Source: Verrucomicrobiota bacterium (GTDB taxonomy: Bacteria; Verrucomicrobiota; Verrucomicrobiia; Opitutales; Cerasicoccaceae). Taken from it: 64,000 nt of DNA. Each line of letters opens with the position of its first letter. Position 1 is the first letter of the stretch. Shown here piece by piece: positions 1 through 64,000 of this stretch. The notes below the pieces were generated by a model. The model did not search any database, was not told the origin of the DNA, and worked only from the letters and a program-made list of their open reading frames with translations. The stretch spans positions 352,001 through 416,000 of the forward strand of contig JBCBUK010000001.1 of assembly GCA_039818205.1 (NCBI GenBank), read 5' to 3'. The translations under genes were made by a program, and so were the position numbers.

Positions 1-107
1 TGTTCCTGCATTCGTTTAAGGGTATGCGATCTCCATAACCAAAGACCGCCTCCCAAAACGATTAAAATGAAAACAACGACGACAATTCGGATGGTCCACT
101 TGGACAT
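1..107 (-). CDS. 5' end of a membrane-anchored protein (partial, runs off the window edge)
   Basis: ATG at 107 on the minus strand opens MSKWTIRIVVVVFILIVLGGGLWLWRSHTLKRMQE... with no stop before position 1. It has an N-terminal hydrophobic helix and the same orientation as the upstream operon. Confidence 0.6.
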   Translation of the reverse strand, partial: MSKWTIRIVVVVFILIVLGGGLWLWRSHTLKRMQE

Positions 108-194
108 GATAAATGGTTAAAAGAAATGCAGAACAATTTCAACATTTGCCTTTAGTAATTGCCCAAAAGTTTGAGGGCTTATATCCGATTATCA

Positions 195-1031
195 TTAGCC
201 TACTTTGACCGGTGCCAACTCTGTTTGACGGCGGCGGGCGATATAGAAAACTCCGACTACGAATAAGCCCATGATCAACCAGGTCGATGGTTCTGGGTTC
301 GCAAGATAAGCCACATTGGCGGCGCCGATATCAACGGCGAACAGCAAATCATTATAGTCACGATCGCCACCACCATAGAGATCTTCAAATCCAATCAATA
401 GATACGGGCTGCCGTCTTCAGCGAGACTGACCGTATGGACCAAACCATCTGCATTCGCTGAGTCATCAGTCGACCAGACCATGCTTCCTCCGCGTGCCCC
501 ATTGGCGATCAAGAAAAAGTCCAATTGAGATCCAGCTTCCAACAAGCCGAGGTCAACGAAATCGCCTGGCATGAGCGGAGCCGAGCTAGAACGCCACGCA
601 TTCTCATCACCGTGCTGATAGTAACTATCAACGCTCGATGCATTGGGAAAAATCAACAATGGATCACCGCTATTAACCGAGGCGCCATCTGTATTGTAAC
701 CAAGAGTGTTGTGGTATCCCGCACCTTCACCCACGAAGTAAACCCGCACATTGGCATCGTTACTCAAATATAGTTTAGAGGGATCCAAGCTAATTGACGA
801 AAGATTGGTAATTCCTTGGCGTTCGCCCAGACTTTCGTTGATAAAATCCTGCATCTGAGGAAGCACTTCAGCCTGGAACTGCGCCGAGTTTGCATCGGAG
901 CCCGCCTGCATAACTGGGCTGACGATATCGAGCCCCATTGGGCGCGCGTTGGATTGCACGGACAACTCAGTCTGAGCTGGAACGGGCAGCATTGGTATCG
1001 TGAGAATTGCGAGGTAAGTAAGGTGTTTCAT
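195..1031 (-). CDS. DUF4114-domain, PEP-CTERM-sorted surface protein
   Basis: N-terminal signal peptide; DUF4114-like motif IGFEDLYGGGDRDYNDLLF; C-terminal NPEPSTW + transmembrane helix + RRR (PEP-CTERM signal). Confidence 0.85.
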   Translation of the reverse strand: MKHLTYLAILTIPMLPVPAQTELSVQSNARPMGLDIVSPVMQAGSDANSAQFQAEVLPQMQDFINESLGERQGITNLSSISLDPSKLYLSNDANVRVYFVGEGAGYHNTLGYNTDGASVNSGDPLLIFPNASSVDSYYQHGDENAWRSSSAPLMPGDFVDLGLLEAGSQLDFFLIANGARGGSMVWSTDDSANADGLVHTVSLAEDGSPYLLIGFEDLYGGGDRDYNDLLFAVDIGAANVAYLANPEPSTWLIMGLFVVGVFYIARRRQTELAPVKVG

Positions 1032-1060
1032 TGAGATAATTGTTTACATAAATTTAACGG

Positions 1061-2560
1061 TTATTGGGTCATACTCTTAAGTAGTTTTCGTGAAAACCAT
1101 ACCCAGGGAACACCACAAAGCGCCCCTCGCCAGCCAAGCGACCACACACCACCATCGGACGGCATCGGGAATGCAAAAACCAATACGGCGAGAACCAATC
1201 CGAAACTTCCTAATGCCCAGAGAGTTCCGTCGAGATGAAACGCCAGGAAGTTACCGAGCTTAAGCTCAACCGCTCTCAGAGTGATTGGAATAACAAAAAA
1301 CCAGCCAACCACTGCCGTCGGTATTAAAGTACCCAAAGCGACTCCTAAAATCCCCAAAGAAAACACCAAAGCGAAGCTGATGGCGACATTGAGAACCGCA
1401 TCGATGACCGACAAACGTAGTAACACCTTCTCATGGCCAGTCATCATGAGAATGCGCTTGGTGCAGCTGTTGGTTAGTTGAGAACTATATATCGCCAATA
1501 GTAGTGCCTGGCCGACCCAGAACGCTTCGGCGGGCACCGTTTCAAGACCGGTTAACAATCGAATCAAGCCATCAAGATATACTGCTGAAAGCACATAGGC
1601 CGGTGTTACAACCAACAGCGTTAATCGCGAGCTACGCAACAGCAACTCGCGCAAACCAGCCTCATCACCACTCGCTTTCAATTGCGCCGCTGCGGGCGAT
1701 AGCGCCGATTGCAGTTGCACGCTAAACAGGTTCAGCATTTCGCCCATTTTGAAACCAGCCTGGTAAATCGCGACGGCGGCGACTCCCACCGTTAAGCTGA
1801 TTACCAGCTGATCACTCTTGGCCATGATCAAGTTGCTGAAGGTAATCAGATAGGCCGCAATAGAGAAACTCATTTGGGCTTTTACCGCCCTCCATTCGAA
1901 CAGCTTCGGTGCCAGGGAAAGCTGCTTGATCAAGCGAAAGGCGAAGAAAGCGGCGAAGATATTGGGAATCAAACTCGATACCACGCTGATCGCCATCAAG
2001 GCAGGAAATGGCCACTCTAAGGCAAGAGCTGTGACAATCACGGAAAAGTGGAGTACGGTGTTCCCCACCCCAACCCAGTTCGCTAAATCGATTCGTTGCA
2101 TTCCTCGCAACACTTCGGGAAACAACCCGAGCGGAAACGTCAGGGCCATGCCAATAAAGAAAATGACGTATGCGCTGCTGAATGCATCCCAGTCGTTGGC
2201 CGAGACCGAAACCGCCTCCATAAAGTATGGGCGCAGAAGAATAAAAACTGTCACCAAACCGACCGCCAGGCCAACGAAGGTCCAAAAGATTGTTGATAGC
2301 AGGCGATTCAATCCGGCGTAATCACCCTGAGCCATCTTCTCGGCGACTGCTTTCTGGGCGGTGAAACCAAATCCAAAATCCAGCAAGACGCCGTAACCAA
2401 ACAAAGACCAAAGCAAAGACCAGAAACCAAACGCTTCTTCGCTTAAACCGCTAAACAGTTGGCGAAATAGAATCAAACCAAGGACCAGGCGCAGAACCAC
2501 CTGCACATAGCTGCTACCCGTATTCGCCCAAAAGCGACGCTTCCATTCCGGCTTATCCAC
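1061..2560 (-). CDS. Wzx-like oligosaccharide flippase (polysaccharide biosynthesis/MOP family)
   Basis: About 500 aa with many hydrophobic helices; DFGFG, SDQLVIS and LGILGVALGT motifs typical of flippases; lies among glycosyltransferases. GTG at 2560, preceded by GGAGG, is preferred over TTG at 2566. Confidence 0.85.
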   Translation of the reverse strand: MDKPEWKRRFWANTGSSYVQVVLRLVLGLILFRQLFSGLSEEAFGFWSLLWSLFGYGVLLDFGFGFTAQKAVAEKMAQGDYAGLNRLLSTIFWTFVGLAVGLVTVFILLRPYFMEAVSVSANDWDAFSSAYVIFFIGMALTFPLGLFPEVLRGMQRIDLANWVGVGNTVLHFSVIVTALALEWPFPALMAISVVSSLIPNIFAAFFAFRLIKQLSLAPKLFEWRAVKAQMSFSIAAYLITFSNLIMAKSDQLVISLTVGVAAVAIYQAGFKMGEMLNLFSVQLQSALSPAAAQLKASGDEAGLRELLLRSSRLTLLVVTPAYVLSAVYLDGLIRLLTGLETVPAEAFWVGQALLLAIYSSQLTNSCTKRILMMTGHEKVLLRLSVIDAVLNVAISFALVFSLGILGVALGTLIPTAVVGWFFVIPITLRAVELKLGNFLAFHLDGTLWALGSFGLVLAVLVFAFPMPSDGGVWSLGWRGALCGVPWVWFSRKLLKSMTQ

Positions 2561-3683
2561 CGGCAACCTCCCGATAGACTGCCTCGCACTGTTCGGCGAC
2601 CAGGTCCCATCGATACTTAGCTGCCCATTCTCGTCCCATCGCGACCCGCTCAGCTCGCTCGCTCTGGCTTAGGCTGCCCATCTTGCCAAGGGCTTCAGTC
2701 ATCGATTCTACCGACATTGGATCGAACTCAATCGTCGCTGGCCCGTTAACTTCAGCGAGGCTTGTCGCGTGTGACGATACAGCCATCGTCCCACAGGCCT
2801 GGGCTTCAATGACCGGGAAACCGAAACCCTCCATCAATGACGGAAACACGAGCGCCTCGGCTGCCGCATACCAAAGTGCGAGTTCATCATCCTCAATGAA
2901 ACCCGCCATCCGAATCGAACGCTGATGCTTCGACGCTTCCCAAGCGGCATCAATTGCTTCCTTACCATGCCAAGGCGCACCACCGAGAACCAAGTCCCAG
3001 TCCAAGCCACTGGATTCGCGAAACCGACCAAAGGCTTCGATCAATCGCACATGGTTTTTTGCCGGATGTTCAAAACGGGCGATGTAAATTAGATACGGCT
3101 TCGTCAGCTGATGTTTGATCCGAAACGTGGATAACGAGTCTTCATTCGCCGGCCGAAAACGCTCATGGTCGATTCCGTTCGGAATAACTCGCAGGCGATC
3201 AGCGGAAACTCCGAGGTAGTTTTTAATATCCTCACCTGCCGTCGCGCTCACCGCAATCACGCGATCCATGCGACGAGCGATCCAAGGAACGACCTTCCTG
3301 CCGAAAAAGCCCCGAAGCGCATCATACTTCTCCGCCAAGATGAATGGCGCACAGTCGTGTATCGTGGCAACCTGCGGAGCGGAGCTTCGAACGACCATCC
3401 GCCGATAGCTTGGGATGTGAACAACATCGAAGTCTCCTTTTTTGATAATTCCCGGAAGGACCGCCTGGTGCCAAAGCAAATTCACCGCCCCGCTGCTGGC
3501 CTTCGGGTGAATGCTTACCCAGCGATCATCTGCGATCCAGGGAAACAGTGAGCGATCGGAATCCAGGCCAACAATAAAGACATCGATGCCGCGGGTGCAG
3601 AGGTGTTGGCTCAGCGCGATGACATAGCGCCCAACACCGGAACGCCCCCCTTGGACCATGCCGGCTGAGAGTAACAGCTTAAT
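2553..3683 (-). CDS. Glycosyltransferase family 4 (GT-B)
   Basis: TIHD, VIAVS, IPNGID, KNHVRL and EGFGFPVIEAQACG motifs. The start is uncertain; an ATT at 3683 behind AGGAGG is proposed (see findings). Confidence 0.9.
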   Translation of the reverse strand: MKLLLSAGMVQGGRSGVGRYVIALSQHLCTRGIDVFIVGLDSDRSLFPWIADDRWVSIHPKASSGAVNLLWHQAVLPGIIKKGDFDVVHIPSYRRMVVRSSAPQVATIHDCAPFILAEKYDALRGFFGRKVVPWIARRMDRVIAVSATAGEDIKNYLGVSADRLRVIPNGIDHERFRPANEDSLSTFRIKHQLTKPYLIYIARFEHPAKNHVRLIEAFGRFRESSGLDWDLVLGGAPWHGKEAIDAAWEASKHQRSIRMAGFIEDDELALWYAAAEALVFPSLMEGFGFPVIEAQACGTMAVSSHATSLAEVNGPATIEFDPMSVESMTEALGKMGSLSQSERAERVAMGREWAAKYRWDLVAEQCEAVYREVAGG

Positions 3684-5160
3684 GAGCTGCCCCTCCTGCT
3701 GCGGGCTCCAACAAGAACTCTTGCAACCGCAAAAGCTTGATGACGTACCGCAGTTGCTCACTTGGATCGACAATCAACAAACTACCATTGCGTTCGAGCA
3801 TGCGTCGGCGCGCCATCAGCAATGCCGTCACGCCATTACTATCAATGAAGTTCACGGCCGAGCAATCGATCGCTAGAGTCCGTGCTCCAGGATCAGCCTC
3901 AATCAATGCATTTAGCTCAGCGGACAACTGCTTCACGTTGGAACGGTCGATCGTATCGATCAATTCGTAGCGTATCGTTATCGGTTCTTCGCCCTCGTCA
4001 CTGTCAGTGGCTGGGGTGATCTCAGATAATGATGCTTGAAATACGTTCTCATCGCTGAAGAAACGAAACAGAGAATCGAGCCGAACCGCCTTCAGCGCAC
4101 TCATCACGCTTTCCGAAGGGGACAACAATCCGAATGCTTGATTCCGTTCTCGGGCTTGACGGGCAAGCTTGGCCAGTGCGCCCATGCCCGCACTATCCAT
4201 AAAATCAACCTCACTGAGATCGAGTAGCACTGGCTGCTTCCAGTCCTCTGGTTGCGGTAGGTCGTCAACGTTCACCCGCTCAGCGGCTCCTTTCCAAGCC
4301 AACCGCTGAATTGCAACCGACTTGGACGGCAGTGGCTCAGCACTTGGTAGGCTAGCGGGTCGATTCGTTGAACGCCGGCGTTTGGACAGCCATTGTTTCA
4401 TGGTAACCCAACTGAGAAAAAAGAAATCACGTGCGTATCGGCTAAAGAGTCGTTTGGGGTTCGTGCCCATGCGCCAGAGCCATTCCATCCCAGTCTTTTG
4501 CATCCAGATCGGCGCTCGTATCTGCTTTCCTGATATGAAGTCCAGCGACGCACCAATACCGATTCCGAGCGACGCTCCCGTCTCCTTAAAATACTGGTAG
4601 ATCCATTCCTCCTGCTTTGGACAGCCCAAAGCGACGAGCAATACATCCGCATTGGCCGCACGCACCCGCCGCACGACCGCTTCGTTGTCCCACTCGTGCA
4701 CCTGACCCATTGGCGGAGATTCGAACCCAACGATATCCAGGCCAGGCATCCGCTGGCGCAAGAGCTCCACGACCTCACCCAAAGCCGTGTCGTCACTTCC
4801 AAAGAAGTAGACCTTGCTGCCGATCTGAGCACTGAGCTCCAAAAGCTTAGGCGTTAAATCCGAACCCGCTACCCGCTCCCGCAAAGGATGACCCAGAATC
4901 TTGGAGATCCAAATCAACGGCATACCGTCGCAAACAACTCGTCTCGCATAAAATAGGATACGACGCAGTTCTTCGTTCTCAAATGCCTGGGCGGCAAAGT
5001 CGACGTTCGCCGTTACGAAATAAGCTGGCTTGCCGGTTTCCAATACGTGTCGGCATTCCAACAAGGTTTCCTCCATCGTCAAATCATGGAAGGGCAAACC
5101 CAACAACACGGCGATCGGCGGTTCGTGGTGAGAGTCGCTGCTATCTGGTTGAGAGCTCAT
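3679..5160 (-). CDS. WecB/TagA/CpsF (GT26) glycosyltransferase fused to two C-terminal STAS domains
   Basis: GT26 motifs VTANVDF, CDGMP, ERVAGSDL, VALGCPKQE, GIGASLDF, RAPIWMQKTGMEWLWR. These are followed by STAS motifs LDLSEVDFMDSAGMGAL and IDCSAVNFIDSNGVTAL. Likely start MSSQPD at 5160. Confidence 0.9.
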   Translation of the reverse strand: MSSQPDSSDSHHEPPIAVLLGLPFHDLTMEETLLECRHVLETGKPAYFVTANVDFAAQAFENEELRRILFYARRVVCDGMPLIWISKILGHPLRERVAGSDLTPKLLELSAQIGSKVYFFGSDDTALGEVVELLRQRMPGLDIVGFESPPMGQVHEWDNEAVVRRVRAANADVLLVALGCPKQEEWIYQYFKETGASLGIGIGASLDFISGKQIRAPIWMQKTGMEWLWRMGTNPKRLFSRYARDFFFLSWVTMKQWLSKRRRSTNRPASLPSAEPLPSKSVAIQRLAWKGAAERVNVDDLPQPEDWKQPVLLDLSEVDFMDSAGMGALAKLARQARERNQAFGLLSPSESVMSALKAVRLDSLFRFFSDENVFQASLSEITPATDSDEGEEPITIRYELIDTIDRSNVKQLSAELNALIEADPGARTLAIDCSAVNFIDSNGVTALLMARRRMLERNGSLLIVDPSEQLRYVIKLLRLQEFLLEPAAGGAAH

Positions 5161-6370
5161 TAGAGGTTCGTAGTCGTTGGAGTTTTTGGATGAGTCGCTC
5201 GCCAAGCGCTGCCCAGGTATAGGTATCCAGCACTTTAGAACGTCCCGCACTAGCGAGTTTTCGCCGCAAACTTGCGTTGTCGATTAGCTGCACACAGGCA
5301 TCGGCAAAATCAGCGGCGCTATCGGCTAGGAGCAACTCGTGGTCATGGTCCAAATCTAAACCTTGTGCACCCAAGGTCGTCGAAACGACCGGATTAGTCA
5401 TCGACAAGCCTTCGACAATTTTTAGGCGCGTCCCGCCGCCAATGCGCAGTGGAACGACCTGCATCCAAGCCTTTTGATAAAAAGGGCGCACATCGGGCAC
5501 CTCCCCTTCGAAAACAACCCCTGGCTGCTTCGCATACGCCTTGACCTCTTCGGTCGGATTCTTGCCAACCAAAATGAGTTGGTAGTCGGGTCGCTCACTC
5601 AAAATGCGATGATGGATTTCGTCAAAATACCAACGCATCGCGTCCGTATTAGGCGTGTAATCAAGCGCACCGCAAAATAAAGCGCTGGGATAGACGGTTG
5701 GCTCCGGTGGCCACTCAGTCGCATCGAAAAAATCGGTATTGGCACCGTTGGGCAGAACATAAACTCTTTCGGGCAATCCCAAGCGTTCATCGAGGAAATC
5801 CTTGTCTTCGAGACCGCAAACCACCTCGAGCGAGATCTGTTGGATTACCTCGCGCTCAGCCCGAGCAATTTTCATGAGATTCTCACGACGCATGAATCTG
5901 CCCCAGGCCGTGTCGTTCAGCGTAGCCAACTCCTCCCGTTGAAACAACCAGTCGACGCGGCTCCGATCCATCACCAGACAATTATGGTCCGCGAAAAACC
6001 GTTTCACGTAGGGCCACAAAACGATATCGACCCAGAAGATACAGTCATAAGACTGACCGGAAACAAACTCACCAAGTGCCCGCTCAACATCCGGTGAATA
6101 CCAATGCCGGATGGTGGTCGGCTGTGGGTTCCAGACACGATCTGTCCAGAAAGACGGCCAAGGCGGGTGTTGGAAGTCAGAAAACTCGACCCGCTCACAC
6201 ATTGCCTGGAATCGATCAAGTTGTTCGTGATCCTCGGGTTCAGTAGACAGGCAAAAGAGATCGACCGAAAATGCCTCGGCCAGTTGCTCGGTCAAGTGAA
6301 ACACGCGCTGGAAAGTGCCCCGGCGAATGGGAAACGGAACGTATGGTAATATGACCAGCAACCGCTTCAT
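5141..6370 (-). CDS. Glycosyltransferase family 4 (subtype common in PEP-CTERM/EPS loci)
   Basis: PFPIRRG N-terminus, FCGALDYTPN, GEVPDVRPF, PLRIGGGTRLKIVE, VVSTTLGAQG. Confidence 0.88.
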   Translation of the reverse strand: MKRLLVILPYVPFPIRRGTFQRVFHLTEQLAEAFSVDLFCLSTEPEDHEQLDRFQAMCERVEFSDFQHPPWPSFWTDRVWNPQPTTIRHWYSPDVERALGEFVSGQSYDCIFWVDIVLWPYVKRFFADHNCLVMDRSRVDWLFQREELATLNDTAWGRFMRRENLMKIARAEREVIQQISLEVVCGLEDKDFLDERLGLPERVYVLPNGANTDFFDATEWPPEPTVYPSALFCGALDYTPNTDAMRWYFDEIHHRILSERPDYQLILVGKNPTEEVKAYAKQPGVVFEGEVPDVRPFYQKAWMQVVPLRIGGGTRLKIVEGLSMTNPVVSTTLGAQGLDLDHDHELLLADSAADFADACVQLIDNASLRRKLASAGRSKVLDTYTWAALGERLIQKLQRLRTSNELSTR

Positions 6371-6374
6371 TGTC

Positions 6375-7466
6375 TTAGCTATAATAGCCCCACCATACTT
6401 CGTAAATATTATAGATGGCGTTCCACTCCGTATTTTCTATCGGCAGGTTCTTGCCAACCTGAACAAAATCCGGCGTTTCAGCATTCAATTGAACCAGCGC
6501 TCTCATCAATGCCCCTCGCGGATAATCGGTATAGGGCTGAAGAGCGGCCCCACGCTTGAGCCGATCACGCAGCGCCAATGCAAGGCAACGCAACGGCGAT
6601 TCATCGGGGAACAAACGCTCATTTGCCTTCGCGTATTGGTCGGCACTTCCGAAACTCCTTCCCAGACGCTCACCTTCAACTGCCAAATAGACATCCAACC
6701 ACAAAGAACGCAGCCGATCGTTTTGCCCTTTGAGGTCAAGGGACATCGGTGGCTCGACCGGGCGCTGCTTGAAGTCAACGCCCGTTGCATGTAGTTGACG
6801 AATTTCATCAGTAAGCAGCGGGTGCTCAAGCGCAGCAACCAACTGTTTACGGGTCTCACAGAACGCATTGTGTTGGCCTGATATACATAGAACTGCATCG
6901 CCCAACGCCAAAGCGAGTTTCATGTGTTGACGATAAATGAAATCCTCAGCGCCCGAAACTTCCAACTTGCACCGAGCGAAAAACAAGCCACTACCGCGGT
7001 TCCACAAAAGTCGCGTCGCTTCAACTTTGTGTATGAGTTTGGGATCCATTTTCGAATGCCATTTTGCCAAGTAATCATCGGGACCCACGACAACCAGATG
7101 TCCCATGATCAAATCGTGAAACATCATGGAGGATTCTGCGTTTTTGAGATTTCCAGGAGACACGCAGGTTACCTCGACATCGATTGACAAAGCCTCGCTT
7201 TCGGTCCGCTCAAACGCCTTTACTCGCTTTCGCAAAGCGTCGTCTTCCGGGCTCTCCGTAAAGAGAAAATAATCGAGGTCATTAAACAATTTAGGCGTAT
7301 CGCCATCAACGAATACGCCCCCTTCACCGCGGCCATAGCCGCCACCCAAGACTAATGCCTCTATTGATGTAGATTCGTCAGTATCAAAGTAGGCTTTTGC
7401 ACGCGCAATGTGTTCTTCCAGTTGCTTCAACAGGGAAGAAAATGTCCCGTTGAAATAGCGCGCCAT
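6375..7466 (-). CDS. Pol-beta-type nucleotidyltransferase-like protein
   Basis: LVLGGGYGRGEG followed by NDLDY (hG[GS]...DxD), a later IDVE strand and a helical C-terminal region. The substrate is unknown. Confidence 0.65.
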   Translation of the reverse strand: MARYFNGTFSSLLKQLEEHIARAKAYFDTDESTSIEALVLGGGYGRGEGGVFVDGDTPKLFNDLDYFLFTESPEDDALRKRVKAFERTESEALSIDVEVTCVSPGNLKNAESSMMFHDLIMGHLVVVGPDDYLAKWHSKMDPKLIHKVEATRLLWNRGSGLFFARCKLEVSGAEDFIYRQHMKLALALGDAVLCISGQHNAFCETRKQLVAALEHPLLTDEIRQLHATGVDFKQRPVEPPMSLDLKGQNDRLRSLWLDVYLAVEGERLGRSFGSADQYAKANERLFPDESPLRCLALALRDRLKRGAALQPYTDYPRGALMRALVQLNAETPDFVQVGKNLPIENTEWNAIYNIYEVWWGYYS

Positions 7467-7469
7467 ATG

Positions 7470-7781
7470 CTAATTCTCTAAATTAAATACTGTGTTCAGG
7501 CGAAGGAGCTCAACGACACTGAGCACCTCAGGGCTAAGGTTGGTCAGCGATAGCGGTCGAACACCCCCACGAAGAGAGTTGTTCAAATGCAGAAGCGCGC
7601 CCAGCCCCGAGCTATCAATAAACGCAAGTCCAGAGCAGTCGACGACGACCTTCCCAGCTTGCGGAAGATCGAGCATTCCAAGCTCCTGTTTGAACTCTGC
7701 TGCATTCGCCGCCTCCAAATGGGAAGTCTTTAATTGGATAACGAATGCCTCACTTTGTTCTTGGGTCTCAAATAATGGCAT
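7470..7781 (-). CDS. Stand-alone STAS protein (anti-sigma-factor antagonist, SpoIIAA/RsbV/SypA-like)
   Basis: 103 aa; VVVDCSGLAFIDSSGLGALL with the phosphoacceptor Ser; C-terminal LLRLNTVF. Confidence 0.9.
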   Translation of the reverse strand: MPLFETQEQSEAFVIQLKTSHLEAANAAEFKQELGMLDLPQAGKVVVDCSGLAFIDSSGLGALLHLNNSLRGGVRPLSLTNLSPEVLSVVELLRLNTVFNLEN

Positions 7782-7880
7782 AGGGCAAAAACGCTTAGAA
7801 TAAAAACTATCAATAAATCACCATTCTTTCCTTGGCAATGCAAGCTTAGAGATATTAACTATATAGAAACCTTAGCAACC
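7782..7880. promoter_or_regulatory. AT-rich divergent intergenic region, presumed to hold promoters for both operons
   Basis: 99-bp AT-rich gap between the divergent starts at 7781 and 7881. No promoter elements could be assigned with confidence. Confidence 0.5.
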
Positions 7881-8609
7881 ATGGCGGATGATGAAATTCA
7901 CCCCACACTGAATCAATTTTGGTCAACCCAGGAAGGCCAAAGTGAAATTCTCAAGTGGCGAAAAAACATGCGTCGCAAAATTAGTTTTTGGCGACTAACG
8001 ATCGCGTTCAGCCAAACGAGCAAACGCGTTCTCGATATCATTGGTTCCGCAGCGGCCCTCATCGCATTCTCCCCGATTTTCGCGATCACGGCGATCCTGA
8101 TAAAATTGGAAGACCGGGGGCCAATATTTTTCTCTCAGACTCGGGTTGGAGAAGCGGGCCGAGCATTCCAATGCTTCAAGTTTCGCTCAATGGTCGTTAA
8201 TGCCGATCAGATCAAAGAAAAGCTAAGTGAACAAAATCAGCACGACGACGGGGTCACCTTTAAAATGAAAGACGACCCGCGGATAACGAAAGTCGGCAAG
8301 TATATCCGCAAACTGTCCATCGACGAATTCCCTCAGTTCTATAATGTATTGCGTGGAGACATGTCACTCGTCGGACCGCGCCCACCGGTTCCGAAAGAAG
8401 TCGCCGAATACAAGGCCTTTCACCTGCGTCGCCTCATGGTTAAGCCCGGCATTACCTGTCTGTGGCAAATTGGCGGCCGCGCGGATATCGACTTCGAAGG
8501 GCAAGTGCGTCTCGATCTCGAATACATTGGATCCCAGAATCTCAAACAAGACCTACACATACTACTGAAGACCGTACCCGCCGTTATCCTCGGTAAGGGT
8601 GCCTACTAG
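7881..8609 (+). CDS. Priming undecaprenyl-phosphate sugar-phosphate transferase (Bac_transf family)
   Basis: KRVLDI, FFSQTRVG, FKFRSM, DDPRITKVGKYIRKLSIDEFPQFYNVLRGDMSLVGPRP, KPGITCLWQ, RLDLEY, GKGAY. Confidence 0.95.
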   Translation: MADDEIHPTLNQFWSTQEGQSEILKWRKNMRRKISFWRLTIAFSQTSKRVLDIIGSAAALIAFSPIFAITAILIKLEDRGPIFFSQTRVGEAGRAFQCFKFRSMVVNADQIKEKLSEQNQHDDGVTFKMKDDPRITKVGKYIRKLSIDEFPQFYNVLRGDMSLVGPRPPVPKEVAEYKAFHLRRLMVKPGITCLWQIGGRADIDFEGQVRLDLEYIGSQNLKQDLHILLKTVPAVILGKGAY

Positions 8610-8614
8610 CTACA

Positions 8615-9760
8615 ATGAGTCACCTCGTTACTGAAGCAGCTACCTTATCACTGGTCTGCCCGGACTGGTTTTACCTGGAACACGAGCTCAAATTGCCGGA
8701 CCCCTTTGTGCTCTGGCCCGTAGGCGACCAACCCCTGCTCTACCATTGGTTCGATTATGCCTTGGACCAGGGCTACAAATGTGTCCGAATATTTGTTACT
8801 GATCGGCCGGATCGCGTGCGCGAAGCCGTTAACCAAGCCACGCTTTGGCCGATAATGCTAGAGGTGGTCACGGTTTCTCAATCTCGCGAAGACGACGGTG
8901 TGGTAATAGGCGGCCTGCCGGATGGCGAAGCCTTGGCCCTTCCGGAAAACGAATGGGACATACTCAGGCACTGGCAAAAGATGGATTCTGATTGGCTTCG
9001 GATGACCGAAGATGAGTCTTTGAAAGTCAATCTGTCTGTCGGTCGCCTCTGTCGAATTCACCCAACGGCCAAACTGGTTGCGCCCTACCTTATCGGTGAT
9101 CACGTCGCAATCGGCCCAGGAGCAACTATTGGACCCAACGCTGTTGTTGGCAGCGGCTCGATGGTCGCGGAGGATACCGTCGTAAAAAACGCGCGACTGA
9201 TGCCGCATAGCTTCCTCGGAGCCCACCTGACACTTGAGAAAGCAATCCTCTATGGACGGGTACTCTTCAATTGCAAACACCGCGCACGAATCGAACGGAT
9301 CGAATCCTTTATCGCGGACTCGGTGATTCCTCGCAATGATGCCCCACCCTGGTCCGAACGAATTGTTGCACTCGGCTACTGGATCCGTTTTCAGTTCATC
9401 CTAAAAGTCGGCCTCGCAAAGAAAAGTCCCCGCATCACGCTCAACGGCAAAAGCTATCCTGGTCCGGTCAATCCACCCTTATGGGCCGAACGTCTTCCCC
9501 GAATCTGGGAGGTCGTCTGCGGGCGCATGCGCCTATTTGGGCCCTTGCCACGATCCGACGAACAGCTCGAGCAGATACCGATCGATTGGCGCCCCATTCT
9601 CCGCGAAGCCATCCCCGGCGCCATCGCCTACAGCGATTGCCTTGGCTGCCACGACCCCAATGACCCAACGGAAGCCCTTCACGCGGTTTATCAAATCACG
9701 CATCCGGAGCAAACCCAGCCCCAATGCGAATACTTTCTCAAACAGCTAACCCACCACTAA
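8615..9760 (+). CDS. Chimeric protein: degenerate NTP-transferase N-terminus + left-handed beta-helix + degenerate sugar-transferase C-terminus
   Basis: PFVLWPVGDQPLLYHW resembles the PKPLxPV motif; hexapeptide repeats IHPTAKLVAPYLIGDHVAIGPGATIGPNAVVG; ERLPRIWEVVCGRMRLFGPLP resembles [21 protein letters not shown]. Confidence 0.65.
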   Translation: MSHLVTEAATLSLVCPDWFYLEHELKLPDPFVLWPVGDQPLLYHWFDYALDQGYKCVRIFVTDRPDRVREAVNQATLWPIMLEVVTVSQSREDDGVVIGGLPDGEALALPENEWDILRHWQKMDSDWLRMTEDESLKVNLSVGRLCRIHPTAKLVAPYLIGDHVAIGPGATIGPNAVVGSGSMVAEDTVVKNARLMPHSFLGAHLTLEKAILYGRVLFNCKHRARIERIESFIADSVIPRNDAPPWSERIVALGYWIRFQFILKVGLAKKSPRITLNGKSYPGPVNPPLWAERLPRIWEVVCGRMRLFGPLPRSDEQLEQIPIDWRPILREAIPGAIAYSDCLGCHDPNDPTEALHAVYQITHPEQTQPQCEYFLKQLTHH

Positions 9761-9769
9761 GGAACATCT

Positions 9770-10303
9770 ATGAAAGGTATGGTATTCACCGAACTCTTGG
9801 ATATGGTCGAAGATAAGTTCGGCATCGATATGGTCGATAACATCATTGATGACGCCGATCTGCCCGTTTCCAACGGTTCTTACACGGCGGTAGGCACCTA
9901 TCCGCACGAAGAAATTGTCTCACTCGTCATGCAACTCAGCAAGCATAGCGGGATCTCTCCCGACGGTCTGCTAAAAGTATTCGGAGAGCACCTTTTCGCC
10001 CGTTTTCACAAGGGCTACCCCCACTTCTTCGAAAGCGCGACGGACGCCTTTTCGTTCCTACAAAACATCGACCAGTATATTCACGTTGAGGTCCGCAAGC
10101 TCTACCCCGATGCCGAGCTACCAAAGTTTGACTGTGAACTAAACGAGAATCAGCTAAAGATGACCTATTCTTCGTCTCGTCATATGGAAGACTTCGCCGA
10201 AGGGCTGATACAAGGCTGCCTTAACCACTTTGAAGAAGAAGCCGATATTGCTCGGGAACCGGTCGATGACAATACAACGGTCTTTCTCGTGACCCATCGC
10301 TAG
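9770..10303 (+). CDS. hnoX: H-NOX heme NO-binding protein
   Basis: MKGMVF N-terminus; proximal His in YIHVEVRKLYPDAELP; YSSSR (YxSxR heme motif); GLIQG. Confidence 0.92.
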   Translation: MKGMVFTELLDMVEDKFGIDMVDNIIDDADLPVSNGSYTAVGTYPHEEIVSLVMQLSKHSGISPDGLLKVFGEHLFARFHKGYPHFFESATDAFSFLQNIDQYIHVEVRKLYPDAELPKFDCELNENQLKMTYSSSRHMEDFAEGLIQGCLNHFEEEADIAREPVDDNTTVFLVTHR

Positions 10304-10319
10304 ACGGTGGGCAGGTTGA

Positions 10320-12740
10320 ATGAGTGACGAAAGCGACAAGTGGAAACGGCGCTACGAGCGCGAACGGAATGCCCGTAAGCAGGCCGAACAACTGCTCGAA
10401 GAAAAGTCGCTCATGCTCTACGAGAAAAACGTCGAGCTCGAGAAACTAAGCGCACAGCTCGCCGAAACCGTAGAACGGCGAACGGAGGAACTTCGTTTTT
10501 CGACCAGCAAACTGCGCGAGCAGGAGGAACGAATGTCGTCACTCGCCGAGACCTTCCCCGGCGTAATCTTCCAATGGGTCGAACGGAGCAACGGTGAATC
10601 TGGCTTCAACTACATGAGCCCACGCGTCGAGAAGATCTTCGGGTTCAGCGCTACCAACGCGATCAAAGATTGGCACCGGATGCAGATTCACTACGACGAT
10701 GTGCCCGCGTGGCAGGAGTCGATAAAAGAAGCTCTCCAATCGATGTCGGAGTGGCGGTGCACCGGGCGTCTGGTCACACCCAGTGGAGAAACCAGGTGGT
10801 GGCAAGGCTACGGCAAACCGTTAAGAGTGTCGGAAACCGAGGTCGCCTTCAACGGAGTCTTTCTCGACATCAGCCAGCAGAAACAAATAGAAGCGCAGAT
10901 TCGCCGGCTTTCATTGGTCGCAAGCCGAACCATCAATGGCGTCGTCATTACCGACGAGAACGGTCGTGTCGTGTGGATCAACGAAGCTTTCGAAAGAATT
11001 ACCGGATATACTCTCCAAGAACTCCGCGGACGTAAACCCGGCGAGCTCCTCCAGGGACCATTAACTTGCCGGAAAACAATCAAATACATCGGAGAGAGGC
11101 TTAAGGAAAAACAGCCGCTTACAGCCGAACTCCTAAACTACCACAAAAACGGTGAGACCTATTGGCTGCGCCTCGACGTAAACCCGCTCTTCGACGAAAA
11201 AAATCAGCTCACGAATTTTGTGGGCATCGAGACAGACATTACCAAGCAAAAGGAAACGGAGACTGCTCTGAAACTGGCTTCGGAACATGCGCAGGAAGCC
11301 GCCAAGGAAGCCAATCGAGCCAACCAGGCAAAAAGCCGTTTTCTCGCCAGCATGAGCCACGAGATCAGGACACCGCTGAACGGGGTCCTCGGCTATACAC
11401 AGGTCCTCAACATGAGGGATGACCTACCCGAAGATGCTGCCGGCATGATCGAGTCCATCGGACGCAGCGGAGAACACCTGCTTCATCTGATTAATGATAT
11501 TCTCGACATTTCAAAGATCGAGGCGGGCAAATACGAACTGACCGGTGGCGATGTCCTCTTACAAGAGATTTTACGCGACCTGCTGGACATGTTTAGCCCG
11601 AATGCTGAGCTAAAATCGATTCGCTACGATTGCGTTTGTTGGGACTTTGAACGCGACACGCCACTAGCGGACGATAACTTCTACTTCCAAGCCGACGCCC
11701 GTGCCTTACGGCAGATCCTCCTAAACCTGGTCGGCAATGCGATCAAGTTTACTAAGCGCGGGCACGTCCTAGTCAAAGCAGGTCCGGATTCCGCATCATC
11801 ACTCAAGTTTATCGTCGAAGATACCGGAGCTGGAATCCCTGAAGAAGACCACCAACGAATCTTTGAAACCTTTGAGCAGTCCAACCAAACGAACAGCAAA
11901 GTTGCTGGAACCGGTTTGGGTCTGCCAATCTGTCGAAAGCTGGTTGGCCTCATGGAAGGCAGCATGCGTCTGGAGTCAGAAGTCGGCAAGGGATCTCGAT
12001 TCTCGTTCGATATTCCTTATATCAAGCCGAAAGAAATTCACTCGACCTATGTTCCTGTCCAAAAACTCCAGAAGGTTCACTACGTTGGACCGAAGAAAGA
12101 CATTCTTGTTGTCGATGACGATGAGCACAGCCGCCGGGTTACCAAGGAGCTACTGATCGCAGCCGGTTTCCGGGTTACCTCGGTCTCCTCCGGCGAAGAC
12201 GCACTCCACCATCTTTCACGCGAAATCCCTGACCTTGTCGCCACGGACTTGCTAATGCCAGAAATCGATGGCTTCGAACTGCGCCACCGGATCCGCGTTA
12301 CCCCAGCAATCCAACACCTACCCGTGATCGCGGTATCCGCCAGCGTCATGCAATCAGCCGAAAATGCGAGCCGCCTGAAGCCGTTTGCAGGCTTTATAGC
12401 CAAGCCCGTCAAAGCGGAAGATCTGTATCGACAGGTCGGCGAGGTTCTTGGTCTTGAATGGCAAACACCGAAATCGGAAGAAGAACAGCCTGATGATACT
12501 GAGATCTCACCTTCACCGCCCCTGGAAAAATCAATTCCGGATCGACCAGTACTCCAATCGCTCCTTGTCCTCGCCGAACAGGGTGATATGTTTGGACTAC
12601 AAAGCCAGATTGCTGAGATCCGCGAGGACTCACAGGAGCATTCCGAGTTCTATACCCAACTGCACGACCTCGCCGCCAGCTTTCAAAGCCAGGCGATCGA
12701 GGACCTTCTCAATGACTGTCTAGCCAATCACAAAGCATGA
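10320..12740 (+). CDS. H-NOX-associated hybrid histidine kinase (coiled coil-PAS-PAS-HisKA-HATPase-REC)
   Basis: N-terminal RERNARKQAEQLLEEKS coil; two PAS/PAC domains; FLASMSHEIRTPLNG, NLVGNAIKFT, DTGAGI, GTGLGL; REC with LVVDD and TDLLMP. No transmembrane helix. Confidence 0.93.
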   Translation: MSDESDKWKRRYERERNARKQAEQLLEEKSLMLYEKNVELEKLSAQLAETVERRTEELRFSTSKLREQEERMSSLAETFPGVIFQWVERSNGESGFNYMSPRVEKIFGFSATNAIKDWHRMQIHYDDVPAWQESIKEALQSMSEWRCTGRLVTPSGETRWWQGYGKPLRVSETEVAFNGVFLDISQQKQIEAQIRRLSLVASRTINGVVITDENGRVVWINEAFERITGYTLQELRGRKPGELLQGPLTCRKTIKYIGERLKEKQPLTAELLNYHKNGETYWLRLDVNPLFDEKNQLTNFVGIETDITKQKETETALKLASEHAQEAAKEANRANQAKSRFLASMSHEIRTPLNGVLGYTQVLNMRDDLPEDAAGMIESIGRSGEHLLHLINDILDISKIEAGKYELTGGDVLLQEILRDLLDMFSPNAELKSIRYDCVCWDFERDTPLADDNFYFQADARALRQILLNLVGNAIKFTKRGHVLVKAGPDSASSLKFIVEDTGAGIPEEDHQRIFETFEQSNQTNSKVAGTGLGLPICRKLVGLMEGSMRLESEVGKGSRFSFDIPYIKPKEIHSTYVPVQKLQKVHYVGPKKDILVVDDDEHSRRVTKELLIAAGFRVTSVSSGEDALHHLSREIPDLVATDLLMPEIDGFELRHRIRVTPAIQHLPVIAVSASVMQSAENASRLKPFAGFIAKPVKAEDLYRQVGEVLGLEWQTPKSEEEQPDDTEISPSPPLEKSIPDRPVLQSLLVLAEQGDMFGLQSQIAEIREDSQEHSEFYTQLHDLAASFQSQAIEDLLNDCLANHKA

Positions 12741-13843
12741 ATCAGTCTACCAAAGCCACTATTCTTGTTGTTGATGATAACGCAACCAACCTAGCGGTTG
12801 TTTGCACCCACCTAACCAAACAAGGGTTTCGTATGCTAACGGCTGAGAGCGGACCCAGTGCCCTCAGGCGACTCGATCATATTTCTCCAGACATGTTGCT
12901 CCTGGATGTCATGATGCCTGAGATGGATGGGTTTGAACTCGCACAAAGGATTCGCGAACGCGAGGACTACAACAACCAGCCAATCATCTTCATGACCGCG
13001 CTCGACGACATGAACAGCAAACTCCAAGGCTTTGCCAGTGGAGGCGTCGATTACATCACGAAGCCCATTCAGCATGAGGAGATGATCGCACGCGTTCGCA
13101 CTCACCTCGAAGTCCATCAGCTCCGGGTCGCATTGCGCAGAGAAAACGAAAACAAGGATCAACTCATCGCTGAGCTCGAAGCATACGATATGACGGTCGC
13201 GCACGACCTAAAGAATCCCATCGGTGCCATTGCCAGTGCCGCCGAAACCTTCGAGATGATGGATGACCTGACCAACGATGAGGCCAAAGAAATCATCGAG
13301 TTGATCCGAATGGGAGCCGATCAAGCACAAAACATTATCAGAGGACTTCTATCGTTTGCTCAGCTTCGCAGCGGCGAGGCTCAACGTTCGGAGGTCGACA
13401 TGGATCAGCTCGCTCGGGAATGCATTGAAACCTTGCACAGCCTTTCTGCCGAAAGCGGTGCCTCAATCGAGATCGACGGTGAGTTACCCGCGGCCTATGG
13501 TTACGCTCCGTGGTTAAGTGAAGTGTGGTCGAACCTGATCAGCAACGCGATCAAGTATGGTGGGCACCCGCCCATCATCACGATCAAGGGAGAAACATTG
13601 GAAAAGAACGTACGCTATTGCGTTGCCGACAATGGCAGTGGACTCCCTGAAGATCGCACCACCCTCTTTAAGCCGTTTTCTCGCGGAACGAGCGCCCACA
13701 CCGAGGGAACCGGGCTGGGCCTTTCCATCGTCGAACGCATCATCCGGCGCCACGAAGGTTCGATCCTCGCGGAAGACCGACCTGGCGGTGGCGCAGCAAT
13801 GACGTTCTACCTACCTAAGACCGACCGCAACCATGCTGAATAA
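12737..13843 (+). CDS. REC-HisKA-HATPase hybrid kinase/response regulator
   Basis: ILVVDDN, LLDVMMPEMDG, DYITKP; AHDLKNP; NLISNAIKY, DNGSG, GTGLGL. ATGA overlap with the upstream gene. Confidence 0.92.
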   Translation: MNQSTKATILVVDDNATNLAVVCTHLTKQGFRMLTAESGPSALRRLDHISPDMLLLDVMMPEMDGFELAQRIREREDYNNQPIIFMTALDDMNSKLQGFASGGVDYITKPIQHEEMIARVRTHLEVHQLRVALRRENENKDQLIAELEAYDMTVAHDLKNPIGAIASAAETFEMMDDLTNDEAKEIIELIRMGADQAQNIIRGLLSFAQLRSGEAQRSEVDMDQLARECIETLHSLSAESGASIEIDGELPAAYGYAPWLSEVWSNLISNAIKYGGHPPIITIKGETLEKNVRYCVADNGSGLPEDRTTLFKPFSRGTSAHTEGTGLGLSIVERIIRRHEGSILAEDRPGGGAAMTFYLPKTDRNHAE

Positions 13844-15551
13844 GGAGCAATACATCATTGATCAAAGTACGGTAACGGTTCAACAGGTGCGCGTCCGGGC
13901 CTCATTGGAAGCCGTTCATCCTGTTCGAGAAATGTTTGTTGCCTATTTGGAGTCAGTTGATGTGTCTGCCTCCGAGATCGGCGGTTGGAAGCTGGTATTT
14001 ACAGAGCTACTCAACAACGCCATCATCCATGGTTCTGGTGAAAATGATTCGGAATCAATTGAGATCGAATGGTCGTTGAGCAACCGGGCGATTCAGCTTT
14101 GCATCGAAGATCCGGGGACTGGGCCAACAAAAAGTCAGGAGATTGAAGCAACGCTGCCCGAGAATCCTGAGCAGGACCACGGACGAGGCCGATTCATTAT
14201 CCAGTCTTTCGCCGACCGGGTTGCGGAATGGAGAACAACCAACGGGTTTCGAATCGAAGTCGAGAAAGGGTGTCGGGAATCCGGAGGAATCGAACCACCA
14301 TCCGAAGAGATGGAGGCCATTCTCAAAGAACTATCCGCCAGCTACGAAGGCCTTGCCGCATTCTATCAGCTGAGTGAGTCGCTGGTCAAATCAGACACTT
14401 TGAGCATCCTGCTGGACCAAAGTCTGCGCAATGTACGGGAAAGCATTGTGCTCGACTACCTTTGCATCTTCCCGATGTCTGATTTGCCGCCCTTCATCCA
14501 AACTCAGTTTAGACAGGTCGCTCAGATCATTGATGATGTCCCAACTCCAATTCACGGTCTTCTGCAGCGCAAGTGCGAGATCGTTTGGGAAAATCCGGAT
14601 CAGCAAGCCGCTCTCGATGCTGGAGTAAATCCGATCGCCGAGTTTAGCTCAGGATGCTTGCTGCCAATAACCTCGGAAGAAAACTTCTTCGGTTTACTCG
14701 CCGCAGGACGCCGCCGCGGCTCAAACCAAATCGTGTCCTCACAAGTCAACAACCTGCGTACGTTCGCTGATATTTTTGGAATTGCGATTGCCAATTTCAT
14801 TTCCACAACGATCCGGCACGAAGCAGAAAAAGACTTACGCGAATTCGAAATCGCCGCAGAAATCCAACAACACCTGCTGCCAATTCGGCAACCAATCGAA
14901 CCCATGAAACATGAGGTTCGAGTGTTTCAACGAGTCGCCCAGAATGTAGCGGGCGACTATGCTGAATACTGTCAGGATAGGCTAGGCAACCACTACCTAA
15001 CCATTATCGACGTCATGGGCAAAGGCGTGTCGGCGGCAATGCTCGGAATTCTGTACCGAGCCGCCCTCAATCTACTCCTAAGCACACCCAAGCCACTGCC
15101 CGTCATGCTTGAGCAAATCGGGCGCGTCCTCAATTTCATGTTGGGTGATCTAACGATGTTCATCACCGTGACGATTCTGCGTTGGAATGACGAAGTCGAC
15201 ATGATCGAACATGTCAACGCAGGCCATTGCCCGACGGTTAAAATATCTGAAGATGGAACCATCCAACAATTTGAGCCCTCTGGTCCGCCAATTGGATTGT
15301 TGGCCGAATACCGCTATGAGAGTGACACCATTGAGATGGAACCTGGGGATCGCGTCATTTTGGTTTCGGATGGATGCTATGAATGGAAGACCAACGATTC
15401 GATATTCGGGTGGGAGCGATTAATCGACCTTATTAGAGAAGGTAACCACCCTCACGGCGCTCAGCTCTGGCACGCGCTTTGCCAAATAATGGACCTAGGC
15501 CCCAATGGCGAGGAACCCGCCGACGACATTACCCTCGTGTTTCTAAAGTAA
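13833..15551 (+). CDS. RsbW/SpoIIAB-like Ser kinase + GAF-like + SpoIIE/PP2C phosphatase fusion
   Basis: Kinase motifs ELLNNAIIHG, EDPGTG, HGRGRFII; GAF-like LLPI...FFGLL...FADIFGIAIAN; PP2C motifs IQQHLLP, AGDY, DVMGKG, NAGH, SDG, DDIT. Confidence 0.88.
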   Translation: MLNKEQYIIDQSTVTVQQVRVRASLEAVHPVREMFVAYLESVDVSASEIGGWKLVFTELLNNAIIHGSGENDSESIEIEWSLSNRAIQLCIEDPGTGPTKSQEIEATLPENPEQDHGRGRFIIQSFADRVAEWRTTNGFRIEVEKGCRESGGIEPPSEEMEAILKELSASYEGLAAFYQLSESLVKSDTLSILLDQSLRNVRESIVLDYLCIFPMSDLPPFIQTQFRQVAQIIDDVPTPIHGLLQRKCEIVWENPDQQAALDAGVNPIAEFSSGCLLPITSEENFFGLLAAGRRRGSNQIVSSQVNNLRTFADIFGIAIANFISTTIRHEAEKDLREFEIAAEIQQHLLPIRQPIEPMKHEVRVFQRVAQNVAGDYAEYCQDRLGNHYLTIIDVMGKGVSAAMLGILYRAALNLLLSTPKPLPVMLEQIGRVLNFMLGDLTMFITVTILRWNDEVDMIEHVNAGHCPTVKISEDGTIQQFEPSGPPIGLLAEYRYESDTIEMEPGDRVILVSDGCYEWKTNDSIFGWERLIDLIREGNHPHGAQLWHALCQIMDLGPNGEEPADDITLVFLK

Positions 15552-15554
15552 GTC

Positions 15555-15923
15555 ATGAAAGAGATAATTGTAGTCGACGACGACATCACGATGATACGCC
15601 TGCTTCAGTTGCATTTGCGCCGGGCGAAAATCAAAGGGCACTACTTTCAATCTGGCCAACAGTGTTTACAAGCCGCCGCCGGGATAAACGCAGACCTTGC
15701 CTTGCTCGACTACGACCTGCCCGACACCAAGGGCACCTTGCTAATGAGGTCCCTACGCGAGATTCCAGGCTACGAGGAGCTGCCGGTGCTCATTTTCACC
15801 GCACGAACCAGTAGTGAATTACTTCCCAAGATCAAAGAGTCCGGGGCGAACACCGTCCTTTCGAAACCCTTTAGCCCAACCCACTTGATCCGCCAGATCG
15901 AGAGCTTCCTTACCCAAGAGTGA
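15555..15923 (+). CDS. Single-domain response regulator (REC)
   Basis: IIVVDDD, LLDYDLPD, FTA, KPF; 122 aa with no output domain. Confidence 0.9.
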   Translation: MKEIIVVDDDITMIRLLQLHLRRAKIKGHYFQSGQQCLQAAAGINADLALLDYDLPDTKGTLLMRSLREIPGYEELPVLIFTARTSSELLPKIKESGANTVLSKPFSPTHLIRQIESFLTQE

Positions 15924-17059
15924 AATCACGCGTTGACTGTTTTATCTTTGCTGACGCCCTAGGCTGGAAACTCGCCCAGGAGCGAAACTTCTTGGACGAC
16001 TTGTTACCCGTTCGTTCTCCGGCGCAAACGCTGTTTGGGTACTCGTCCACGTGTGACCCGACGATTTTGACCGGCGCCCTCCCTTGTGACCACGGACATT
16101 TTTCCTTCTTTGTTAAGGCGGATAACGACTCACCCTTTAAGGGTCTGGGTAGGTTCGGATTCCTACCGCAAAAGATCGCCGGGCACCACCGCATCCGCAA
16201 TCGTGTCAGCCGATACTACGCCAAAGCGTTAGGATACACAGGCTATTTCCAACTCTACAGTGTCCCGTTTGGCCGCTTACCTTACCTCGACTATACCGAG
16301 AAAAAGGACATTTATGAACCGGGAGGAATCATCGGAGGACAACCAACCATCTTTGAGTTTTGGGAGGAATCCAAGAAGCCTTGGCTACGCTCTGATTGGA
16401 GGGCTGGAGACGCGGCGAATTTGGCTCAAGCCAAGCAGGCACTAGAGAAAGGCGACATCGAGCTACTCTATCTCTTTACGGCAGGTCTCGATGCCACCAT
16501 GCATCGTTACGGTCCGAGTGGACCCGAGGTCGATGCAGCCTTCGACCAGTTTGCCAGCGAGCTTAGGCAGTTGCACGCTATTGCTTCCAAACACTACCGC
16601 GAAGTTCGACTTCATTTGTTCAGCGATCACGGAATGGCGAAAATCACTACGGCTTCCAACATGCTAAAGCGCTGGCCCGAGATCGACCTGCGATACGGAG
16701 AGGACTATGTCGCCGTTTGGGATTCAACCATGGTCCGCTTTTGGTTCAACAATGACCGCGCCCGAGACATTACAGCCGGCTGGTTGCGAGCCCAACCCGA
16801 TGGAAAAATCGTTACCGACAAAGAACTCGCGGCGGGCGGTTGTCTCTTTCCTGAGAGGCAATATGGTGACCTCTTCTATCTGTTACCAGCTGGCAGCCTA
16901 TTTGTCCCCTCATACATGAACCTAGGTTTCGTCAAAGGAATGCATGGCTATGACCCAGCCCATGAAGACAGTACCGCCTGTTGGCTAGCGACTCACGAGA
17001 CCCTACCTGTAAAAAGTCTCACCGATATCTACCCCGTCATGCGCGCCGCCGCGCAATAA
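15920..17059 (+). CDS. Alkaline-phosphatase-superfamily enzyme (nucleotide pyrophosphatase/phosphodiesterase type)
   Basis: Metal-ligand motifs FADALG, GYSST, DATMH, FSDHG, GMHGY. No signal peptide is evident. Confidence 0.8.
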   Translation: MKSRVDCFIFADALGWKLAQERNFLDDLLPVRSPAQTLFGYSSTCDPTILTGALPCDHGHFSFFVKADNDSPFKGLGRFGFLPQKIAGHHRIRNRVSRYYAKALGYTGYFQLYSVPFGRLPYLDYTEKKDIYEPGGIIGGQPTIFEFWEESKKPWLRSDWRAGDAANLAQAKQALEKGDIELLYLFTAGLDATMHRYGPSGPEVDAAFDQFASELRQLHAIASKHYREVRLHLFSDHGMAKITTASNMLKRWPEIDLRYGEDYVAVWDSTMVRFWFNNDRARDITAGWLRAQPDGKIVTDKELAAGGCLFPERQYGDLFYLLPAGSLFVPSYMNLGFVKGMHGYDPAHEDSTACWLATHETLPVKSLTDIYPVMRAAAQ

Positions 17060-17071
17060 CAGATTCAAACC

Positions 17072-18661
17072 GTGCCCGAAATTTTTGTAACTGGTCATCA
17101 AAACCCCGATACGGATTCTATTGTATCTGCGCATGTGTTTGCGTGGATGCTCGAGCAAAGCGAACCCAACACAACCGCGACTCCACTTCGCCTCGGCGAC
17201 CCCAATCCCCAAAGCGCCTGGCTTTTTGAAACGGCCGGAGAATGCCTGCCGGCCTTGCGTACCGATTGCCGCCCGACACTTGCTGAGGCCTGCGCCAAAG
17301 CACCAACTGTCAGTCCAGATTCACCGTTATCTCACGCACTCCGTGTCCTAAGAGAGAACCGATCGTCCGTTGTCGTAGTCCAAGAAGAAGACGGCAAGAT
17401 TGTTGGAATTATCAGCGATCGCATGCCGCGGGTAAACTATCTACTCAGCGCCAATATCGAAGATATGTTGGGGACCTTGTTGCGCTGGCAAAATGTCGTT
17501 GAAAGTCTACCACTCAAGGCGGTCAATCGAGTTCCTGTCGAACGCGAGCCCTCCGGCATGCGATTTGTCAGCGGCATAAAGCCCAGCCCGAATGACGTGC
17601 TCGTTACCGGATCCGAGCCAGCCGACCCAACAGGCATTCTCCAATCAAACCCAGCCGCCATCATCGTAGTCGGGCCGGATCGCTGCCCATCTCTCGAAGA
17701 CCAAGATAAGATTCCGGTGTACAGTTACCAAGGCAGTGCGTTTGCTTTTTGCACCAGCCTCGGTGGATGTATTCCTTGCCGCAATGCGATGGAAACGGAA
17801 TACACAACCATCGATTCGGAAGAAATCCTGTCCGAGACTCGCCATAAGATCGCTCAGGCCGAGCATGGTCTCCTGGTCGTTCATTCATCCGGGCAGCTTG
17901 TTGGATTGGTGACCTCACAGCAACTGGCCGAAGCCCAGCGTCCATGCGTGGCTCTAGTCGACCATTTTGAAAAGGCGCAAAGTATCAAAGGCCTCCAAGA
18001 GGCCTCAATCGCGGCAATCATCGACCACCACCGGATCGGAGATATTGAAACCAATGAGCCAGTCGACATCGATTGCCGCATCTGGGGTTCAACCGCTAGT
18101 ATATTATTCGCACGCTGCCGCGAAAGCGGACTGGAGGTATCACCAAGCAAAGCACGCCTCCTACTTGGAGCACTGATTGCAGATACCCTGCTACTACGCT
18201 CTCCAACCACCCGAGAACAGGATCGACGCATTGCCCAGGAACTCGCGTCACTTGCCGACGTCGACCTCAACAAATTTGGCATGGAGGTACTCCGTCGAAA
18301 TGATCAACTGTTGAGCGCACGGGCTGATGACCTCGTCAGTTTGGACTGCAAGACCTTCACCCACGGTGATCACCGCTTCATCGCAGCCCAGATTGAGACT
18401 GTCGATATCGCCGCACTATCCAATGAACGGGCCACAGAGCTCGATCAAGCCATTGCAAATCAGTTAAACGGTAAAGACTTCGCTGCATTGATGATTACCG
18501 ACGTCATCAAGCAGTCGAGTAGACTCTCAATCCTAAGCCATAGCGATCACTGGTTGCGAATTCTGACACCTGACACCAACGAGCCAGCCTGGATGGTCGC
18601 AGACTTTGTCTCTCGTAAAAAACAACTCATCCCCTACCTCTTAGATCGCCTCAACTCATGA
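17072..18661 (+). CDS. ppaC: Family II Mn-dependent inorganic pyrophosphatase with a CBS/DRTGG-like insert
   Basis: GHQNPDTDS, VDH, IIDHH, ADTLL and SRKKQ motifs. An insert of about 230 aa in the DHH domain carries CBS-like segments (GKIVGIIS, GQLVGLVT). Confidence 0.88.
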   Translation: MPEIFVTGHQNPDTDSIVSAHVFAWMLEQSEPNTTATPLRLGDPNPQSAWLFETAGECLPALRTDCRPTLAEACAKAPTVSPDSPLSHALRVLRENRSSVVVVQEEDGKIVGIISDRMPRVNYLLSANIEDMLGTLLRWQNVVESLPLKAVNRVPVEREPSGMRFVSGIKPSPNDVLVTGSEPADPTGILQSNPAAIIVVGPDRCPSLEDQDKIPVYSYQGSAFAFCTSLGGCIPCRNAMETEYTTIDSEEILSETRHKIAQAEHGLLVVHSSGQLVGLVTSQQLAEAQRPCVALVDHFEKAQSIKGLQEASIAAIIDHHRIGDIETNEPVDIDCRIWGSTASILFARCRESGLEVSPSKARLLLGALIADTLLLRSPTTREQDRRIAQELASLADVDLNKFGMEVLRRNDQLLSARADDLVSLDCKTFTHGDHRFIAAQIETVDIAALSNERATELDQAIANQLNGKDFAALMITDVIKQSSRLSILSHSDHWLRILTPDTNEPAWMVADFVSRKKQLIPYLLDRLNS

Positions 18662-19905
18662 GCCGGGAAACGATCATCCATGTGCCGCGACGCTTCGCCC
18701 TCGACGAATGGGGCGGCACGGAATCGGTGATCTACAATCTCTGCCGCCAACAGTACAAAGCTGGACTAAAACCAGAGATCCACACCTCACGGGCACTAGC
18801 CCCAACTCCCCGCGAAACCTGGCGTGAAATACCAATCGTTCGCCACCGCTACGTCTATCCATTTTTTGGTCTAAGCGATCGCGAGATCCACGCCCTCGAC
18901 AAAAAAGGCGGCAACCTCCTTTCGCTATCGTTGTTAACCAGCCTAGCGGGGAGAAACGACGTACGGGTTTACCATGCCCACGTAACGAAACGTATGGGTG
19001 CAACGGTCCGAACGGCCGCCAGGCTTCGTAGTCGCCCCTTCGTCGTTACGCTACATGGCAACATTTTTGATGTCCCCAAAGACGAAGCCCAATCGATCGT
19101 TGCCGCTCAGCAAGGGCACTTTGAATGGGGTCGCCCATTCGGCATGCTACTCGGTAGCCGCGACCTCTTAGAAAAAGCCGACGCCGTCGTTTGCGTTGGC
19201 TATTCTGAGTATGAAGCCGCGCAAAAACATCTTCCCCAAGAGCGCCTCCATTACCTGCCGAATGGAGTCGAGCCCAATCAATTGACAGATGGTGACCGGG
19301 CAAAATCGCGCGAACAACTGGGACTCGCAGCGAACGACTTTCTGTTCGGCTGCATTAGCCGCCTGGACCCACAGAAGAATCAGAAGCTGCTAATCGAGGC
19401 ATGGATTCGGGTCCGGTCACAGATGCCCAACGCGCGACTCCTCCTTTGCGGGCCCATAACCAATCCCGACTACGCCGAGGAATTGAAGACCATCATCAAC
19501 GCCTCAGAATTCGCGAAAGATGTCCATTGGCTACCGCCGGTTGAAGTCGAAAGCGACCAACACCGGGGTTTGCTTGCGGCCTTGGATTGCTTCGTCCTCG
19601 CTTCCCGACACGAGCCCTTTGGCATCGTTGTGCTTGAGGCCTGGTCCACCAAAACGCCAGTTATCGCCTCAGCCGTCGGTGGCCTGCAACGACTGGTCTC
19701 CCACGAAGAAACTGGATTGCATTTCTCGAGTGGCAAGGTCGACGGACTCGCTGCCCAGATGAAGCGCATCATGACTGAGCCTGACCTCGCAGCGCAACTT
19801 GCCAGTAGCGGACGAGAAGAAGTTATCCAGCGCTACACTTGGAAAACAATCGCAGATCAACAGGAATCAATTTACCAACAGGCAGAGGAACGATACCGAC
19901 CATGA
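18658..19905 (+). CDS. Glycosyltransferase family 4
   Basis: WGGTE, VTLHG, LPNGV, SRLDPQKNQ, EPFGIVVLEAW, GLHF. Confidence 0.92.
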   Translation: MSRETIIHVPRRFALDEWGGTESVIYNLCRQQYKAGLKPEIHTSRALAPTPRETWREIPIVRHRYVYPFFGLSDREIHALDKKGGNLLSLSLLTSLAGRNDVRVYHAHVTKRMGATVRTAARLRSRPFVVTLHGNIFDVPKDEAQSIVAAQQGHFEWGRPFGMLLGSRDLLEKADAVVCVGYSEYEAAQKHLPQERLHYLPNGVEPNQLTDGDRAKSREQLGLAANDFLFGCISRLDPQKNQKLLIEAWIRVRSQMPNARLLLCGPITNPDYAEELKTIINASEFAKDVHWLPPVEVESDQHRGLLAALDCFVLASRHEPFGIVVLEAWSTKTPVIASAVGGLQRLVSHEETGLHFSSGKVDGLAAQMKRIMTEPDLAAQLASSGREEVIQRYTWKTIADQQESIYQQAEERYRP

Positions 19906-20792
19906 ACGACTTACCTGAATCCATCAGCCTGGTCATGCGATCCTACAACGAATCGTGGGCCATCGGTGACACCCTTCAAGGCATCCTCGACCAGGACTAT
20001 CCCGGGAAAATCCAACTGATCGTGATCGATAGCGCTTCGACGGATGGATCCCACGAGATCATCCGAAAATTCGACCCCGACGCATTTGAGATACTCGAGC
20101 CCGGAACTTATGTTCCCGGCAAAGTGCTCAATCGCGGCATGCAGCTAGCCACCAATGATTGGGTAGTCTACTTGAATAGCGATGCCACGCCTGCCAACCC
20201 TCAATGGCTTAGCGAGCTGTTAAGAGTAGCTATCAACACCCCAAACCTGGGCGCCGCATTTAGTCGGCAGATCCCGCGAAACGATTGCCACGCCGTATTC
20301 GCGCATGACTACGATCGTTGCTTTGGCCCAGAGCGAGAAAGCGTCAACTGGCCAAACTTTTTCAGTATGGTTAGCTGCATCACGTCAAAATTTATCTGGC
20401 AGGATTTTCCGTTTCGTGAGGACCTTCAATACGCTGAGGATGATGAATGGTCCCGCCGAATGAAATCTGCTGGCCGAGAAATCGTTCTGGCGGAAAACTC
20501 AATCGCTATCCACTCCCACAACTACACGTTTGCCCAATCCTACAAACGTTCCCGAGGGGACGCGATTGCCGTTGCTAAGGCCGGCCACGCCAACCCCGTT
20601 GGCAACAAGCTCAAGTTTATGCTCATGGGTACTGCCAAGGATGTACTCGCAGACTTAAAATTCTGCCAACGCACACACCGACTCGGTGAATGGCCCCATG
20701 CGGTTGGTGTGCGCTGGCAACAGCGACGCGGGCGAATGGATGGATATGACACGGGCGCTGCTGAGCGCAACGAAACTCAAACCGCCGGCTAA
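19902..20792 (+). CDS. Glycosyltransferase family 2 (GT-A)
   Basis: SLVMRSYNE, VIDSASTDGS, LNSDATP, FSRQIPR, AEDDEW, HSHNY. The ATG at 19902 overlaps the upstream stop (ATGA). Confidence 0.9.
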   Translation: MNDLPESISLVMRSYNESWAIGDTLQGILDQDYPGKIQLIVIDSASTDGSHEIIRKFDPDAFEILEPGTYVPGKVLNRGMQLATNDWVVYLNSDATPANPQWLSELLRVAINTPNLGAAFSRQIPRNDCHAVFAHDYDRCFGPERESVNWPNFFSMVSCITSKFIWQDFPFREDLQYAEDDEWSRRMKSAGREIVLAENSIAIHSHNYTFAQSYKRSRGDAIAVAKAGHANPVGNKLKFMLMGTAKDVLADLKFCQRTHRLGEWPHAVGVRWQQRRGRMDGYDTGAAERNETQTAG

Positions 20793-22021
20793 TGAAAATT
20801 CTGACGATCAGCAACCTCTACCCTCCCCACCACGTGGGCGGTTACGAGGTGCGTTGCCAACAAGTCATGGATCGCTTGCGAGGCTTTGGCCACGACGTCC
20901 ACGTGTTGACGTCCAACCATGCAAAGCCGGGAGTCAGCGAACCCGATCAGGCTGGCATCGAGCGGTCGCTGCGTATTCATGGTTTCTTTGGGCACCCTTG
21001 GTTGCCGACACATCAACTCATCCAACTGGAGCGCGAGAATCACCGGACTCTAGAAGCCGCGATCGCGCGCATTCGACCCGATGTGATTCATGTTTGGAAC
21101 ATGGGCGGAATCTCTAAATCTCTCATTCACCGCCTGGAAAACGGAAATATACCGATTGTCTATGATGTCTCGGACCACTGGATCGCCCGTAGCCTCAAAG
21201 CCGACGTTTGGCTTGATTGGTGGAATCGTCCCGCCCGCGGCGGCTCTGGATTGATTCGGCACCTAGTCGAGCTACTCGCTCAACGCAAAAAGTTTGACCA
21301 AGAGACGCCGACTTACTCCTGGGACCGCATTGCGTGGAAGAACATCTACTTCTGCAGCGCCTTTCTCCGACAGCTCACCGTCGATGCTGGATTTCCTGTT
21401 CAACATGGTAGCGTCATTTATTGCGGAGTCGAAACCGGTAAGTTTGAATCAAAAATTGATTACTCCGAACTGAAGAAACTCCTGTTCGTAGGGCGCCTGA
21501 GCGAGGACAAAGATCCGCTCACGGCAATCCGGGGCCTCGCGGTTGCAAGGCAGAATGGCCTGGAGGTGACTCTCGATCTTTACGGAAAAGGTGAACCCGC
21601 CTACGAACAACAACTCAAAGACGAGAGCCAAAGACTTGGCGTTGACGAACAAGTCCAATTCAAGTCCACGACACCAGAAAAAATGCGTCGCGTATACTCG
21701 GAATACGATGCGCTGCTATTCACCAGCAACTGGGGCGAGCCATTCGCATTAACCCCGCTAGAAGCAATGGCCTCAGGCCTTCCCGTTGTTTTGGTCCCCG
21801 ATGGCGGAGATGTCGAACTCGGTCGAGAGGGCGGCAATTGCGTCCTTGCCGAAGCAGCGAATCCAGAGAGTATCGCCGCCGCTCTAAAACGGTTGAGCGA
21901 CGATCCGGCATTACGACAGACGATTGCGCAAACCGCAAAAGCTGAAACCATGGAACGCTTCGACTTGGAACCGATCAGTCGCCAGATCGAAGCGTTTCTC
22001 GAAAATGCCATCGAAGGCTAA
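20792..22021 (+). CDS. Glycosyltransferase family 4
   Basis: MKILTISNLYPPHHVGGYE, FVGRLSEDKD, EPFALTPLEAMASGLPVV. Confidence 0.92.
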   Translation: MKILTISNLYPPHHVGGYEVRCQQVMDRLRGFGHDVHVLTSNHAKPGVSEPDQAGIERSLRIHGFFGHPWLPTHQLIQLERENHRTLEAAIARIRPDVIHVWNMGGISKSLIHRLENGNIPIVYDVSDHWIARSLKADVWLDWWNRPARGGSGLIRHLVELLAQRKKFDQETPTYSWDRIAWKNIYFCSAFLRQLTVDAGFPVQHGSVIYCGVETGKFESKIDYSELKKLLFVGRLSEDKDPLTAIRGLAVARQNGLEVTLDLYGKGEPAYEQQLKDESQRLGVDEQVQFKSTTPEKMRRVYSEYDALLFTSNWGEPFALTPLEAMASGLPVVLVPDGGDVELGREGGNCVLAEAANPESIAAALKRLSDDPALRQTIAQTAKAETMERFDLEPISRQIEAFLENAIEG

Positions 22022-23238
22022 CGATCGTCGTCCGCGTCTGGCTTTGAGATAAATGCCTTCAAGCGTGCGATGTAATTCTTCAAACCGTGGTCGTCGATCG
22101 TCTTCTTGAATGTGCCACCGAGCATCCACCAAATCAAACGAAACAAGGGCGGGTTCTTAATCATAATAAAGCCCTCTTTCGAGGTCGCGCTCCGCTTGAT
22201 ATGACGCATGTCTCCATGATGAGCGAAATTTGAAGAAATCTTCACCATATCACGCGTCAGATCTATTTTAAATATACTGTTCGCTTTCGATAGCAGCCAG
22301 GCGCAAGCGGTAACAAATGCATCCGGCACCTTCCGCGTCATTTCGTTCCAACCAAAGAGCAAATTAAGCGGCTTTACGCACAAGCGAACAATTGATGGAA
22401 CTAACACTGGTGGAACCCGCGGAACAAGATCATTCTCGTTCACAACCCGATAGATCGGTGATTTGATACTGTACTCGAGCTCCTCACTAGCGACCCGTGG
22501 CGATCCAAATGTATAGCAGGCGCGAATAGAGTTCTTGGAGATCTTGCTACCAAAACGTTCGCTCTCCAAACCCGGCTTCTCGGGATCGTACAGAACCTCG
22601 GCACGTCCAATTTGGTGGGTTGCAATCAAAGCAAGCCCACCTCCGAGGCTATGCCCCGCGATGTAAATTTTATGCGGATCATCGCCCGCCACCAAATCCT
22701 CAATTCGCGCTTCAATCTCTCTCTGAATCGACTTAAAGCTCGAAAAGAAACCCTGATGGACCTGAAAGGTCACGTTCTCGTCCATCAAACGCAGATCGCC
22801 CAAACTCAAGTTTGTCTGCCAATCGCGGATCTTGTTGAACTCAGTGCCACGAAATACGATCGCAACCACCTTTCCCAGCGCATTGTTCTCGGTGCTCCGA
22901 GCGACATAGGCCTGGGTGTCCGTCTTGCGAATATGGATCGGATCGCCAATGAGTTCGAAATCATGCGCTTCAAGCCCACGCTTCAAATCGGGTAAACGGC
23001 CTCGAGCATAAAAGCTATCGACATCTAGGAGCCCTTCAGAGAGCAGCTCTTGTGCGGATTCTGCATCGTTAGCAGTACGGATTTTTTCCGCCATTGCAGC
23101 AATGCTACTTTCATCGTATTCCTCGCAACGAATATAGGCCAGGTCCGACAACTCGGCCATAATTAAAGCAATTCGCTCGGAAAACCCCTCCCGCTGGTTT
23201 GGGAGAGCACGCATGCGCTGACTATCGAATTTTCGCAT
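22018..23238 (-). CDS. Lipase class 3 family (alpha/beta hydrolase)
   Basis: VFRGT, VHQGF, GHSLGG nucleophile elbow, YTFGSPRV, NENDLVPRVP, late His in DDHG. Confidence 0.88.
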   Translation of the reverse strand: MRKFDSQRMRALPNQREGFSERIALIMAELSDLAYIRCEEYDESSIAAMAEKIRTANDAESAQELLSEGLLDVDSFYARGRLPDLKRGLEAHDFELIGDPIHIRKTDTQAYVARSTENNALGKVVAIVFRGTEFNKIRDWQTNLSLGDLRLMDENVTFQVHQGFFSSFKSIQREIEARIEDLVAGDDPHKIYIAGHSLGGGLALIATHQIGRAEVLYDPEKPGLESERFGSKISKNSIRACYTFGSPRVASEELEYSIKSPIYRVVNENDLVPRVPPVLVPSIVRLCVKPLNLLFGWNEMTRKVPDAFVTACAWLLSKANSIFKIDLTRDMVKISSNFAHHGDMRHIKRSATSKEGFIMIKNPPLFRLIWWMLGGTFKKTIDDHGLKNYIARLKAFISKPDADDDR

Positions 23239-23301
23239 TGGATCCGTTTAAGTTGATTGGGCGACTGGAGTTTCAATTCTCCAAGTGTCCTTCATATAGG
23301 A

Positions 23302-24192
23302 TTAGTTGACGGGCCAATGGCGAGTAACTTTTTCGGCCTCTAACCTTGTCCATTTCTGCCCAGCAACTGACTCGGCGTGAGGAAAAAAATTCAAGCCGGT
23401 TTTCGCTTCAATATCATCAACCGAAGCACCGAATGCTTCACGGTCGGTGAAGTTGGCATTGCGCGCAACATCTTGCGGGAAGATATAGGAAATCATCTCC
23501 ACCGAAGGAATTCGACCCCCCTCAAAGTCCAACGTGTATTCACGATCGGTGTCCACAATGATCAAATAAAAGGCATCGGGAATCTGAATTTGGCGCTCGC
23601 TGCCCTTCTCTACAAACTCGATGTTTTCGTCAAAGATGGGCCCCACGATGACAAAGACATGCTCCTTCTCATCCGCCAAATCGCGGATCCATCCCTCAAG
23701 CCGCATCCAGGCGCCACGATTCAGGTTTCCGTCCTGCGGACAGATATTGCTCATCAAGAACGTCTCCATTTGAGCGAGCGAACCATACTGATTGCCGATG
23801 ACTGCGTTGGGAACCATGTGCCCACGATCCATGCCGCCCCCAAAAGTCTGACCATGAACCTTAGACTCGGTCCGCAAATCGCGCGGGAAAAACTCAGACC
23901 GATTCGACCGTGTGATCTCCCCGGCTGACGTGCCGCTGGCCTTATAGATCGCCCAAAGAGGATTGCGACGCTCGTCGCTGTAACCAACCGCAAAGCCGTG
24001 ATTGATCAGGGCGATTATCTCTTCATCGTTCGTGTTCTCGGGTATCTGACCCAAAGCAAAAATTTGCAACAAGTAGAGGTCGTCCTTAGAATCCGTAGCT
24101 AGCTTGGTGTTTCCCCAAAACTGGGAAGGATCAGCTTTAAGACTGAGCGCTCCCAGGCAAATCGTAAATAGAGCAAATCGTAGAGCAGTCAT
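23302..24192 (-). CDS. Secreted DNA/RNA non-specific endonuclease (NucA/EndoG family)
   Basis: Signal peptide; RRNPLW, DRGHMVP, TFLMSNICPQ, LNRGAWMRLE, IEAKTGLNFF. Confidence 0.93.
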   Translation of the reverse strand: MTALRFALFTICLGALSLKADPSQFWGNTKLATDSKDDLYLLQIFALGQIPENTNDEEIIALINHGFAVGYSDERRNPLWAIYKASGTSAGEITRSNRSEFFPRDLRTESKVHGQTFGGGMDRGHMVPNAVIGNQYGSLAQMETFLMSNICPQDGNLNRGAWMRLEGWIRDLADEKEHVFVIVGPIFDENIEFVEKGSERQIQIPDAFYLIIVDTDREYTLDFEGGRIPSVEMISYIFPQDVARNANFTDREAFGASVDDIEAKTGLNFFPHAESVAGQKWTRLEAEKVTRHWPVN

Positions 24193-24369
24193 GATTTGAA
24201 CAAAGAATGGTTGATTAATGAACAGGCCATATCGAAAACATTTTCTGATAAGGCCACACAGGGATACTTAATTTGGGCCGCTTGGGTCAATTGCTTACTG
24301 ATGCGTTACAGAAATGTTTCTGTCGCCCGCATACCGGGCTAACCCGCACAAAATGCTCATACTCAAGGA

Positions 24370-24619
24370 TTAATTCCGAAAGTCACCGCCCACGGACGAC
24401 CGATGAAGCCGCTCGCCCAGCCAGCGATTGCTGATGGCATAATTTGACCTCAATCCTTTCGCAATCCAGTGCTTCCAGTCCATTCTCTTCGGTTCCAACA
24501 GGCTACAGTCAAAAGCTCCCCCCGCCCTTGTGCTTGGTGAACAGATCCTGCCGGTAGTTCCCGCGATTGATCACCTGGCAGCGGGCACCTGGATACTCGA
24601 TGCGGGGTGCGCGTGGCAT
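24370..24619 (-). pseudogene. Internally deleted, frameshifted RAYT/IS200-like (Y1) transposase remnant
   Basis: ATG at 24619 reads MPRAPRIEYPGARCQVINRGNYRQDLF (RAYT-like N-terminus) and stops after a G6 run. The shifted frame continues AFDCSLLE-PKRMDWKHWIAKGLRSNYAISNRWLGERLH, which resembles the C-terminal helical part. The HUH core is absent. Confidence 0.7.
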
Positions 24620-25082
24620 GCAGCTGACCCCTTGGCCCTCTTCTGCAAAGGTTCCAATTCGAATCTCGATATAAAAAAATCAAAATGAATGTGGCTACAA
24701 ATGAAAAGCCCAGGTAGATCAGAACATGAAAACCCTTCAAACCGAGCCTCAAATAAACACCCTCCAATTCCTTTGATAACGCGAGCTTCACAGAACCAAT
24801 AGACGATAAAGCATAAGCAATCAAAAACAAAAAAGTCACTGACACAATATAACTGAAAAGGTTTCTACCAAACCAATTGAAGTAGTGCCACGGCACATCA
24901 TACACGCCCACAACGTCCAAACCTAGTAGCACTGAAGCAAGGTTTAAGAAGAAGAAAAATTCTAATGCTGTACAAGCCAAAATATCGGAATCGACCTTGT
25001 TTCGACGATCAAAATGATGATAGCTGCAAGCTAAAATAAAAAACGGGAAATTATATACTATCAATACAAGTTTTCTCAACAT
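24450..25082 (-). CDS. Hypothetical multi-pass membrane protein (paralog A), C-terminus reading through into the transposase remnant
   Basis: AT-rich. Aligns without gaps to 25142-25570 over 142 aa (about 45% identity by manual count; shared VPWHYFxWFGRNL). ATG at 25082 matches the paralog's start. Confidence 0.7.
   Translation of the reverse strand: MLRKLVLIVYNFPFFILACSYHHFDRRNKVDSDILACTALEFFFFLNLASVLLGLDVVGVYDVPWHYFNWFGRNLFSYIVSVTFLFLIAYALSSIGSVKLALSKELEGVYLRLGLKGFHVLIYLGFSFVATFILIFLYRDSNWNLCRRGPRGQLHATRTPHRVSRCPLPGDQSRELPAGSVHQAQGRGELLTVACWNRREWTGSTGLRKD
24597..24621 (+). repeat. 25-bp direct repeat, copy 1 (TCGATGCGGGGTGCGCGTGGCATGC)
   Basis: Identical to 25719-25743; encodes MPRAPRI on the minus strand. 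Confidence 0.9.
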
Positions 25083-25093
25083 AACCACAGGAA

Positions 25094-25118
25094 GGGTCAA
25101 AAAGGGGTCAGGCTTTTC
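25094..25118 (+). repeat. GGGTCA-A4-GGGGTCAGGCTTTTC motif (REP-like)
   Basis: Matches the end of the tandem array at 25627-25683; lies between the two paralogous genes. Confidence 0.85.
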
Positions 25119-25141
25119 CTATTCCGAGAAGTTCAAACTGC

Positions 25142-25570
25142 CTACCGATACTCTCGATGCAAAAAAACAAAAAAGAAGGCAACCAATATTGAGGATATAG
25201 CATAAACGACAGCGTGTAGAGGCCTGAAACCAAGAATCTTGTAAACTCCCTCAGTTTCTTTCTTCAAGACGACTTCTACAGCTCCCAAAGACGACATAGC
25301 GTAAGCTATAGAAACACAAACAACGCCTGCACCAATATAAGTCTCAAGATTCCTGCCGAACCACTTGAAATAGTGCCATGGAACTGTCAAGACATCGACC
25401 AATTCTAGGCACAACAGCAACGAAACCAAATTGATAAAAAAGAAAAACAACCATGTTACACATGCATGAACCTCTGAGGCTGGTTCGCTTCGCCGAGCAC
25501 TGTGATGATAAAAGCAACATAGCAGAAATAACGGGAAGCAAAAAATTTTGGATAAAATTCGATTTAACAT
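25142..25570 (-). CDS. Hypothetical multi-pass membrane protein (paralog B)
   Basis: 142 aa, AT-rich, several hydrophobic segments, clear paralogy to the neighbouring gene. Confidence 0.75.
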   Translation of the reverse strand: MLNRILSKIFCFPLFLLCCFYHHSARRSEPASEVHACVTWLFFFFINLVSLLLCLELVDVLTVPWHYFKWFGRNLETYIGAGVVCVSIAYAMSSLGAVEVVLKKETEGVYKILGFRPLHAVVYAISSILVAFFFVFLHREYR

Positions 25571-25626
25571 ATAGACAACGTGTACGATACCACACTAAAA
25601 GCCAGAATCCAAACCTCCATTAAGCG

Positions 25627-25683
25627 GGGGTCAAAAAGGGGTCAGGGGTCAAAAAAGGGGTCAAAAAAGGGGTCAGGCTTTTC
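25627..25683 (+). repeat. Tandem array of five GGGGTCA units with A-tract spacers, ending in GGCTTTTC
   Basis: Copies start at 25627, 25638, 25645, 25657 and 25669. Confidence 0.92.
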
Positions 25684-25741
25684 GGATTGATATTTTTGTT
25701 CTGACTTCCTCTCGAAATTCGATGCGGGGTGCGCGTGGCAT
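25673..25741 (-). pseudogene. Second, minimal RAYT-like stub (22 aa)
   Basis: Reads MPRAPRIEFREEVRTKISIRKA*. It shares its 5' 25 bp with the other remnant, and its TGA stop is the TGA of TGACCCC. Confidence 0.55.
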
Positions 25742-25743
25742 GC
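25719..25743 (+). repeat. 25-bp direct repeat, copy 2
   Basis: Identical to 24597-24621. Confidence 0.9.
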
Positions 25744-25884
25744 TGACAATGGGCCAGCGAGAAGCAAAAGTGTTAATCCGCGAAGGCTGCCCCCGTCCCT
25801 GCCCTGCCGCAAAGCTTGACGTCCTCCTCCGTTAGCTTCGATGTCGTTCGCGCCGATTTGTTGTTCGCAAATTACTTGCGCCTG

Positions 25885-25921
25885 AAACAAAAGAAAAAGC
25901 GCCCCGGAATTCGGGACGCTT
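25885..25921 (-). terminator. Rho-independent terminator of the giant gene
   Basis: Minus strand AAGCGTCCCG-AATTC-CGGGGCGCTT stem-loop (one G-U pair) followed by TTTCTTTTGTTT, about 50 nt after the stop codon. Confidence 0.85.
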
Positions 25922-25971
25922 CGAAAAGAATATGGATTGGTGACTGAGACTGACCAGTCAGGTCCGAGGCA

Positions 25972-28900
25972 TTACTTACCCCATCCGAAGAAGTTGAGCA
26001 CCGCCAATGCCGAGTCGAGGAAGCCACCGCTCGAAGAGCTTGGCGCATCGGCTCCCTCGCCATCGACAGTAACAAGTTCCGCAACCTGGGTCTCGTCGAG
26101 GTAATCATCGTCCTCGTCCGCGGGCTCGTAGGAAAAGTCCTTCACGGTCACTACATAATCGAAGTCATTAACCGTGTCACCACTATCGTCTGCGCTCCAA
26201 TCATGTAAGCCTTCGACCTGAAGCGTGCCGTCGCCGTCGAGGAGAACGACATAGAGGAACAGCTCAGCGGATTCTTCAGTAAGCGGATGCGCAATCGTTT
26301 GAACCGCTCCGGTAAGCTCCCCAAAGAGTTCGGTATCGGATGCGACCAGCACTGGGTCTCCATCGACTAGGGCCTCATCGACTGCAACGACCTCACTTCC
26401 GTGCAGGCTGATATTCACCGTATCGCCCACGCTCCAATTGGCTGCTGGAACGGTAAAGTGCTCCCGTAGCGATTCGAGAATCTCGTTGCTGTTCGACGCC
26501 CCGATTAAGTCTGAACCATCTGCAAACCCAAGGCCATCAACCACCGAACGGACTCGGTTGAGGTATGCGGCATTGTCGATGCTGCCCTCGTATGGAGCCG
26601 TGTCGACTTCGCGCCACCAATCCTTCTCGGCGCGAACGTCAGACCCGTTCAAGAGACCACCCAATTGGACATCCTTGCCGGCCTCTAGGAAGATTTTGGA
26701 TGCACGATTATTGTTCCAACTGGTAACGTAAGCATCGGAGCCCAAACGCAGATTGTGTTGTGTCTTAATCTCGATGTCCGAACCACCACTCGCGACGATT
26801 CCATTGATTTCGATATCACCGCCACTTTGGAGCTTCCATTCTCCATGCTTACTACCGGCAAATCCATCGACCGAGTAGCCCTTGGCAATCCAGCCATCAA
26901 CCTTTTCTTCGGCATAGAGCAGACCGTCAATGTTGAAGGATCCGCCAAGGCTCAAGTCGATTTCGCCAGCACTGAAGAGTGCTCCGGTCAAGTCGACATC
27001 ACGCGCCTTGATCGTAAGTTTCTTGTCTCCAGTAACCGCAACCAATCCGCGAATATCTTGATTGTAGTTAGAATTCTCAATTTTGAGATCTTCCTTGGTT
27101 TCCAGGCGGGCCAGCTCGCCAATGACAATGTCTCCACTGGCCTTTAGCTCGCCATCTTTCTTCGCAACTGCGTCTCCGAAGAACTCGAGGCCCTTAGCAC
27201 CATTGAGCTTGAATTTCTCGCCGTCGAGATCGGCGGCAATGGTGGCTGTGCTGTTCCAACTATCCACCTCAATATCCTTTGGCGTGGTGACTGAGCCATG
27301 AAGTGCAAGCGCCTTTTCGGATTGGATTTTGACACTCTCGCGAGCCTCGATGATCGCGAATGCATTCAGTTCACCGTTCCAGGCCTTAAACTCGACGTTC
27401 TTGTTGGTCACAATGCTACCGTCGAATGAAAGATCGGCTTTCGATTCCAGCTTCACCGTATCGCGGGCAGTGATCGGCGTCTGCAGTTCGAGCATTCCGC
27501 CCCATGACTTAAATTCAACGCCCTTGCCTGCAGTGACAACGCCGCTGAAGACGATATCACCTTCCGACCCAACCTTGATCTCTTTGCCAGCGGTCAAATC
27601 GCCCACGAGGCCGATTCCGCCGGCCCAGGCTTCCAGTTCGATCTTGCCGGTGGACTCGATATCGCCTTCGAGGTCGATCAAGCCTTTCTCGGCTTTCATC
27701 GAAAAGTCTCCTCCAGCCTGGAGATCTCCATTCAGGTGAATCGAGTCATCCCAGCTTAGTATTTCAACCTTATCGCCCGCAGTGATGTTCGCATCGATCG
27801 TGATCTCATCCTCGGCCTTAATTTTGATCTCATCACCGGCCGAGATATCCGCGCTGATCGAAGCAAATCCATCGTAAGCCGTGATCTCAATCTTATCGCC
27901 CGCAACAATTGTTCCGGCAACCGTAGTGGTATCGCCATCGCGTGAGGAGATCTTCAACTTTCCGCCAACCGTCAATGCGTCATTCAAGGTGAGTGATCCA
28001 CCACTGACACTCCAGTCAGCATCATCCCCGACAAATACGTGGCTGTTCAGCGCGACATCTCCTGGTCTGCCGTAGACATTGATCTTTAGGTCTTCAGCTG
28101 CGTCAATAAGTCCCTTTTCGCGGGCGAAGTTGAAGTCGACCAACTCAAGACCATCACGAGCACTAATATCGATCTTACCGTATTTGCTGTCATTGGTAAC
28201 GAGATACTCGACGGTGATGCTTCCCTTGTAAGCGTTCAGTCTGATATCGCGATCCTCCGATTCCGCATACGTGACGAGCAGATCGCCAGCGAGGTCGACG
28301 TTGATCTTACCTTCGACATCAACAAAGAGTTCAAAGTCATTCTTGATGTAGCCCGCATGCAGGTCACGACCAGTATCGCGGTTGAACCGATCAACGTTCC
28401 AATCGAAATCCTTCATGTTGCCCTGACCACCACGACCGAAGATCTTGTCCTTCGCGTAGAAGAGAGCGGTGTTAGCTTGGAGGTCGAGCTCATCGTCTTC
28501 ATCGATCTGGATGATTTCACCCGCCGCACTCAGCGAAACTTGTCCGTGCTCGCGGCCCGCGAAAACACGGTCAATGTAGATATCTCCATCAAGCGAAAGC
28601 AGTAGCGAGTTGTTGCCGTTGGCATCCGTGATCGATTCAACGTCGTGCGCGAAGATATCGTCCAACGCCTTCACTCGGATCTTACCGTCAGCATTCGTCA
28701 CCGAACGCAAGATTATCGAGTCGGTCTCATGAATCTCGAGGATACCGCTCTCACTATGCGAACGGATTACATCGTTAACCTCCGTCTGCAACATGATGCC
28801 ATTGACCGCCTCGGCACTGAGGAGGTGTGACGTCAGTGGATCGGCGCTACGCATGAAGAGCAACCCTCCACTGGACAAATGGACCTCACCATCCACAAGA

Positions 28901-31900
28901 TTGGTGTTCAACCTACCGAAGATGTCGAAATCGCCGCCTGCGCTGAGTTGAGCAATGCGCGCCTGCAAGGCCGCCGTATCCGCAATGGTAAATCGACCGC
29001 CGGCGGCAATCTGCATGAGTTCTTCGGCGGTTATTGAACCGGTCACCAGAAAGTCACCACCAACCGTCAGGATCAGGTCGCGGACCGAGAGTTCACCGTT
29101 GAGAACAAAGTCACCACCGATCTCGAAGGAAATCTGTCCGCCCGCACGAATTGCTCCATCGAGTAGCAAATCATCGCCTGTCTTAATGGCCAGGTCGTTG
29201 CCGGTCTCAATCAAGCCAGTTGGCTCGACGACTAGGGATCCACCGACATCCAGCGAACCGTCATTACCGGCAGCCAACGTACCAGTGATGTTGGAGTCAC
29301 CACCAGTGGTGAGGTCGAAATCGTTACCGGCCAGCACGGAACCCGAGAGGTTTAACTCACCTCCAAGTGTCAAATCTAGGTTGTTGGTAACGGCTACCAA
29401 TCCCGCAATAGTCGTGTCTAAGCCGGCTTCGAATGTTGCCGACCCCTCGATCGTGACCTCACTACTGTCATCAACCACCCAAGTGCCTCCTTCGCTGAGA
29501 GCCACATCACCTATCGTGTTGAGGTGAGCCGAATTCGTCAGGCTAAGGTCTCCGGTGATGCCTAAGTCTAGTTGACCATTGATGACCTCCAAGACACTTG
29601 CATTCGTGATCGCGAGGTCGCCGCCCACCGTGCCAATCAGGTCGCCGTCGGTGACGCGCACCGTGCTGCGATCACGGATGGTAAAGTCTGATCCGGTGCT
29701 CAAGGCAATCGAGCCAGTCGTGACCGTCAGTTGACTATCGAGGTCAACCAAGAGCGATTCACCAGCGCCCAAGTCGAGATCGCCCGTTGTGATTGCAAAG
29801 CTTGATTCATCCGTGACGTTAACCGAGCCAACGGTGCTTACCTCAACTGAACCGTTCGTGAAAGTCGCCGCGCTACTGTCGGTGATCCGCAAGTCCGCAC
29901 CCGTATCAATCGAGCTTGAACCGTTCTCGACGCTCAAGGTGCTGCGAACTGCACTGATCGAAGCCCCCGCATTCATGACCAGATTGCCATCAAGCAGAGC
30001 TAAGGCACTGTCAGTCAGGTCTACCGAACCGCCCACGCTCATCGTCGCATCGCCACCGCTCATAGCCAGCGTAGACGTGCTCAGGATAAGGTCCGAACCG
30101 GTCGAGACGGCTACGGCACCTGTCATCGTGACCAACGCGTTGTTAAGCTCAAAGAAGCTGCCCGTGGTTACCGAAGAGTCGCCGGTCACTCCGAGCTCAC
30201 CAGTGATCACACTCTCTTGACCACTCGTTAGCGCAAAGTTGCCTCCAACCGATCCGATTCCCGCCAGGTTGAATACTGTTCCAGCATCGATGGTCAGATC
30301 GCGCGCCGTCACAATTTGGCTACCGGCGGCAAGCTCCACTTCGGTCGCCGTTTCGATAATTGCGCTTCCACCAGCATCAATCATCTGGGTGAAGCTGAAG
30401 TCCCCACCACTCAGAATTGTGAGGTCGTTACCCGTCGCGATATCGCCCGAAACGGAAATCCGCTCACCAGCGATCAAGCTTGCATTCAGTGCCGCCCTAA
30501 CCTGACCGGCAATCGTGATCGTATTGAGCGCAATACCCGAGAGACGGTTACCTGAGTCCAGGCTACCAACAACCGAGATGAGTCCGCTTGAATCAAGGTT
30601 CAGGTCAGCGCCCGTTGCAATCGAACCATCAATCAGGATGTCCGATCCAGCGGTGATGGCTCCGAGACCACCTGCGTCAACTGAACCAGCAACTGTGACT
30701 GCGCCCGCAGCGTCAACAGATACCGCGTGGGCAGCATCTAAACTACCCGTCACCGTAACGATATCTCCGGAATTGAGATCGATTTGTGCACCGGAATCGA
30801 TTGTCCCCTTCACATCAATCAAACCGCCCGAGGTAATTTCAGTGGCTAGTCCAGAAGAAATCGGACCGTTGACCACGACATCTTCACCCACATCAACTGA
30901 TACCCGCGCTCCAGCGATGATCCCACCGCCTGCCAACGTAAAGTTGCCATTGGCCGATGCCAGAACCGAACCTCCGGCATCAAGCTCACCGGTGATGGAT
31001 AGCGCTCCAGCGATTGCTTGGAGATTGATTGTTGAACCCGCAACGATCGAACCAGTCAGGTCGATGTCTCGGGCCGAAACGATGCCTGCCGTCGCCCCAG
31101 CGTTAATATCACCTTCTATCTCAACGAACGCAGCCGCCTGGACAATTGCTGAGCCGCCAGCGGCGATCGAACCAAGAATTCGCGTCGCACCAACTGAATC
31201 AACCGTTGTGCTGCTGCCGGAAGTCAAATTGCCGTCCACGATGACGTTGCCGGTCGCATTGAGTCGCAGGGTTCCATCCTGTGCCGTGACGTCATCGTCA
31301 ATCTGGATGTTGCCACCCGCGGTAAAGTCGGCGTTGCGCATTGCCGTGACGAGACCAGCGATCGAGATCAATCCGCCCGCATCCGCAATAAAGTCTTCAC
31401 CGCTTAGAACTGGACCTGCGATGGTTGCTTGTGCGCCCGTTATCAGCTCGACGGTTCCGCCTGAGGCAATCCCGCCACCAGTCAAATTAAATGCCGCATC
31501 CGACTCAAGTGTGAGGTCGCCATTGGTCGTCAGATTTCCGCTAACCGAAATATCCTGAACGGCGCTAAGCGAGGCATTGTCGCCAGCCGAAACGGTTCCA
31601 TCAATCGTCAATCGATCAGCACTCTCGATGGTCACATCGCTCAAAGTCGACTGTAGGCTACCTTGAACCAAAAGCGTGCCGCCCGACGTGATCTGGACCT
31701 GACTCTCTGCGTTTGCTGCTCCTGCAATCGTAACGGTGTTGCCCGCATCAATTGTTAGCTCATTGCCACTTGAGATTGGTCCGTCGATGGTAACGCTGCC
31801 ATCCGTCTCGATGGATGTCGAGTTACCCGAAGTAACCGCACCGCCGTTCAGCGCAAAATCCGATCCAGCGTCGATTGTCAGTGATTCAGCCGCACCGAGA

Positions 31901-34900
31901 TCGCCCTCAATTGTAATGCGTCCGAGCGCGTCTAACGATAGTGCGGACCCCGATAGTACTGAACCCTCGATTGCCAGACCCGCTCCGGCGCTGACCTGAA
32001 TATTGCCAGCCGTGGTCTTTAAACCGCCATTGACTGTAATCGCCGAACCCGCTGCCAGGAGCAAGTCTGTCACCGCTTCGACCTGTCCAGCAATCTCAAG
32101 CGTATCAACTGCCGTTACGTTAATCGAACCACCGGCGAGTATTGGACCGTTGACCAAGATGTTTGCCGCATTGATCGACGTGTCGGTGGCGCTGGTAATT
32201 CCACCACCACTCAGGTCGAAATCGCCACCCGCGTTGATAGCCGTTTCAGCACCCGAAACGATGCTTCCTGAAATCGAAGCCGACGTCGTTGAGGTCAAGA
32301 CTGCCATGCCACCAGCATTAACCGATCCTTCAACCGAGAGACTATCGTCAGAGCTAACCGATATATCGCCGGTCGAAGAACGGATGTCACCTGAGATTGA
32401 GACCGCAAGCTGACCATTGATCGTCACTGAATCGGCGGCAGTGAGCGCGCCATCGATATCGATCAATCCATCGGCATTCACGTTCAACAGGGCTCCTGCA
32501 TCGACGCCGCCAGTCACCGAGAGGTTTTGACCGCTCCGCAATGTAACGTTGGCTCCACCATCGATCGATCCACCGATTGTCAGGGCACCAGCGGTATCGG
32601 CTGTGATGCTTCCACCCGCCTGCATCGGACCATTGATTAGAACCCCGCTAACCGCATCGACGAGGATCGAGCCATTCGCGCTAACACCGCCGCCAGTCAG
32701 AGTGAAGAAGGTTCCTGCAATGAGGTTCGCATCGCCACCTGCATCAATGTCGCCACTAATTGAGAGTGCTTCTGTCGCCGTGATGCCAGCGCTTGAACCA
32801 GCATCCACCGAACCATCGAGATCGACGTTTTCGGCCGAGACTATTGTTGAACCCGCAATGGAAGCGATGCTTCCGGTCAAGCTAAGGTCACTCGGCGTGG
32901 CGAGTATTACCGAAGTGTTTGCCGAGATGTCACCAGCAATGCTAATCGCTTGGTCGGCTTGGACGTCTATCAATCCTCCTGCGTTGATCGGGCCACCTAC
33001 CGTTAATTCTGCCGCAGCAACAATTTCGACATTACCGTCGGCGTCAACCCCACCGCCAGTCAGTGCAATGTTCTCGCCAGAGAGCGAAACGTTTTCGCCG
33101 GACTGGATGCTGCCAAGGATGTCGAGATCGTCACCTGCATCGAGCGTGGCTCCAAGACCAGTCGTGACGGACCCGATTAACTCGATCGCATCAACCGCGC
33201 TCAGATTCGCTGCTCCCGAGAGAGAGCTCACGTCGCCCGCGATCGTCAGACTAGAGCCGCTAACTAAATTCAAGTTGCCGGCCACTGAAGCTTCGCCCGC
33301 AACCGATAATTGACCATCGGTCGTGATCGCGAGTTCGCCACCAGCAGTAATCGCCCCGTCGATTGAGACGCTTACCGGAGCAGTGATCGACACATCATTT
33401 CCAGCGTCAATACCGCCGTCGACCAGCGAGAAACTAGAACCGCTCTCGGCAACAATCGATTGGCCGGCGGCCAAGCTACCTTCGATAGCAATGGCCCCTA
33501 GCGCGTTGAGCGTGAGATTCGTCGCCGCTTCAACCGCGCCGCCAATCGTAAGGTCGGATCCCGAATCGAGTGTAACCTCGCCCTGCTGAGAATCTAAACT
33601 ACCAGAGATGGTCAGTGCGGCACCCGCATCAAGAACAAGGCCCTGACCAACCTCGACCGATCCAGAAATCTGTAGGCTGCCATCGGTCTCCCCGGTTAGG
33701 CCGCCCGCAGCCGTAATCTGTCCACCGATCGTGGCACCGCTTGTGGCAAGCAGGTCAATCGATCCACCCGAGCTGATTCCACCGCTCGAAAGCGTGAACT
33801 GACCTTCCGTGGAAATGCTTACCGCACTACCAGCGCTGACCGCGTCTTGAACCTCGATCAGGTCATTCGCCGAAAGGACGAGAGTTCCACCGGAGTCTAG
33901 TGCGCCGGAGACCAGAATTGTTCCGTTGGTCGAATCGAAGCTCAAAGAGCCACCTGCGGTCACTGAACCGGAGACCGAAAGCGCGTCATCAACGACAACA
34001 TCAACTGAGCTTGTCGAGTCAATGGACCCACCAAAGCTCGCCGATTCAGCTACAACGCTAACGCTGTTCGCATCCAAGGTTCCATTCATCGCAAGGGCAC
34101 CACCTGCGTTGGCATTCAACGCACCAGCGACCACTAGCGGACCGCTTAAGCTCAACGTTGTATCTGCCATCAAGTCAAGTGAGGCGCCCATCGATGCGCC
34201 GCCCAAGATGGTAATCGATTCGGCTTGAACCAATGAATCTGTGCCGCCCGCAATGGACTGTGCGCTCAAGGCATTCGTCGCAGTGAGTCTCAGAGCGCCG
34301 GCCGTGGACGCGAGTGCTGCAGTGGAAACCAATGAGCCTCCCGAATTGATCGTTAGATCATTTCCAGCGGTGAGCGCTCCGTACAACTCAAGGTCACCCG
34401 CAGTGTCAATCTCGATTGCGCCACCTACCGATAGCGTCTGTGCCAGAGTCGTTTTGGTAAGTGCACCCGCCTTCAAGCTGACTTCCGTCGTTGCGACAAG
34501 TGCTCCCCGAAGGTCAAGAGCACCCAGCGCGTCGAGATGCAGCCTCGTTCCGGCCGCAATCGACTCGCCGAGTCCCAAATGGATATCCCCTGCCGCATCA
34601 ACGTTGACGGCCTCACCGGCGACAAGGTCACCTGAAGAGGTCAAAGAACCACCGATCACCAAACCAATCGACCCTGCCGCATTGAGTGAGGCCTCAAGGT
34701 CATCCTGTTCATTCAGAACAATGGATCCCGCGGAAGCGGTTGCCGCAATCACTTGCAAGGCGGTTTCGAGTTCAAGGATCGCGTTACCTGCGACTGCGTT
34801 GAGTTCGCGAGCGACAATGTCGGCTTCACTATCGTTACCAAGCTCCAGGATGGACCCACCTGCAGCCAGATCGATACTACCCGTGCTACCCGCATCAACC

Positions 34901-37900
34901 TCGTCGACTAGCAGGTTGCCACTAGCATCAATACGAATCACTCCGCCAGCTGATGTGGCTTCGCGAATCGTTGCGTCACCCTGTACAACCACATCAATGA
35001 TGCCGGATGCGATCAAGATGAGTTCAGCACTTTGGTCGAGGCTGAGGATCAAATTGGTGCCTTCCAAGGTCAGACTACCAGCAGCAATTTCCAGGTTACG
35101 ATCTGGGTCGGTGGTGCTTCCGATATTACCACCGGCCTTGAGTTTAACCGAGCTGGCAATTAGATCGTCGGCGGTATCGGTTGCGGATACCTCAAGGATG
35201 TCGCCGCCAGCTTCAAGCTCGATATTACCAGTCGAAGACGCATCGATCAGGCTGACCAAAATGTCTTCTGAAGCAGCCAAGCGATAGTCACCGCTATTGG
35301 ACGCAACTAGGCTTTCTACAGTTAGCTGGCCAGTCACTTCGATGCCTACATTGTCGACAGCGGCAGTCAAGTTGAGCGCAACTTGCGAGTTCAGGTAAAG
35401 CGCCGTGGCATTCGCATCAATGCTTCCAGCAGAAGTCTCAATCTGTTGCCCAGCCGATCCAATTGAGCCGCCAGCCTTCAAGACAAGACTTTGAGCAAGT
35501 AGATCGGTATCCGCATCATCCGGGTTGAGTTCCGAAATACTGTCTCCGGCGTCAAGAATGATCTGTCCGGCCGCACCAGCCTCAATCAATCCCACGATCA
35601 CTCCGGTGCCAGCCGTCAAATCGATCGTGCTCGTTGCACCACTAGTCGAGGAGACAACTCGGTTTGCCTGGAGTAAGCCGCCCGCCGAAACCACTATCGG
35701 TCCGTTGGCCGATGTCACATTTCGCAAGGTCAAGCTGTCCGTCTCTGCAACTTCGATTGAGCCAAGCTGGGTCGTAATCGCCGAGAGCTCATCAACCGTC
35801 GTTGTCAAGTCGATGGCGCCACCTGCGGCAACTTCGAGAAGCGCACCGCTCACAGTCGCTTCGACCGTGCCATTTGCAGTTACAAGGACATCTCCAGAGC
35901 TACCCGCGTCGACGACAAGGTCTTCAATATTGCCATTTGTCGCATCAAGGCTGATCGAATTGAACGCGCTCGATCCGGAGACGGTGACCGCTGTGCCAGT
36001 CAAGCCGCTGATGCTATCGGCAATGATCGAGATAGGACCGTTTGCTGCGGTGACGTTGCCAACAACGATCGCGCCCTCGTCGGCGATCCGGATGGCTCCG
36101 GCACCCGTGGAAACCAGCGTGGCCGTTCCGACCGTCGTGGTCACGTCGATGCCTCCGGTCGCGGTGACACCCAAAGTCGCTGCATCCAGCTCGAAGGGCT
36201 GTGCGCCGACCGGAACATTCACCATCCGAACGTTGCCAGCGGCGTTCAAGGTCAGCTGTGAACCCGCATCGATGTTTCCAAGGTCGAGGTCGGTGCCCGT
36301 AAGCGAGATGGTGCCGGTCGTCGCTACGTCCAGAGCAATCAAGCGGCCACCGCTAACTACGTTGATCGGCCCGGCAGTTTCGAGATCCAAGATCTCGAGT
36401 CCATCAGTTTCATTCAAAGTAAACGAGGTGCCGTTCGCGTCCAACTTGGTCACGGCGGTCTTAAGGTTGACCGTCGAGCCTGCATTGATCTTGAGCTCAT
36501 CACCGGTGATCAAACCGTTTGTGCTCATACGAATTGCGCCGTTCGCCTGTAAGCTCAAATCGCCCAGGGATCCGGCATTGACCGTTCCGATTTCGAGCAC
36601 TCCCGTGCCTGCCCCTAACTCAATGTCGTTGAAGTCAGAGTTGGTTTGCGAACGTGCGGTCTTTACGATCAGGCCGTTGGCCGAGATTCGGATCAAGCCA
36701 TCAACCGTTTCGGCTTGGTCAACGGTTAGTTGACCACTTGAAGTCGCCGCAAGGCTACCTTCGCCGGTCATGACTGCATCCAAGATACTGTATTCTCCTG
36801 AGAGCTGGGCTCCCGCGCTGCGAACGGTTAGCTTGTTCGCCTTCACGCTTGTGGAAGCACCTTCGCCTGCAGTGATCGAAATATCTGCCCCAACAGACTC
36901 AACTGCATCAAGTGTGATCCGGCCTTCGGCATCCAAAGTGATCGAATTACCGTCACCCACGATTCCGCCACCATTCAGATCCCCCGCAACGGCTATGTTG
37001 ATGAGGCCATTTGCATCGATCCGATCGATGAGCAGATCGCTGACATTGGAAACTCGCAGGTCACTACCAGCGACTGCCGTCACTGTCTCCAGATCAAGTT
37101 CGAGGTCGAGGCTGCGGTCAGTTGAACCGCCGATCCGGTTACCGGCACTCAGGTCGGCGACACCCGCGATGAGGTCGGCCTCTGAATCGTTGCCCGCTCC
37201 ACCGATCTCACGGATGTATCCAGCCGCCCGGGCGATGATTGAGCCAGATGCTCCTGCATCGATCAGATCAATGATGAGATTGCCGCTATCACCGGTTCCG
37301 CTATTTGCAATCAACTCGATTGTGCCTTCCAACTCGCTGATCACTGAATTCACGGTAATCGTTCCACCTGCCGTTAGTGAAAGGTCTCCGTTGCGCACAC
37401 TCACTGAGTTCAGAATGATCGCATCGGCTTCAGTAATCGCGACATCACCTTGGCTGGTTGTCGTCAAATCCAACGAATCGACATCGGTATTCACGTTGAT
37501 GCTGCCCGCAGCAGTCACGCCCAAAGTGTTTGCCGTGATCACGCCGGGCGTTCCACCGTTGCCCACAATCGAACCATTGATATCGATTGAAACGTTGCCC
37601 GTTCCCGCGTTGATATCCCCAATGATTAGGTTTCCGTTTCCTCCGGTCTGCGTGGAAAGTGAGATATCGCCACCTGCGCTATCAATATTCGCCGCGTTTA
37701 TCGACCCACCGGCAACTACGGTAAGGTCGCCTCCGATCAGATCGATATCCGTGAGAACAATGTTGTCTTGCTCTCGAACAGTGATTGCCTGGCCGGCTTC
37801 CACGCTCGCGGTGAGACTGCCAATGACCGTATCGATGTCGATTGGGCCCTCGGCATTGATCGTGATAGCATCGCCACTTAGTAGACCGCCTACTGCGGTC

Positions 37901-40900
37901 GTGACGCTCCCGGAGGTCGCGGTCAAGGTAACATCACCGCGGAGTCCAGCGTCCAGATTCTCGATGACGATGTCTCCAGTTTCAGATTCGAGAGTGACAT
38001 CGTTCGTGTCTCGGTCGATCGGGGAAACGAGATTCTCAACCGTGATAGTACCCGTGGCGCTTAGGTCGACGACGCCATCGCCAACAGAAATGTCACCGAG
38101 GGTGACTGGGCCCGAAAGCTCGCCTGTGAGATCGCCAGCTCCATCGATCGTAACGTTTAGAACACTGATCGAACCCGTTCCAAGGTCAACATTGGCCAGG
38201 TCGCCATCAATTGGTGTTGGGCCAGCAATGACAGTGACCGTTCCCCCGTATACATTTGAATCCACTCCGCTACCCGCAGTCAGATTTACATCGCCGCCCT
38301 GCGCGTTGATCGTATCAATCGTGATCGCGCCGCTACCAGCATTGAGGGTGACGGTCTGACCTGAAGTTTGCAGAAGCTGACCGGTGATATTGCCATCGGT
38401 GAAGAGGTTGACTTCTTGCGTCGTGATCAGTGTTCCAATGTCGATGTCACCCGCTCCCGCGAAGTCGATGTAAACCGCTGCTCCAGACAGGCTCGTGATT
38501 CGCTCGATACTGATCTCTGGGTTCCGGTCGGCATCAATGCCTACTCCAATGTTTCTACCAGCGATTATCGATCCGGTCTGAGCGACCAGATCGAACTCAT
38601 CATCAACGGCGACAATCTCAATGATATCGCGACCAGCGTTTAGTAAGACGTTACCCGTTTCACCCGCACTCACGTAACCGAGTTCCAAGTCGCCACCCGT
38701 GGTGATGTCTACACGTTGGCCATCAGCCACAACGTCAAGTGCACGAAGCGCATCGGCTTCATTCAAGGTCAGGTTGCCTGCTCCAGTAACCGCGTTGATC
38801 GAAGCGACATGGGTGCGAAGATCAATTCCCGTGGCAGCATTGACCGTTAGATCCGATCCGGCTATTCGCGCGGTCGCATGGGTGGTCCGAACTGATCCGC
38901 TCTCAGCGGTTGCTTCAATCGAACCGCTCGCTTGGACTCCGTTGCGCAGCGTGATACTTCCCGAGACTACACCCGCTTCCAGAACAATATTACCAGCAGT
39001 GAGCTGGTTGGCAGTAATGCTACCGGAGCCATCGCGACCAGCAAGCAGAGCGAGTTGAACATCGGCTGTAACTGAGCCGTTCAATATAATTCCGTCATCC
39101 GTGGAGATCGTTATATCGGCTGCGTCACCGCTAATACCGGCGATTGAGCCGTTGAGCGTTAGGCCACTCTCAGTCACGATCTCAACTGAACCAGAGGAGC
39201 GAATATTTCCGCCAACACTGATCGTATCTGCAGCGCTCAAATCGACAGACTCAGAACCGGTGAGATCGCCGCTTATCGTCAATCCTTGGTTGGTCGCTAG
39301 ACGGATGTTCTTTGAAGTCAGGCTATCGCCGGATGCAATCGTAAGCGCATCTCCCGTAGTAATCTCGATACTCTCGGAAGCGGTTAGGCTGTTAAACTGT
39401 GCTCGGACTGATTTGCGTGCGGTTAAAGCCACGGATGCCGAGGCATTCAAAGTTGTGTTGGTAATGTCGACCGAGCCACCGAACAGGTTGACCCCATCGT
39501 CCGAATATCCAAGCGATGCGAGAACAATGTTCGCAGCATTGAGCGTGGTTGGGTTCGAGGTGGTGCCAAGCGCAAGATTGTTGCCCACGGAAACATCAAT
39601 CAAATTGCTGACCGTGAGGTCGTCCAACTGCGCCGTCAGGTTCTTTCGCGCATTGAAGCTGACCGAGTCCGTTGCATTGATCGTTGTCGCGGCGACATCG
39701 ATGTTACCACCCTGCCAGGTTCCGCCATTGTCAATAAAACCGGTCGAAACCAAGCGTACGTTCTTAGCTGCGATCGTCGCGCTACCCAACTGAATGTCTT
39801 CGCCGGAGATAATCTCAACGAGATCATTCGTCGAAAGGTCCAGGTTTCCGCTAATTGAACGGTTCGCGATCAAGCTCAGACTACTGGTTGCGGAGAAGTT
39901 CCCCGTTAGATTCAATGAACCGCCCGTGTAGATGCCCGTGTCATTAAAGTAGCCAGTGGATCCCAAGCTGATCGAGGCCGCCGACAGATTGCTGTTGAGA
40001 ATCAGGTTTCCACCCGAAGAGAGGTTGATCTCACTGTTTGCACCAGTGACGGAGATATTGAGGTTCGCGCCAAAAATCTCGCGCTGAGCATTCAGTGTGA
40101 CCGCCTCGGAGGCATCGAATGAGGCACCGTCTTCGACAATGATGTTACCAAGAGAGACATCGTCAAAGATTTGGCGGAGGTTCAATGACGCTGGATTGCT
40201 GATCGGCGTATAGTCGCGCTGGATCACATCGCGAAGTGCGGCCAACTCAGCTGCATCCGTGATCTGCGGGAACGAAGTTAAGAAAGCACCCGTTCCCGGA
40301 TTCTGACGTCGGTAAATATCGCCATTGGATTCGTCGACCCAGAAGGTGAAGCCTGTGTTGTCTTCATAGAGAACCACCGAGGCACTGCCGATCGTCGTTC
40401 GAGTCAATCCGAAGAAATCACCAAACTGATTCTCCAAATACTCGACACCAGCTGGCGTCTCCCAAACCGCCAGGCCTGCCGAATCCTGACGTGCTTGCTT
40501 TGTAATTGTCAGCATTGGGATCAGGTCGAGGTCTTGCGGTGCCACCACACTCTCAAGGACATTTCCGTTGAGAACGAAGACTGAGCCACCAATAAGATCC
40601 GGCGAATCCTTGTAGTAGACATTACCCTGCGATTGGAATCGGTAGAGTCCGATCAAGCTACCGTCGGCAAAATTCTTTTTAGCAAGCGTCGTGCGATCGA
40701 CGGATGCCTCAACAAGCGAGCCACTTTGGAGGCGGTAGATGAGCCCAGTATCCGCGTTGCGGCTATCCTTGTAATAGGTGCTACCGTTCGCTTCGAATTG
40801 ATAGAGACCAACCAGCAACGGATTACTGCTCTCAGCGATAAAGTGCGGCTGCGAAATCTGGTTGCCGCGAGCAATCAGAGAAACTTCTTTGAGCTGGCCG

Positions 40901-43900
40901 CCGGATTGGCCCGAGATGCTTCCAGTCAGATTGATGTTGCCAGCATTCGCAATGACCTCAACCAGATCGGTTCCCCGCAGGTCACCGTCGATCGTAATCG
41001 ATTCACCCGACTCAAGGATGATCGTTCGCGCGCTGAAGCTGAGTGCTTCACCAGCAGTGCCGATCGTTGCGCCCGCACGGAACTCAAGGCGATCGGGTGC
41101 GCGGACATCACCAAAGAGACTAATATCGCGTCCAGCATTAAGGATGACTCCCGAACCGGCTTCTAGCGTTTCGTTGCCACTGAACTCGTTGATTACGATG
41201 TCCCCGGCAATTGCTCCGAGGGTAACGGAATGACCCGATCCAAGCGCCGTAATGCGTCCCTGAGTGAGGGTTGCCGTGCCATTGTTGTCTTGCAAGAAGC
41301 CAACTTGTAATGTCTCCGCAGCTTCGATCGTAACGTCGCCGTTGGCCGCCGTTACCGATTGAATGTTCAAACCGAAATCAGGAGCAAATGGTGCAGCTCG
41401 ATCAGATATTTCAATATCTCCAGCGCCTGTAACCGTTGCACGGATCAAGGTGTCGAGTGCCGTGTCCAGCCCCAGGATACCCGTTCTCGCATCGAACTCA
41501 GCATCAAGAGCAATGATGTCGACTTCGTCGCTATCATCTAGATCACGAATGCGAGCGGCGGAATCCAGAACCACTCGCCCAAATGAGGAGAGTGGGAAGT
41601 CTTGTGCCAACAACTCATCGCGGGCGGCTTCTGACTCAATATAGCCGCCAGCATTGATCAGGCCAACGATGATGTCGCCGCTAGTCGTTTCGAGGGTAAC
41701 GGAATCGAACGTCTCAGTTCCACCGGACGACGTTCGGCTATTGGCCAAGAGATCAATGCGCTCCGCGGTGATCGCCCCACCCGCTTTCAGTTCAAACGAA
41801 CCATCCAGGATGGTCGCCGCGTGAATGGTGATGGCATTGCGCTCATCGATTTCAATACTCGTGTCACCAAACGTAGTCTCGAGGGTCAGCCCAGCAACGT
41901 CAGTGCGTAGGTCAATGGCGGCATCGTTCGCGCCAGCGGCTTCGACGATCAACTGGTCGGCCTTGACCCAATACCAGGTGCCGTTCAACTGGGCGTGACT
42001 GAGTTCGCCTTGAACGTAGAATGAAACGTCGCCCTGGCCACCGGCCTCGACTCGGCGAACGATCAAATCAGCCTCGTTGGTTTTGAGGTCATTCGTTGAA
42101 AGGACGCGTGATGGATCAATGGTCGAAATCGTGATATCGTTCGCATCGGTGGTCCCCAATGTGTGGACTAAGCGGGCATCAACGTCGCCCAAAGCCTCGA
42201 TGCTAATTGAACCATTCTGCGCCGTGATGTTATCAAGCACCAAGTTGTCTGCTTCGGTAATCTCAATGTCGCCCGCCGCAGTTACCACTGCGACCAGTCG
42301 ACCTACCTCGGTATTCGCGACAATTCCGTCGCGAGCAGAGATGTTTAATTGATCCGCAACGATTTTACCACGTAAGTGTTCCACTTCGCCGCGCTGAGCC
42401 GTCAGGAAGATGTTACCGCTGTCGGCGATCAAGTCTGTATCGGCGAGAATCAGATCACCACCGTTGACGCCGCTGTCCAGGTCAATGATTGCGTTGTTAT
42501 TAAGAACACGAAGAATACCTTGGACATTGCCCGTCTGGCTCCCCACCCGAGTGGAACCACCGCTTCCCGCGGTTGAATCGATGCGGTTTCCAGCGGTAAT
42601 CTCTCCAAAGAGATCGATATTGGCATCGGCGTCGATATCAACGCGATCGACCGCCGTGACAAATCCGTCGATCAAAACATTGTCGGTTGCGTCAATGAAT
42701 ACTCGGTTGGTTGTCGAGTCAGTGGTTATCGAAATCGCAGCACCGGCCAGTTGGGCACTGATAGTGAACCAAGCTCCGGCGAAAACCAGGGTACCCTCAT
42801 CATTGATCTGAACGTCAATGCGGCCGAATCCAGCCTCGCTAATCGCAGTGACAATCGCTTCTTCAAGTTCTTCAAGAGTCGTGAAACCGCTCGTGCTTGC
42901 GGCTGATATCGAAACCTTAGCCGACGGCAAAGTAGTAGTTTCCAGCGTTAACTCGAGGTTACCGGTCAGTCGATAATTGCTGTCGGCTATGTCCGAGACA
43001 TCAATCGTTTTCACGACCTGACCAACCTGAGCCGCTTGCTCAATGTTCACATCCCCGCTTGAGGCCAGACGAATCTCACCACGCGCTTTGAGAACGGCAT
43101 TCGCCGCGATACTGTCTTCTGCCGAGCTTCCGGCTGGCAACGAGCCACCGACATTTGTTTCGGCGCCGGACGATACATTGATCTCAGCGCCTGAGGCTGT
43201 CGCGTTGATAATCGCTCCAATCTTCGCAAGGTTGCCCGCTTCGATACGTATATTTCCGAGGTTTGAAACGACTGACTCACTTTCGAATACTCCGAAGTTA
43301 ACGTCGCGTTCATCTTCTGGAACACGTTCGTACTCGGTGATGACGCGGTCTTGGTATACCGTCTCCGTGATCCAATTATTGCGCGTGACGGTGCGCTCCT
43401 CGTATTGAGTCTCGGTAACTTCTTGGAACTGGATGACATCGTCTTCGATGATTTCCGGATTGGTTACTACCTGATAGTTGAAGTGGGTCCGGGCATCGGT
43501 GACATCCTTCCAATCATACACCCAACGAGTCTCGTAGTGCTTACGGTCTTCGAATAGGTCAACCCGCTTATACTCCGTGTAAGGTCGGGAGGAATACTGC
43601 TCGTTTGAGTAGATTGCTTGTGGTCGTGGATTCGACTGGCTGGTGTTACCTTGTGGAACTCCATTGAGCGTCCACTCGAGGTCTTGCTGCCAATAGTCGT
43701 TGTTGCTGCTGTGACCACCAGAAACCTGAACGTTACGCCCATCGTCGACACGCTTACCTTGATACTGCCACTCGAAGTCGACCGCGACCTGATCCCAACT
43801 ACGGGTTGCCGTGTCGGCGACAAAGCGACGCTCATCGTAGCGAGATGTGATCGAATTCGTGCCGTTGGCGCGAGTCGTTGCATTGGTCGAGTCGGTTTTG

Positions 43901-46900
43901 AAGACGTTGGTCAAACGCTCAACGGTGAAATCGGTGCCATTCTCGTCGAAAGCGAGATCGGTCGGCAGGTTGTCGACGTCGACAAAATTCCCTCCTGCAT
44001 CGACGAACACGCGGCCATGGTTTACGCCACTATCTGTCACCCGAACATAAAAATCGTATTGTCCCGTGTTGGTCCAGTGGACATCGGTGTCGCGCGGATC
44101 AACCGTCGTCCCGCCGTCCTTATCGAATCCAACCTTCCAGTGATCTCCAGTCTCATTGGTACCACGAGAAACGTCTGCCGAGTCACCCGTGTAAACCGTG
44201 GCTGTGGCCGTCCACGGAACATTGACTCTCCGCAGGTTAAGGAATCCTGTGCGGCGCTCATCAACCCCTGAAGTGCTTCCGGTAATTGAGTAGTTCTCAA
44301 TCGATGTGCCTTCGAGATTGTTATCAAAGTCATCGAACGCGCCGCCAGAGATGAGTACGATGTCGAAGTCATAGTTACCAACATTGACCGTAGTTGTTCC
44401 CAAAACGGTACCGGAGGGATAACCATCGGCGCCCTGCGAGACCTTATCGGCAGTTGCCGAATCCGGAGCCGTATCGTTGTCACTGATGAGGAACTCAACA
44501 TCGTAAAGGATCGGGTAGTCCGAACCGAGCCATTCGTTAAAGGTTCCCTTAAAGATCGAGACATTGCGGGCAACCTCATCCGCATAGGTTGGGATCTGGC
44601 GCTGATTGATCGAGTTCGAATTAAGCCCGTCGATCTCTTTGTCGGCCCTGGCATTGAAGTCCCAAACGAACGCGCCACTATTGTTGTCCCAATTCAAGTC
44701 GTAGATACTGCTCAGTATCCGAGTCAGATTACCGTAAATGGCTTCATCGATTAGATCCTGATCCGCATCTTCGCCCACCGTACTTGACTCCGGTAGGAGA
44801 ACATATTGACCGAGTTCTTCGACGTAACGGGTCTTAAAGTTGTTACTCGCCCAGTAACTTGGAGCGTCAGCATAATCATAGGTCGTGGTACCACTCGCCT
44901 CGTTCAGCTGCACGTCTCGGTGTGAATTATCTGCCTCAAAGACATACCATTCACGCCAGTACTGGCTATTCGATCCCGTCGGCTTTTGAACACCAGTCTG
45001 GAAATTTGCATCGCGAGTATCATCAGGATTGTTCAGCTGAGCACGCGCATCAAGGAAGTCTGAAATCGTCAGATTCGCATCACTGAGACTTCCCCAGGTA
45101 CTGTTCCAGCGGCTTTGCCATGTGCTATTAATGAACGCATTTGAATCGATACGAGTATTGAGATCGACACTCTCCTTCCAACCTTGGAACCACCAACCGA
45201 TCTGGTGAATATCTGCATTGGCATCAATCCTGGTTTGTCCAATAACTTCGTTGGATGTTGGGTCATTGGAGACAAAAATCGACTTCTTAATGTCCGTCGC
45301 TGGATCTAAACCATCTGGAACCCGAACGTAATAATCCGGACGCTCAGCCGCTGGCAACTGGTCGTAAACATCTCCGAGGATATGTGAGACGTGGACGATC
45401 TTCGAATTCGCATCAGTTAGCGTAGAAACGTGCCAATCGGGAACCCAAATAAAGCCATCGTTCGCGCGAGAGAAGTGTGCTTCAAAGTCCGTAGTCGCGA
45501 TATAGGCGAAGCCGGAATAAGTAGATCCTGGGATTTCGTCGATCTGGTTTGCCGCCGACGCACCGTTGTTAAAGTCCGTCAAGCTGCTCCGCTTGATCAG
45601 AGTCAGGTCGATACCATTTTTGACGGTAAATACCTCGCCCGAACCGAGGACATAGTTGAGGTCGTACAATTTCCGGTATCCATCCTCGCCGCCTGCGATG
45701 TAGTCCGCAGACCAAGTCTGAGTGGCCCCTTGGCCTGTCTTGTTCAGCTCTGGATTTCCGTCGACACCGACCTCGCGAATCGTGCCAGTGACACCGTTAG
45801 GATTGTTGAAAGTCTGGCCCGAACCGAGCTTGAACCATCCAGTTTGATCGATGCCCACATCGAAGGTCTTGAACTGGCGACCAACAGGCACCTTCTCCGT
45901 TCCGATCTCTTTAAGATAGGTCGTTTCAAACGGAATATAGACAACTTCGGTTATGGTTGGATTGTTTGGATCCAGGATGCGGCGTTCACCAACTGGCACC
46001 GAAACGATCGTGTCGCGACGAACCAGATATGGATCGGCAATCTGCTTTTCACCACCAACCGAAGATGCAGCTTCGACGCGGACGTCGGTTGCGGCGCGGA
46101 TGACCACGCTGTCCAGGTTCGCGGCGATTCCTTTTCCTTCAGCGGTGATGATGGCGGCTCCAAGGATCAGCGCATCACCATCGGCGTCGCTCGCAAATTC
46201 GCTCGGTCCACTGAGCTCGCCGGCGAGAATCTCCACGGTATTTTCTGCGGCAACAACACCAGAGATCTGAACCGTATCATTCGCATGCAGGCGGATGTGG
46301 CTGCTAGAACCGCGACCTTCGATCGTTCCCGAGATGACCAGGTCTTTGGCATCGATGTTCAAGCGCGATTGCGCCGCGACTAATGCGCGTCCGGTCACTT
46401 CCGGATTCTCGAAAATCGAGACTATTCCAGCGGCGTCGATATCAACCTCACCAGTCGGGCCGCGGGCGATAACCACACCGCTTTCCCAGGCAATCATGTC
46501 TTTGACATCGATATCAACGAGACGATTTGCGTTGATAAGACCCGTAACGATCAAATCGCCGGTCGCCACGTTGCTTTCGTCACGCGTATCGATGGTAATC
46601 GTTGGGACGTCGACGGCGGCCGTAAACACTCCCGGTGAAACTTCCTGCGAGAAAACGCGACCGACCATACCGGCGATCTCGATATCCTGCTTGGTCTTCA
46701 GGGTGATGCTACCCGTATCCGAGGCATCGATCAATCCACCGGCTCGGTAGATACGCTCACCCGCAGCATCGAGGATGAAGTTTCCGCTGCTATCGGTTTC
46801 GAATTGAACAGCACCCAGACGAATCGAGAATCCGCTGGCGTCGTTACCACCGGCAATCAGGAGTTCGTCGTCAGAGAAGAGCGAAGTATTGACTTCCACT

Positions 46901-49900
46901 TGCCCACCGTCGGTGCCGAAAGCGACGCCCGAGGCGTCGACCTTCAAGTCGGAATCATCTCCCTCGGCGAATAGGTTGCCAGAAAGGTCAATGCCTGAGC
47001 TCGTCGCGATGTCGATCTCGAAGAAAGTATCACCGTTGGCAAACTCGCGGTTACCGGTCGTGCGGAAGAACGAACCCTCTCGCAGGACAAGACCCGTTGC
47101 CACTGAATCATCAAGCGTGCGGACCTTTACCTGGCCAACCGCCTGCGCCGAACCCGTGATCAATTCGTCGAATCCATCTTGGTTCACCCCGATGCCACCA
47201 ACGGTGATCAACTGATCCGCTTCGAGTGTGATCGTCGCGGTATCGGCCGTAGTCGGCGTCTTGTCCAAATCTCCGGCTTTCAGAGCGCCCAATAGGCTTA
47301 GGTGGGTGCCCGCATCAACGATGAGTTGGGAGTCGTTGGCGGTCGTGATGATCTCGTTTGCAGCGAGAATCTGGATAATTCCCGTGAAGTCGAGGGAGAT
47401 GAGATCTGTTGCAAGCAGCTTGCCTCCAACCTGGCGGCGTTGGCTCGTCCCCGGAATCAACTCGATGCCGCCCAGGACTAGATCGTCACCCGAGATGGTC
47501 AGCTCGTGATCGTGGTTGGCGAGACTTCCATCACCATTCACGTCAAACCCAGCCTCAACGATGCTCCGCATCGAAACATCTGCACCCGACATGTTAATTG
47601 AGCCTTCGGCACGAATTGAGGCATCAACAGTCAACTGGTCGGCCGCGTGGATTTCGATCGCGTGATCTTGGATCTCTCCGGAAATCAGAGTCAGGTCGGC
47701 GTCACTCTCGATCACTCCGTTGATTACGATATCCTGACCCGCGAGCGCGATCGTCCCGGTTGCGATGATGCGTCCCGAGGCCGATCCAATTTCAAGTGTG
47801 CCATCGACCGATTCAAGGTCGATATGCTGATCGGCACCCGGTGCCTCGACGGTGTTATCGATGAAGACGTCGTTGCGGCCCTTGATGATGATCGACCCAT
47901 CCGATGGATTGCCCGAGGAGTCATCGCTCAGGGTCAAGGAGCCAATGTCTTGCAACCAAAGACTACGTTCTCCTGCAGTGAGCGGTGTCGTATTCACGAG
48001 CAGGCCGTTTTCATCGAACTCGACTCCCGCCGTGATGACGATGTCTCCATTAGCGGAAATGATGCCACCGACAATGAGCGAGCGGTTTGAGTGAATCTTG
48101 ACGGAGCGATCGTCACCACCAGCGATCAAGTCGCCGAGCACGTAACCGTTTTGACCCGCATCAAGTATGATGTCGCCGTCGATCGTGCGGAGGCCACCTG
48201 AAACATCGATCTCGATGTCTCGACCTTGCTCAGTATCGATGCCCGAAAGTAGGCCAATCTCAGTGTAAGATTCAATGTTGCCCCCAACGAATAGCTTACC
48301 GCCAGTGCTCAATTGCGCGGTCATGCTACCCGTTGCAAAGCCAAGCTGGCTAGCGCCGGATCCTGGGGTCACCGAAAACTCATTTAAACTGGTGATCAAC
48401 AAACGCTCGTTGCTGACTTGGACTCGGAATGCATCGGCTCCAAATTCGGCATCGAGAACCGCCTGCAAGTCGTCGACGAGATTCCAGATATTTCCATTGT
48501 TGGCAGTCGCCTCGCGGGTTAGCACAACATCAGCGTCGACCATCGAACCGTTAGCCATCAACATGACCGAAAGGTGAACATCGGCGGTCAAGCGGCCGTC
48601 AGGGCTGCTAATCAATCCGGTTGGAGCAACCTCGTATTTCGGTGCCGAATCAAGCGTGACAGAAGAGTTCGCCTTAATCGCGCTAATCGCAGCGGGTGCA
48701 TCGACTGCTGCTTGCGCTGTGGCTGCGTTGGCTTCCAGGCCAAGAATATCAGCGTTGGCGCCACCTTGGATGGTGAAGTCCGCCCCACCGGTCGTGAAGA
48801 CGATCTTGCCGTTGCGCAAGCCCACATCCAAGCGAGACCCAGTAACCGAATCTACCATGCCTGGAACCGCATCGATCGCGTTTTGCAGATCTTGAACCAG
48901 ATCCGCGAAGAGGATGTTGGTGGCGGTGTCTGCCTTTGCCAAGGTAACCGTTTCAGTTACCGTCGTGGAACCCTGATTAAGCGAAAAGGTGAAGGTTACG
49001 TCCTCAGCAATTTGACCATCGCTGTGATCAGGGAAGCCCGCTGGCTCAACGATCTTCTGGTATGGACGGCCAAAGACGTCCACGCGCTTGGTACCAGCGA
49101 TTTCGATATGGCTGTTAGAAGATAGCGTGCGAACTTCGGCGGAACCAAAGATCAGGACACTTTTACCGCTATTGGGATCGCCTGGTGTGAAGGGATCGTC
49201 TCCACCGAGCACGCGAATCGATTTACCGGCGACCAGTGACAGACCAATCTCGACCTGACTGCTAGAGGTGATGTCGATCGAGGTGAGCGACTCAGCACCA
49301 TAAACGGTTTCGTCAAAGACCCGAACCTCACGGCCAAGGATACGGCCGGTGTCGATGTCAGAGACGACTTCGAACTCACCACCGGCAACAATGGCGCCGA
49401 GAAGTGACGCGTCGCCGACCGCAGCGATGTTGATTTCTGAATCACGGTCGGTGGTCGCAATTTCAGAAGAACCATAAACCTGAACGCTGATGCCCGAGGC
49501 ATCCGTTCCACCGGAGATATCGATGAGGCGGCTAGCAAAGACGCGCCCCGCAGCAATCACTTGATTACCAGCTAGGTTAGTTACTTCACCGCCGATACTC
49601 ACTTGTTCTTGAGCGGCAACACGAACCTCACCGTCCAGACCCGAGGCTTCAAGCAACCCGAGCGAACGCATGCGACCCGCGGACTGAACATCGACCAAGC
49701 CCGTCCCGGTGTCACCGACTGACCGGAGTCCACCAATGCTGGTGATATCTACGCCAATGCCATCGGCATCGTCACCCGAACGGATAATCACTTGGTCGTT
49801 GGCCTCGACCGAAGAATCGATAAGCACTCGATTGGTTGCACCGATCTTGATGTCCGCACCAAGGTCGGTGGTGCGCACACTGCCAATGATATCGACGCGG

Positions 49901-52900
49901 CCATCACCAAAGATCGAAATCTGTTCCTCGACAACCTCACTATCAACCGTGACGTAAGGATCAGTCGCGCTATCCGCATCCACATCAGTTGGCGTTTCAC
50001 CCGGGCCGAAGACTGTCTGGCCGGAGATCAGGCGAGCCGTGTCACCAATGACAACCGAGCGACCTTCGTCGTCCTGACCAGAGGCGCGGACAACGATTTG
50101 GTCCCGCGAGATCATAAAGCCGTCGAGCAAGGCTGCGCCGGTAGATTTAGCAATGATGTCCGAGTTGACGCCAGCAGCGGTAACGTTACCGAGAACTACT
50201 AGATCGTCTACCGAGAGCAGTTCGATCGAACTGTTCTCAGCAAGGGAGTAAAGGGTGCCACCGATAAAGAGTGCGACACCATCAGTGCTTGCGTCCGCGG
50301 TGATGTCCATATCGCGGCTAGTCGTAATTGCACCGGGGATGTCAACGTCTTGTGCCGAGTAGACTCGGGCGTCGCCCCGAGCACCAATTTCATTATAGGT
50401 GCGCTCGAAAACGATCTCTCCGTCAGCGTTGGTCGTCTGCGTCTCGATGATTTCAACACCGGCGATAACCGCTCCACCGATGAAGACGTAATTGGTACCC
50501 TCTATGTCGATCAGAGAATCCGCTCCACGAGCTTCGAAACGGCCGCTTTCGACCATCTTAAAATCACCCGGCGTGTAGGCCTTGATCAAAGCACCATCAC
50601 CATAGGTCTGAACGAAATCCGCGATCTCGATTCGATCCACCCCAAAGATATTCACTTGCGCGTTGTCGGCGCGGTAGGAAATCACATTGGCATTGACCTG
50701 GACAAAAACCGAATGGGTCGATTCATCATCACCACCGTCAATGGTGATCGAGTCGTCCGCATAGATACGGCTTGGCGCATTACCGTTACCGATCTCCACG
50801 AACTCATCAAACTCGATGGTAACATCAGCACCCTGCCCGACCGCGACAACTTCACCGTGGATAATCGCGTTGTCACTACCTGCGTTCTGACCAGTGACAC
50901 GGACCGCTCCGTCCATCGCGAGTAAGGTACCCGCTGTTCCGAGAACAAATGATTCATCGGTTGGGTCGCTACCCGCAGTAACGTCTACGCCACCAGCTGA
51001 GAACAATTTACCCTCGACCAATACCGCTTGCTGCGAGTCGATCAGAATACCTGAATTGCTTCCAGTAATCGCGATCACACCGTCGATGATGGCATCCTCG
51101 GGAGTTTGGATAACGAGGTCACTATTGTCACCCTTCTGCACGATGAGGCCGCTCGTCTCGAGTACGAAAGAGTCTCCCGAGACATCGGTTCCAGAGGAAA
51201 CCTCTACGGTGTCCGCAGCAGCAACAAAACCGCCAATGATCAGTCGATTGCCCGTATCGATGGTTACGTTGGTCTCATTGCCCAACAGAGTGTAGTCACG
51301 ATATTCATATTCAGCGGTGTCGGTGTCGCGCAGGACACTCGCTGCTGGAAGGACAAACTTACTGACGGCGCCATCCTGAACACCCGCATCAATGCGACCC
51401 CGGATCTCTGCGCGTTCGCCAGCCGAAACCGCGATGCTGGTGAGTGCGCTATCGAGGCGCGAACCAAAGTGCTGGATCGCACTGGTTTCTTGAAAGAAAT
51501 CTGCGTCGGCATGCAAGACGATCGTGGAATCATCACCATAAACATTGATGAAGCCCGAAACGCGGAAGTCATCAACGGACTGCATGTCGATGAAGGAGTC
51601 GTTGAAGACCATCTGATCAGCATCCACCCCAAAGCGGGTGTCAGCTGCGTCTGCCGCAGTCAACGCGTGGGCTGGATTCGATGTATCGCGAGTCCATGCT
51701 CCAACCTTAACTATGCCTGAGACAATAAGGCTGACATCTTCTTGACCCGAACCGGCATCAACTTGAACCGAGTTCGACGCGTAAAGATTGCCGCGGATCT
51801 CTGCCATATCCTCCGCGTTGATGACGATGTCGTGCGCCGTAATGCTTGAGCCCGTTGGCGGCACCGGAGCGTGAAGCGACTCGATATCGACCAGCATCTC
51901 GCGAGAATGGAAAGTGACATCGTTTCCAAAGTCGCGCACCTGATCTTCATAAAATTCGACCTCACCTTGAATAGTGATGGTGTCGGCGATGAATTCAGCG
52001 TCGTCGCGGAACTCGGCGTGACCAAAGTAGAAATCGTTGGCGATGCGGTTTCCGTTGCTGTCGAAGCGGCTGAAGTGAAGCTTAGCAAATCCATCCTTGA
52101 GCGCCGCTAAGTCTGTCGTATCGAGATCCAAGGATTGGGATAGATCGATCGAACCACCTGAGTAGCCGCCAGCAAACTCATCGAGTCCAGTGAAATCCTC
52201 CGCGGCCGTACCAAAGGTGTATTGGTAGGCTTCCGTCGTGGAGCGAACGTAAAGGTTGCCCGTTGCGATTATGGTGTTGGCACCGGCATTGAACTCCATG
52301 TCATCGGCCATCAGTGCGATGTCCTTGTTAGGGGCATCGGCCCGCAAGGTGCCCGACTGGAGTGTCAAGAGCGATTCAGCATCGATCAGGTCAATGTCAA
52401 CGTGACCGAAGGAGGAAACGATACCCGTCGGATTATTCACACCGTCCAGGGTAAGGTCCTTGGCAACAATTGTCAGGTCGTCGGTTTCCTCAACCCAGAT
52501 GTCGGCCCAATCGCTACCGCCTGCTTGATCAAGATCGGCGGTAGTCGAAAGCGTAATCGTGCGGACAGTCGAAACGATTTTGTCGGTGAAGCCCATTGCG
52601 CTAAGTGCGAGATAACTGTTGGCTGCACGGAAAGTTGCCGCGTCGAGGTCAAGCGTGCCAAGTGGCACTTTGATCTCGATGTATCCGCTGCCCTGCTGAT
52701 CATCATTAACGCCACTGGAAACACTCAAACGATTATTGAGATCGGCGACCGCATTGGCCCCTTCGAGGATAATATCAATAAAGCCATTACTGGTGGCATT
52801 GAAGACATCGTAGACTGCCAAGTCGCCTTGCTCGATACGCCAGATCGAATTGCGATAATCAATTCTGCGGGTGGTCGTCATGCTGCCAGCCATCACGTGG

Positions 52901-55900
52901 AAAAGACCCGATCCAGCCACGGTTGCATCCAAAGCAACGTGTGTTGCGACATCCCACTCAATGTCAGCTGAGACGATCGCACCAAAGATCTCGACGGCAT
53001 TGGCAACAATATCCCATAGCGAGGTCGAGTTGAAATCACCGTCAACCACGGCAGTCGTGGTGATGTCCCAATCCACATCAACCGTATTCGCCGTTCCTGA
53101 GAGGTTGAGTGAATTCGCATCAACATCCCAGAATTTCGAGGAGTTGAATGTGCCGTCCATTGTGACGCTATCCACCAGGTTCCAAATCGCATCACGCGTC
53201 TGAATAGTCCCGGAAGTAACGAGAGTTGTCGCGTTAATCTCCCAGAGATTGTTCGAGGTAAAGTCACCAGTAAGCAGAACGTTTTCAGCGATGTTCCAAG
53301 TCACATCGTCGGCATTCATGCTGCCATTGAAAACCAACGATACCGAATCCGCAGTAAAAGTGGTGGCCTCAACCCGACCGTCGATCGATATACCGTCGAG
53401 AACGTTGAAATCAATTGTTGGCGCTTTGACCAGCGGTGCGTCGATGTCGATGAACTCGGCGTTGACAATAATCGAGGAAAGCGCTTCTAAACTGGCGTCC
53501 GCATCGAGCGTTTCCAGCACATCGACGAAGATGTTGTTCGCCTTGATATGGCTCAGCGTATTGACAGTGTCCGCGATAAAGCGGATGTCGATGTCACCAA
53601 GATCGGAAATTCCATTGTTAGTCGATCCAGTCGTGACGCGAACATCTCCACCGAAGTCAACGACATCTCCGATAAAGTCACGTCCATTAAACTGGGCGCC
53701 TTTACCAATCATTGTCTGGCGCTCGATGTCACCGGAGAAGTTCAAAACTTCGCGGCCGTTGCGGATCTGATAGCGATTCAACTCAACGGCAGCCAAAGCA
53801 TATTTCTGCTCAGCAATAACTTCATCGAAACCGCCAGTGGTATCGAAAATGTTGACGGTGCCAATGGCCTTCGGGCTCTGAGCAAGTCCGAGCAGAGCGC
53901 GATATTGATCGTTACCTCCCGAGTCGGTGAAGTTAAGGACATCCTCGCGGAATTCATTAATCAGGACAAGGTCATCACCGGTTCCAAGAACAACGTCGTC
54001 AACATCCGCCCGTTGGGCTCTGATCTCACTGCCATCGGAAGCGAGAACCGTTACTCCGGAGCGAGAGACGGTGACAGTCAAGTCATCCGATACCTCGCCA
54101 AAATCGAGGGTCACGATGCCATCGCGGTCGGTGAAGCGATCACGGTCAAATCCGTCGTCGAAGTAGTAGGTGTCATTGCCTTCTTCACCGCGGAGATCAT
54201 CGACTCCTAGACCCCCATGGATTTCGTCGTCGCCAAGGCCAGCAATAATCCGGTCCTCACCAGCATCACCAAAGAGCAAGTCGCCCGCCGAACCACCGAA
54301 GATCTGGTCATCGCCAAGGCCGCCATGAATTTCAACTGCTGCGGTTGCCGCCTGAGCGTCGATGATGTCGTCGCCTTCACCACCGTCGGCGCTTCCACCA
54401 GCCTCACCAAGAAAGATTCGATCGCGGCCTCGGGATCCAGCGACTTCGACAGTAACATCGCGCAGTCGTGAGGCATCAAATGTGTCGTCGCCTTCGCCAA
54501 GATCTACGACGATGTGCTCGACTTCGCCCTTATCGAAAATCTGTACCCAGTCGTTGAAAATGACGTAAACACGATTGCTGTCACCAAATACCTCGAAGTT
54601 TTCACCGCCATCGATCGTGTCAAAGTACTCACGTTTTGAGGCATCGGGACCGGCATTAATGTGGAGGGTCTTGCCTTCCAGACGGCCCAAAGTCGGCTGA
54701 GGGAAGGCTGCCTTATACTCAAACTCGAAGAGAGTCGCATCCACCAACGTAATGTTGATGATTCGCTTCATGATCTTTCCCACGAATGGGATCTTGATTC
54801 CGACGTCCACGAACGCGCGGATCTTGAGGCTCAAATCACCATCAACATTGATCAAGTTTGCGAGCCCACGGTTCTCAAACTCAAAGAGCGTCTTAATCTC
54901 GGATCCGCGGATCTTGCCGTCGCTCTCAAAATCCTGACCATAAACGACGCCATCGAAGGTAAACATTGTATCGATGCGGCCGATAAGATCGTCGTAGTTG
55001 GCGGCACGATTACCGTCCTCATCAATCAGCTCATAAAGCGTTGGAATCGCAACGTCCTGGAGGTCCAGGTCGACGTTTAATTCGAGTAGACCTTCCAAGC
55101 CCGCCTCGACAACGACAATGTTGATTGCTGCAGCCAAACCGATGTGAGCACCAAAGCTCAGTTCCGGTTTTTCTTCAGTGAAGTTTGAGGCCACCGACTT
55201 ATCGGCAACGAAGAAACCATCGAATACCTTGCTTGCGTCACCGGTCTCAATGGCCTTGCGAATGCCAAAGGTATCGTAGCCGAATGCCAGGTCCGCGGTA
55301 GCATTGAATCCGCCAAAGGCGTCGATGTTGAAGATGACCGGGCCAAGCGGGAACGTGACGAGCGTTTGACGGAAATCAAAACCAACCGAGAGTAGCGGAA
55401 GCTCGTAGGTAAACAGAGTCGCATCCCCACCAGTGAGCAACTGAGTCCAGTTGCCAATATCCCAGATGTAGTCGAAGCGGAAACCAGAGCGGGCCTCGCT
55501 ACCGGTTGTAACGCTGCCAGAGCGCTCCGTGTTCGGGCGCGAATTATTGAGCGCCTTGATCTCCTCAAAGCTTGCGAGGCTGACGTCCATGTCGGCCTGC
55601 GTGGCTTGAACATTTCGCGTTCCAAGGCCTGCGATGTTCCCCAAAAGGATCTCACCATCGACACTCAAGAGCCCATTGATCTGATCGACGAGGTTAAGGA
55701 AGTTCTGAACCTCGTAGACGAAGCTAAAGTCAACCGGCTTCTTGCCCTTAAGTTTCAGAGCAAGATTGATCAGGCCAATCAGATTAGGCTCATCCAAAAT
55801 CTTATCCAGACCGGCAATACGCGCCGTTAACGTATCAACGACCGGTCGGAACGGATCCAAAACATCATTGATCTCGTCAACAATCGGCTTGAGGAATTTC

Positions 55901-58900
55901 GAAACAAACGAACCGACATCAATACGAAGATTTTGCAGTCCAATATTTGGCGTGCTCGCGCCATTGGCGAGATCCCATGCCCAATCGACGACAAAGTCAG
56001 CCTTCAAGGTGGGAAGACCACTCGCACCTGCGATTGCCAATTCGATGCCAAGGTTCAGATTTGCATCGAGTCCAAAATCGATATCGAATGTGTCGCTGAC
56101 ACGGCGGCTAAAGAGCTCATCGATTGTCAGGCGGCGGTCGTCGACCTCGTCGGAATCGTTCGGGTTACCTCCGAGAATATCAATGCTGAGTCCGCCTCGT
56201 AATCCGCCCGCTTGGAAACCTGCCCGGTCTGGATTGCTATCTTGATCTTCAACCGTCGCTTGGAAGAAGAGCAGCTGACCGGTTCCGGTAAAGCGAGTAT
56301 TGATGCTTGGGTCCAGGGGCTTGCCATCGAGGAACACATCAACGCCGACCTCAAGTTCCGCCTGGGTTGGATCGACACCGAGGTAGAAACCGTCCTTAAG
56401 CGAAAGACCGAAATTGAAGTCGAACATCCAATCGAGTTCGAAGGCAAAGCCGCCATCGATGTCCAAGCTAAGACCGGGCAGATCGAAGGCTAGCGGAATG
56501 TCGATACCCGTGCTGAAGAGCGTCGAACCAAGATTTAAATCAAACTCGATCGCATCCGCATTTTCTGGGATTTCGTCACCTTCTTCCCAGTCTTTGATCC
56601 GAACTGCATTCTCGTCGAACCAGATCGCGATAACGTCATCCTTGGTGACGCGGCTGTCACCATTGTTGTCGAGAATGATATCGAGGCCGGAGGTGCCAAA
56701 CAGGTCCCATAAGCTGTCGCGGATCACTTCGATAGCTTTTCCATTCCCGCTAAGCTTTTCGCGGAGGTCCGAAAGCAAACCATTACGGATGTCGGAAAGG
56801 AATGTCGCGGCCTTGGCCAGCTTGTCGCCAACCAGTGGAATATCCTGGGCGAGACTGGAACCAAAAATGTTTTCGAGACTACCCAGCGCAAGGTCAACGC
56901 CATCAAGAATCGAGGACGGGTCGTTGAGAATGCCCAACAACGAGAACTGTCCACCCTGTGCTTCAAAGATGCCCGAGAAGTCGATCGGCGTAAACTCAAG
57001 GAAGCTCGAAGCGCCACCGGCAACGCCAGATTGAAGTGAGTCAAATAGGCTTCCAATCGACTGATTGTCGAGCGTGCGGAAGCGCATCACGTTGTCCGAA
57101 CCCAACGGAACATCAAGACCAAAGACCGACAGGCTCACCGGCAACTGAATATCGAGCGCGCCCGTAAAGTCGAAGTCGAGTCCACCGCTGCCGTTGAGGC
57201 TGACAAGCGCTGAAGCAAATCCAGTCGAAAGAAGGCCGCTATTGACGTTCGCCGCCGCGACGGTGTCGGGGTTGCCATCCGAGTTGAGGACGACCAGTCC
57301 ATCGCGGACGCCGACATTCAGCTCACCAAAGCCAAATGCCAGTGTCAGGTCTTCGCCAAGGATACGGGCTCCAACTTCAACGTGGGTTCCCGCCAAGCCC
57401 CCCGAATTTGGGTCAAAGTTCGGATCGAACTCACGGAAGAAGATTTCTGGGCTCGTAGTATCCGAGAAATCGATGCCGATATCGAGAATCGCATCGACGA
57501 AGGCTTGGAACTCAACAACGGCTCCCGCGTCCAGGAAGTTGCTCAGGCCCTCGAAGAATGATGCATTCGATGAACCGACCAGTGTAGCCAGGGTTTCCGC
57601 ATCCAGGTTAAAAATGAAGGTATCCGAGAAAAGTGCTCCAATGTTAAAGTGAACGTCGAGCACTTCTCCGTTGAGCGCGAAACCAAACTTCTGCTCATGT
57701 AGCGGCTTGGTATTGTCGTCGTTGATTCCCAGCGCCTGCTCAATCTTGGCCTCAACATCCTGAATCGCTGCCACCGGATCGTTGGCCACTTCTTCCAACG
57801 CAGCCGAGAAATCGCTGATGAACGAGAAAACGTCTTCGAGCGATGTGTTCACGACCGGAATCTGGGTCGTGTAGAATGGCATATCAGCCAAGGTTTGATC
57901 CAAGAAATCAACACCGTCGCGAATCGCGCCAATGATTGTTGCGAAATCGAGATCCTTGAAGTTTAGCTCGGTTGGGAAGTTTGGCAGAACCACCTCTACC
58001 GTGCTAAAGTCCAGCAAATCGGGGATGGTAATCGATAGCTCTTCCTCGGCTGGGATATCGACTTGGAATGGGCCAGCTTCAAGTTCGAAGCCGCGCAGAA
58101 CCGCTGCCGCATCACCCGAGAAATCAAAATTGAAGCTATCGAATAGATCTCCATTGATCAGATCGAGGAACGTGAAGAGGCGATCGCCCTCAGTCTCAGA
58201 GTTCAGATCCCGATCCAGTGTAGCCGTTGCCGTCGCATTGAACGTAAGGTTAGAACCGGTTTCGGCACCGCCCGCTGCAATGCGAGCGAAGCCAAGAATG
58301 GCCTCTGCACCGAGTGCTTCCGACTCGGGTGTGCTTGGATCGTCGGCAATCTCAAAGTTCACATCGCCGGTCACCTCGACATTATCGATCATCAGCTCTG
58401 GTAGCCCTTGAGCCGAGAAATCGATGACCAAGTCAAAACCACCAGCAACCGTTGTATCCAGATTGACCGTGCCTTCTGGATTGATCTCAAGCGGACCAAG
58501 ATCGAAGTCAAATTCGAGCGGTAGATTATTGATCGGAGCCAGCGCGAGACCGAATGCAAATGGCATGCGGAACTGCTTGGTAACGGGATCAAACGAAACT
58601 GATAGACCGTCGGGAAGAATACCGGCACGGTTGATCGAATCAATCAACTCGTCGAGCGTGCGGATCTGCTCAATTGGGCGATGGACCGCAAAACTTAAGA
58701 GTGTGAGCGCGGCGTCTGCCGTGTAAGCGATTCGGATATTCTCACTATCGATAAACTCTTCGACCCGGAACTCGCCGATACCATCGAGCGTTATACGCTC
58801 GCCAGCCATCTCTTCGGTGAACGCACCACCAGCCGAGGTAAGGATATCGCTGCCTTCGGCCATCGAACCGTTTACCGCCGCAAAGAGGTCTACGCGTGGA

Positions 58901-61900
58901 CGATTGAAATCGATTTTCGAGAGAATCTGGTCGTCGAAGGCGGTCGCAAAGTCGAGGATATCGCCAAGCTCGACTCCGATGAATGGGATCTCGGTGGCAA
59001 AAAGATCCGCTTCGCGGAAGTCGCGGAGCCAGGCCAAAACGTCCTGGATCATGATGATACCATCAACAACACTGAAATTCGAGAAGTCGAGCAGCTCGTC
59101 GAAGTTTTCCGTGCTGAACTCGAGACCATCGAACAGATCGCCCTCAAGGTTGATGCGTGGTGTATTATCGCGGTTGAAATCGATACCGGGCAACGATCCG
59201 TAGATCGGCAAAGACACGTCGAGACGATTCTCGCCGGGCTGGAATCCGAGCTGACCATTGACCAGGCTAACCGATCCTCCCAAGGCCAAACCAACTTCGC
59301 CCTTGTCGGCACCTTCGCGGCCAATGCTTACTGCAAGTGGCCCGACTTCCGCGCCTAGCACAAAATCATCGGAGTCGATATTCGCCTGGAAGCCGAGATT
59401 GGTGAGATCGAAATCGAAATCTCCCGTTTCGGTGTTCAGATCAATGTCGAAAGCGACATTCCCAGTAACGTCGGCCAAGAAATTCGCATCTCCGGTGAAG
59501 CGGAAACCGATCGCCTCAATGTCCTGACTGAGGGCCAACTCCATCAGTGTCTGATAGGTAAAGTCTTTGTCGAAGGAGAGGCTGAAGCCCTCTTCGGTCA
59601 GGTTCCAAGTCAGGTAGTCGCCCGCTTCACCTTGGAGGCTCGGCAACCATTCTGCCTCTAGGTATTCGAGCAAACCGCCGATAGACGGTAAACCGTTCTC
59701 GTAGACTGGAGCAGCAAAAGTCTCACGGGCCGTACCGCTTGGATCCCGTCCGAGAACTGGGTCGACGTAGCGCTTGATGAAGTCGCCGACACTGAGAATT
59801 TCGGTAAGGCCAAGAATGTCGTCGAGCGAGGCATTAAACCCTGGCAGTTGGTTCGAAAGCGGGTGGTCAGAAATCTGCTGACCATTGTCGTCGAATCGTG
59901 GTTCAATCTGATCCTTTAGATCCAATACCTCGTCGGCTAGCTGGTCAACGTAACCGGCCACCAGCGCGGAGAGGCTCAAGCCCAGATTGTCGAGACCCAG
60001 TGCTGACAGACCGAAGAGATTCGGGTCGAGCAACGATAGCGATTCAAGTGTACTGTAGGTGACCTCTCCCAGGTCAGCCAAATCGAAGCGACTCAACAGG
60101 TTGTTGTCGATCAGGTCGGCCAGCGTTGCCGTTCCGCTATTGATCAGCTCCTGCGCGTCGATGATCAACTGATCCGCCAACTCAGCGGCAGTAGCCAGAC
60201 CCGCGGTGGTCAAATCGGAAAGTGCAACCTCCGCGTCAGCGAGCAGAGCGTTAGCATCAATAATGCCTTCGCCCACTAAGTCTTCGATCGTTGCAACGCC
60301 GTCCTCAACTAGGCTCAATACACGGGCCTCACCCAGCGTGACGAAGTTATCAATAACCAGCAATCCGGAATCGGCAAGCTGAGCGAATTCGGTCAGCGCG
60401 CTATCAAACAGATCCTGAATCACAACCGTGGCATCGGCAAGAATGTCCGTAGCTTCCAGGTAGCTTTGCGCAACCAAGCCGGAGGCAATAGCGGCGTTCT
60501 CGGATATTAGGTCCAGCAGTGCCGCAGCGCCCAGGTCCTTAAGATCGCCGACCGCGATCAATCCATTGGAGAACACTTCGCTAAAATCAGCTAGGCCAGA
60601 GGCTATCAACTCAGCGAGTAAGACGTTCCCGGAAGGATCTACCAAACCAGCGTCCGTGAGCTCGGCGTTGGTCGCTACACCGGCGCTAACAATGTCGGTC
60701 GCAGCACGGAACGCGGTGCCGGAAATTTCAGCCGCAGTGACGCGTCCGGCGTCTACCAACTGTTGCAGCGTGACCGCGCCACTGGAGAGGAGCGTGTCAA
60801 GGTCTTCCGAACCGAGGTCGGCAAGATCACTCACGAGGATCAATCCAGCGTCAACCAATTCGGCCAAGGTGCTTTCACCCGAAGCGATCAGTGCCGCCAG
60901 ATTCGTCTCGGCGTTTGACTTCAGGTCGGTGATTTCGACGAATCCGCTAGCCACCAAATCGGCAATCGCCGCAATACCCTGCTCGACGAGTGGTAGCAAA
61001 GCGGTGAAATCAAGGTCGGTAAACTGTTCGACGCTCAGTAGGCCATTAGCAGCCAATTCACTCAGGCTAACGGTTCCTGCGTCCAGGAGATCAGTGAGAT
61101 TCAGATGGGCAATGGCTTCAAGCTCAGCCTGAGATGCAACCCCGGCCGCAACAAGCGCATCAACACTGAGTCGGTAGGCAGCGTCGATATCGGCCGCAGT
61201 AATCAATCCATTCGTGGCGAGCTGGGCCAAATCCAGGAACTGGACGGCAAGCAGATCATCGAGATCGGCTTCATTGGCAAGACCATCGAACAAGTTGAGG
61301 TTTAGATAGCGGAGGCTAGCCAATGGAGCACCAGCGTCACCGCCAATAAAGTTGTCTCCAACTTTCGCGTAGATCGGCAGGTCAACATCGACGCTCGCAT
61401 TTGGCTCGAAGACTAACTCACCGCCTTCGTCCGCAACACGTGCGCTCAAGGCCAGAGCAACCTTGCCCTTCTCTCCATCCGGTGAACCAATACTTGCCCC
61501 GAGCGGACCAAAATTAACGGCAGCAAAGAGTTCTTCGTCGGATGCGACAGATGCGCCGAGGAAAAGCTCGTCAAAGTTGAAGAAGACATCCGGGCTACTG
61601 GGATCGGCCAGGTCGATGCCGAACTCGAAATCAAGTGCGGCTTCGAGATCTAGTGCAAAATCGAGATCACCCTCGAGATTGAAACCAGCTCCTTCAAGAT
61701 CTCCAGCGATGTCAAGATTCACGTTGCGGCTGAAGGCATAATCGCCATCAAACACCGCCTTAAAGCCAGTCACCTTGCCTTCGGAATCCTTAATCTGAAC
61801 GAAGCTCAGTGGACCAACACCCGTCGAGGCGTCGAATCCTGGAAGCGTTGGCAACCAGTTTGCGGTCAGGTAGTCGATCAAGCCCGTGGCGATTGTCACC

Positions 61901-64000
61901 TGAGTCAAGTTTGAGAACGAGCCGATCGAGTTTAGGTAGGCAACAACGTAAGTATCGATGTTGAGGAAGGCCTCGAGCCCATCCCCACCAAGCAGGCTAT
62001 TGATCGAGACATCGGTGCCGAAAAGCTGACGGTCCAAAATCCCGCTGCTCTGAAGCGACTGGAGCAAGCTTGCTTTGAGCGATGAGACCAGATCGGCAAG
62101 CTCTTGCAAGGCGGCTTGATAGGCAACGGTATCAACCGCTTCGCCAATCGAGCCGATAATGTCCGGGAAGGTGAAAAGGATTGGGTTTGGTCCGGTCGCC
62201 GCACCGGTCAACGCCTTGAATAGTTCGGCGAGGCCATCGGTGCCATTGGCCGGATTGCTTTGAATACGCAGGTTAGGCTCAAGCGGAACTTCGAAGCCAA
62301 ACGCATCGACCACCACAGGCAGCTCGAGATCGAAACCACCGCGGCTTTCCAGATCAATGTTGTCAAACAGGTTTTCACTAAAGCGATAGAGGCCATCATC
62401 ACCAGATCCGCCGTCGCCATCGAGGACGAACGAGATCGCGGCAAAATCGCTCCGGTCGTTTTCATCGAGCAACTCAGGGTTCGTCGTTGCATCGCCGTCG
62501 GCATCGATCGTAAAGCGACCGCCTTCAGTCGAAATGGCCACGATGTCATTACCCAACGACATGCTTAAGTCCGTTCCGAGAACCTTAAAGCCAGCCTCAA
62601 TCTTGGTGCCATCGTTGAGACTCTCGTCAAAGTCATAGAAGAAGTTGTCAACCGGCTGGCCCGTTTCGCGCGGCCCGAGATCGACGCCATACCGGACATC
62701 AAGGCTCGCAAATCCCTTGATCATTACGCCACCGTCCTCAGTCGCGTCGAGGCTATCGATACCATCGAGCTCGGAACCCCCCTGCCCCGTCGCTGCCTTG
62801 AACGCACCGAGATCAAGTTTGAAGTTGAACATCTTCTCGAATGCGACGTCCAAATCGAGGTCGAGGCGCAGAACGTTGCCCTGCATGTAGGCACGGAAGA
62901 TATCCGTGTCGGTTTTGATATCGAGCCCGAGCTCGTCCATGATCAATCCGATCAACTTCTGAACATCATTCTCTGGGTCGAGCAATGCGGTTTCGACGGC
63001 GTCCACCGCATTGGTGATTTGCTGGTAAACGTCAAATATTTCGCGTACCGAAACGCCCAGGCCGGGCAGTTCCATGTTGTAAACGTCGACCGGCAACGAC
63101 TCATCGGTAATGAAGAATGGCAGCTGCGAAAAGGCCGAATCGATGTGATCACGGATACGACTGATACCGTCGAAAATGTCTTCGAGTCGGAGGTATTTGT
63201 AGAAAGACCAGATACCGGGAAGCTCCGATATATCGAGCTCCATATCAGCAGCATTATCGAGATCGGTAACGTTGAAGCTGATCGTAACTCCATTTGCTAC
63301 CGGGATGCCGCCCAGGCCAGTCTTCACCTTGATGCCGCGAAGTTCTGCATCGGCGGATCCGGACAAGTCAATGGCGAAGCTTCCATCCGAACTTCCATCG
63401 AGAACGCTTTGTAGCGCAAAGCGAGTTTGGCCTCCGGAATCAAGTGTTGCGACACTGCGGAAGTCCGTCTGCACCGTGCTTTCGAGACCGGATACATCAC
63501 CCAGTGTAACGCCAACAAATCCGAGACGACCCGAAGCATAGATCTCGCTCGCATCAAAGCTGACATCTCCGCTCAAGGTAAGATTGTCCAACTCCCAGAC
63601 CAGTGTTCCATCGCCGGTCGGCCCGTCGAGATCGGCGATGAGGTCAAAGCGACCACCCACTGTCGCGGCAATATCGACCAATCCATCCGTTACTAGGCCA
63701 ACGAGGTCGAAACCATAGTCATCCTGTAAATTAATATCGAGGTTCTGCAGACCGAATGGATCGAAGTCGTATCCGTCAAAATGCCGGATACTGATCAAGC
63801 CCAACTCGAAAAGATCTCCAACGGTGAGGAAACCTTCCTCTAGGATGTAATCCATGTCGACCAACTCGCCGAACTCCGAATCAACAATTGGGCCCAATCC
63901 AAGCACTTGTGCGAGCGGCACGGGCTCAAGATCAAGGCTATCCACATCGATCAGTCCAAGATCATCAAGATCTGCATGAGTGATCAGACCTGCGTTCGCC
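25972..64000 (-). CDS. Giant acidic repeat-rich surface/adhesin-like protein (>12,600 aa, 5'-partial)
   Basis: One uninterrupted ORF; the frame stays open upstream of 63945 to the window edge (ANAGLITHADLDDLGLIDV). It has RTX-like GGxGxD motifs, long filamentous-haemagglutinin-like beta-helix repeats, D/G/A/S/T-rich composition and a downstream terminator. Confidence 0.92.
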   Translation of the reverse strand, partial: ANAGLITHADLDDLGLIDVDSLDLEPVPLAQVLGLGPIVDSEFGELVDMDYILEEGFLTVGDLFELGLISIRHFDGYDFDPFGLQNLDINLQDDYGFDLVGLVTDGLVDIAATVGGRFDLIADLDGPTGDGTLVWELDNLTLSGDVSFDASEIYASGRLGFVGVTLGDVSGLESTVQTDFRSVATLDSGGQTRFALQSVLDGSSDGSFAIDLSGSADAELRGIKVKTGLGGIPVANGVTISFNVTDLDNAADMELDISELPGIWSFYKYLRLEDIFDGISRIRDHIDSAFSQLPFFITDESLPVDVYNMELPGLGVSVREIFDVYQQITNAVDAVETALLDPENDVQKLIGLIMDELGLDIKTDTDIFRAYMQGNVLRLDLDLDVAFEKMFNFKLDLGAFKAATGQGGSELDGIDSLDATEDGGVMIKGFASLDVRYGVDLGPRETGQPVDNFFYDFDESLNDGTKIEAGFKVLGTDLSMSLGNDIVAISTEGGRFTIDADGDATTNPELLDENDRSDFAAISFVLDGDGGSGDDGLYRFSENLFDNIDLESRGGFDLELPVVVDAFGFEVPLEPNLRIQSNPANGTDGLAELFKALTGAATGPNPILFTFPDIIGSIGEAVDTVAYQAALQELADLVSSLKASLLQSLQSSGILDRQLFGTDVSINSLLGGDGLEAFLNIDTYVVAYLNSIGSFSNLTQVTIATGLIDYLTANWLPTLPGFDASTGVGPLSFVQIKDSEGKVTGFKAVFDGDYAFSRNVNLDIAGDLEGAGFNLEGDLDFALDLEAALDFEFGIDLADPSSPDVFFNFDELFLGASVASDEELFAAVNFGPLGASIGSPDGEKGKVALALSARVADEGGELVFEPNASVDVDLPIYAKVGDNFIGGDAGAPLASLRYLNLNLFDGLANEADLDDLLAVQFLDLAQLATNGLITAADIDAAYRLSVDALVAAGVASQAELEAIAHLNLTDLLDAGTVSLSELAANGLLSVEQFTDLDFTALLPLVEQGIAAIADLVASGFVEITDLKSNAETNLAALIASGESTLAELVDAGLILVSDLADLGSEDLDTLLSSGAVTLQQLVDAGRVTAAEISGTAFRAATDIVSAGVATNAELTDAGLVDPSGNVLLAELIASGLADFSEVFSNGLIAVGDLKDLGAAALLDLISENAAIASGLVAQSYLEATDILADATVVIQDLFDSALTEFAQLADSGLLVIDNFVTLGEARVLSLVEDGVATIEDLVGEGIIDANALLADAEVALSDLTTAGLATAAELADQLIIDAQELINSGTATLADLIDNNLLSRFDLADLGEVTYSTLESLSLLDPNLFGLSALGLDNLGLSLSALVAGYVDQLADEVLDLKDQIEPRFDDNGQQISDHPLSNQLPGFNASLDDILGLTEILSVGDFIKRYVDPVLGRDPSGTARETFAAPVYENGLPSIGGLLEYLEAEWLPSLQGEAGDYLTWNLTEEGFSLSFDKDFTYQTLMELALSQDIEAIGFRFTGDANFLADVTGNVAFDIDLNTETGDFDFDLTNLGFQANIDSDDFVLGAEVGPLAVSIGREGADKGEVGLALGGSVSLVNGQLGFQPGENRLDVSLPIYGSLPGIDFNRDNTPRINLEGDLFDGLEFSTENFDELLDFSNFSVVDGIIMIQDVLAWLRDFREADLFATEIPFIGVELGDILDFATAFDDQILSKIDFNRPRVDLFAAVNGSMAEGSDILTSAGGAFTEEMAGERITLDGIGEFRVEEFIDSENIRIAYTADAALTLLSFAVHRPIEQIRTLDELIDSINRAGILPDGLSVSFDPVTKQFRMPFAFGLALAPINNLPLEFDFDLGPLEINPEGTVNLDTTVAGGFDLVIDFSAQGLPELMIDNVEVTGDVNFEIADDPSTPESEALGAEAILGFARIAAGGAETGSNLTFNATATATLDRDLNSETEGDRLFTFLDLINGDLFDSFNFDFSGDAAAVLRGFELEAGPFQVDIPAEEELSITIPDLLDFSTVEVVLPNFPTELNFKDLDFATIIGAIRDGVDFLDQTLADMPFYTTQIPVVNTSLEDVFSFISDFSAALEEVANDPVAAIQDVEAKIEQALGINDDNTKPLHEQKFGFALNGEVLDVHFNIGALFSDTFIFNLDAETLATLVGSSNASFFEGLSNFLDAGAVVEFQAFVDAILDIGIDFSDTTSPEIFFREFDPNFDPNSGGLAGTHVEVGARILGEDLTLAFGFGELNVGVRDGLVVLNSDGNPDTVAAANVNSGLLSTGFASALVSLNGSGGLDFDFTGALDIQLPVSLSVFGLDVPLGSDNVMRFRTLDNQSIGSLFDSLQSGVAGGASSFLEFTPIDFSGIFEAQGGQFSLLGILNDPSSILDGVDLALGSLENIFGSSLAQDIPLVGDKLAKAATFLSDIRNGLLSDLREKLSGNGKAIEVIRDSLWDLFGTSGLDIILDNNGDSRVTKDDVIAIWFDENAVRIKDWEEGDEIPENADAIEFDLNLGSTLFSTGIDIPLAFDLPGLSLDIDGGFAFELDWMFDFNFGLSLKDGFYLGVDPTQAELEVGVDVFLDGKPLDPSINTRFTGTGQLLFFQATVEDQDSNPDRAGFQAGGLRGGLSIDILGGNPNDSDEVDDRRLTIDELFSRRVSDTFDIDFGLDANLNLGIELAIAGASGLPTLKADFVVDWAWDLANGASTPNIGLQNLRIDVGSFVSKFLKPIVDEINDVLDPFRPVVDTLTARIAGLDKILDEPNLIGLINLALKLKGKKPVDFSFVYEVQNFLNLVDQINGLLSVDGEILLGNIAGLGTRNVQATQADMDVSLASFEEIKALNNSRPNTERSGSVTTGSEARSGFRFDYIWDIGNWTQLLTGGDATLFTYELPLLSVGFDFRQTLVTFPLGPVIFNIDAFGGFNATADLAFGYDTFGIRKAIETGDASKVFDGFFVADKSVASNFTEEKPELSFGAHIGLAAAINIVVVEAGLEGLLELNVDLDLQDVAIPTLYELIDEDGNRAANYDDLIGRIDTMFTFDGVVYGQDFESDGKIRGSEIKTLFEFENRGLANLINVDGDLSLKIRAFVDVGIKIPFVGKIMKRIINITLVDATLFEFEYKAAFPQPTLGRLEGKTLHINAGPDASKREYFDTIDGGENFEVFGDSNRVYVIFNDWVQIFDKGEVEHIVVDLGEGDDTFDASRLRDVTVEVAGSRGRDRIFLGEAGGSADGGEGDDIIDAQAATAAVEIHGGLGDDQIFGGSAGDLLFGDAGEDRIIAGLGDDEIHGGLGVDDLRGEEGNDTYYFDDGFDRDRFTDRDGIVTLDFGEVSDDLTVTVSRSGVTVLASDGSEIRAQRADVDDVVLGTGDDLVLINEFREDVLNFTDSGGNDQYRALLGLAQSPKAIGTVNIFDTTGGFDEVIAEQKYALAAVELNRYQIRNGREVLNFSGDIERQTMIGKGAQFNGRDFIGDVVDFGGDVRVTTGSTNNGISDLGDIDIRFIADTVNTLSHIKANNIFVDVLETLDADASLEALSSIIVNAEFIDIDAPLVKAPTIDFNVLDGISIDGRVEATTFTADSVSLVFNGSMNADDVTWNIAENVLLTGDFTSNNLWEINATTLVTSGTIQTRDAIWNLVDSVTMDGTFNSSKFWDVDANSLNLSGTANTVDVDWDITTTAVVDGDFNSTSLWDIVANAVEIFGAIVSADIEWDVATHVALDATVAGSGLFHVMAGSMTTTRRIDYRNSIWRIEQGDLAVYDVFNATSNGFIDIILEGANAVADLNNRLSVSSGVNDDQQGSGYIEIKVPLGTLDLDAATFRAANSYLALSAMGFTDKIVSTVRTITLSTTADLDQAGGSDWADIWVEETDDLTIVAKDLTLDGVNNPTGIVSSFGHVDIDLIDAESLLTLQSGTLRADAPNKDIALMADDMEFNAGANTIIATGNLYVRSTTEAYQYTFGTAAEDFTGLDEFAGGYSGGSIDLSQSLDLDTTDLAALKDGFAKLHFSRFDSNGNRIANDFYFGHAEFRDDAEFIADTITIQGEVEFYEDQVRDFGNDVTFHSREMLVDIESLHAPVPPTGSSITAHDIVINAEDMAEIRGNLYASNSVQVDAGSGQEDVSLIVSGIVKVGAWTRDTSNPAHALTAADAADTRFGVDADQMVFNDSFIDMQSVDDFRVSGFINVYGDDSTIVLHADADFFQETSAIQHFGSRLDSALTSIAVSAGERAEIRGRIDAGVQDGAVSKFVLPAASVLRDTDTAEYEYRDYTLLGNETNVTIDTGNRLIIGGFVAAADTVEVSSGTDVSGDSFVLETSGLIVQKGDNSDLVIQTPEDAIIDGVIAITGSNSGILIDSQQAVLVEGKLFSAGGVDVTAGSDPTDESFVLGTAGTLLAMDGAVRVTGQNAGSDNAIIHGEVVAVGQGADVTIEFDEFVEIGNGNAPSRIYADDSITIDGGDDESTHSVFVQVNANVISYRADNAQVNIFGVDRIEIADFVQTYGDGALIKAYTPGDFKMVESGRFEARGADSLIDIEGTNYVFIGGAVIAGVEIIETQTTNADGEIVFERTYNEIGARGDARVYSAQDVDIPGAITTSRDMDITADASTDGVALFIGGTLYSLAENSSIELLSVDDLVVLGNVTAAGVNSDIIAKSTGAALLDGFMISRDQIVVRASGQDDEGRSVVIGDTARLISGQTVFGPGETPTDVDADSATDPYVTVDSEVVEEQISIFGDGRVDIIGSVRTTDLGADIKIGATNRVLIDSSVEANDQVIIRSGDDADGIGVDITSIGGLRSVGDTGTGLVDVQSAGRMRSLGLLEASGLDGEVRVAAQEQVSIGGEVTNLAGNQVIAAGRVFASRLIDISGGTDASGISVQVYGSSEIATTDRDSEINIAAVGDASLLGAIVAGGEFEVVSDIDTGRILGREVRVFDETVYGAESLTSIDITSSSQVEIGLSLVAGKSIRVLGGDDPFTPGDPNSGKSVLIFGSAEVRTLSSNSHIEIAGTKRVDVFGRPYQKIVEPAGFPDHSDGQIAEDVTFTFSLNQGSTTVTETVTLAKADTATNILFADLVQDLQNAIDAVPGMVDSVTGSRLDVGLRNGKIVFTTGGADFTIQGGANADILGLEANAATAQAAVDAPAAISAIKANSSVTLDSAPKYEVAPTGLISSPDGRLTADVHLSVMLMANGSMVDADVVLTREATANNGNIWNLVDDLQAVLDAEFGADAFRVQVSNERLLITSLNEFSVTPGSGASQLGFATGSMTAQLSTGGKLFVGGNIESYTEIGLLSGIDTEQGRDIEIDVSGGLRTIDGDIILDAGQNGYVLGDLIAGGDDRSVKIHSNRSLIVGGIISANGDIVITAGVEFDENGLLVNTTPLTAGERSLWLQDIGSLTLSDDSSGNPSDGSIIIKGRNDVFIDNTVEAPGADQHIDLESVDGTLEIGSASGRIIATGTIALAGQDIVINGVIESDADLTLISGEIQDHAIEIHAADQLTVDASIRAEGSINMSGADVSMRSIVEAGFDVNGDGSLANHDHELTISGDDLVLGGIELIPGTSQRRQVGGKLLATDLISLDFTGIIQILAANEIITTANDSQLIVDAGTHLSLLGALKAGDLDKTPTTADTATITLEADQLITVGGIGVNQDGFDELITGSAQAVGQVKVRTLDDSVATGLVLREGSFFRTTGNREFANGDTFFEIDIATSSGIDLSGNLFAEGDDSDLKVDASGVAFGTDGGQVEVNTSLFSDDELLIAGGNDASGFSIRLGAVQFETDSSGNFILDAAGERIYRAGGLIDASDTGSITLKTKQDIEIAGMVGRVFSQEVSPGVFTAAVDVPTITIDTRDESNVATGDLIVTGLINANRLVDIDVKDMIAWESGVVIARGPTGEVDIDAAGIVSIFENPEVTGRALVAAQSRLNIDAKDLVISGTIEGRGSSSHIRLHANDTVQISGVVAAENTVEILAGELSGPSEFASDADGDALILGAAIITAEGKGIAANLDSVVIRAATDVRVEAASSVGGEKQIADPYLVRRDTIVSVPVGERRILDPNNPTITEVVYIPFETTYLKEIGTEKVPVGRQFKTFDVGIDQTGWFKLGSGQTFNNPNGVTGTIREVGVDGNPELNKTGQGATQTWSADYIAGGEDGYRKLYDLNYVLGSGEVFTVKNGIDLTLIKRSSLTDFNNGASAANQIDEIPGSTYSGFAYIATTDFEAHFSRANDGFIWVPDWHVSTLTDANSKIVHVSHILGDVYDQLPAAERPDYYVRVPDGLDPATDIKKSIFVSNDPTSNEVIGQTRIDANADIHQIGWWFQGWKESVDLNTRIDSNAFINSTWQSRWNSTWGSLSDANLTISDFLDARAQLNNPDDTRDANFQTGVQKPTGSNSQYWREWYVFEADNSHRDVQLNEASGTTTYDYADAPSYWASNNFKTRYVEELGQYVLLPESSTVGEDADQDLIDEAIYGNLTRILSSIYDLNWDNNSGAFVWDFNARADKEIDGLNSNSINQRQIPTYADEVARNVSIFKGTFNEWLGSDYPILYDVEFLISDNDTAPDSATADKVSQGADGYPSGTVLGTTTVNVGNYDFDIVLISGGAFDDFDNNLEGTSIENYSITGSTSGVDERRTGFLNLRRVNVPWTATATVYTGDSADVSRGTNETGDHWKVGFDKDGGTTVDPRDTDVHWTNTGQYDFYVRVTDSGVNHGRVFVDAGGNFVDVDNLPTDLAFDENGTDFTVERLTNVFKTDSTNATTRANGTNSITSRYDERRFVADTATRSWDQVAVDFEWQYQGKRVDDGRNVQVSGGHSSNNDYWQQDLEWTLNGVPQGNTSQSNPRPQAIYSNEQYSSRPYTEYKRVDLFEDRKHYETRWVYDWKDVTDARTHFNYQVVTNPEIIEDDVIQFQEVTETQYEERTVTRNNWITETVYQDRVITEYERVPEDERDVNFGVFESESVVSNLGNIRIEAGNLAKIGAIINATASGAEINVSSGAETNVGGSLPAGSSAEDSIAANAVLKARGEIRLASSGDVNIEQAAQVGQVVKTIDVSDIADSNYRLTGNLELTLETTTLPSAKVSISAASTSGFTTLEELEEAIVTAISEAGFGRIDVQINDEGTLVFAGAWFTISAQLAGAAISITTDSTTNRVFIDATDNVLIDGFVTAVDRVDIDADANIDLFGEITAGNRIDSTAGSGGSTRVGSQTGNVQGILRVLNNNAIIDLDSGVNGGDLILADTDLIADSGNIFLTAQRGEVEHLRGKIVADQLNISARDGIVANTEVGRLVAVVTAAGDIEITEADNLVLDNITAQNGSISIEALGDVDARLVHTLGTTDANDITISTIDPSRVLSTNDLKTNEADLIVRRVEAGGQGDVSFYVQGELSHAQLNGTWYWVKADQLIVEAAGANDAAIDLRTDVAGLTLETTFGDTSIEIDERNAITIHAATILDGSFELKAGGAITAERIDLLANSRTSSGGTETFDSVTLETTSGDIIVGLINAGGYIESEAARDELLAQDFPLSSFGRVVLDSAARIRDLDDSDEVDIIALDAEFDARTGILGLDTALDTLIRATVTGAGDIEISDRAAPFAPDFGLNIQSVTAANGDVTIEAAETLQVGFLQDNNGTATLTQGRITALGSGHSVTLGAIAGDIVINEFSGNETLEAGSGVILNAGRDISLFGDVRAPDRLEFRAGATIGTAGEALSFSARTIILESGESITIDGDLRGTDLVEVIANAGNINLTGSISGQSGGQLKEVSLIARGNQISQPHFIAESSNPLLVGLYQFEANGSTYYKDSRNADTGLIYRLQSGSLVEASVDRTTLAKKNFADGSLIGLYRFQSQGNVYYKDSPDLIGGSVFVLNGNVLESVVAPQDLDLIPMLTITKQARQDSAGLAVWETPAGVEYLENQFGDFFGLTRTTIGSASVVLYEDNTGFTFWVDESNGDIYRRQNPGTGAFLTSFPQITDAAELAALRDVIQRDYTPISNPASLNLRQIFDDVSLGNIIVEDGASFDASEAVTLNAQREIFGANLNISVTGANSEINLSSGGNLILNSNLSAASISLGSTGYFNDTGIYTGGSLNLTGNFSATSSLSLIANRSISGNLDLSTNDLVEIISGEDIQLGSATIAAKNVRLVSTGFIDNGGTWQGGNIDVAATTINATDSVSFNARKNLTAQLDDLTVSNLIDVSVGNNLALGTTSNPTTLNAANIVLASLGYSDDGVNLFGGSVDITNTTLNASASVALTARKSVRAQFNSLTASESIEITTGDALTIASGDSLTSKNIRLATNQGLTISGDLTGSESVDLSAADTISVGGNIRSSGSVEIVTESGLTLNGSIAGISGDAADITISTDDGIILNGSVTADVQLALLAGRDGSGSITANQLTAGNIVLEAGVVSGSITLRNGVQASGSIEATAESGSVRTTHATARIAGSDLTVNAATGIDLRTHVASINAVTGAGNLTLNEADALRALDVVADGQRVDITTGGDLELGYVSAGETGNVLLNAGRDIIEIVAVDDEFDLVAQTGSIIAGRNIGVGIDADRNPEISIERITSLSGAAVYIDFAGAGDIDIGTLITTQEVNLFTDGNITGQLLQTSGQTVTLNAGSGAITIDTINAQGGDVNLTAGSGVDSNVYGGTVTVIAGPTPIDGDLANVDLGTGSISVLNVTIDGAGDLTGELSGPVTLGDISVGDGVVDLSATGTITVENLVSPIDRDTNDVTLESETGDIVIENLDAGLRGDVTLTATSGSVTTAVGGLLSGDAITINAEGPIDIDTVIGSLTASVEAGQAITVREQDNIVLTDIDLIGGDLTVVAGGSINAANIDSAGGDISLSTQTGGNGNLIIGDINAGTGNVSIDINGSIVGNGGTPGVITANTLGVTAAGSINVNTDVDSLDLTTTSQGDVAITEADAIILNSVSVRNGDLSLTAGGTITVNSVISELEGTIELIANSGTGDSGNLIIDLIDAGASGSIIARAAGYIREIGGAGNDSEADLIAGVADLSAGNRIGGSTDRSLDLELDLETVTAVAGSDLRVSNVSDLLIDRIDANGLINIAVAGDLNGGGIVGDGNSITLDAEGRITLDAVESVGADISITAGEGASTSVKANKLTVRSAGAQLSGEYSILDAVMTGEGSLAATSSGQLTVDQAETVDGLIRISANGLIVKTARSQTNSDFNDIELGAGTGVLEIGTVNAGSLGDLSLQANGAIRMSTNGLITGDELKINAGSTVNLKTAVTKLDANGTSFTLNETDGLEILDLETAGPINVVSGGRLIALDVATTGTISLTGTDLDLGNIDAGSQLTLNAAGNVRMVNVPVGAQPFELDAATLGVTATGGIDVTTTVGTATLVSTGAGAIRIADEGAIVVGNVTAANGPISIIADSISGLTGTAVTVSGSSAFNSISLDATNGNIEDLVVDAGSSGDVLVTANGTVEATVSGALLEVAAGGAIDLTTTVDELSAITTQLGSIEVAETDSLTLRNVTSANGPIVVSAGGLLQANRVVSSTSGATSTIDLTAGTGVIVGLIEAGAAGQIILDAGDSISELNPDDADTDLLAQSLVLKAGGSIGSAGQQIETSAGSIDANATALYLNSQVALNLTAAVDNVGIEVTGQLTVESLVASNSGDYRLAASEDILVSLIDASSTGNIELEAGGDILEVSATDTADDLIASSVKLKAGGNIGSTTDPDRNLEIAAGSLTLEGTNLILSLDQSAELILIASGIIDVVVQGDATIREATSAGGVIRIDASGNLLVDEVDAGSTGSIDLAAGGSILELGNDSEADIVARELNAVAGNAILELETALQVIAATASAGSIVLNEQDDLEASLNAAGSIGLVIGGSLTSSGDLVAGEAVNVDAAGDIHLGLGESIAAGTRLHLDALGALDLRGALVATTEVSLKAGALTKTTLAQTLSVGGAIEIDTAGDLELYGALTAGNDLTINSGGSLVSTAALASTAGALRLTATNALSAQSIAGGTDSLVQAESITILGGASMGASLDLMADTTLSLSGPLVVAGALNANAGGALAMNGTLDANSVSVVAESASFGGSIDSTSSVDVVVDDALSVSGSVTAGGSLSFDSTNGTILVSGALDSGGTLVLSANDLIEVQDAVSAGSAVSISTEGQFTLSSGGISSGGSIDLLATSGATIGGQITAAGGLTGETDGSLQISGSVEVGQGLVLDAGAALTISGSLDSQQGEVTLDSGSDLTIGGAVEAATNLTLNALGAIAIEGSLAAGQSIVAESGSSFSLVDGGIDAGNDVSITAPVSVSIDGAITAGGELAITTDGQLSVAGEASVAGNLNLVSGSSLTIAGDVSSLSGAANLSAVDAIELIGSVTTGLGATLDAGDDLDILGSIQSGENVSLSGENIALTGGGVDADGNVEIVAAAELTVGGPINAGGLIDVQADQAISIAGDISANTSVILATPSDLSLTGSIASIAGSTIVSAENVDLDGSVDAGSSAGITATEALSISGDIDAGGDANLIAGTFFTLTGGGVSANGSILVDAVSGVLINGPMQAGGSITADTAGALTIGGSIDGGANVTLRSGQNLSVTGGVDAGALLNVNADGLIDIDGALTAADSVTINGQLAVSISGDIRSSTGDISVSSDDSLSVEGSVNAGGMAVLTSTTSASISGSIVSGAETAINAGGDFDLSGGGITSATDTSINAANILVNGPILAGGSINVTAVDTLEIAGQVEAVTDLLLAAGSAITVNGGLKTTAGNIQVSAGAGLAIEGSVLSGSALSLDALGRITIEGDLGAAESLTIDAGSDFALNGGAVTSGNSTSIETDGSVTIDGPISSGNELTIDAGNTVTIAGAANAESQVQITSGGTLLVQGSLQSTLSDVTIESADRLTIDGTVSAGDNASLSAVQDISVSGNLTTNGDLTLESDAAFNLTGGGIASGGTVELITGAQATIAGPVLSGEDFIADAGGLISIAGLVTAMRNADFTAGGNIQIDDDVTAQDGTLRLNATGNVIVDGNLTSGSSTTVDSVGATRILGSIAAGGSAIVQAAAFVEIEGDINAGATAGIVSARDIDLTGSIVAGSTINLQAIAGALSITGELDAGGSVLASANGNFTLAGGGIIAGARVSVDVGEDVVVNGPISSGLATEITSGGLIDVKGTIDSGAQIDLNSGDIVTVTGSLDAAHAVSVDAAGAVTVAGSVDAGGLGAITAGSDILIDGSIATGADLNLDSSGLISVVGSLDSGNRLSGIALNTITIAGQVRAALNASLIAGERISVSGDIATGNDLTILSGGDFSFTQMIDAGGSAIIETATEVELAAGSQIVTARDLTIDAGTVFNLAGIGSVGGNFALTSGQESVITGELGVTGDSSVTTGSFFELNNALVTMTGAVAVSTGSDLILSTSTLAMSGGDATMSVGGSVDLTDSALALLDGNLVMNAGASISAVRSTLSVENGSSSIDTGADLRITDSSAATFTNGSVEVSTVGSVNVTDESSFAITTGDLDLGAGESLLVDLDSQLTVTTGSIALSTGSDFTIRDRSTVRVTDGDLIGTVGGDLAITNASVLEVINGQLDLGITGDLSLTNSAHLNTIGDVALSEGGTWVVDDSSEVTIEGSATFEAGLDTTIAGLVAVTNNLDLTLGGELNLSGSVLAGNDFDLTTGGDSNITGTLAAGNDGSLDVGGSLVVEPTGLIETGNDLAIKTGDDLLLDGAIRAGGQISFEIGGDFVLNGELSVRDLILTVGGDFLVTGSITAEELMQIAAGGRFTIADTAALQARIAQLSAGGDFDIFGRLNTNLVDGEVHLSSGGLLFMRSADPLTSHLLSAEAVNGIMLQTEVNDVIRSHSESGILEIHETDSIILRSVTNADGKIRVKALDDIFAHDVESITDANGNNSLLLSLDGDIYIDRVFAGREHGQVSLSAAGEIIQIDEDDELDLQANTALFYAKDKIFGRGGQGNMKDFDWNVDRFNRDTGRDLHAGYIKNDFELFVDVEGKINVDLAGDLLVTYAESEDRDIRLNAYKGSITVEYLVTNDSKYGKIDISARDGLELVDFNFAREKGLIDAAEDLKINVYGRPGDVALNSHVFVGDDADWSVSGGSLTLNDALTVGGKLKISSRDGDTTTVAGTIVAGDKIEITAYDGFASISADISAGDEIKIKAEDEITIDANITAGDKVEILSWDDSIHLNGDLQAGGDFSMKAEKGLIDLEGDIESTGKIELEAWAGGIGLVGDLTAGKEIKVGSEGDIVFSGVVTAGKGVEFKSWGGMLELQTPITARDTVKLESKADLSFDGSIVTNKNVEFKAWNGELNAFAIIEARESVKIQSEKALALHGSVTTPKDIEVDSWNSTATIAADLDGEKFKLNGAKGLEFFGDAVAKKDGELKASGDIVIGELARLETKEDLKIENSNYNQDIRGLVAVTGDKKLTIKARDVDLTGALFSAGEIDLSLGGSFNIDGLLYAEEKVDGWIAKGYSVDGFAGSKHGEWKLQSGGDIEINGIVASGGSDIEIKTQHNLRLGSDAYVTSWNNNRASKIFLEAGKDVQLGGLLNGSDVRAEKDWWREVDTAPYEGSIDNAAYLNRVRSVVDGLGFADGSDLIGASNSNEILESLREHFTVPAANWSVGDTVNISLHGSEVVAVDEALVDGDPVLVASDTELFGELTGAVQTIAHPLTEESAELFLYVVLLDGDGTLQVEGLHDWSADDSGDTVNDFDYVVTVKDFSYEPADEDDDYLDETQVAELVTVDGEGADAPSSSSGGFLDSALAVLNFFGWGK
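54160..54504 (-). repeat. RTX-like Ca2+-binding nonapeptide cluster within the giant protein
   Basis: DLGEGDDTF, GGEGDDII, GGLGDDQIFGGSAGDLLFGDAGEDRIIAGLGDDEIHGGLGVDDLRGEEGNDTYYF. Confidence 0.85.
60020..61270 (-). repeat. About 33-aa (3x11) helical protein repeat block within the giant protein
   Basis: Units such as LAALIASGEST-LAELVDAGLIL-VSDLADLGSED and LDTLLSSGAVT-LQQLVDAGRVT-AAEISGTAFRA. Confidence 0.75.

Follow-up and report, generated by a model that had tools for sequence, protein, structure and literature searches.

A sigma-less serine partner switch with a swappable H-NOX/kinase input likely controls exopolysaccharide synthesis in a Verrucomicrobiota locus

How might a gas sensor act on a polysaccharide when the usual outputs are missing from its locus? 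Known H-NOX pathways use c-di-GMP enzymes or transcription factors to act on the biofilm matrix. The window analysed here, a stretch of 64,000 nucleotides from a marine-type Verrucomicrobiota bacterium, holds an H-NOX gene among exopolysaccharide (EPS) genes (Table 1). A preliminary description had placed the priming phosphoglycosyl transferase (PGT), H-NOX, two kinases, an RsbW-GAF-PP2C protein and a lone receiver (REC) tightly packed or overlapping in one operon, and a lone STAS protein and a glycosyltransferase with two STAS domains on the divergent operon. Open reading frames and Pfam matches confirm both arrangements. They also agree with its failure to see a sigma factor, DNA-binding regulator, GGDEF, EAL, HD-GYP or Hpt domain, since none of the 23 proteins of 195-25570 matches sigma, HTH, GGDEF, EAL, HD-GYP or Hpt in Pfam. 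Its exclusion of a c-di-GMP output extends beyond the locus: GGDEF and EAL have no match each in the 99.97% complete genome, and a search of 30 related genomes gave GGDEF in only 4. The H-NOX output must therefore differ from c-di-GMP.

Table 1. Features of the EPS locus, in window positions.
Feature	Position	Strand	Basis
WecG-STAS-STAS (GT26 glycosyltransferase, two C-terminal STAS)	3679..5160	-	PF03808 + 2x PF01740
GT4 glycosyltransferase, TIGR03087-like	5141..6370	-	Pfam
Nucleotidyltransferase-like protein, marker for this EPS locus type	6375..7466	-	motifs, structure neighbours
Lone STAS protein, SypA-like, Ser57 in D-S-S-G	7470..7781	-	Pfam
Divergent promoter region, 99 bases	7782..7880	.	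genus-conserved block 7816-7845
Priming phosphoglycosyl transferase (PGT, Bac_transf)	7881..8609	+	PF02397 E 9e-67
Hexapeptide-repeat (LbH) protein, constant PGT companion	8615..9760	+	Pfam
H-NOX haem sensor	9770..10303	+	PF07700 152 bits
Soluble hybrid histidine kinase PAS-PAS-HisKA-HATPase-REC	10320..12740	+	Pfam
REC-HisKA-HATPase	12737..13843	+	Pfam
RsbW-type Ser kinase - GAF - coiled coil - PP2C phosphatase	13833..15551	+	Pfam, fold
Lone receiver (Asp52, Thr82, Lys104)	15555..15923	+	Pfam
Operon remainder: phosphodiesterase-family, CBS-domain pyrophosphatase, GT4, GT2, GT4	15920..22021	+	Pfam
Divergent operon remainder: GT4, Wzx flippase, DUF4114/PEP-CTERM-like protein	195..3773	-	

Successive gaps from the PGT through hexapeptide, H-NOX, hybrid kinase, REC-kinase and switch genes to the lone REC are 5, 9, 16, -4, -11 and 3 bases, and those of the next three downstream genes are -4, 12 and -4 bases. 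The full 3679-22021 gene order is preserved in 5 of 15 family genomes and is more than chance. Neither a sigma-70 nor a sigma-54 consensus was found in the 99-base divergent region. Its conserved block contains a CTTG-N6-CAAG dyad and, because this block is conserved in the genus, transcription is likely under outside control too, a point against control at the protein level alone.

The RsbW-GAF-PP2C protein is probably a bifunctional switch enzyme, judging from Pfam, fold and catalytic residues. The kinase residues E58/N62/G95/G97/G117-R118-G119 and the phosphatase residues D375/D393/D513/D564/D565 are invariant in 58 of 58 switch enzymes. The middle domain of the window protein has no Pfam match of its own; GAF_2 is matched at E<=1 by 33 of 52 orthologues, and the domain folds as a GAF (AF2 pLDDT 88; VIA Z 13.3, rmsd 3.3 over 146 residues to 3mmh). 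The three receiver residues of Table 1 are likewise invariant in 58 proteins, and 57 of 58 full-length loci have the receiver gene directly 3' of the switch gene, the one exception ending at a contig edge. The absence of the receiver after the switch gene in five loci (L181, L183, L184, L207, L208) counts against the model, as do the 12 of 63 switch loci without EPS genes, some of them on short contigs. A comparison of gene neighbourhoods had been proposed, and it shows that the switch travels with the EPS genes: homologues of those in the window occur at 51 of the 63 loci. The conserved core consists of the lone STAS, RsbW-GAF-PP2C and the lone receiver, usually amid EPS genes.

The lone receiver likely regulates the switch enzyme in trans. 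A predicted complex of REC with two RsbW-GAF chains scored 0.55, against 0.12 for the best of three controls, in a range (above our mark and up to 0.60) that holds 18 solved pairs and both of the mismatched pairs reaching the mark; overall, 116 of 157 solved pairs reached the mark, as did 2 of 215 mismatched ones. Partner pLDDT was at least 83 and at least 95% of contacts agreed between runs. The modelling hints weakly at contact between receiver and RsbW-GAF. In one EPS locus (L172), REC, PP2C and RsbW are fused in that order, and an Hpt is present, adjoining the PGT.

On the input side, the H-NOX protein carries His105, Pro118 and the Y133-x-S135-x-R137 haem motif, matches the structures 6OCV and 6BDE (E<1e-41) and is single copy in the genome. 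Its distal pocket has F142 and no tyrosine in 138-146; this column, which we take to be the position of the O2-binding tyrosine, is F, L or V in all 38 H-NOX. O2 binding by H-NOX requires a distal-pocket tyrosine (PMC8738867). By these residues, the window protein is likely NO-selective.

H-NOX occurs in 15 of 54 switch genomes vs 16 of 346 other genomes of the class. Among the 15 sampled genomes with both, the two lie about 10 kb or less apart in eight, in four families besides Cerasicoccaceae; in the other seven they are apart or on separate contigs, which counts against the model. The switch-side H-NOX proteins form two deep clades, each with different kinase partners; their grouping as one clade was rejected (p-AU 5e-51). 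Several further observations count against a fixed coupling in the model: 55 of 63 switch loci have no H-NOX, the same three-gene cassette stands alone in one genome (G013), and one H-NOX/EPS locus (L115) has a sigma-54 activator instead. The genome also carries a second STAS/RsbW-GAF-PP2C/REC module, with an Hpt and without EPS genes, whose switch is 33% identical to that of the window, as well as other STAS and RsbW genes. The circuit had been called self-contained, and this is overstated given the paralogous module, the solitary cassette and an H-NOX cassette at only 8 of 63 loci. Rather, the circuit is two-layered: the switch core is conserved and the H-NOX/kinase cassette is a swappable input, whose place other kinases take elsewhere.

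Between sensor and switch lie two kinases. The hybrid kinase has an N-terminal coiled coil, two PAS domains, HisKA with His347, HATPase and REC with Asp643. It ends in a 70-residue helical domain (735-806) with no conserved His, common to many cyanobacterial hybrid kinases. Profile comparison gave no likeness of this tail to Hpt, and its resemblance to that domain is at best a faint lead. REC-HisKA likely fills the Hpt role through His156, as its conservation suggests: His156-Asp157 is invariant in 13 of 13 aligned orthologues, the ATP-binding motifs are decayed in eight and the domain is deleted in one, and the Asp of the N-terminal receiver is lost in four. The window copy has an intact ATP-binding domain, which counts against the model, and because of this it may itself act as a kinase. 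ChpT/Spo0B-type histidine phosphotransferases retain the DHp His and have a decayed ATP-binding domain. The same combination, the domain being decayed or deleted, is seen in 9 of 13 REC-HisKA orthologues; unlike ChpT/Spo0B, REC-HisKA has an N-terminal receiver, and the ATP-binding domain of the window copy is intact. The Opitutales loci have REC-HisKA with the invariant His and a mostly decayed ATP-binding domain; the distant loci L175, L176, L177 and L192 have hybrid kinases with true Hpt domains.

The likely substrate and output of the switch, from its sequence, is WecG-STAS-STAS. Its frame spans 3679-5250 (523 aa), with a likely true start at the ATG at 5160 (493 aa). GT26 membership is indicated by 192 bits to PF03808 and by TagA (7MPK, E 1e-28, aligned over 49-273), and the TagA motifs DG, ERVAG, PKQE, RAP and EW are all retained. 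Ser353 and Ser471 (523-aa-frame numbering) lie within D-S-x-G motifs and are retained in 112 of 113 and 113 of 113 homologues. The PGT has no fused STAS. An orthologue match running into the STAS part was found in 34 of 400 class genomes. The switch is present in 31 of these 34 sampled genomes vs 23 of 366 others, kin not being independent, in support of a link between this glycosyltransferase and the switch. Outside the main EPS cluster, WecG-STAS-STAS lies about 3 kb or less from the switch gene in L179, L198 and L209. Six genomes have a WecG orthologue and no switch match; two lost the STAS tail and four keep STAS and serine motif. Those four count against the model, and so does the lack of a WecG-STAS match, at the threshold applied, from 23 of the 54 switch genomes. 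Because of these 23 genomes and the EPS-less switch loci, GT26 cannot be the sole switch output.

Altogether, we give somewhat better than even chances to a sigma-less serine partner switch controlling EPS synthesis at the protein level, with the H-NOX/kinase cassette as its likely NO input. Gene order, domains, catalytic residues and co-occurrence are the observed basis; from them we infer each transfer of phosphate, each binding event, the identity of ligand and substrate, and whether the effect is positive or negative. The hybrid kinase would autophosphorylate at His347 and pass the phosphate to its own Asp643, then to His156 of REC-HisKA, acting as phosphotransferase, and on to Asp52 of the lone receiver. 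The latter would bind the RsbW-GAF half in trans and set the phosphatase mode, as a split SypE. When dephosphorylated, the STAS domains (two on the GT26 enzyme, plus the lone STAS) would allow the polymer to be assembled. Inhibition of the kinase by NO-bound H-NOX would leave the switch enzyme in kinase mode, with the STAS domains phosphorylated and EPS off. Since sensor, relay and serine switch lie amid EPS genes beside a STAS-bearing glycosyltransferase, NO likely stops the polysaccharide at the enzyme level rather than via a transcription factor or c-di-GMP. A more specific version is tentative, and we put it somewhat below an even chance: a c-di-GMP-free route from NO to a glycosyltransferase, in which a Verrucomicrobiota-wide serine switch acquired H-NOX kinases from two separate lineages, a free receiver toggles RsbW-GAF-PP2C in trans, a kinase-derived REC-DHp serves as Hpt, and the target is the STAS pair of GT26, the second-sugar enzyme.

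With the NO input unchanged, the lone STAS could instead be the true effector, SypA-like, acting on the PGT, the export machinery or another component, the GT26 STAS domains being docking sites or secondary substrates. No other partner accompanies the switch as constantly, EPS-less modules included, and the D-S-S motif of the lone STAS is retained in 40 of 40 copies adjoining the switch. Where the switch enzyme was not found it remains in the PGT-hexapeptide operon, with its serine motif decayed in two of three such cases. In G246, both serine motifs are gone from the WecG that adjoins switch and H-NOX, which counts against the model. SypA works through a protein target left unnamed in the literature (PMC10120452). 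We nevertheless find this reading unlikely: both fused STAS serines are nearly invariant, WecG-STAS-STAS accompanies the switch outside the main EPS cluster in several lineages, and the Anabaena fused STAS is a direct switch.

Two other readings are less probable. Canonical partner switching in trans, with RsbW holding a sigma encoded elsewhere (primary, group 2, FliA/WhiG-type or ECF) until STAS frees it to transcribe the EPS operons, appears distinctly improbable. Binding of the kinase domain to a sigma encoded elsewhere had been named beforehand as evidence that would speak against the model; no SigB/F/G sigma exceeds the TIGR02980 cut-off in the 37 genomes (the window genome and 36 other switch genomes), the best matches lying in RpoD-length frames, and in a control set containing B. 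subtilis 1 of 14 did. FliA/WhiG exceeds its cut-off in just 12 of the 36 switch genomes; in the remaining 24, among them all eight sampled with H-NOX adjoining the switch, it does not. Pfam recognised no sigma gene near the switch (90 of about 180 unassigned frames, 23 loci), and such a model has no need of a STAS fused to an enzyme. In its favour, the genome has 27 matches to sigma-70 region 2, one FliA/WhiG above cut-off and two extra RpoD/RpoS-like sigmas. The promoter block is conserved and non-consensus, stand-alone switch modules require another output, and in Chlamydia, of a sister phylum, Rsb proteins reportedly control the primary sigma. The H-NOX cassette might also be a passenger that shares the operon promoter and signals to regulators elsewhere, the switch being fed by other kinases or a GAF ligand. 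The cassette of G013, the 16 of 31 sampled H-NOX genomes without a switch, the majority of switch loci without a nearby kinase, and the five sigma-54 activators and other Hpt domains of the genome suit such a passenger. It is similarly improbable, as the slot between hexapeptide and switch genes holds other hybrid kinases with REC-HisKA in L075, L107 and L110 and REC-HisKA alone in L097, and two unrelated H-NOX clades adjoin the switch.

The protein-level switch that we favour was presented as the best candidate for an undescribed system. This did not hold: both halves have published precedents. In Vibrio fischeri, HnoX-HahK acts through SypF (Hpt), SypE and SypA to control syp polysaccharide (PMC12369376, PMC10120452, PMC4517449). 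The window resembles this system in that H-NOX and a hybrid kinase are placed upstream, its polysaccharide locus contains a lone STAS together with a bifunctional RsbW/PP2C enzyme, there is no cognate sigma and control is presumably exerted below transcription. Unlike in syp, the sensor is inside the operon, REC-HisKA stands in place of Hpt, a SypG-like activator is lacking, and the STAS-fused glycosyltransferase is a visible candidate target, lacking for SypA. A single RsbW-REC-PP2C chain as in SypE was not found; GAF holds the place of the receiver, which is a separate protein.

The second precedent is Anabaena PCC 7120 All4160/Alr3423/HenR (bioRxiv 10.64898/2026.04.08.717354; PMC13555669), where an RsbW-type kinase and a PP2C under receiver control switch a polysaccharide enzyme through its fused STAS, with no transcriptional step. 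There a Bac_transf carries a single STAS at its N-terminus, the kinase is a different protein from the phosphatase and unlinked to it, and no input is known. In the window, from another phylum, the STAS-bearing enzyme is a GT26 and has two such domains at its C-terminus, kinase and phosphatase form one bifunctional enzyme, and a gas sensor is linked. The Anabaena authors term the switch lineage-specific (PMC13555669). From canonical sigmaB/sigmaF-type systems the window has the RsbW-type kinase, PP2C and STAS with conserved Ser, and its genome has no SigB/F/G sigma over cut-off. The window shares with Bacillus subtilis RsbU/RsbT-RsbV-RsbW-sigmaB a PP2C after a coiled-coil linker and an N-terminal domain open to a trans partner (PMC12143880); unlike there, the likely partner is a receiver, a single chain carries both kinase and phosphatase, and sigmaB is absent.

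A decade on, SypA has no known target (PMC11112999, PMC10120452), and for the only STAS-switched polysaccharide enzyme demonstrated so far no input is known (PMC13555669). As sensor, relay, switch and candidate target lie in one locus of cultured marine Opitutales relatives, both questions become directly testable. If the more specific version of the model is true, a gas-to-enzyme path within one locus could be reconstituted with six soluble or peripheral proteins, and glycosyltransferases would be indicated as the target of SypA-type STAS proteins. The locus may also exemplify trans control of a Ser kinase/phosphatase by a receiver, and the decay of kinases to phosphotransferases.

The divergent operon runs past the window start, with exosortase, Wzy-like, GT4 and two Wza-type export genes. 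The TIGR03087-like GT4 is fused to WecG-STAS in some relatives. The nucleotidyltransferase-like protein has no Pfam match; its GGxYGRGEGG and ND motifs are conserved and its structure neighbours bear NTP_transf_2. Finally, a hexapeptide-repeat gene that the preliminary description omitted sits between the PGT and H-NOX genes, and is present in 48 of 63 switch loci.

The locus is real, conserved and uncharacterised. An ORF and Pfam scan of the window recovered every gene named in the preliminary description, with the domains it had stated, and bore out its remark that regulator, c-di-GMP and Hpt domains are absent: none of the 23 scanned proteins matches the sigma, HTH, GGDEF, EAL, HD-GYP or Hpt families. 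The plus-strand operon opens with a priming phosphoglycosyl transferase (PGT) and continues with a hexapeptide-repeat gene, the H-NOX gene, the hybrid kinase, the REC-kinase (REC-HisKA), the RsbW-GAF-PP2C gene (the switch enzyme), the lone REC and more EPS genes, with intergenic gaps of at most 16 bases from the PGT onward. The divergent operon holds the lone STAS and the GT26 fusion WecG-STAS-STAS, and extends beyond the window start to exosortase, Wzy-like and Wza-type genes. Homologues named as Cerasicoccus show 60-62% identity, which assigns the genome to the marine-type Opitutales (Verrucomicrobiota).

Positions of the features discussed (window coordinates unless a genome, contig or locus is named)
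Feature	Position	Strand	Remark
DUF4114 protein and adjoining exosortase	195-1031 and upstream (G000:C1:348346-352107)		DUF4114 protein with weak PEP-CTERM tail
WecG-STAS-STAS	3679-5160	-	GT26 glycosyltransferase
Nucleotidyltransferase-like orphan	6375-7466		
Divergent region	7782-7880		
Conserved block	7816-7845		CTTG-N6-CAAG dyad
PGT	7881-8609	+	start of plus-strand operon
H-NOX	9770-10303	+	
Hybrid kinase	10320-12740	+	
REC-HisKA	12737-13843	+	
Switch enzyme	13833-15551	+	
Lone REC	15555-15923	+	
Phosphodiesterase-family gene and CBS pyrophosphatase	15920-18661		
Giant open frame	25972-64000, on to G000:C1:426736	-	16,254 codons
Paralogous module	L111:3667-6515		own genome, contig C20
Orphan FliA/WhiG-type sigma	L135:8497-9261		own genome, contig C2
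H-NOX and cyclase pair	L122:2580-4343		Verrucomicrobiota MAG
FIST gene and two hybrid kinases	L124:2864-12248		
STAS-REC fusion	L192:10832-11533		

Scanning genome contigs for the switch enzyme yielded 63 loci, some genomes contributing more than one. All but 2 are titled Verrucomicrobiota; one exception is a MAG titled Zhongshania, with an Opitutales-like gene order. The linkage of signalling to EPS genes, on which the preliminary description turned, held in this set, since 51 of the 63 loci contain EPS homologues in their flanks. Within the same flanks, of at most 10 kb and on contigs that are often short, 22 loci carry a WecG-STAS gene and 8 an H-NOX. Of 58 full-length switch genes, 57 are followed directly by the REC gene, and the complete gene order is conserved in 5/15 family genomes and, as far as the contig end, in a sixth. 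Luteolibacter/Akkermansiaceae loci have no gene between the hexapeptide gene and the switch enzyme, a slot filled by H-NOX, kinase and REC-HisKA in 7 loci, by other PAS/GAF hybrid kinases with REC-HisKA in 3 (one of them without EPS genes) and by REC-HisKA alone in 1. Thus, the core stays constant and the sensor that feeds it can be exchanged.

The H-NOX contains His105, Pro118 and the YxSxR motif. Because its distal segment is devoid of Tyr, it is likely NO-selective by the criterion in the accessible part of PMC8738867. The hybrid kinase retains His347 and Asp643. Five aspartates of the phosphatase and the N-box and G motifs of the kinase never vary among 58 switch enzymes, 54 of which also have D93. 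Foldseek with the full-length model of this enzyme returned solely PP2C and RsbW among the matches listed; therefore the middle domain was folded alone, and structure comparison identified it as a GAF fold. Asp52, Thr82 and Lys104 of the lone REC are present in 58/58, and the lone-STAS serines are intact in all 40 aligned proteins. Those of the STAS pair fused to WecG are intact in 112/113 and 113/113, a count biased towards conservation because the 113 were taken from the top-scoring matches with lengths of 440-520 aa.

A hidden Hpt at the hybrid-kinase C-terminus was rejected as a relay step: no His is conserved there, profile comparison with three Hpt proteins was negative and the Atlas lead reached only 0.76. 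All of 13 REC-HisKA orthologues chosen from the surveyed loci share the His156-Asp157 pair. Of these, 8 have decayed N, G1 and G2 boxes, 1 has lost the ATP-binding domain to a deletion and 4 carry Asn in place of the receiver Asp. Judged from this alignment, selection preserves the histidine, the residue required for phosphotransfer. The REC-HisKA of the window is intact and may also act as a kinase or phosphatase.

In SypE of Vibrio fischeri the receiver lies between kinase and phosphatase (PMC10120452, accessible part), whereas the window enzyme has its GAF domain there and the receiver is encoded by the next gene. RsbT, which activates RsbU in trans through an N-terminal domain and linker (PMC12143880, accessible part), offers a model for control of the switch enzyme by a separate receiver. 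When the receiver was modelled together with two copies of switch residues 14-352 as a dimer, the predicted complex scored 0.55, against 0.12 for the best control; partner pLDDT was at least 83 and the runs share at least 95% of contacts. The mark was reached by 116/157 solved and 2/215 mismatched pairs, 18 solved pairs and both mismatches lying at 0.60 or below. This model hints that the receiver might bind the RsbW-GAF dimer. Another EPS locus of the same type, L172, encodes a fused REC-PP2C-RsbW and an Hpt next to the PGT. At L192, H-NOX and hybrid kinase head the operon of a STAS-REC fusion; the switch enzyme was not found at this locus and the WecG orthologue is without STAS.

Co-occurrence was surveyed in an even sample of 400 class genomes, own genome excluded, with 3 candidates scored per genome in the alignment searches; counts were made by hand from tables and kin are not independent. 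The switch enzyme was found in 54 genomes (a few by partial matches), H-NOX in 31 and both in 15, H-NOX being present in 15/54 switch genomes versus 16/346 switch-less ones. In 8 of the 15 the distance from H-NOX to the switch is no more than about 10 kb (four in family f34, one each in f42, f65, f85 and f90). Of the rest, 5 have it far off or, in a good assembly, on a different contig, and 2 have it on separate contigs in fragmented assemblies. In a tree of 38 of the 39 H-NOX domains (that of L122 was left out), the 16 switch-adjacent ones fall into two deeply split clades, a single clade being rejected. Members of one clade are paired with HNOBA-type kinases, an Hpt being carried by that kinase or the one after it; those of the other are paired with the coiled-coil kinase type found in the window. 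This split implies that H-NOX was recruited at least twice or replaced once; link loss adds to the scatter. The H-NOX of L122 is divergent from a REC-HNOBA-guanylate/adenylate cyclase gene, a bacterial sGC-like pairing. At L124, an EPS locus with the switch in a genome without H-NOX, a FIST (NosP-like) gene lies just beyond wzx together with two large hybrid kinases and may represent a third haem sensor acquired by the locus.

We lean towards a sigma-less serine switch acting on EPS synthesis at the protein level, with the H-NOX cassette as NO input and the fused STAS pair as output. A WecG orthologue occurs in 37/400 survey genomes; the match extends into STAS in 34, of which 31 have the switch, and at L179, L198 and L209 WecG-STAS-STAS adjoins the switch outside the main EPS cluster. 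Counted against this reading, 23/54 switch genomes have no WecG-STAS match, the WecG serine motifs are retained in 4/6 switch-less genomes with a WecG orthologue, and in genome G246 a WecG neighbouring the switch is without them. Strict co-loss of fused STAS and switch was rejected, being seen in 2/6 only; an RsbW-family match at 1e-10 is absent from 3/5 switch-less genomes tested. It was also counted against this reading that H-NOX is missing from 55/63 switch loci, that its cassette occurs without the switch in genome G013, that stand-alone switches exist without EPS genes, and that five loci have no lone REC after the switch enzyme. The main rival keeps the NO input and makes the lone STAS the true effector; that one or other of these post-translational EPS switches operates is probable.

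A c-di-GMP output was rejected, as the own genome (99.97% complete, one H-NOX copy) has 0 GGDEF and 0 EAL matches; GGDEF was found in 4/30 chosen genomes. Transcriptional outputs were also weighed. The own genome has 27 sigma-70 matches, one of FliA/WhiG type and none SigB/F/G above cut-off. SigB/F/G was found in 0/36 switch genomes, and FliA/WhiG in 12/36 versus 8/14 switch-less genomes. The own FliA/WhiG-type gene is an orphan, with no flagellar genes among the neighbours listed. Scans for sigma-70 promoters and terminators gave the same counts as shuffled sequence, and the sigma-54 consensus is absent from the divergent region in the own genus, with scattered matches elsewhere. One block of this region is conserved in four genus members and carries a dyad with exactly one exact occurrence in the own genome; a related CTTT(C/G)C..CAA element precedes the PGT in Luteolibacter-type loci. 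Because this block is conserved, transcriptional control from outside the locus was counted against the protein-level switch, as was the EPS locus L115, which pairs H-NOX with a sigma-54 activator.

The circuit had been called self-contained, which is too strong. It is not insulated from the rest of the genome, because the genome also encodes a paralogous STAS | RsbW-GAF-PP2C, REC, Hpt module on contig C20 (33% identity, no EPS genes), 11 STAS matches, several further RsbW and PP2C genes, 4 Hpt matches and the sigma genes. Similar EPS-free modules occur at L100, L104, L196 and L197.

The proposed working resembles that of SypE/SypA, with an output like All4160, but the locus belongs to neither system. 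HnoX of V. fischeri, when bound to NO, inhibits HahK, the kinase feeding SypF, and SypA, for which no target is known, is acted on by SypE at a level below transcription (PMC12369376, PMC11112999, PMC10120452, accessible parts). The STAS-Bac_transf enzyme All4160 of Anabaena is phosphorylated by Alr3423 and returned to activity by HenR (REC-SpoIIE); in the accessible text, in vivo phosphorylation and an enzyme effect are not shown and the upstream kinase is unknown (bioRxiv 10.64898/2026.04.08.717354, PMC13555669). The accessible journal version terms this strategy lineage-specific (PMC13555669). By analogy with both systems, NO would turn synthesis off and dephosphorylated STAS would turn it on. 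The literature searched, with few subscription papers and no supplements, yielded no description of GT26-STAS fusions or of the whole module.

The DUF4114 protein adjoins the exosortase, so sorted surface proteins may carry the glycan as well. The nucleotidyltransferase-like orphan, phosphodiesterase-family gene and CBS pyrophosphatase recur in EPS loci of the same type and likely form a module adding a phospho-substituent to the polymer; the first two are one fused protein in an Atlas cluster, and the nucleotidyltransferase-like marker is present in 37/401 class genomes. The giant open frame, two thirds of which is inside the window, has a signal-like N-terminus.

Follow-up and report, generated by a model that had tools for sequence, protein, structure and literature searches.

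The gene at 3679–5160 on the minus strand encodes a GT26 glycosyltransferase joined to two C-terminal STAS domains, and its domain architecture and conservation across homologs give good support for a real, conserved regulatory fusion. Judging from sequence and from analogy with known systems, we consider it probable (about 60%) that the serines of the two STAS domains, S323 and S441, are phosphorylated and dephosphorylated by the kinase/phosphatase encoded at 13833–15551, which would make the fusion a direct enzyme switch without a sigma factor. The principle of such a switch is known. New here are the enzyme family (GT26), the tandem C-terminal STAS domains, and the occurrence in three other phyla.

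The GT26-STAS-STAS protein and its gene cluster

The analyzed stretch of 64,000 nucleotides (hereafter, the window) carries the following features.

195–3683, minus strand: downstream GT4 glycosyltransferase, Wzx-like flippase, and DUF4114 protein with a weak PEP-CTERM match (Pfam, NCBIfam)
3679–5160, minus strand: GT26 (WecB/TagA/CpsF)-STAS-STAS fusion, 493 amino acids (translation, Pfam, NCBIfam, AlphaFold2, Foldseek)
4369–5115, minus strand: GT26 domain and C-terminal tail helices of the fusion, residues ~16–264, with D78, E226, W227, R230, and R237 (Pfam, model, TagA alignment)
4018–4314, minus strand: STAS1 of the fusion, residues ~283–381, S323 codon at 4192–4194 (motif position, model)
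3712–3981, minus strand: STAS2 of the fusion, residues ~394–483, S441 codon at 3838–3840 (Pfam, motif position)
5141–7466, minus strand: upstream GT4 and a protein of pol-beta-like nucleotidyltransferase fold that falls outside any Pfam family (Pfam, fold)
7470–7781, minus strand: free SypA/RsbV-like STAS protein with a D-S-S-G motif, its serine present in 58 of 58 cluster copies (Pfam)
7881–8609, plus strand: priming polyprenyl glycosylphosphotransferase (Bac_transf), head-to-head with the free STAS gene (Pfam, NCBIfam)
8615–9760, plus strand: left-handed beta-helix (LbH) protein with a degenerate Bac_transf-like C-terminus (profile searches)
9770–13843, plus strand: H-NOX, hybrid PAS histidine kinase, and REC-histidine kinase, a likely input (Pfam)
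13833–15551, plus strand: bifunctional RsbW-like serine kinase / GAF-like / SpoIIE (PP2C) phosphatase (Pfam, catalytic motifs)
15555–15923, plus strand: stand-alone receiver domain, conserved beside the kinase/phosphatase (Pfam, comparison of loci)
15920–22021, plus strand: phosphodiesterase, CBS-DHH pyrophosphatase, GT4, GT2, and GT4 of the same cluster (Pfam, NCBIfam)

Pfam assigned residues 74–242 of the fusion to Glyco_tran_WecG (PF03808; E-value 5.6e-57) and matched STAS twice, and the NCBIfam models TIGR00696 and TIGR00377 both exceeded their cut-offs. The STAS motifs read FMDSAG from residue 320 and FIDSNG from residue 438, placing S323 and S441. An AlphaFold2 model built with 108 homologs reached a pLDDT of 88.4 and a pTM of 0.78; Foldseek matched its N-terminal part to TagA (7mpk, 5wb4) and its C-terminal parts to SpoIIAA/RsbV. 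In alignment, residues D65, E210, W211, R214, and R221 of T. italicus TagA correspond to D78, E226, W227, R230, and R237, and TagA R224 maps one residue off, to S240, next to the invariant R241. The available part of the TagA study lists D65, R214, R221, and R224 as important residues, and E210 and W211 as less so (PMC8784642). Since the residues that align with these catalytic positions are retained, the GT26 part looks catalytically intact, and the intact enzyme with tandem STAS domains proposed by the original prediction was borne out.

The family cut-offs, the TagA fold, the catalytic Asp, and the tail Glu/Trp/Arg place the protein in GT26 (WecB/TagA/CpsF). It scores under the TarA, WecG, and EpsA equivalog cut-offs of NCBIfam, for instance 118 bits against the 350 required by the TagA/TarA equivalog NF041710. 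Compared with TagA, TarA, and WecG, the fusion retains the fold and the D65/E210/W211/R214/R221 equivalents and adds ~230 residues, the STAS pair, which begins directly after the GT26 C-terminal tail. In TagA, this tail is described as membrane-targeting, mobile, and required in catalysis (PMC8784642, available part). Both STAS domains have the fold and the conserved D-S-x-G serine of phosphorylatable, anti-anti-sigma-type STAS proteins.

The surrounding polysaccharide cluster comprises the Wzx-like flippase, four GT4s, one GT2, the priming Bac_transf, the LbH protein, the phosphodiesterase, the pyrophosphatase, and the DUF4114 protein. Its regulatory genes are the free STAS, the H-NOX, two hybrid histidine kinases, the RsbW-(GAF-like)-SpoIIE protein, and the lone receiver. 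The GAF-like middle of the kinase/phosphatase is weak, below the Pfam cut-off; its RsbW and SpoIIE domains carry intact catalytic motifs. Few of the loci contained an H-NOX, and so this input is lineage-specific. The Bac_transf-like C-terminus of the LbH protein has weak to clear profile support in relatives, one of which, on the metagenome contig L231, reads NTP_transferase-LbH-Bac_transf; a BLAST search of this C-terminus against the priming transferase gave no significant match. The intergenic region of the divergent free STAS and priming-transferase genes showed no promoter-like site. Genome-wide, there are 11 STAS matches, four strong RsbW-like domains, and five strong SpoIIE domains, and another contig (C20) encodes a paralogous kinase/phosphatase accompanied by a STAS of its own; hence further kinases could also act on the fusion.

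Conservation of the STAS serines and co-occurrence with the kinase

Nearly all of the best 120 homologs share the Pfam set of the fusion. This, together with hundreds of full-length homologs, rules out an assembly artefact or a chance one-off fusion. The best named homologs belong to Cerasicoccus, which suggests an Opitutia-type Verrucomicrobiota as the host. Among the best 80 matches, the fusion spreads over Opitutia, Verrucomicrobiales, and Pedosphaerales within Verrucomicrobiota, and it also occurs in Chloroflexota (Chloroflexus, Oscillochloris, and Anaerolineae) and Desulfobacterota (Desulfobaculum bizertense and Desulfovibrio inopinatus). The domain architecture that the original prediction singled out is, in other words, that of a family, in which one-STAS forms are common: two STAS matches were obtained for 102 of 150 representatives at 50% identity, one for 36, and none for 12. 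The fusion was absent from 111 sampled genomes of one further phylum (that of G446) and from 101 of another (that of G447), the latter with three GT26-only matches, and none of 63 records in a plasmid collection spanned 80% of the query. A FastTree phylogeny of 267 GT26 domains served only for choosing distant clades, and no single origin is claimed.

Both serines are conserved at every depth that we sampled. S323 is present in 118 and S441 in 112 of the closest 120 homologs (eight rows are gapped at S441), and the corresponding counts among the 102 two-STAS representatives are 91 and 95. An alignment of 83 rows at 34% identity retains them in 76 and 79 rows, compared with 78 for the catalytic D78, and both serine columns rank in the top four of the STAS domains by conservation. 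In the Chloroflexota-side set, two STAS matches were obtained for 121 of 123 proteins, with the serine in 121/121 and 120/121; the Asp preceding the STAS2 serine is mostly replaced there and the serine stays. The two-STAS representatives include one other lineage in which the STAS1 Asp is lost and the serine mostly stays. Codon usage at the serines, nearly all AGY, carries no information. As a control, the STAS domains of SulP proteins from the same phylum carried the serine in none of 26 aligned domains from 30 loci, with Ala at the site in 23. MlaB, considered as a control for a structural serine, gave no match in 41 genomes of the class of the genome on which that search was centered. Nine metagenome loci encode a GT26 with a folded single STAS whose serine is replaced (read by eye), and thus a fused STAS can persist without it; no kinase or phosphatase was found within the 2–21 kb examined around these genes.

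Co-occurrence with the kinase was assessed in 401 evenly drawn genomes of the phylum, each with a completeness of 90% or more. A diverse fusion profile matched 62 of them, 43 with a serine-bearing STAS on GT26 and 19 without (12 inspected, seven judged from the match range). Several of these 19 carry a short STAS-like remnant without the serine (by eye), and Pfam STAS was absent in the two that were tested. The generic RsbW family (PF13581), found in 149 of the 401 genomes, is uninformative as a marker and misses divergent kinases of the REC-SpoIIE-RsbW type; we therefore used a profile derived from the clusters themselves (A2), built from four kinase-domain sequences, with ten candidates scored per genome. 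This cluster-type kinase was detected in 46 genomes: 39 of the 43 with a serine-bearing fusion, spanning 18 families (35 of 39 with the seeds removed), and seven of the remaining 358, with none among the 19 nearest GT26 relatives that lack such a STAS. Since related genomes are not independent and scoring stopped at ten candidates per genome, a Fisher test on these counts overstates the association; within two families, f3 (5/26) and f27 (8/10), the same genomes hold both kinase and fusion. The four fusion genomes without the cluster-type kinase (G237, G348, G271, and G008) are each at least 90% complete. The association with RsbW/PP2C genes that the original prediction proposed as a check is evident in these numbers.

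Two kinase architectures flank the fusion, RsbW-GAF-SpoIIE and REC-SpoIIE-RsbW. In the former, all 28 aligned copies, including that of the window, agree in every kinase residue and PPM metal residue, and the latter directly adjoins the fusion in two loci (L122 and L218). On contig L231, a GT26-STAS protein 62% identical to a Chloroflexus protein lies in one run with a priming transferase, an LbH protein, a STAS, a GAF-SpoIIE protein, an RsbW, and a REC, with SpoIIE and RsbW as separate genes. Among 80 loci, this contig is the one informative neighborhood from Chloroflexota, and there is none from Desulfobacterota.

The serine could instead be a helix cap, with the fused STAS domains serving as structural or ligand-binding extensions that steady the GT26 tail or anchor it to the membrane or to partners. 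The model does place the serine at a helix start, its pTM would suggest a fixed packing of the three domains, and the nine serine-less loci retain their STAS on GT26. The SulP domains, however, keep the STAS fold with Ala at the serine site, and the division of the kinase between 39/43 and 0/19 genomes is unexpected for a purely structural residue. We regard this explanation as improbable.

Physical contact between kinase and fusion was evaluated by predicting the complex of a kinase dimer and ATP with the STAS-STAS pair, using a calibration on 157 solved and 215 mismatched pairs. The score was 0.49, against 0.00 for the best control; the runs shared at least 93% of contacts, the partner pLDDT was at least 80, and the predicted pair resembles the solved SpoIIAB-SpoIIAA and RsbW-RsbV complexes. 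The calibration mark was passed by 116 of the 157 solved and two of the 215 mismatched pairs, but just 18 of the solved pairs, along with both mismatches, passed it with a score no higher than 0.60. The prediction thus favors the proposed pair over its controls and only weakly suggests that the kinase contacts the fused STAS domains.

According to the textbook output of RsbW/STAS/PP2C sets (PMC8256260, available part), the fused and free STAS domains would titrate the RsbW domain off a sigma factor, so that control is transcriptional and the enzyme acts as a localisation or feedback device. The genome does contain 27 matches to sigma-70 region 2. None of these lies within the window, however, and none of 36 kinase loci of at least 10 kb contains one, which leaves this scheme to a distant sigma gene. 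No sigma output is reported for the polysaccharide-linked SypA and All4160 in the literature available to us. We consider such canonical partner switching very unlikely.

The free STAS protein as a possible competing substrate

As a substrate for the kinase, the free STAS protein at 7470–7781 is at least as good a candidate as the fusion. The kinase/phosphatase might act on this SypA-like protein, which would exert trans control over the assembly complex or the priming transferase; the fused STAS domains would then be docking or scaffold elements, with serines that are not the regulatory site. The serine of the free STAS is invariant among its cluster copies, and in 20 of 30 kinase-centered 3-kb loci its gene lies no more than 1.5 kb from that of the kinase. 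Moreover, five of the seven kinase-only genomes (G246, G297, G326, G343, and G373) combine the kinase with a free STAS and no fusion, and in G343 the cluster is complete except that its GT26 has no STAS. A STAS gene beside a priming transferase also has the appearance of a split form of All4160. The free STAS, the priming transferase, and the LbH protein all co-travel with the kinase, usually nearer to it than the fusion, and the cluster is gained and lost as a whole, so that linkage cannot name the substrate.

Against the free STAS as the sole regulatory target stand three observations that it leaves unexplained. In the fused domains of two lineages, the serine has outlasted the flanking Asp; fused remnants without the serine occur where the kinase is not found; and L218 has the kinase immediately next to the fusion and lacks a free STAS over the 20 kb examined. 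Taken together, we consider this alternative rather unlikely. A closer kinship of the fused to the free STAS domains was also considered and is unsupported: fused domains matched the free STAS of the cluster with medians of 36 and 48 bits, no higher than the 22–74 bits obtained for the generic RsbV-like STAS proteins of the genome.

With regard to direct gating of a glycan step without a sigma factor, the original prediction is partly supported: in its favor are the conservation of the serines, the kinase co-occurrence, the sigma-free clusters, and the experimental All4160 precedent. It overlooked the free STAS, and the idea is less new than proposed, because a STAS phospho-switch on a polysaccharide enzyme has already been published (PMC13555669, available part).

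Relation to known switches and proposed mechanism

In that study, as far as its available text describes, Alr3423 of Anabaena PCC 7120 phosphorylates Ser74 of the STAS-Bac_transf protein All4160 in vitro, and HenR opposes it genetically; STAS and Bac_transf fusions are called rare outside cyanobacteria and the strategy lineage-specific (PMC13555669). The corresponding preprint, in its available part, makes no mention of WecB, Verrucomicrobia, or Chloroflexi. Phosphorylation has been demonstrated for All4160 (PMC13555669), and we infer it for the GT26 fusion. The two systems share a conserved-serine STAS fused to a polysaccharide enzyme, an RsbW-type kinase, and a SpoIIE phosphatase, without a sigma output. 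They differ in architecture: in All4160, a single N-terminal STAS precedes a Bac_transf priming transferase, and kinase and phosphatase are encoded by separate genes, whereas here PF03808 is followed by one or two C-terminal STAS domains, Bac_transf is a separate gene, kinase and phosphatase are usually one bifunctional protein, and a free STAS is added. With the RsbV/RsbW/RsbU and SpoIIAA/AB/E systems of Bacillus, the cluster shares the STAS fold, the phospho-serine motif, and the kinase and PPM phosphatase families; unlike them, it lacks a sigma factor and has its STAS fused to an enzyme.

SypE of Vibrio fischeri has a central receiver between its kinase and phosphatase domains. It is a response regulator in the available syp literature, in contrast to the 13833–15551 protein, which has a GAF-like middle and its receiver in a separate gene; SypA, likewise, is a STAS only, compared with the STAS domains fused to GT26 here. 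Shared features are a free STAS with an F-x-D-S-S-G motif, a dual kinase/phosphatase, and a polysaccharide cluster with a priming transferase, encoded in syp by gene R (PMC5801674), and a flippase (PMC4517449, PMC10120452). H-NOX/hybrid kinase input has also been named for syp (PMC12369376), and SypA is reported to be active when unphosphorylated (PMC10120452, PMC4517449, PMC8256260). The parts of the syp literature examined contain no GT26-STAS fusion (PMC4517449, PMC10120452), and our literature search, conducted outside subscription journals and supplements, found no paper describing one. SypA orthologs are present in Vibrio species without SypE (PMC4517449), an observation that speaks against direct gating.

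Under the direct enzyme switch, the priming transferase would make a lipid-PP-sugar, to which the GT26 enzyme would add the next sugar of a surface polysaccharide exported by Wzx. The STAS pair would hang on the C-terminal tail. In TagA, this tail serves both to direct the enzyme to the membrane and to close its active site, and phosphorylation could therefore shift the tail or its access to the membrane. Should the switch exist, the examples of All4160 and SypA make the unphosphorylated fusion the likely active form. The same kinase/phosphatase probably also has the free STAS as a substrate, which would serve as a buffer or act on the priming transferase. In the lineage of the window, the H-NOX/histidine-kinase relay and the lone receiver may set the kinase/phosphatase balance.

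A broader and more tentative possibility is a three-STAS module common to Verrucomicrobiota, Chloroflexota, and probably Desulfobacterota, in which one kinase/phosphatase would govern the first two steps of lipid-linked glycan synthesis: the fused STAS domains would gate GT26 in cis via its membrane-binding tail, and the free STAS would gate the priming transferase in trans. Such a module would imply at least two origins for the direct phospho-gating of polysaccharide enzymes, which would then not be specific to cyanobacteria, and would point to an early transferase, for instance the priming enzyme SypR, as the target of Vibrio SypA.

The only demonstrated STAS phospho-switch on a polysaccharide enzyme had been called lineage-specific to cyanobacteria (PMC13555669, available part), and the GT26 protein is a second fusion, independent of that one, in an enzyme family with solved structures. 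Cultured strains that carry it include members of Cerasicoccus, Luteolibacter, Prosthecobacter, and Chloroflexus, as well as Desulfovibrio inopinatus, and the mechanism is therefore readily testable in vitro. The fusion also suggests a specific way in which free STAS proteins, SypA among them, may exert post-transcriptional control over polysaccharide output.

Further fusions and paralogous signalling genes

A second type of fusion joining GT26 to STAS/SpoIIE signalling chemistry was seen in one genome (G113): in an 811 aa protein (L312, 9118-11550), GT26 is followed by a STAS-like remnant without the serine, then by another domain and finally by a SpoIIE phosphatase. In the loci with a degenerate first STAS domain (L120-L150) and in those where GT26 carries a single serine-less STAS domain (L239-L247), an acidic residue often lies 1 or 2 positions past the serine site, possibly acting as a built-in phosphate mimic.

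The window's own genome also encodes a paralogous trio of REC, RsbW-GAF-SpoIIE and STAS proteins (G000, contig C20, 4052-6515), and a scan of 20 kb there detected no glycosyltransferase. G246 and G297 have this trio alone.

Three fusion loci of Verrucomicrobiota type are labelled Zhongshania (L053), Bifidobacteriaceae (L074) and Blastochloridaceae (L078); since these labels are probably wrong, the loci were left out of the count of other phyla.

Downstream end of the cluster

Luteolibacter-type relatives of the downstream GT4 gene have ATG or GTG at the corresponding start position, and neither is found there in the window. An ATT at 3681-3683, which overlaps the fusion's stop codon and follows GGAGG by 8 nt, may serve as its start codon. 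Further along, at 195-1031, lies a DUF4114 protein that matches PEP-CTERM weakly; such a protein closes the cluster in several Opitutia loci.

Conserved neighbours of the fusion

The true priming transferase is adjoined, in a conserved arrangement, by an LbH protein (8615-9760) with a degenerate, priming-transferase-like C-terminus, possibly a pseudo-enzyme partner. One of its relatives, in the metagenomic locus L231, has the domain order NTP_transferase-LbH-Bac_transf.

Upstream of the fusion, the protein at 6375-7466 is conserved in the clusters and lacks a Pfam match. Its structure neighbours (Atlas) are pol-beta-like nucleotidyltransferases, and in one cluster a protein of this type is fused to a phosphodiesterase like that at 15920-17059. 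This protein may decorate the polysaccharide.
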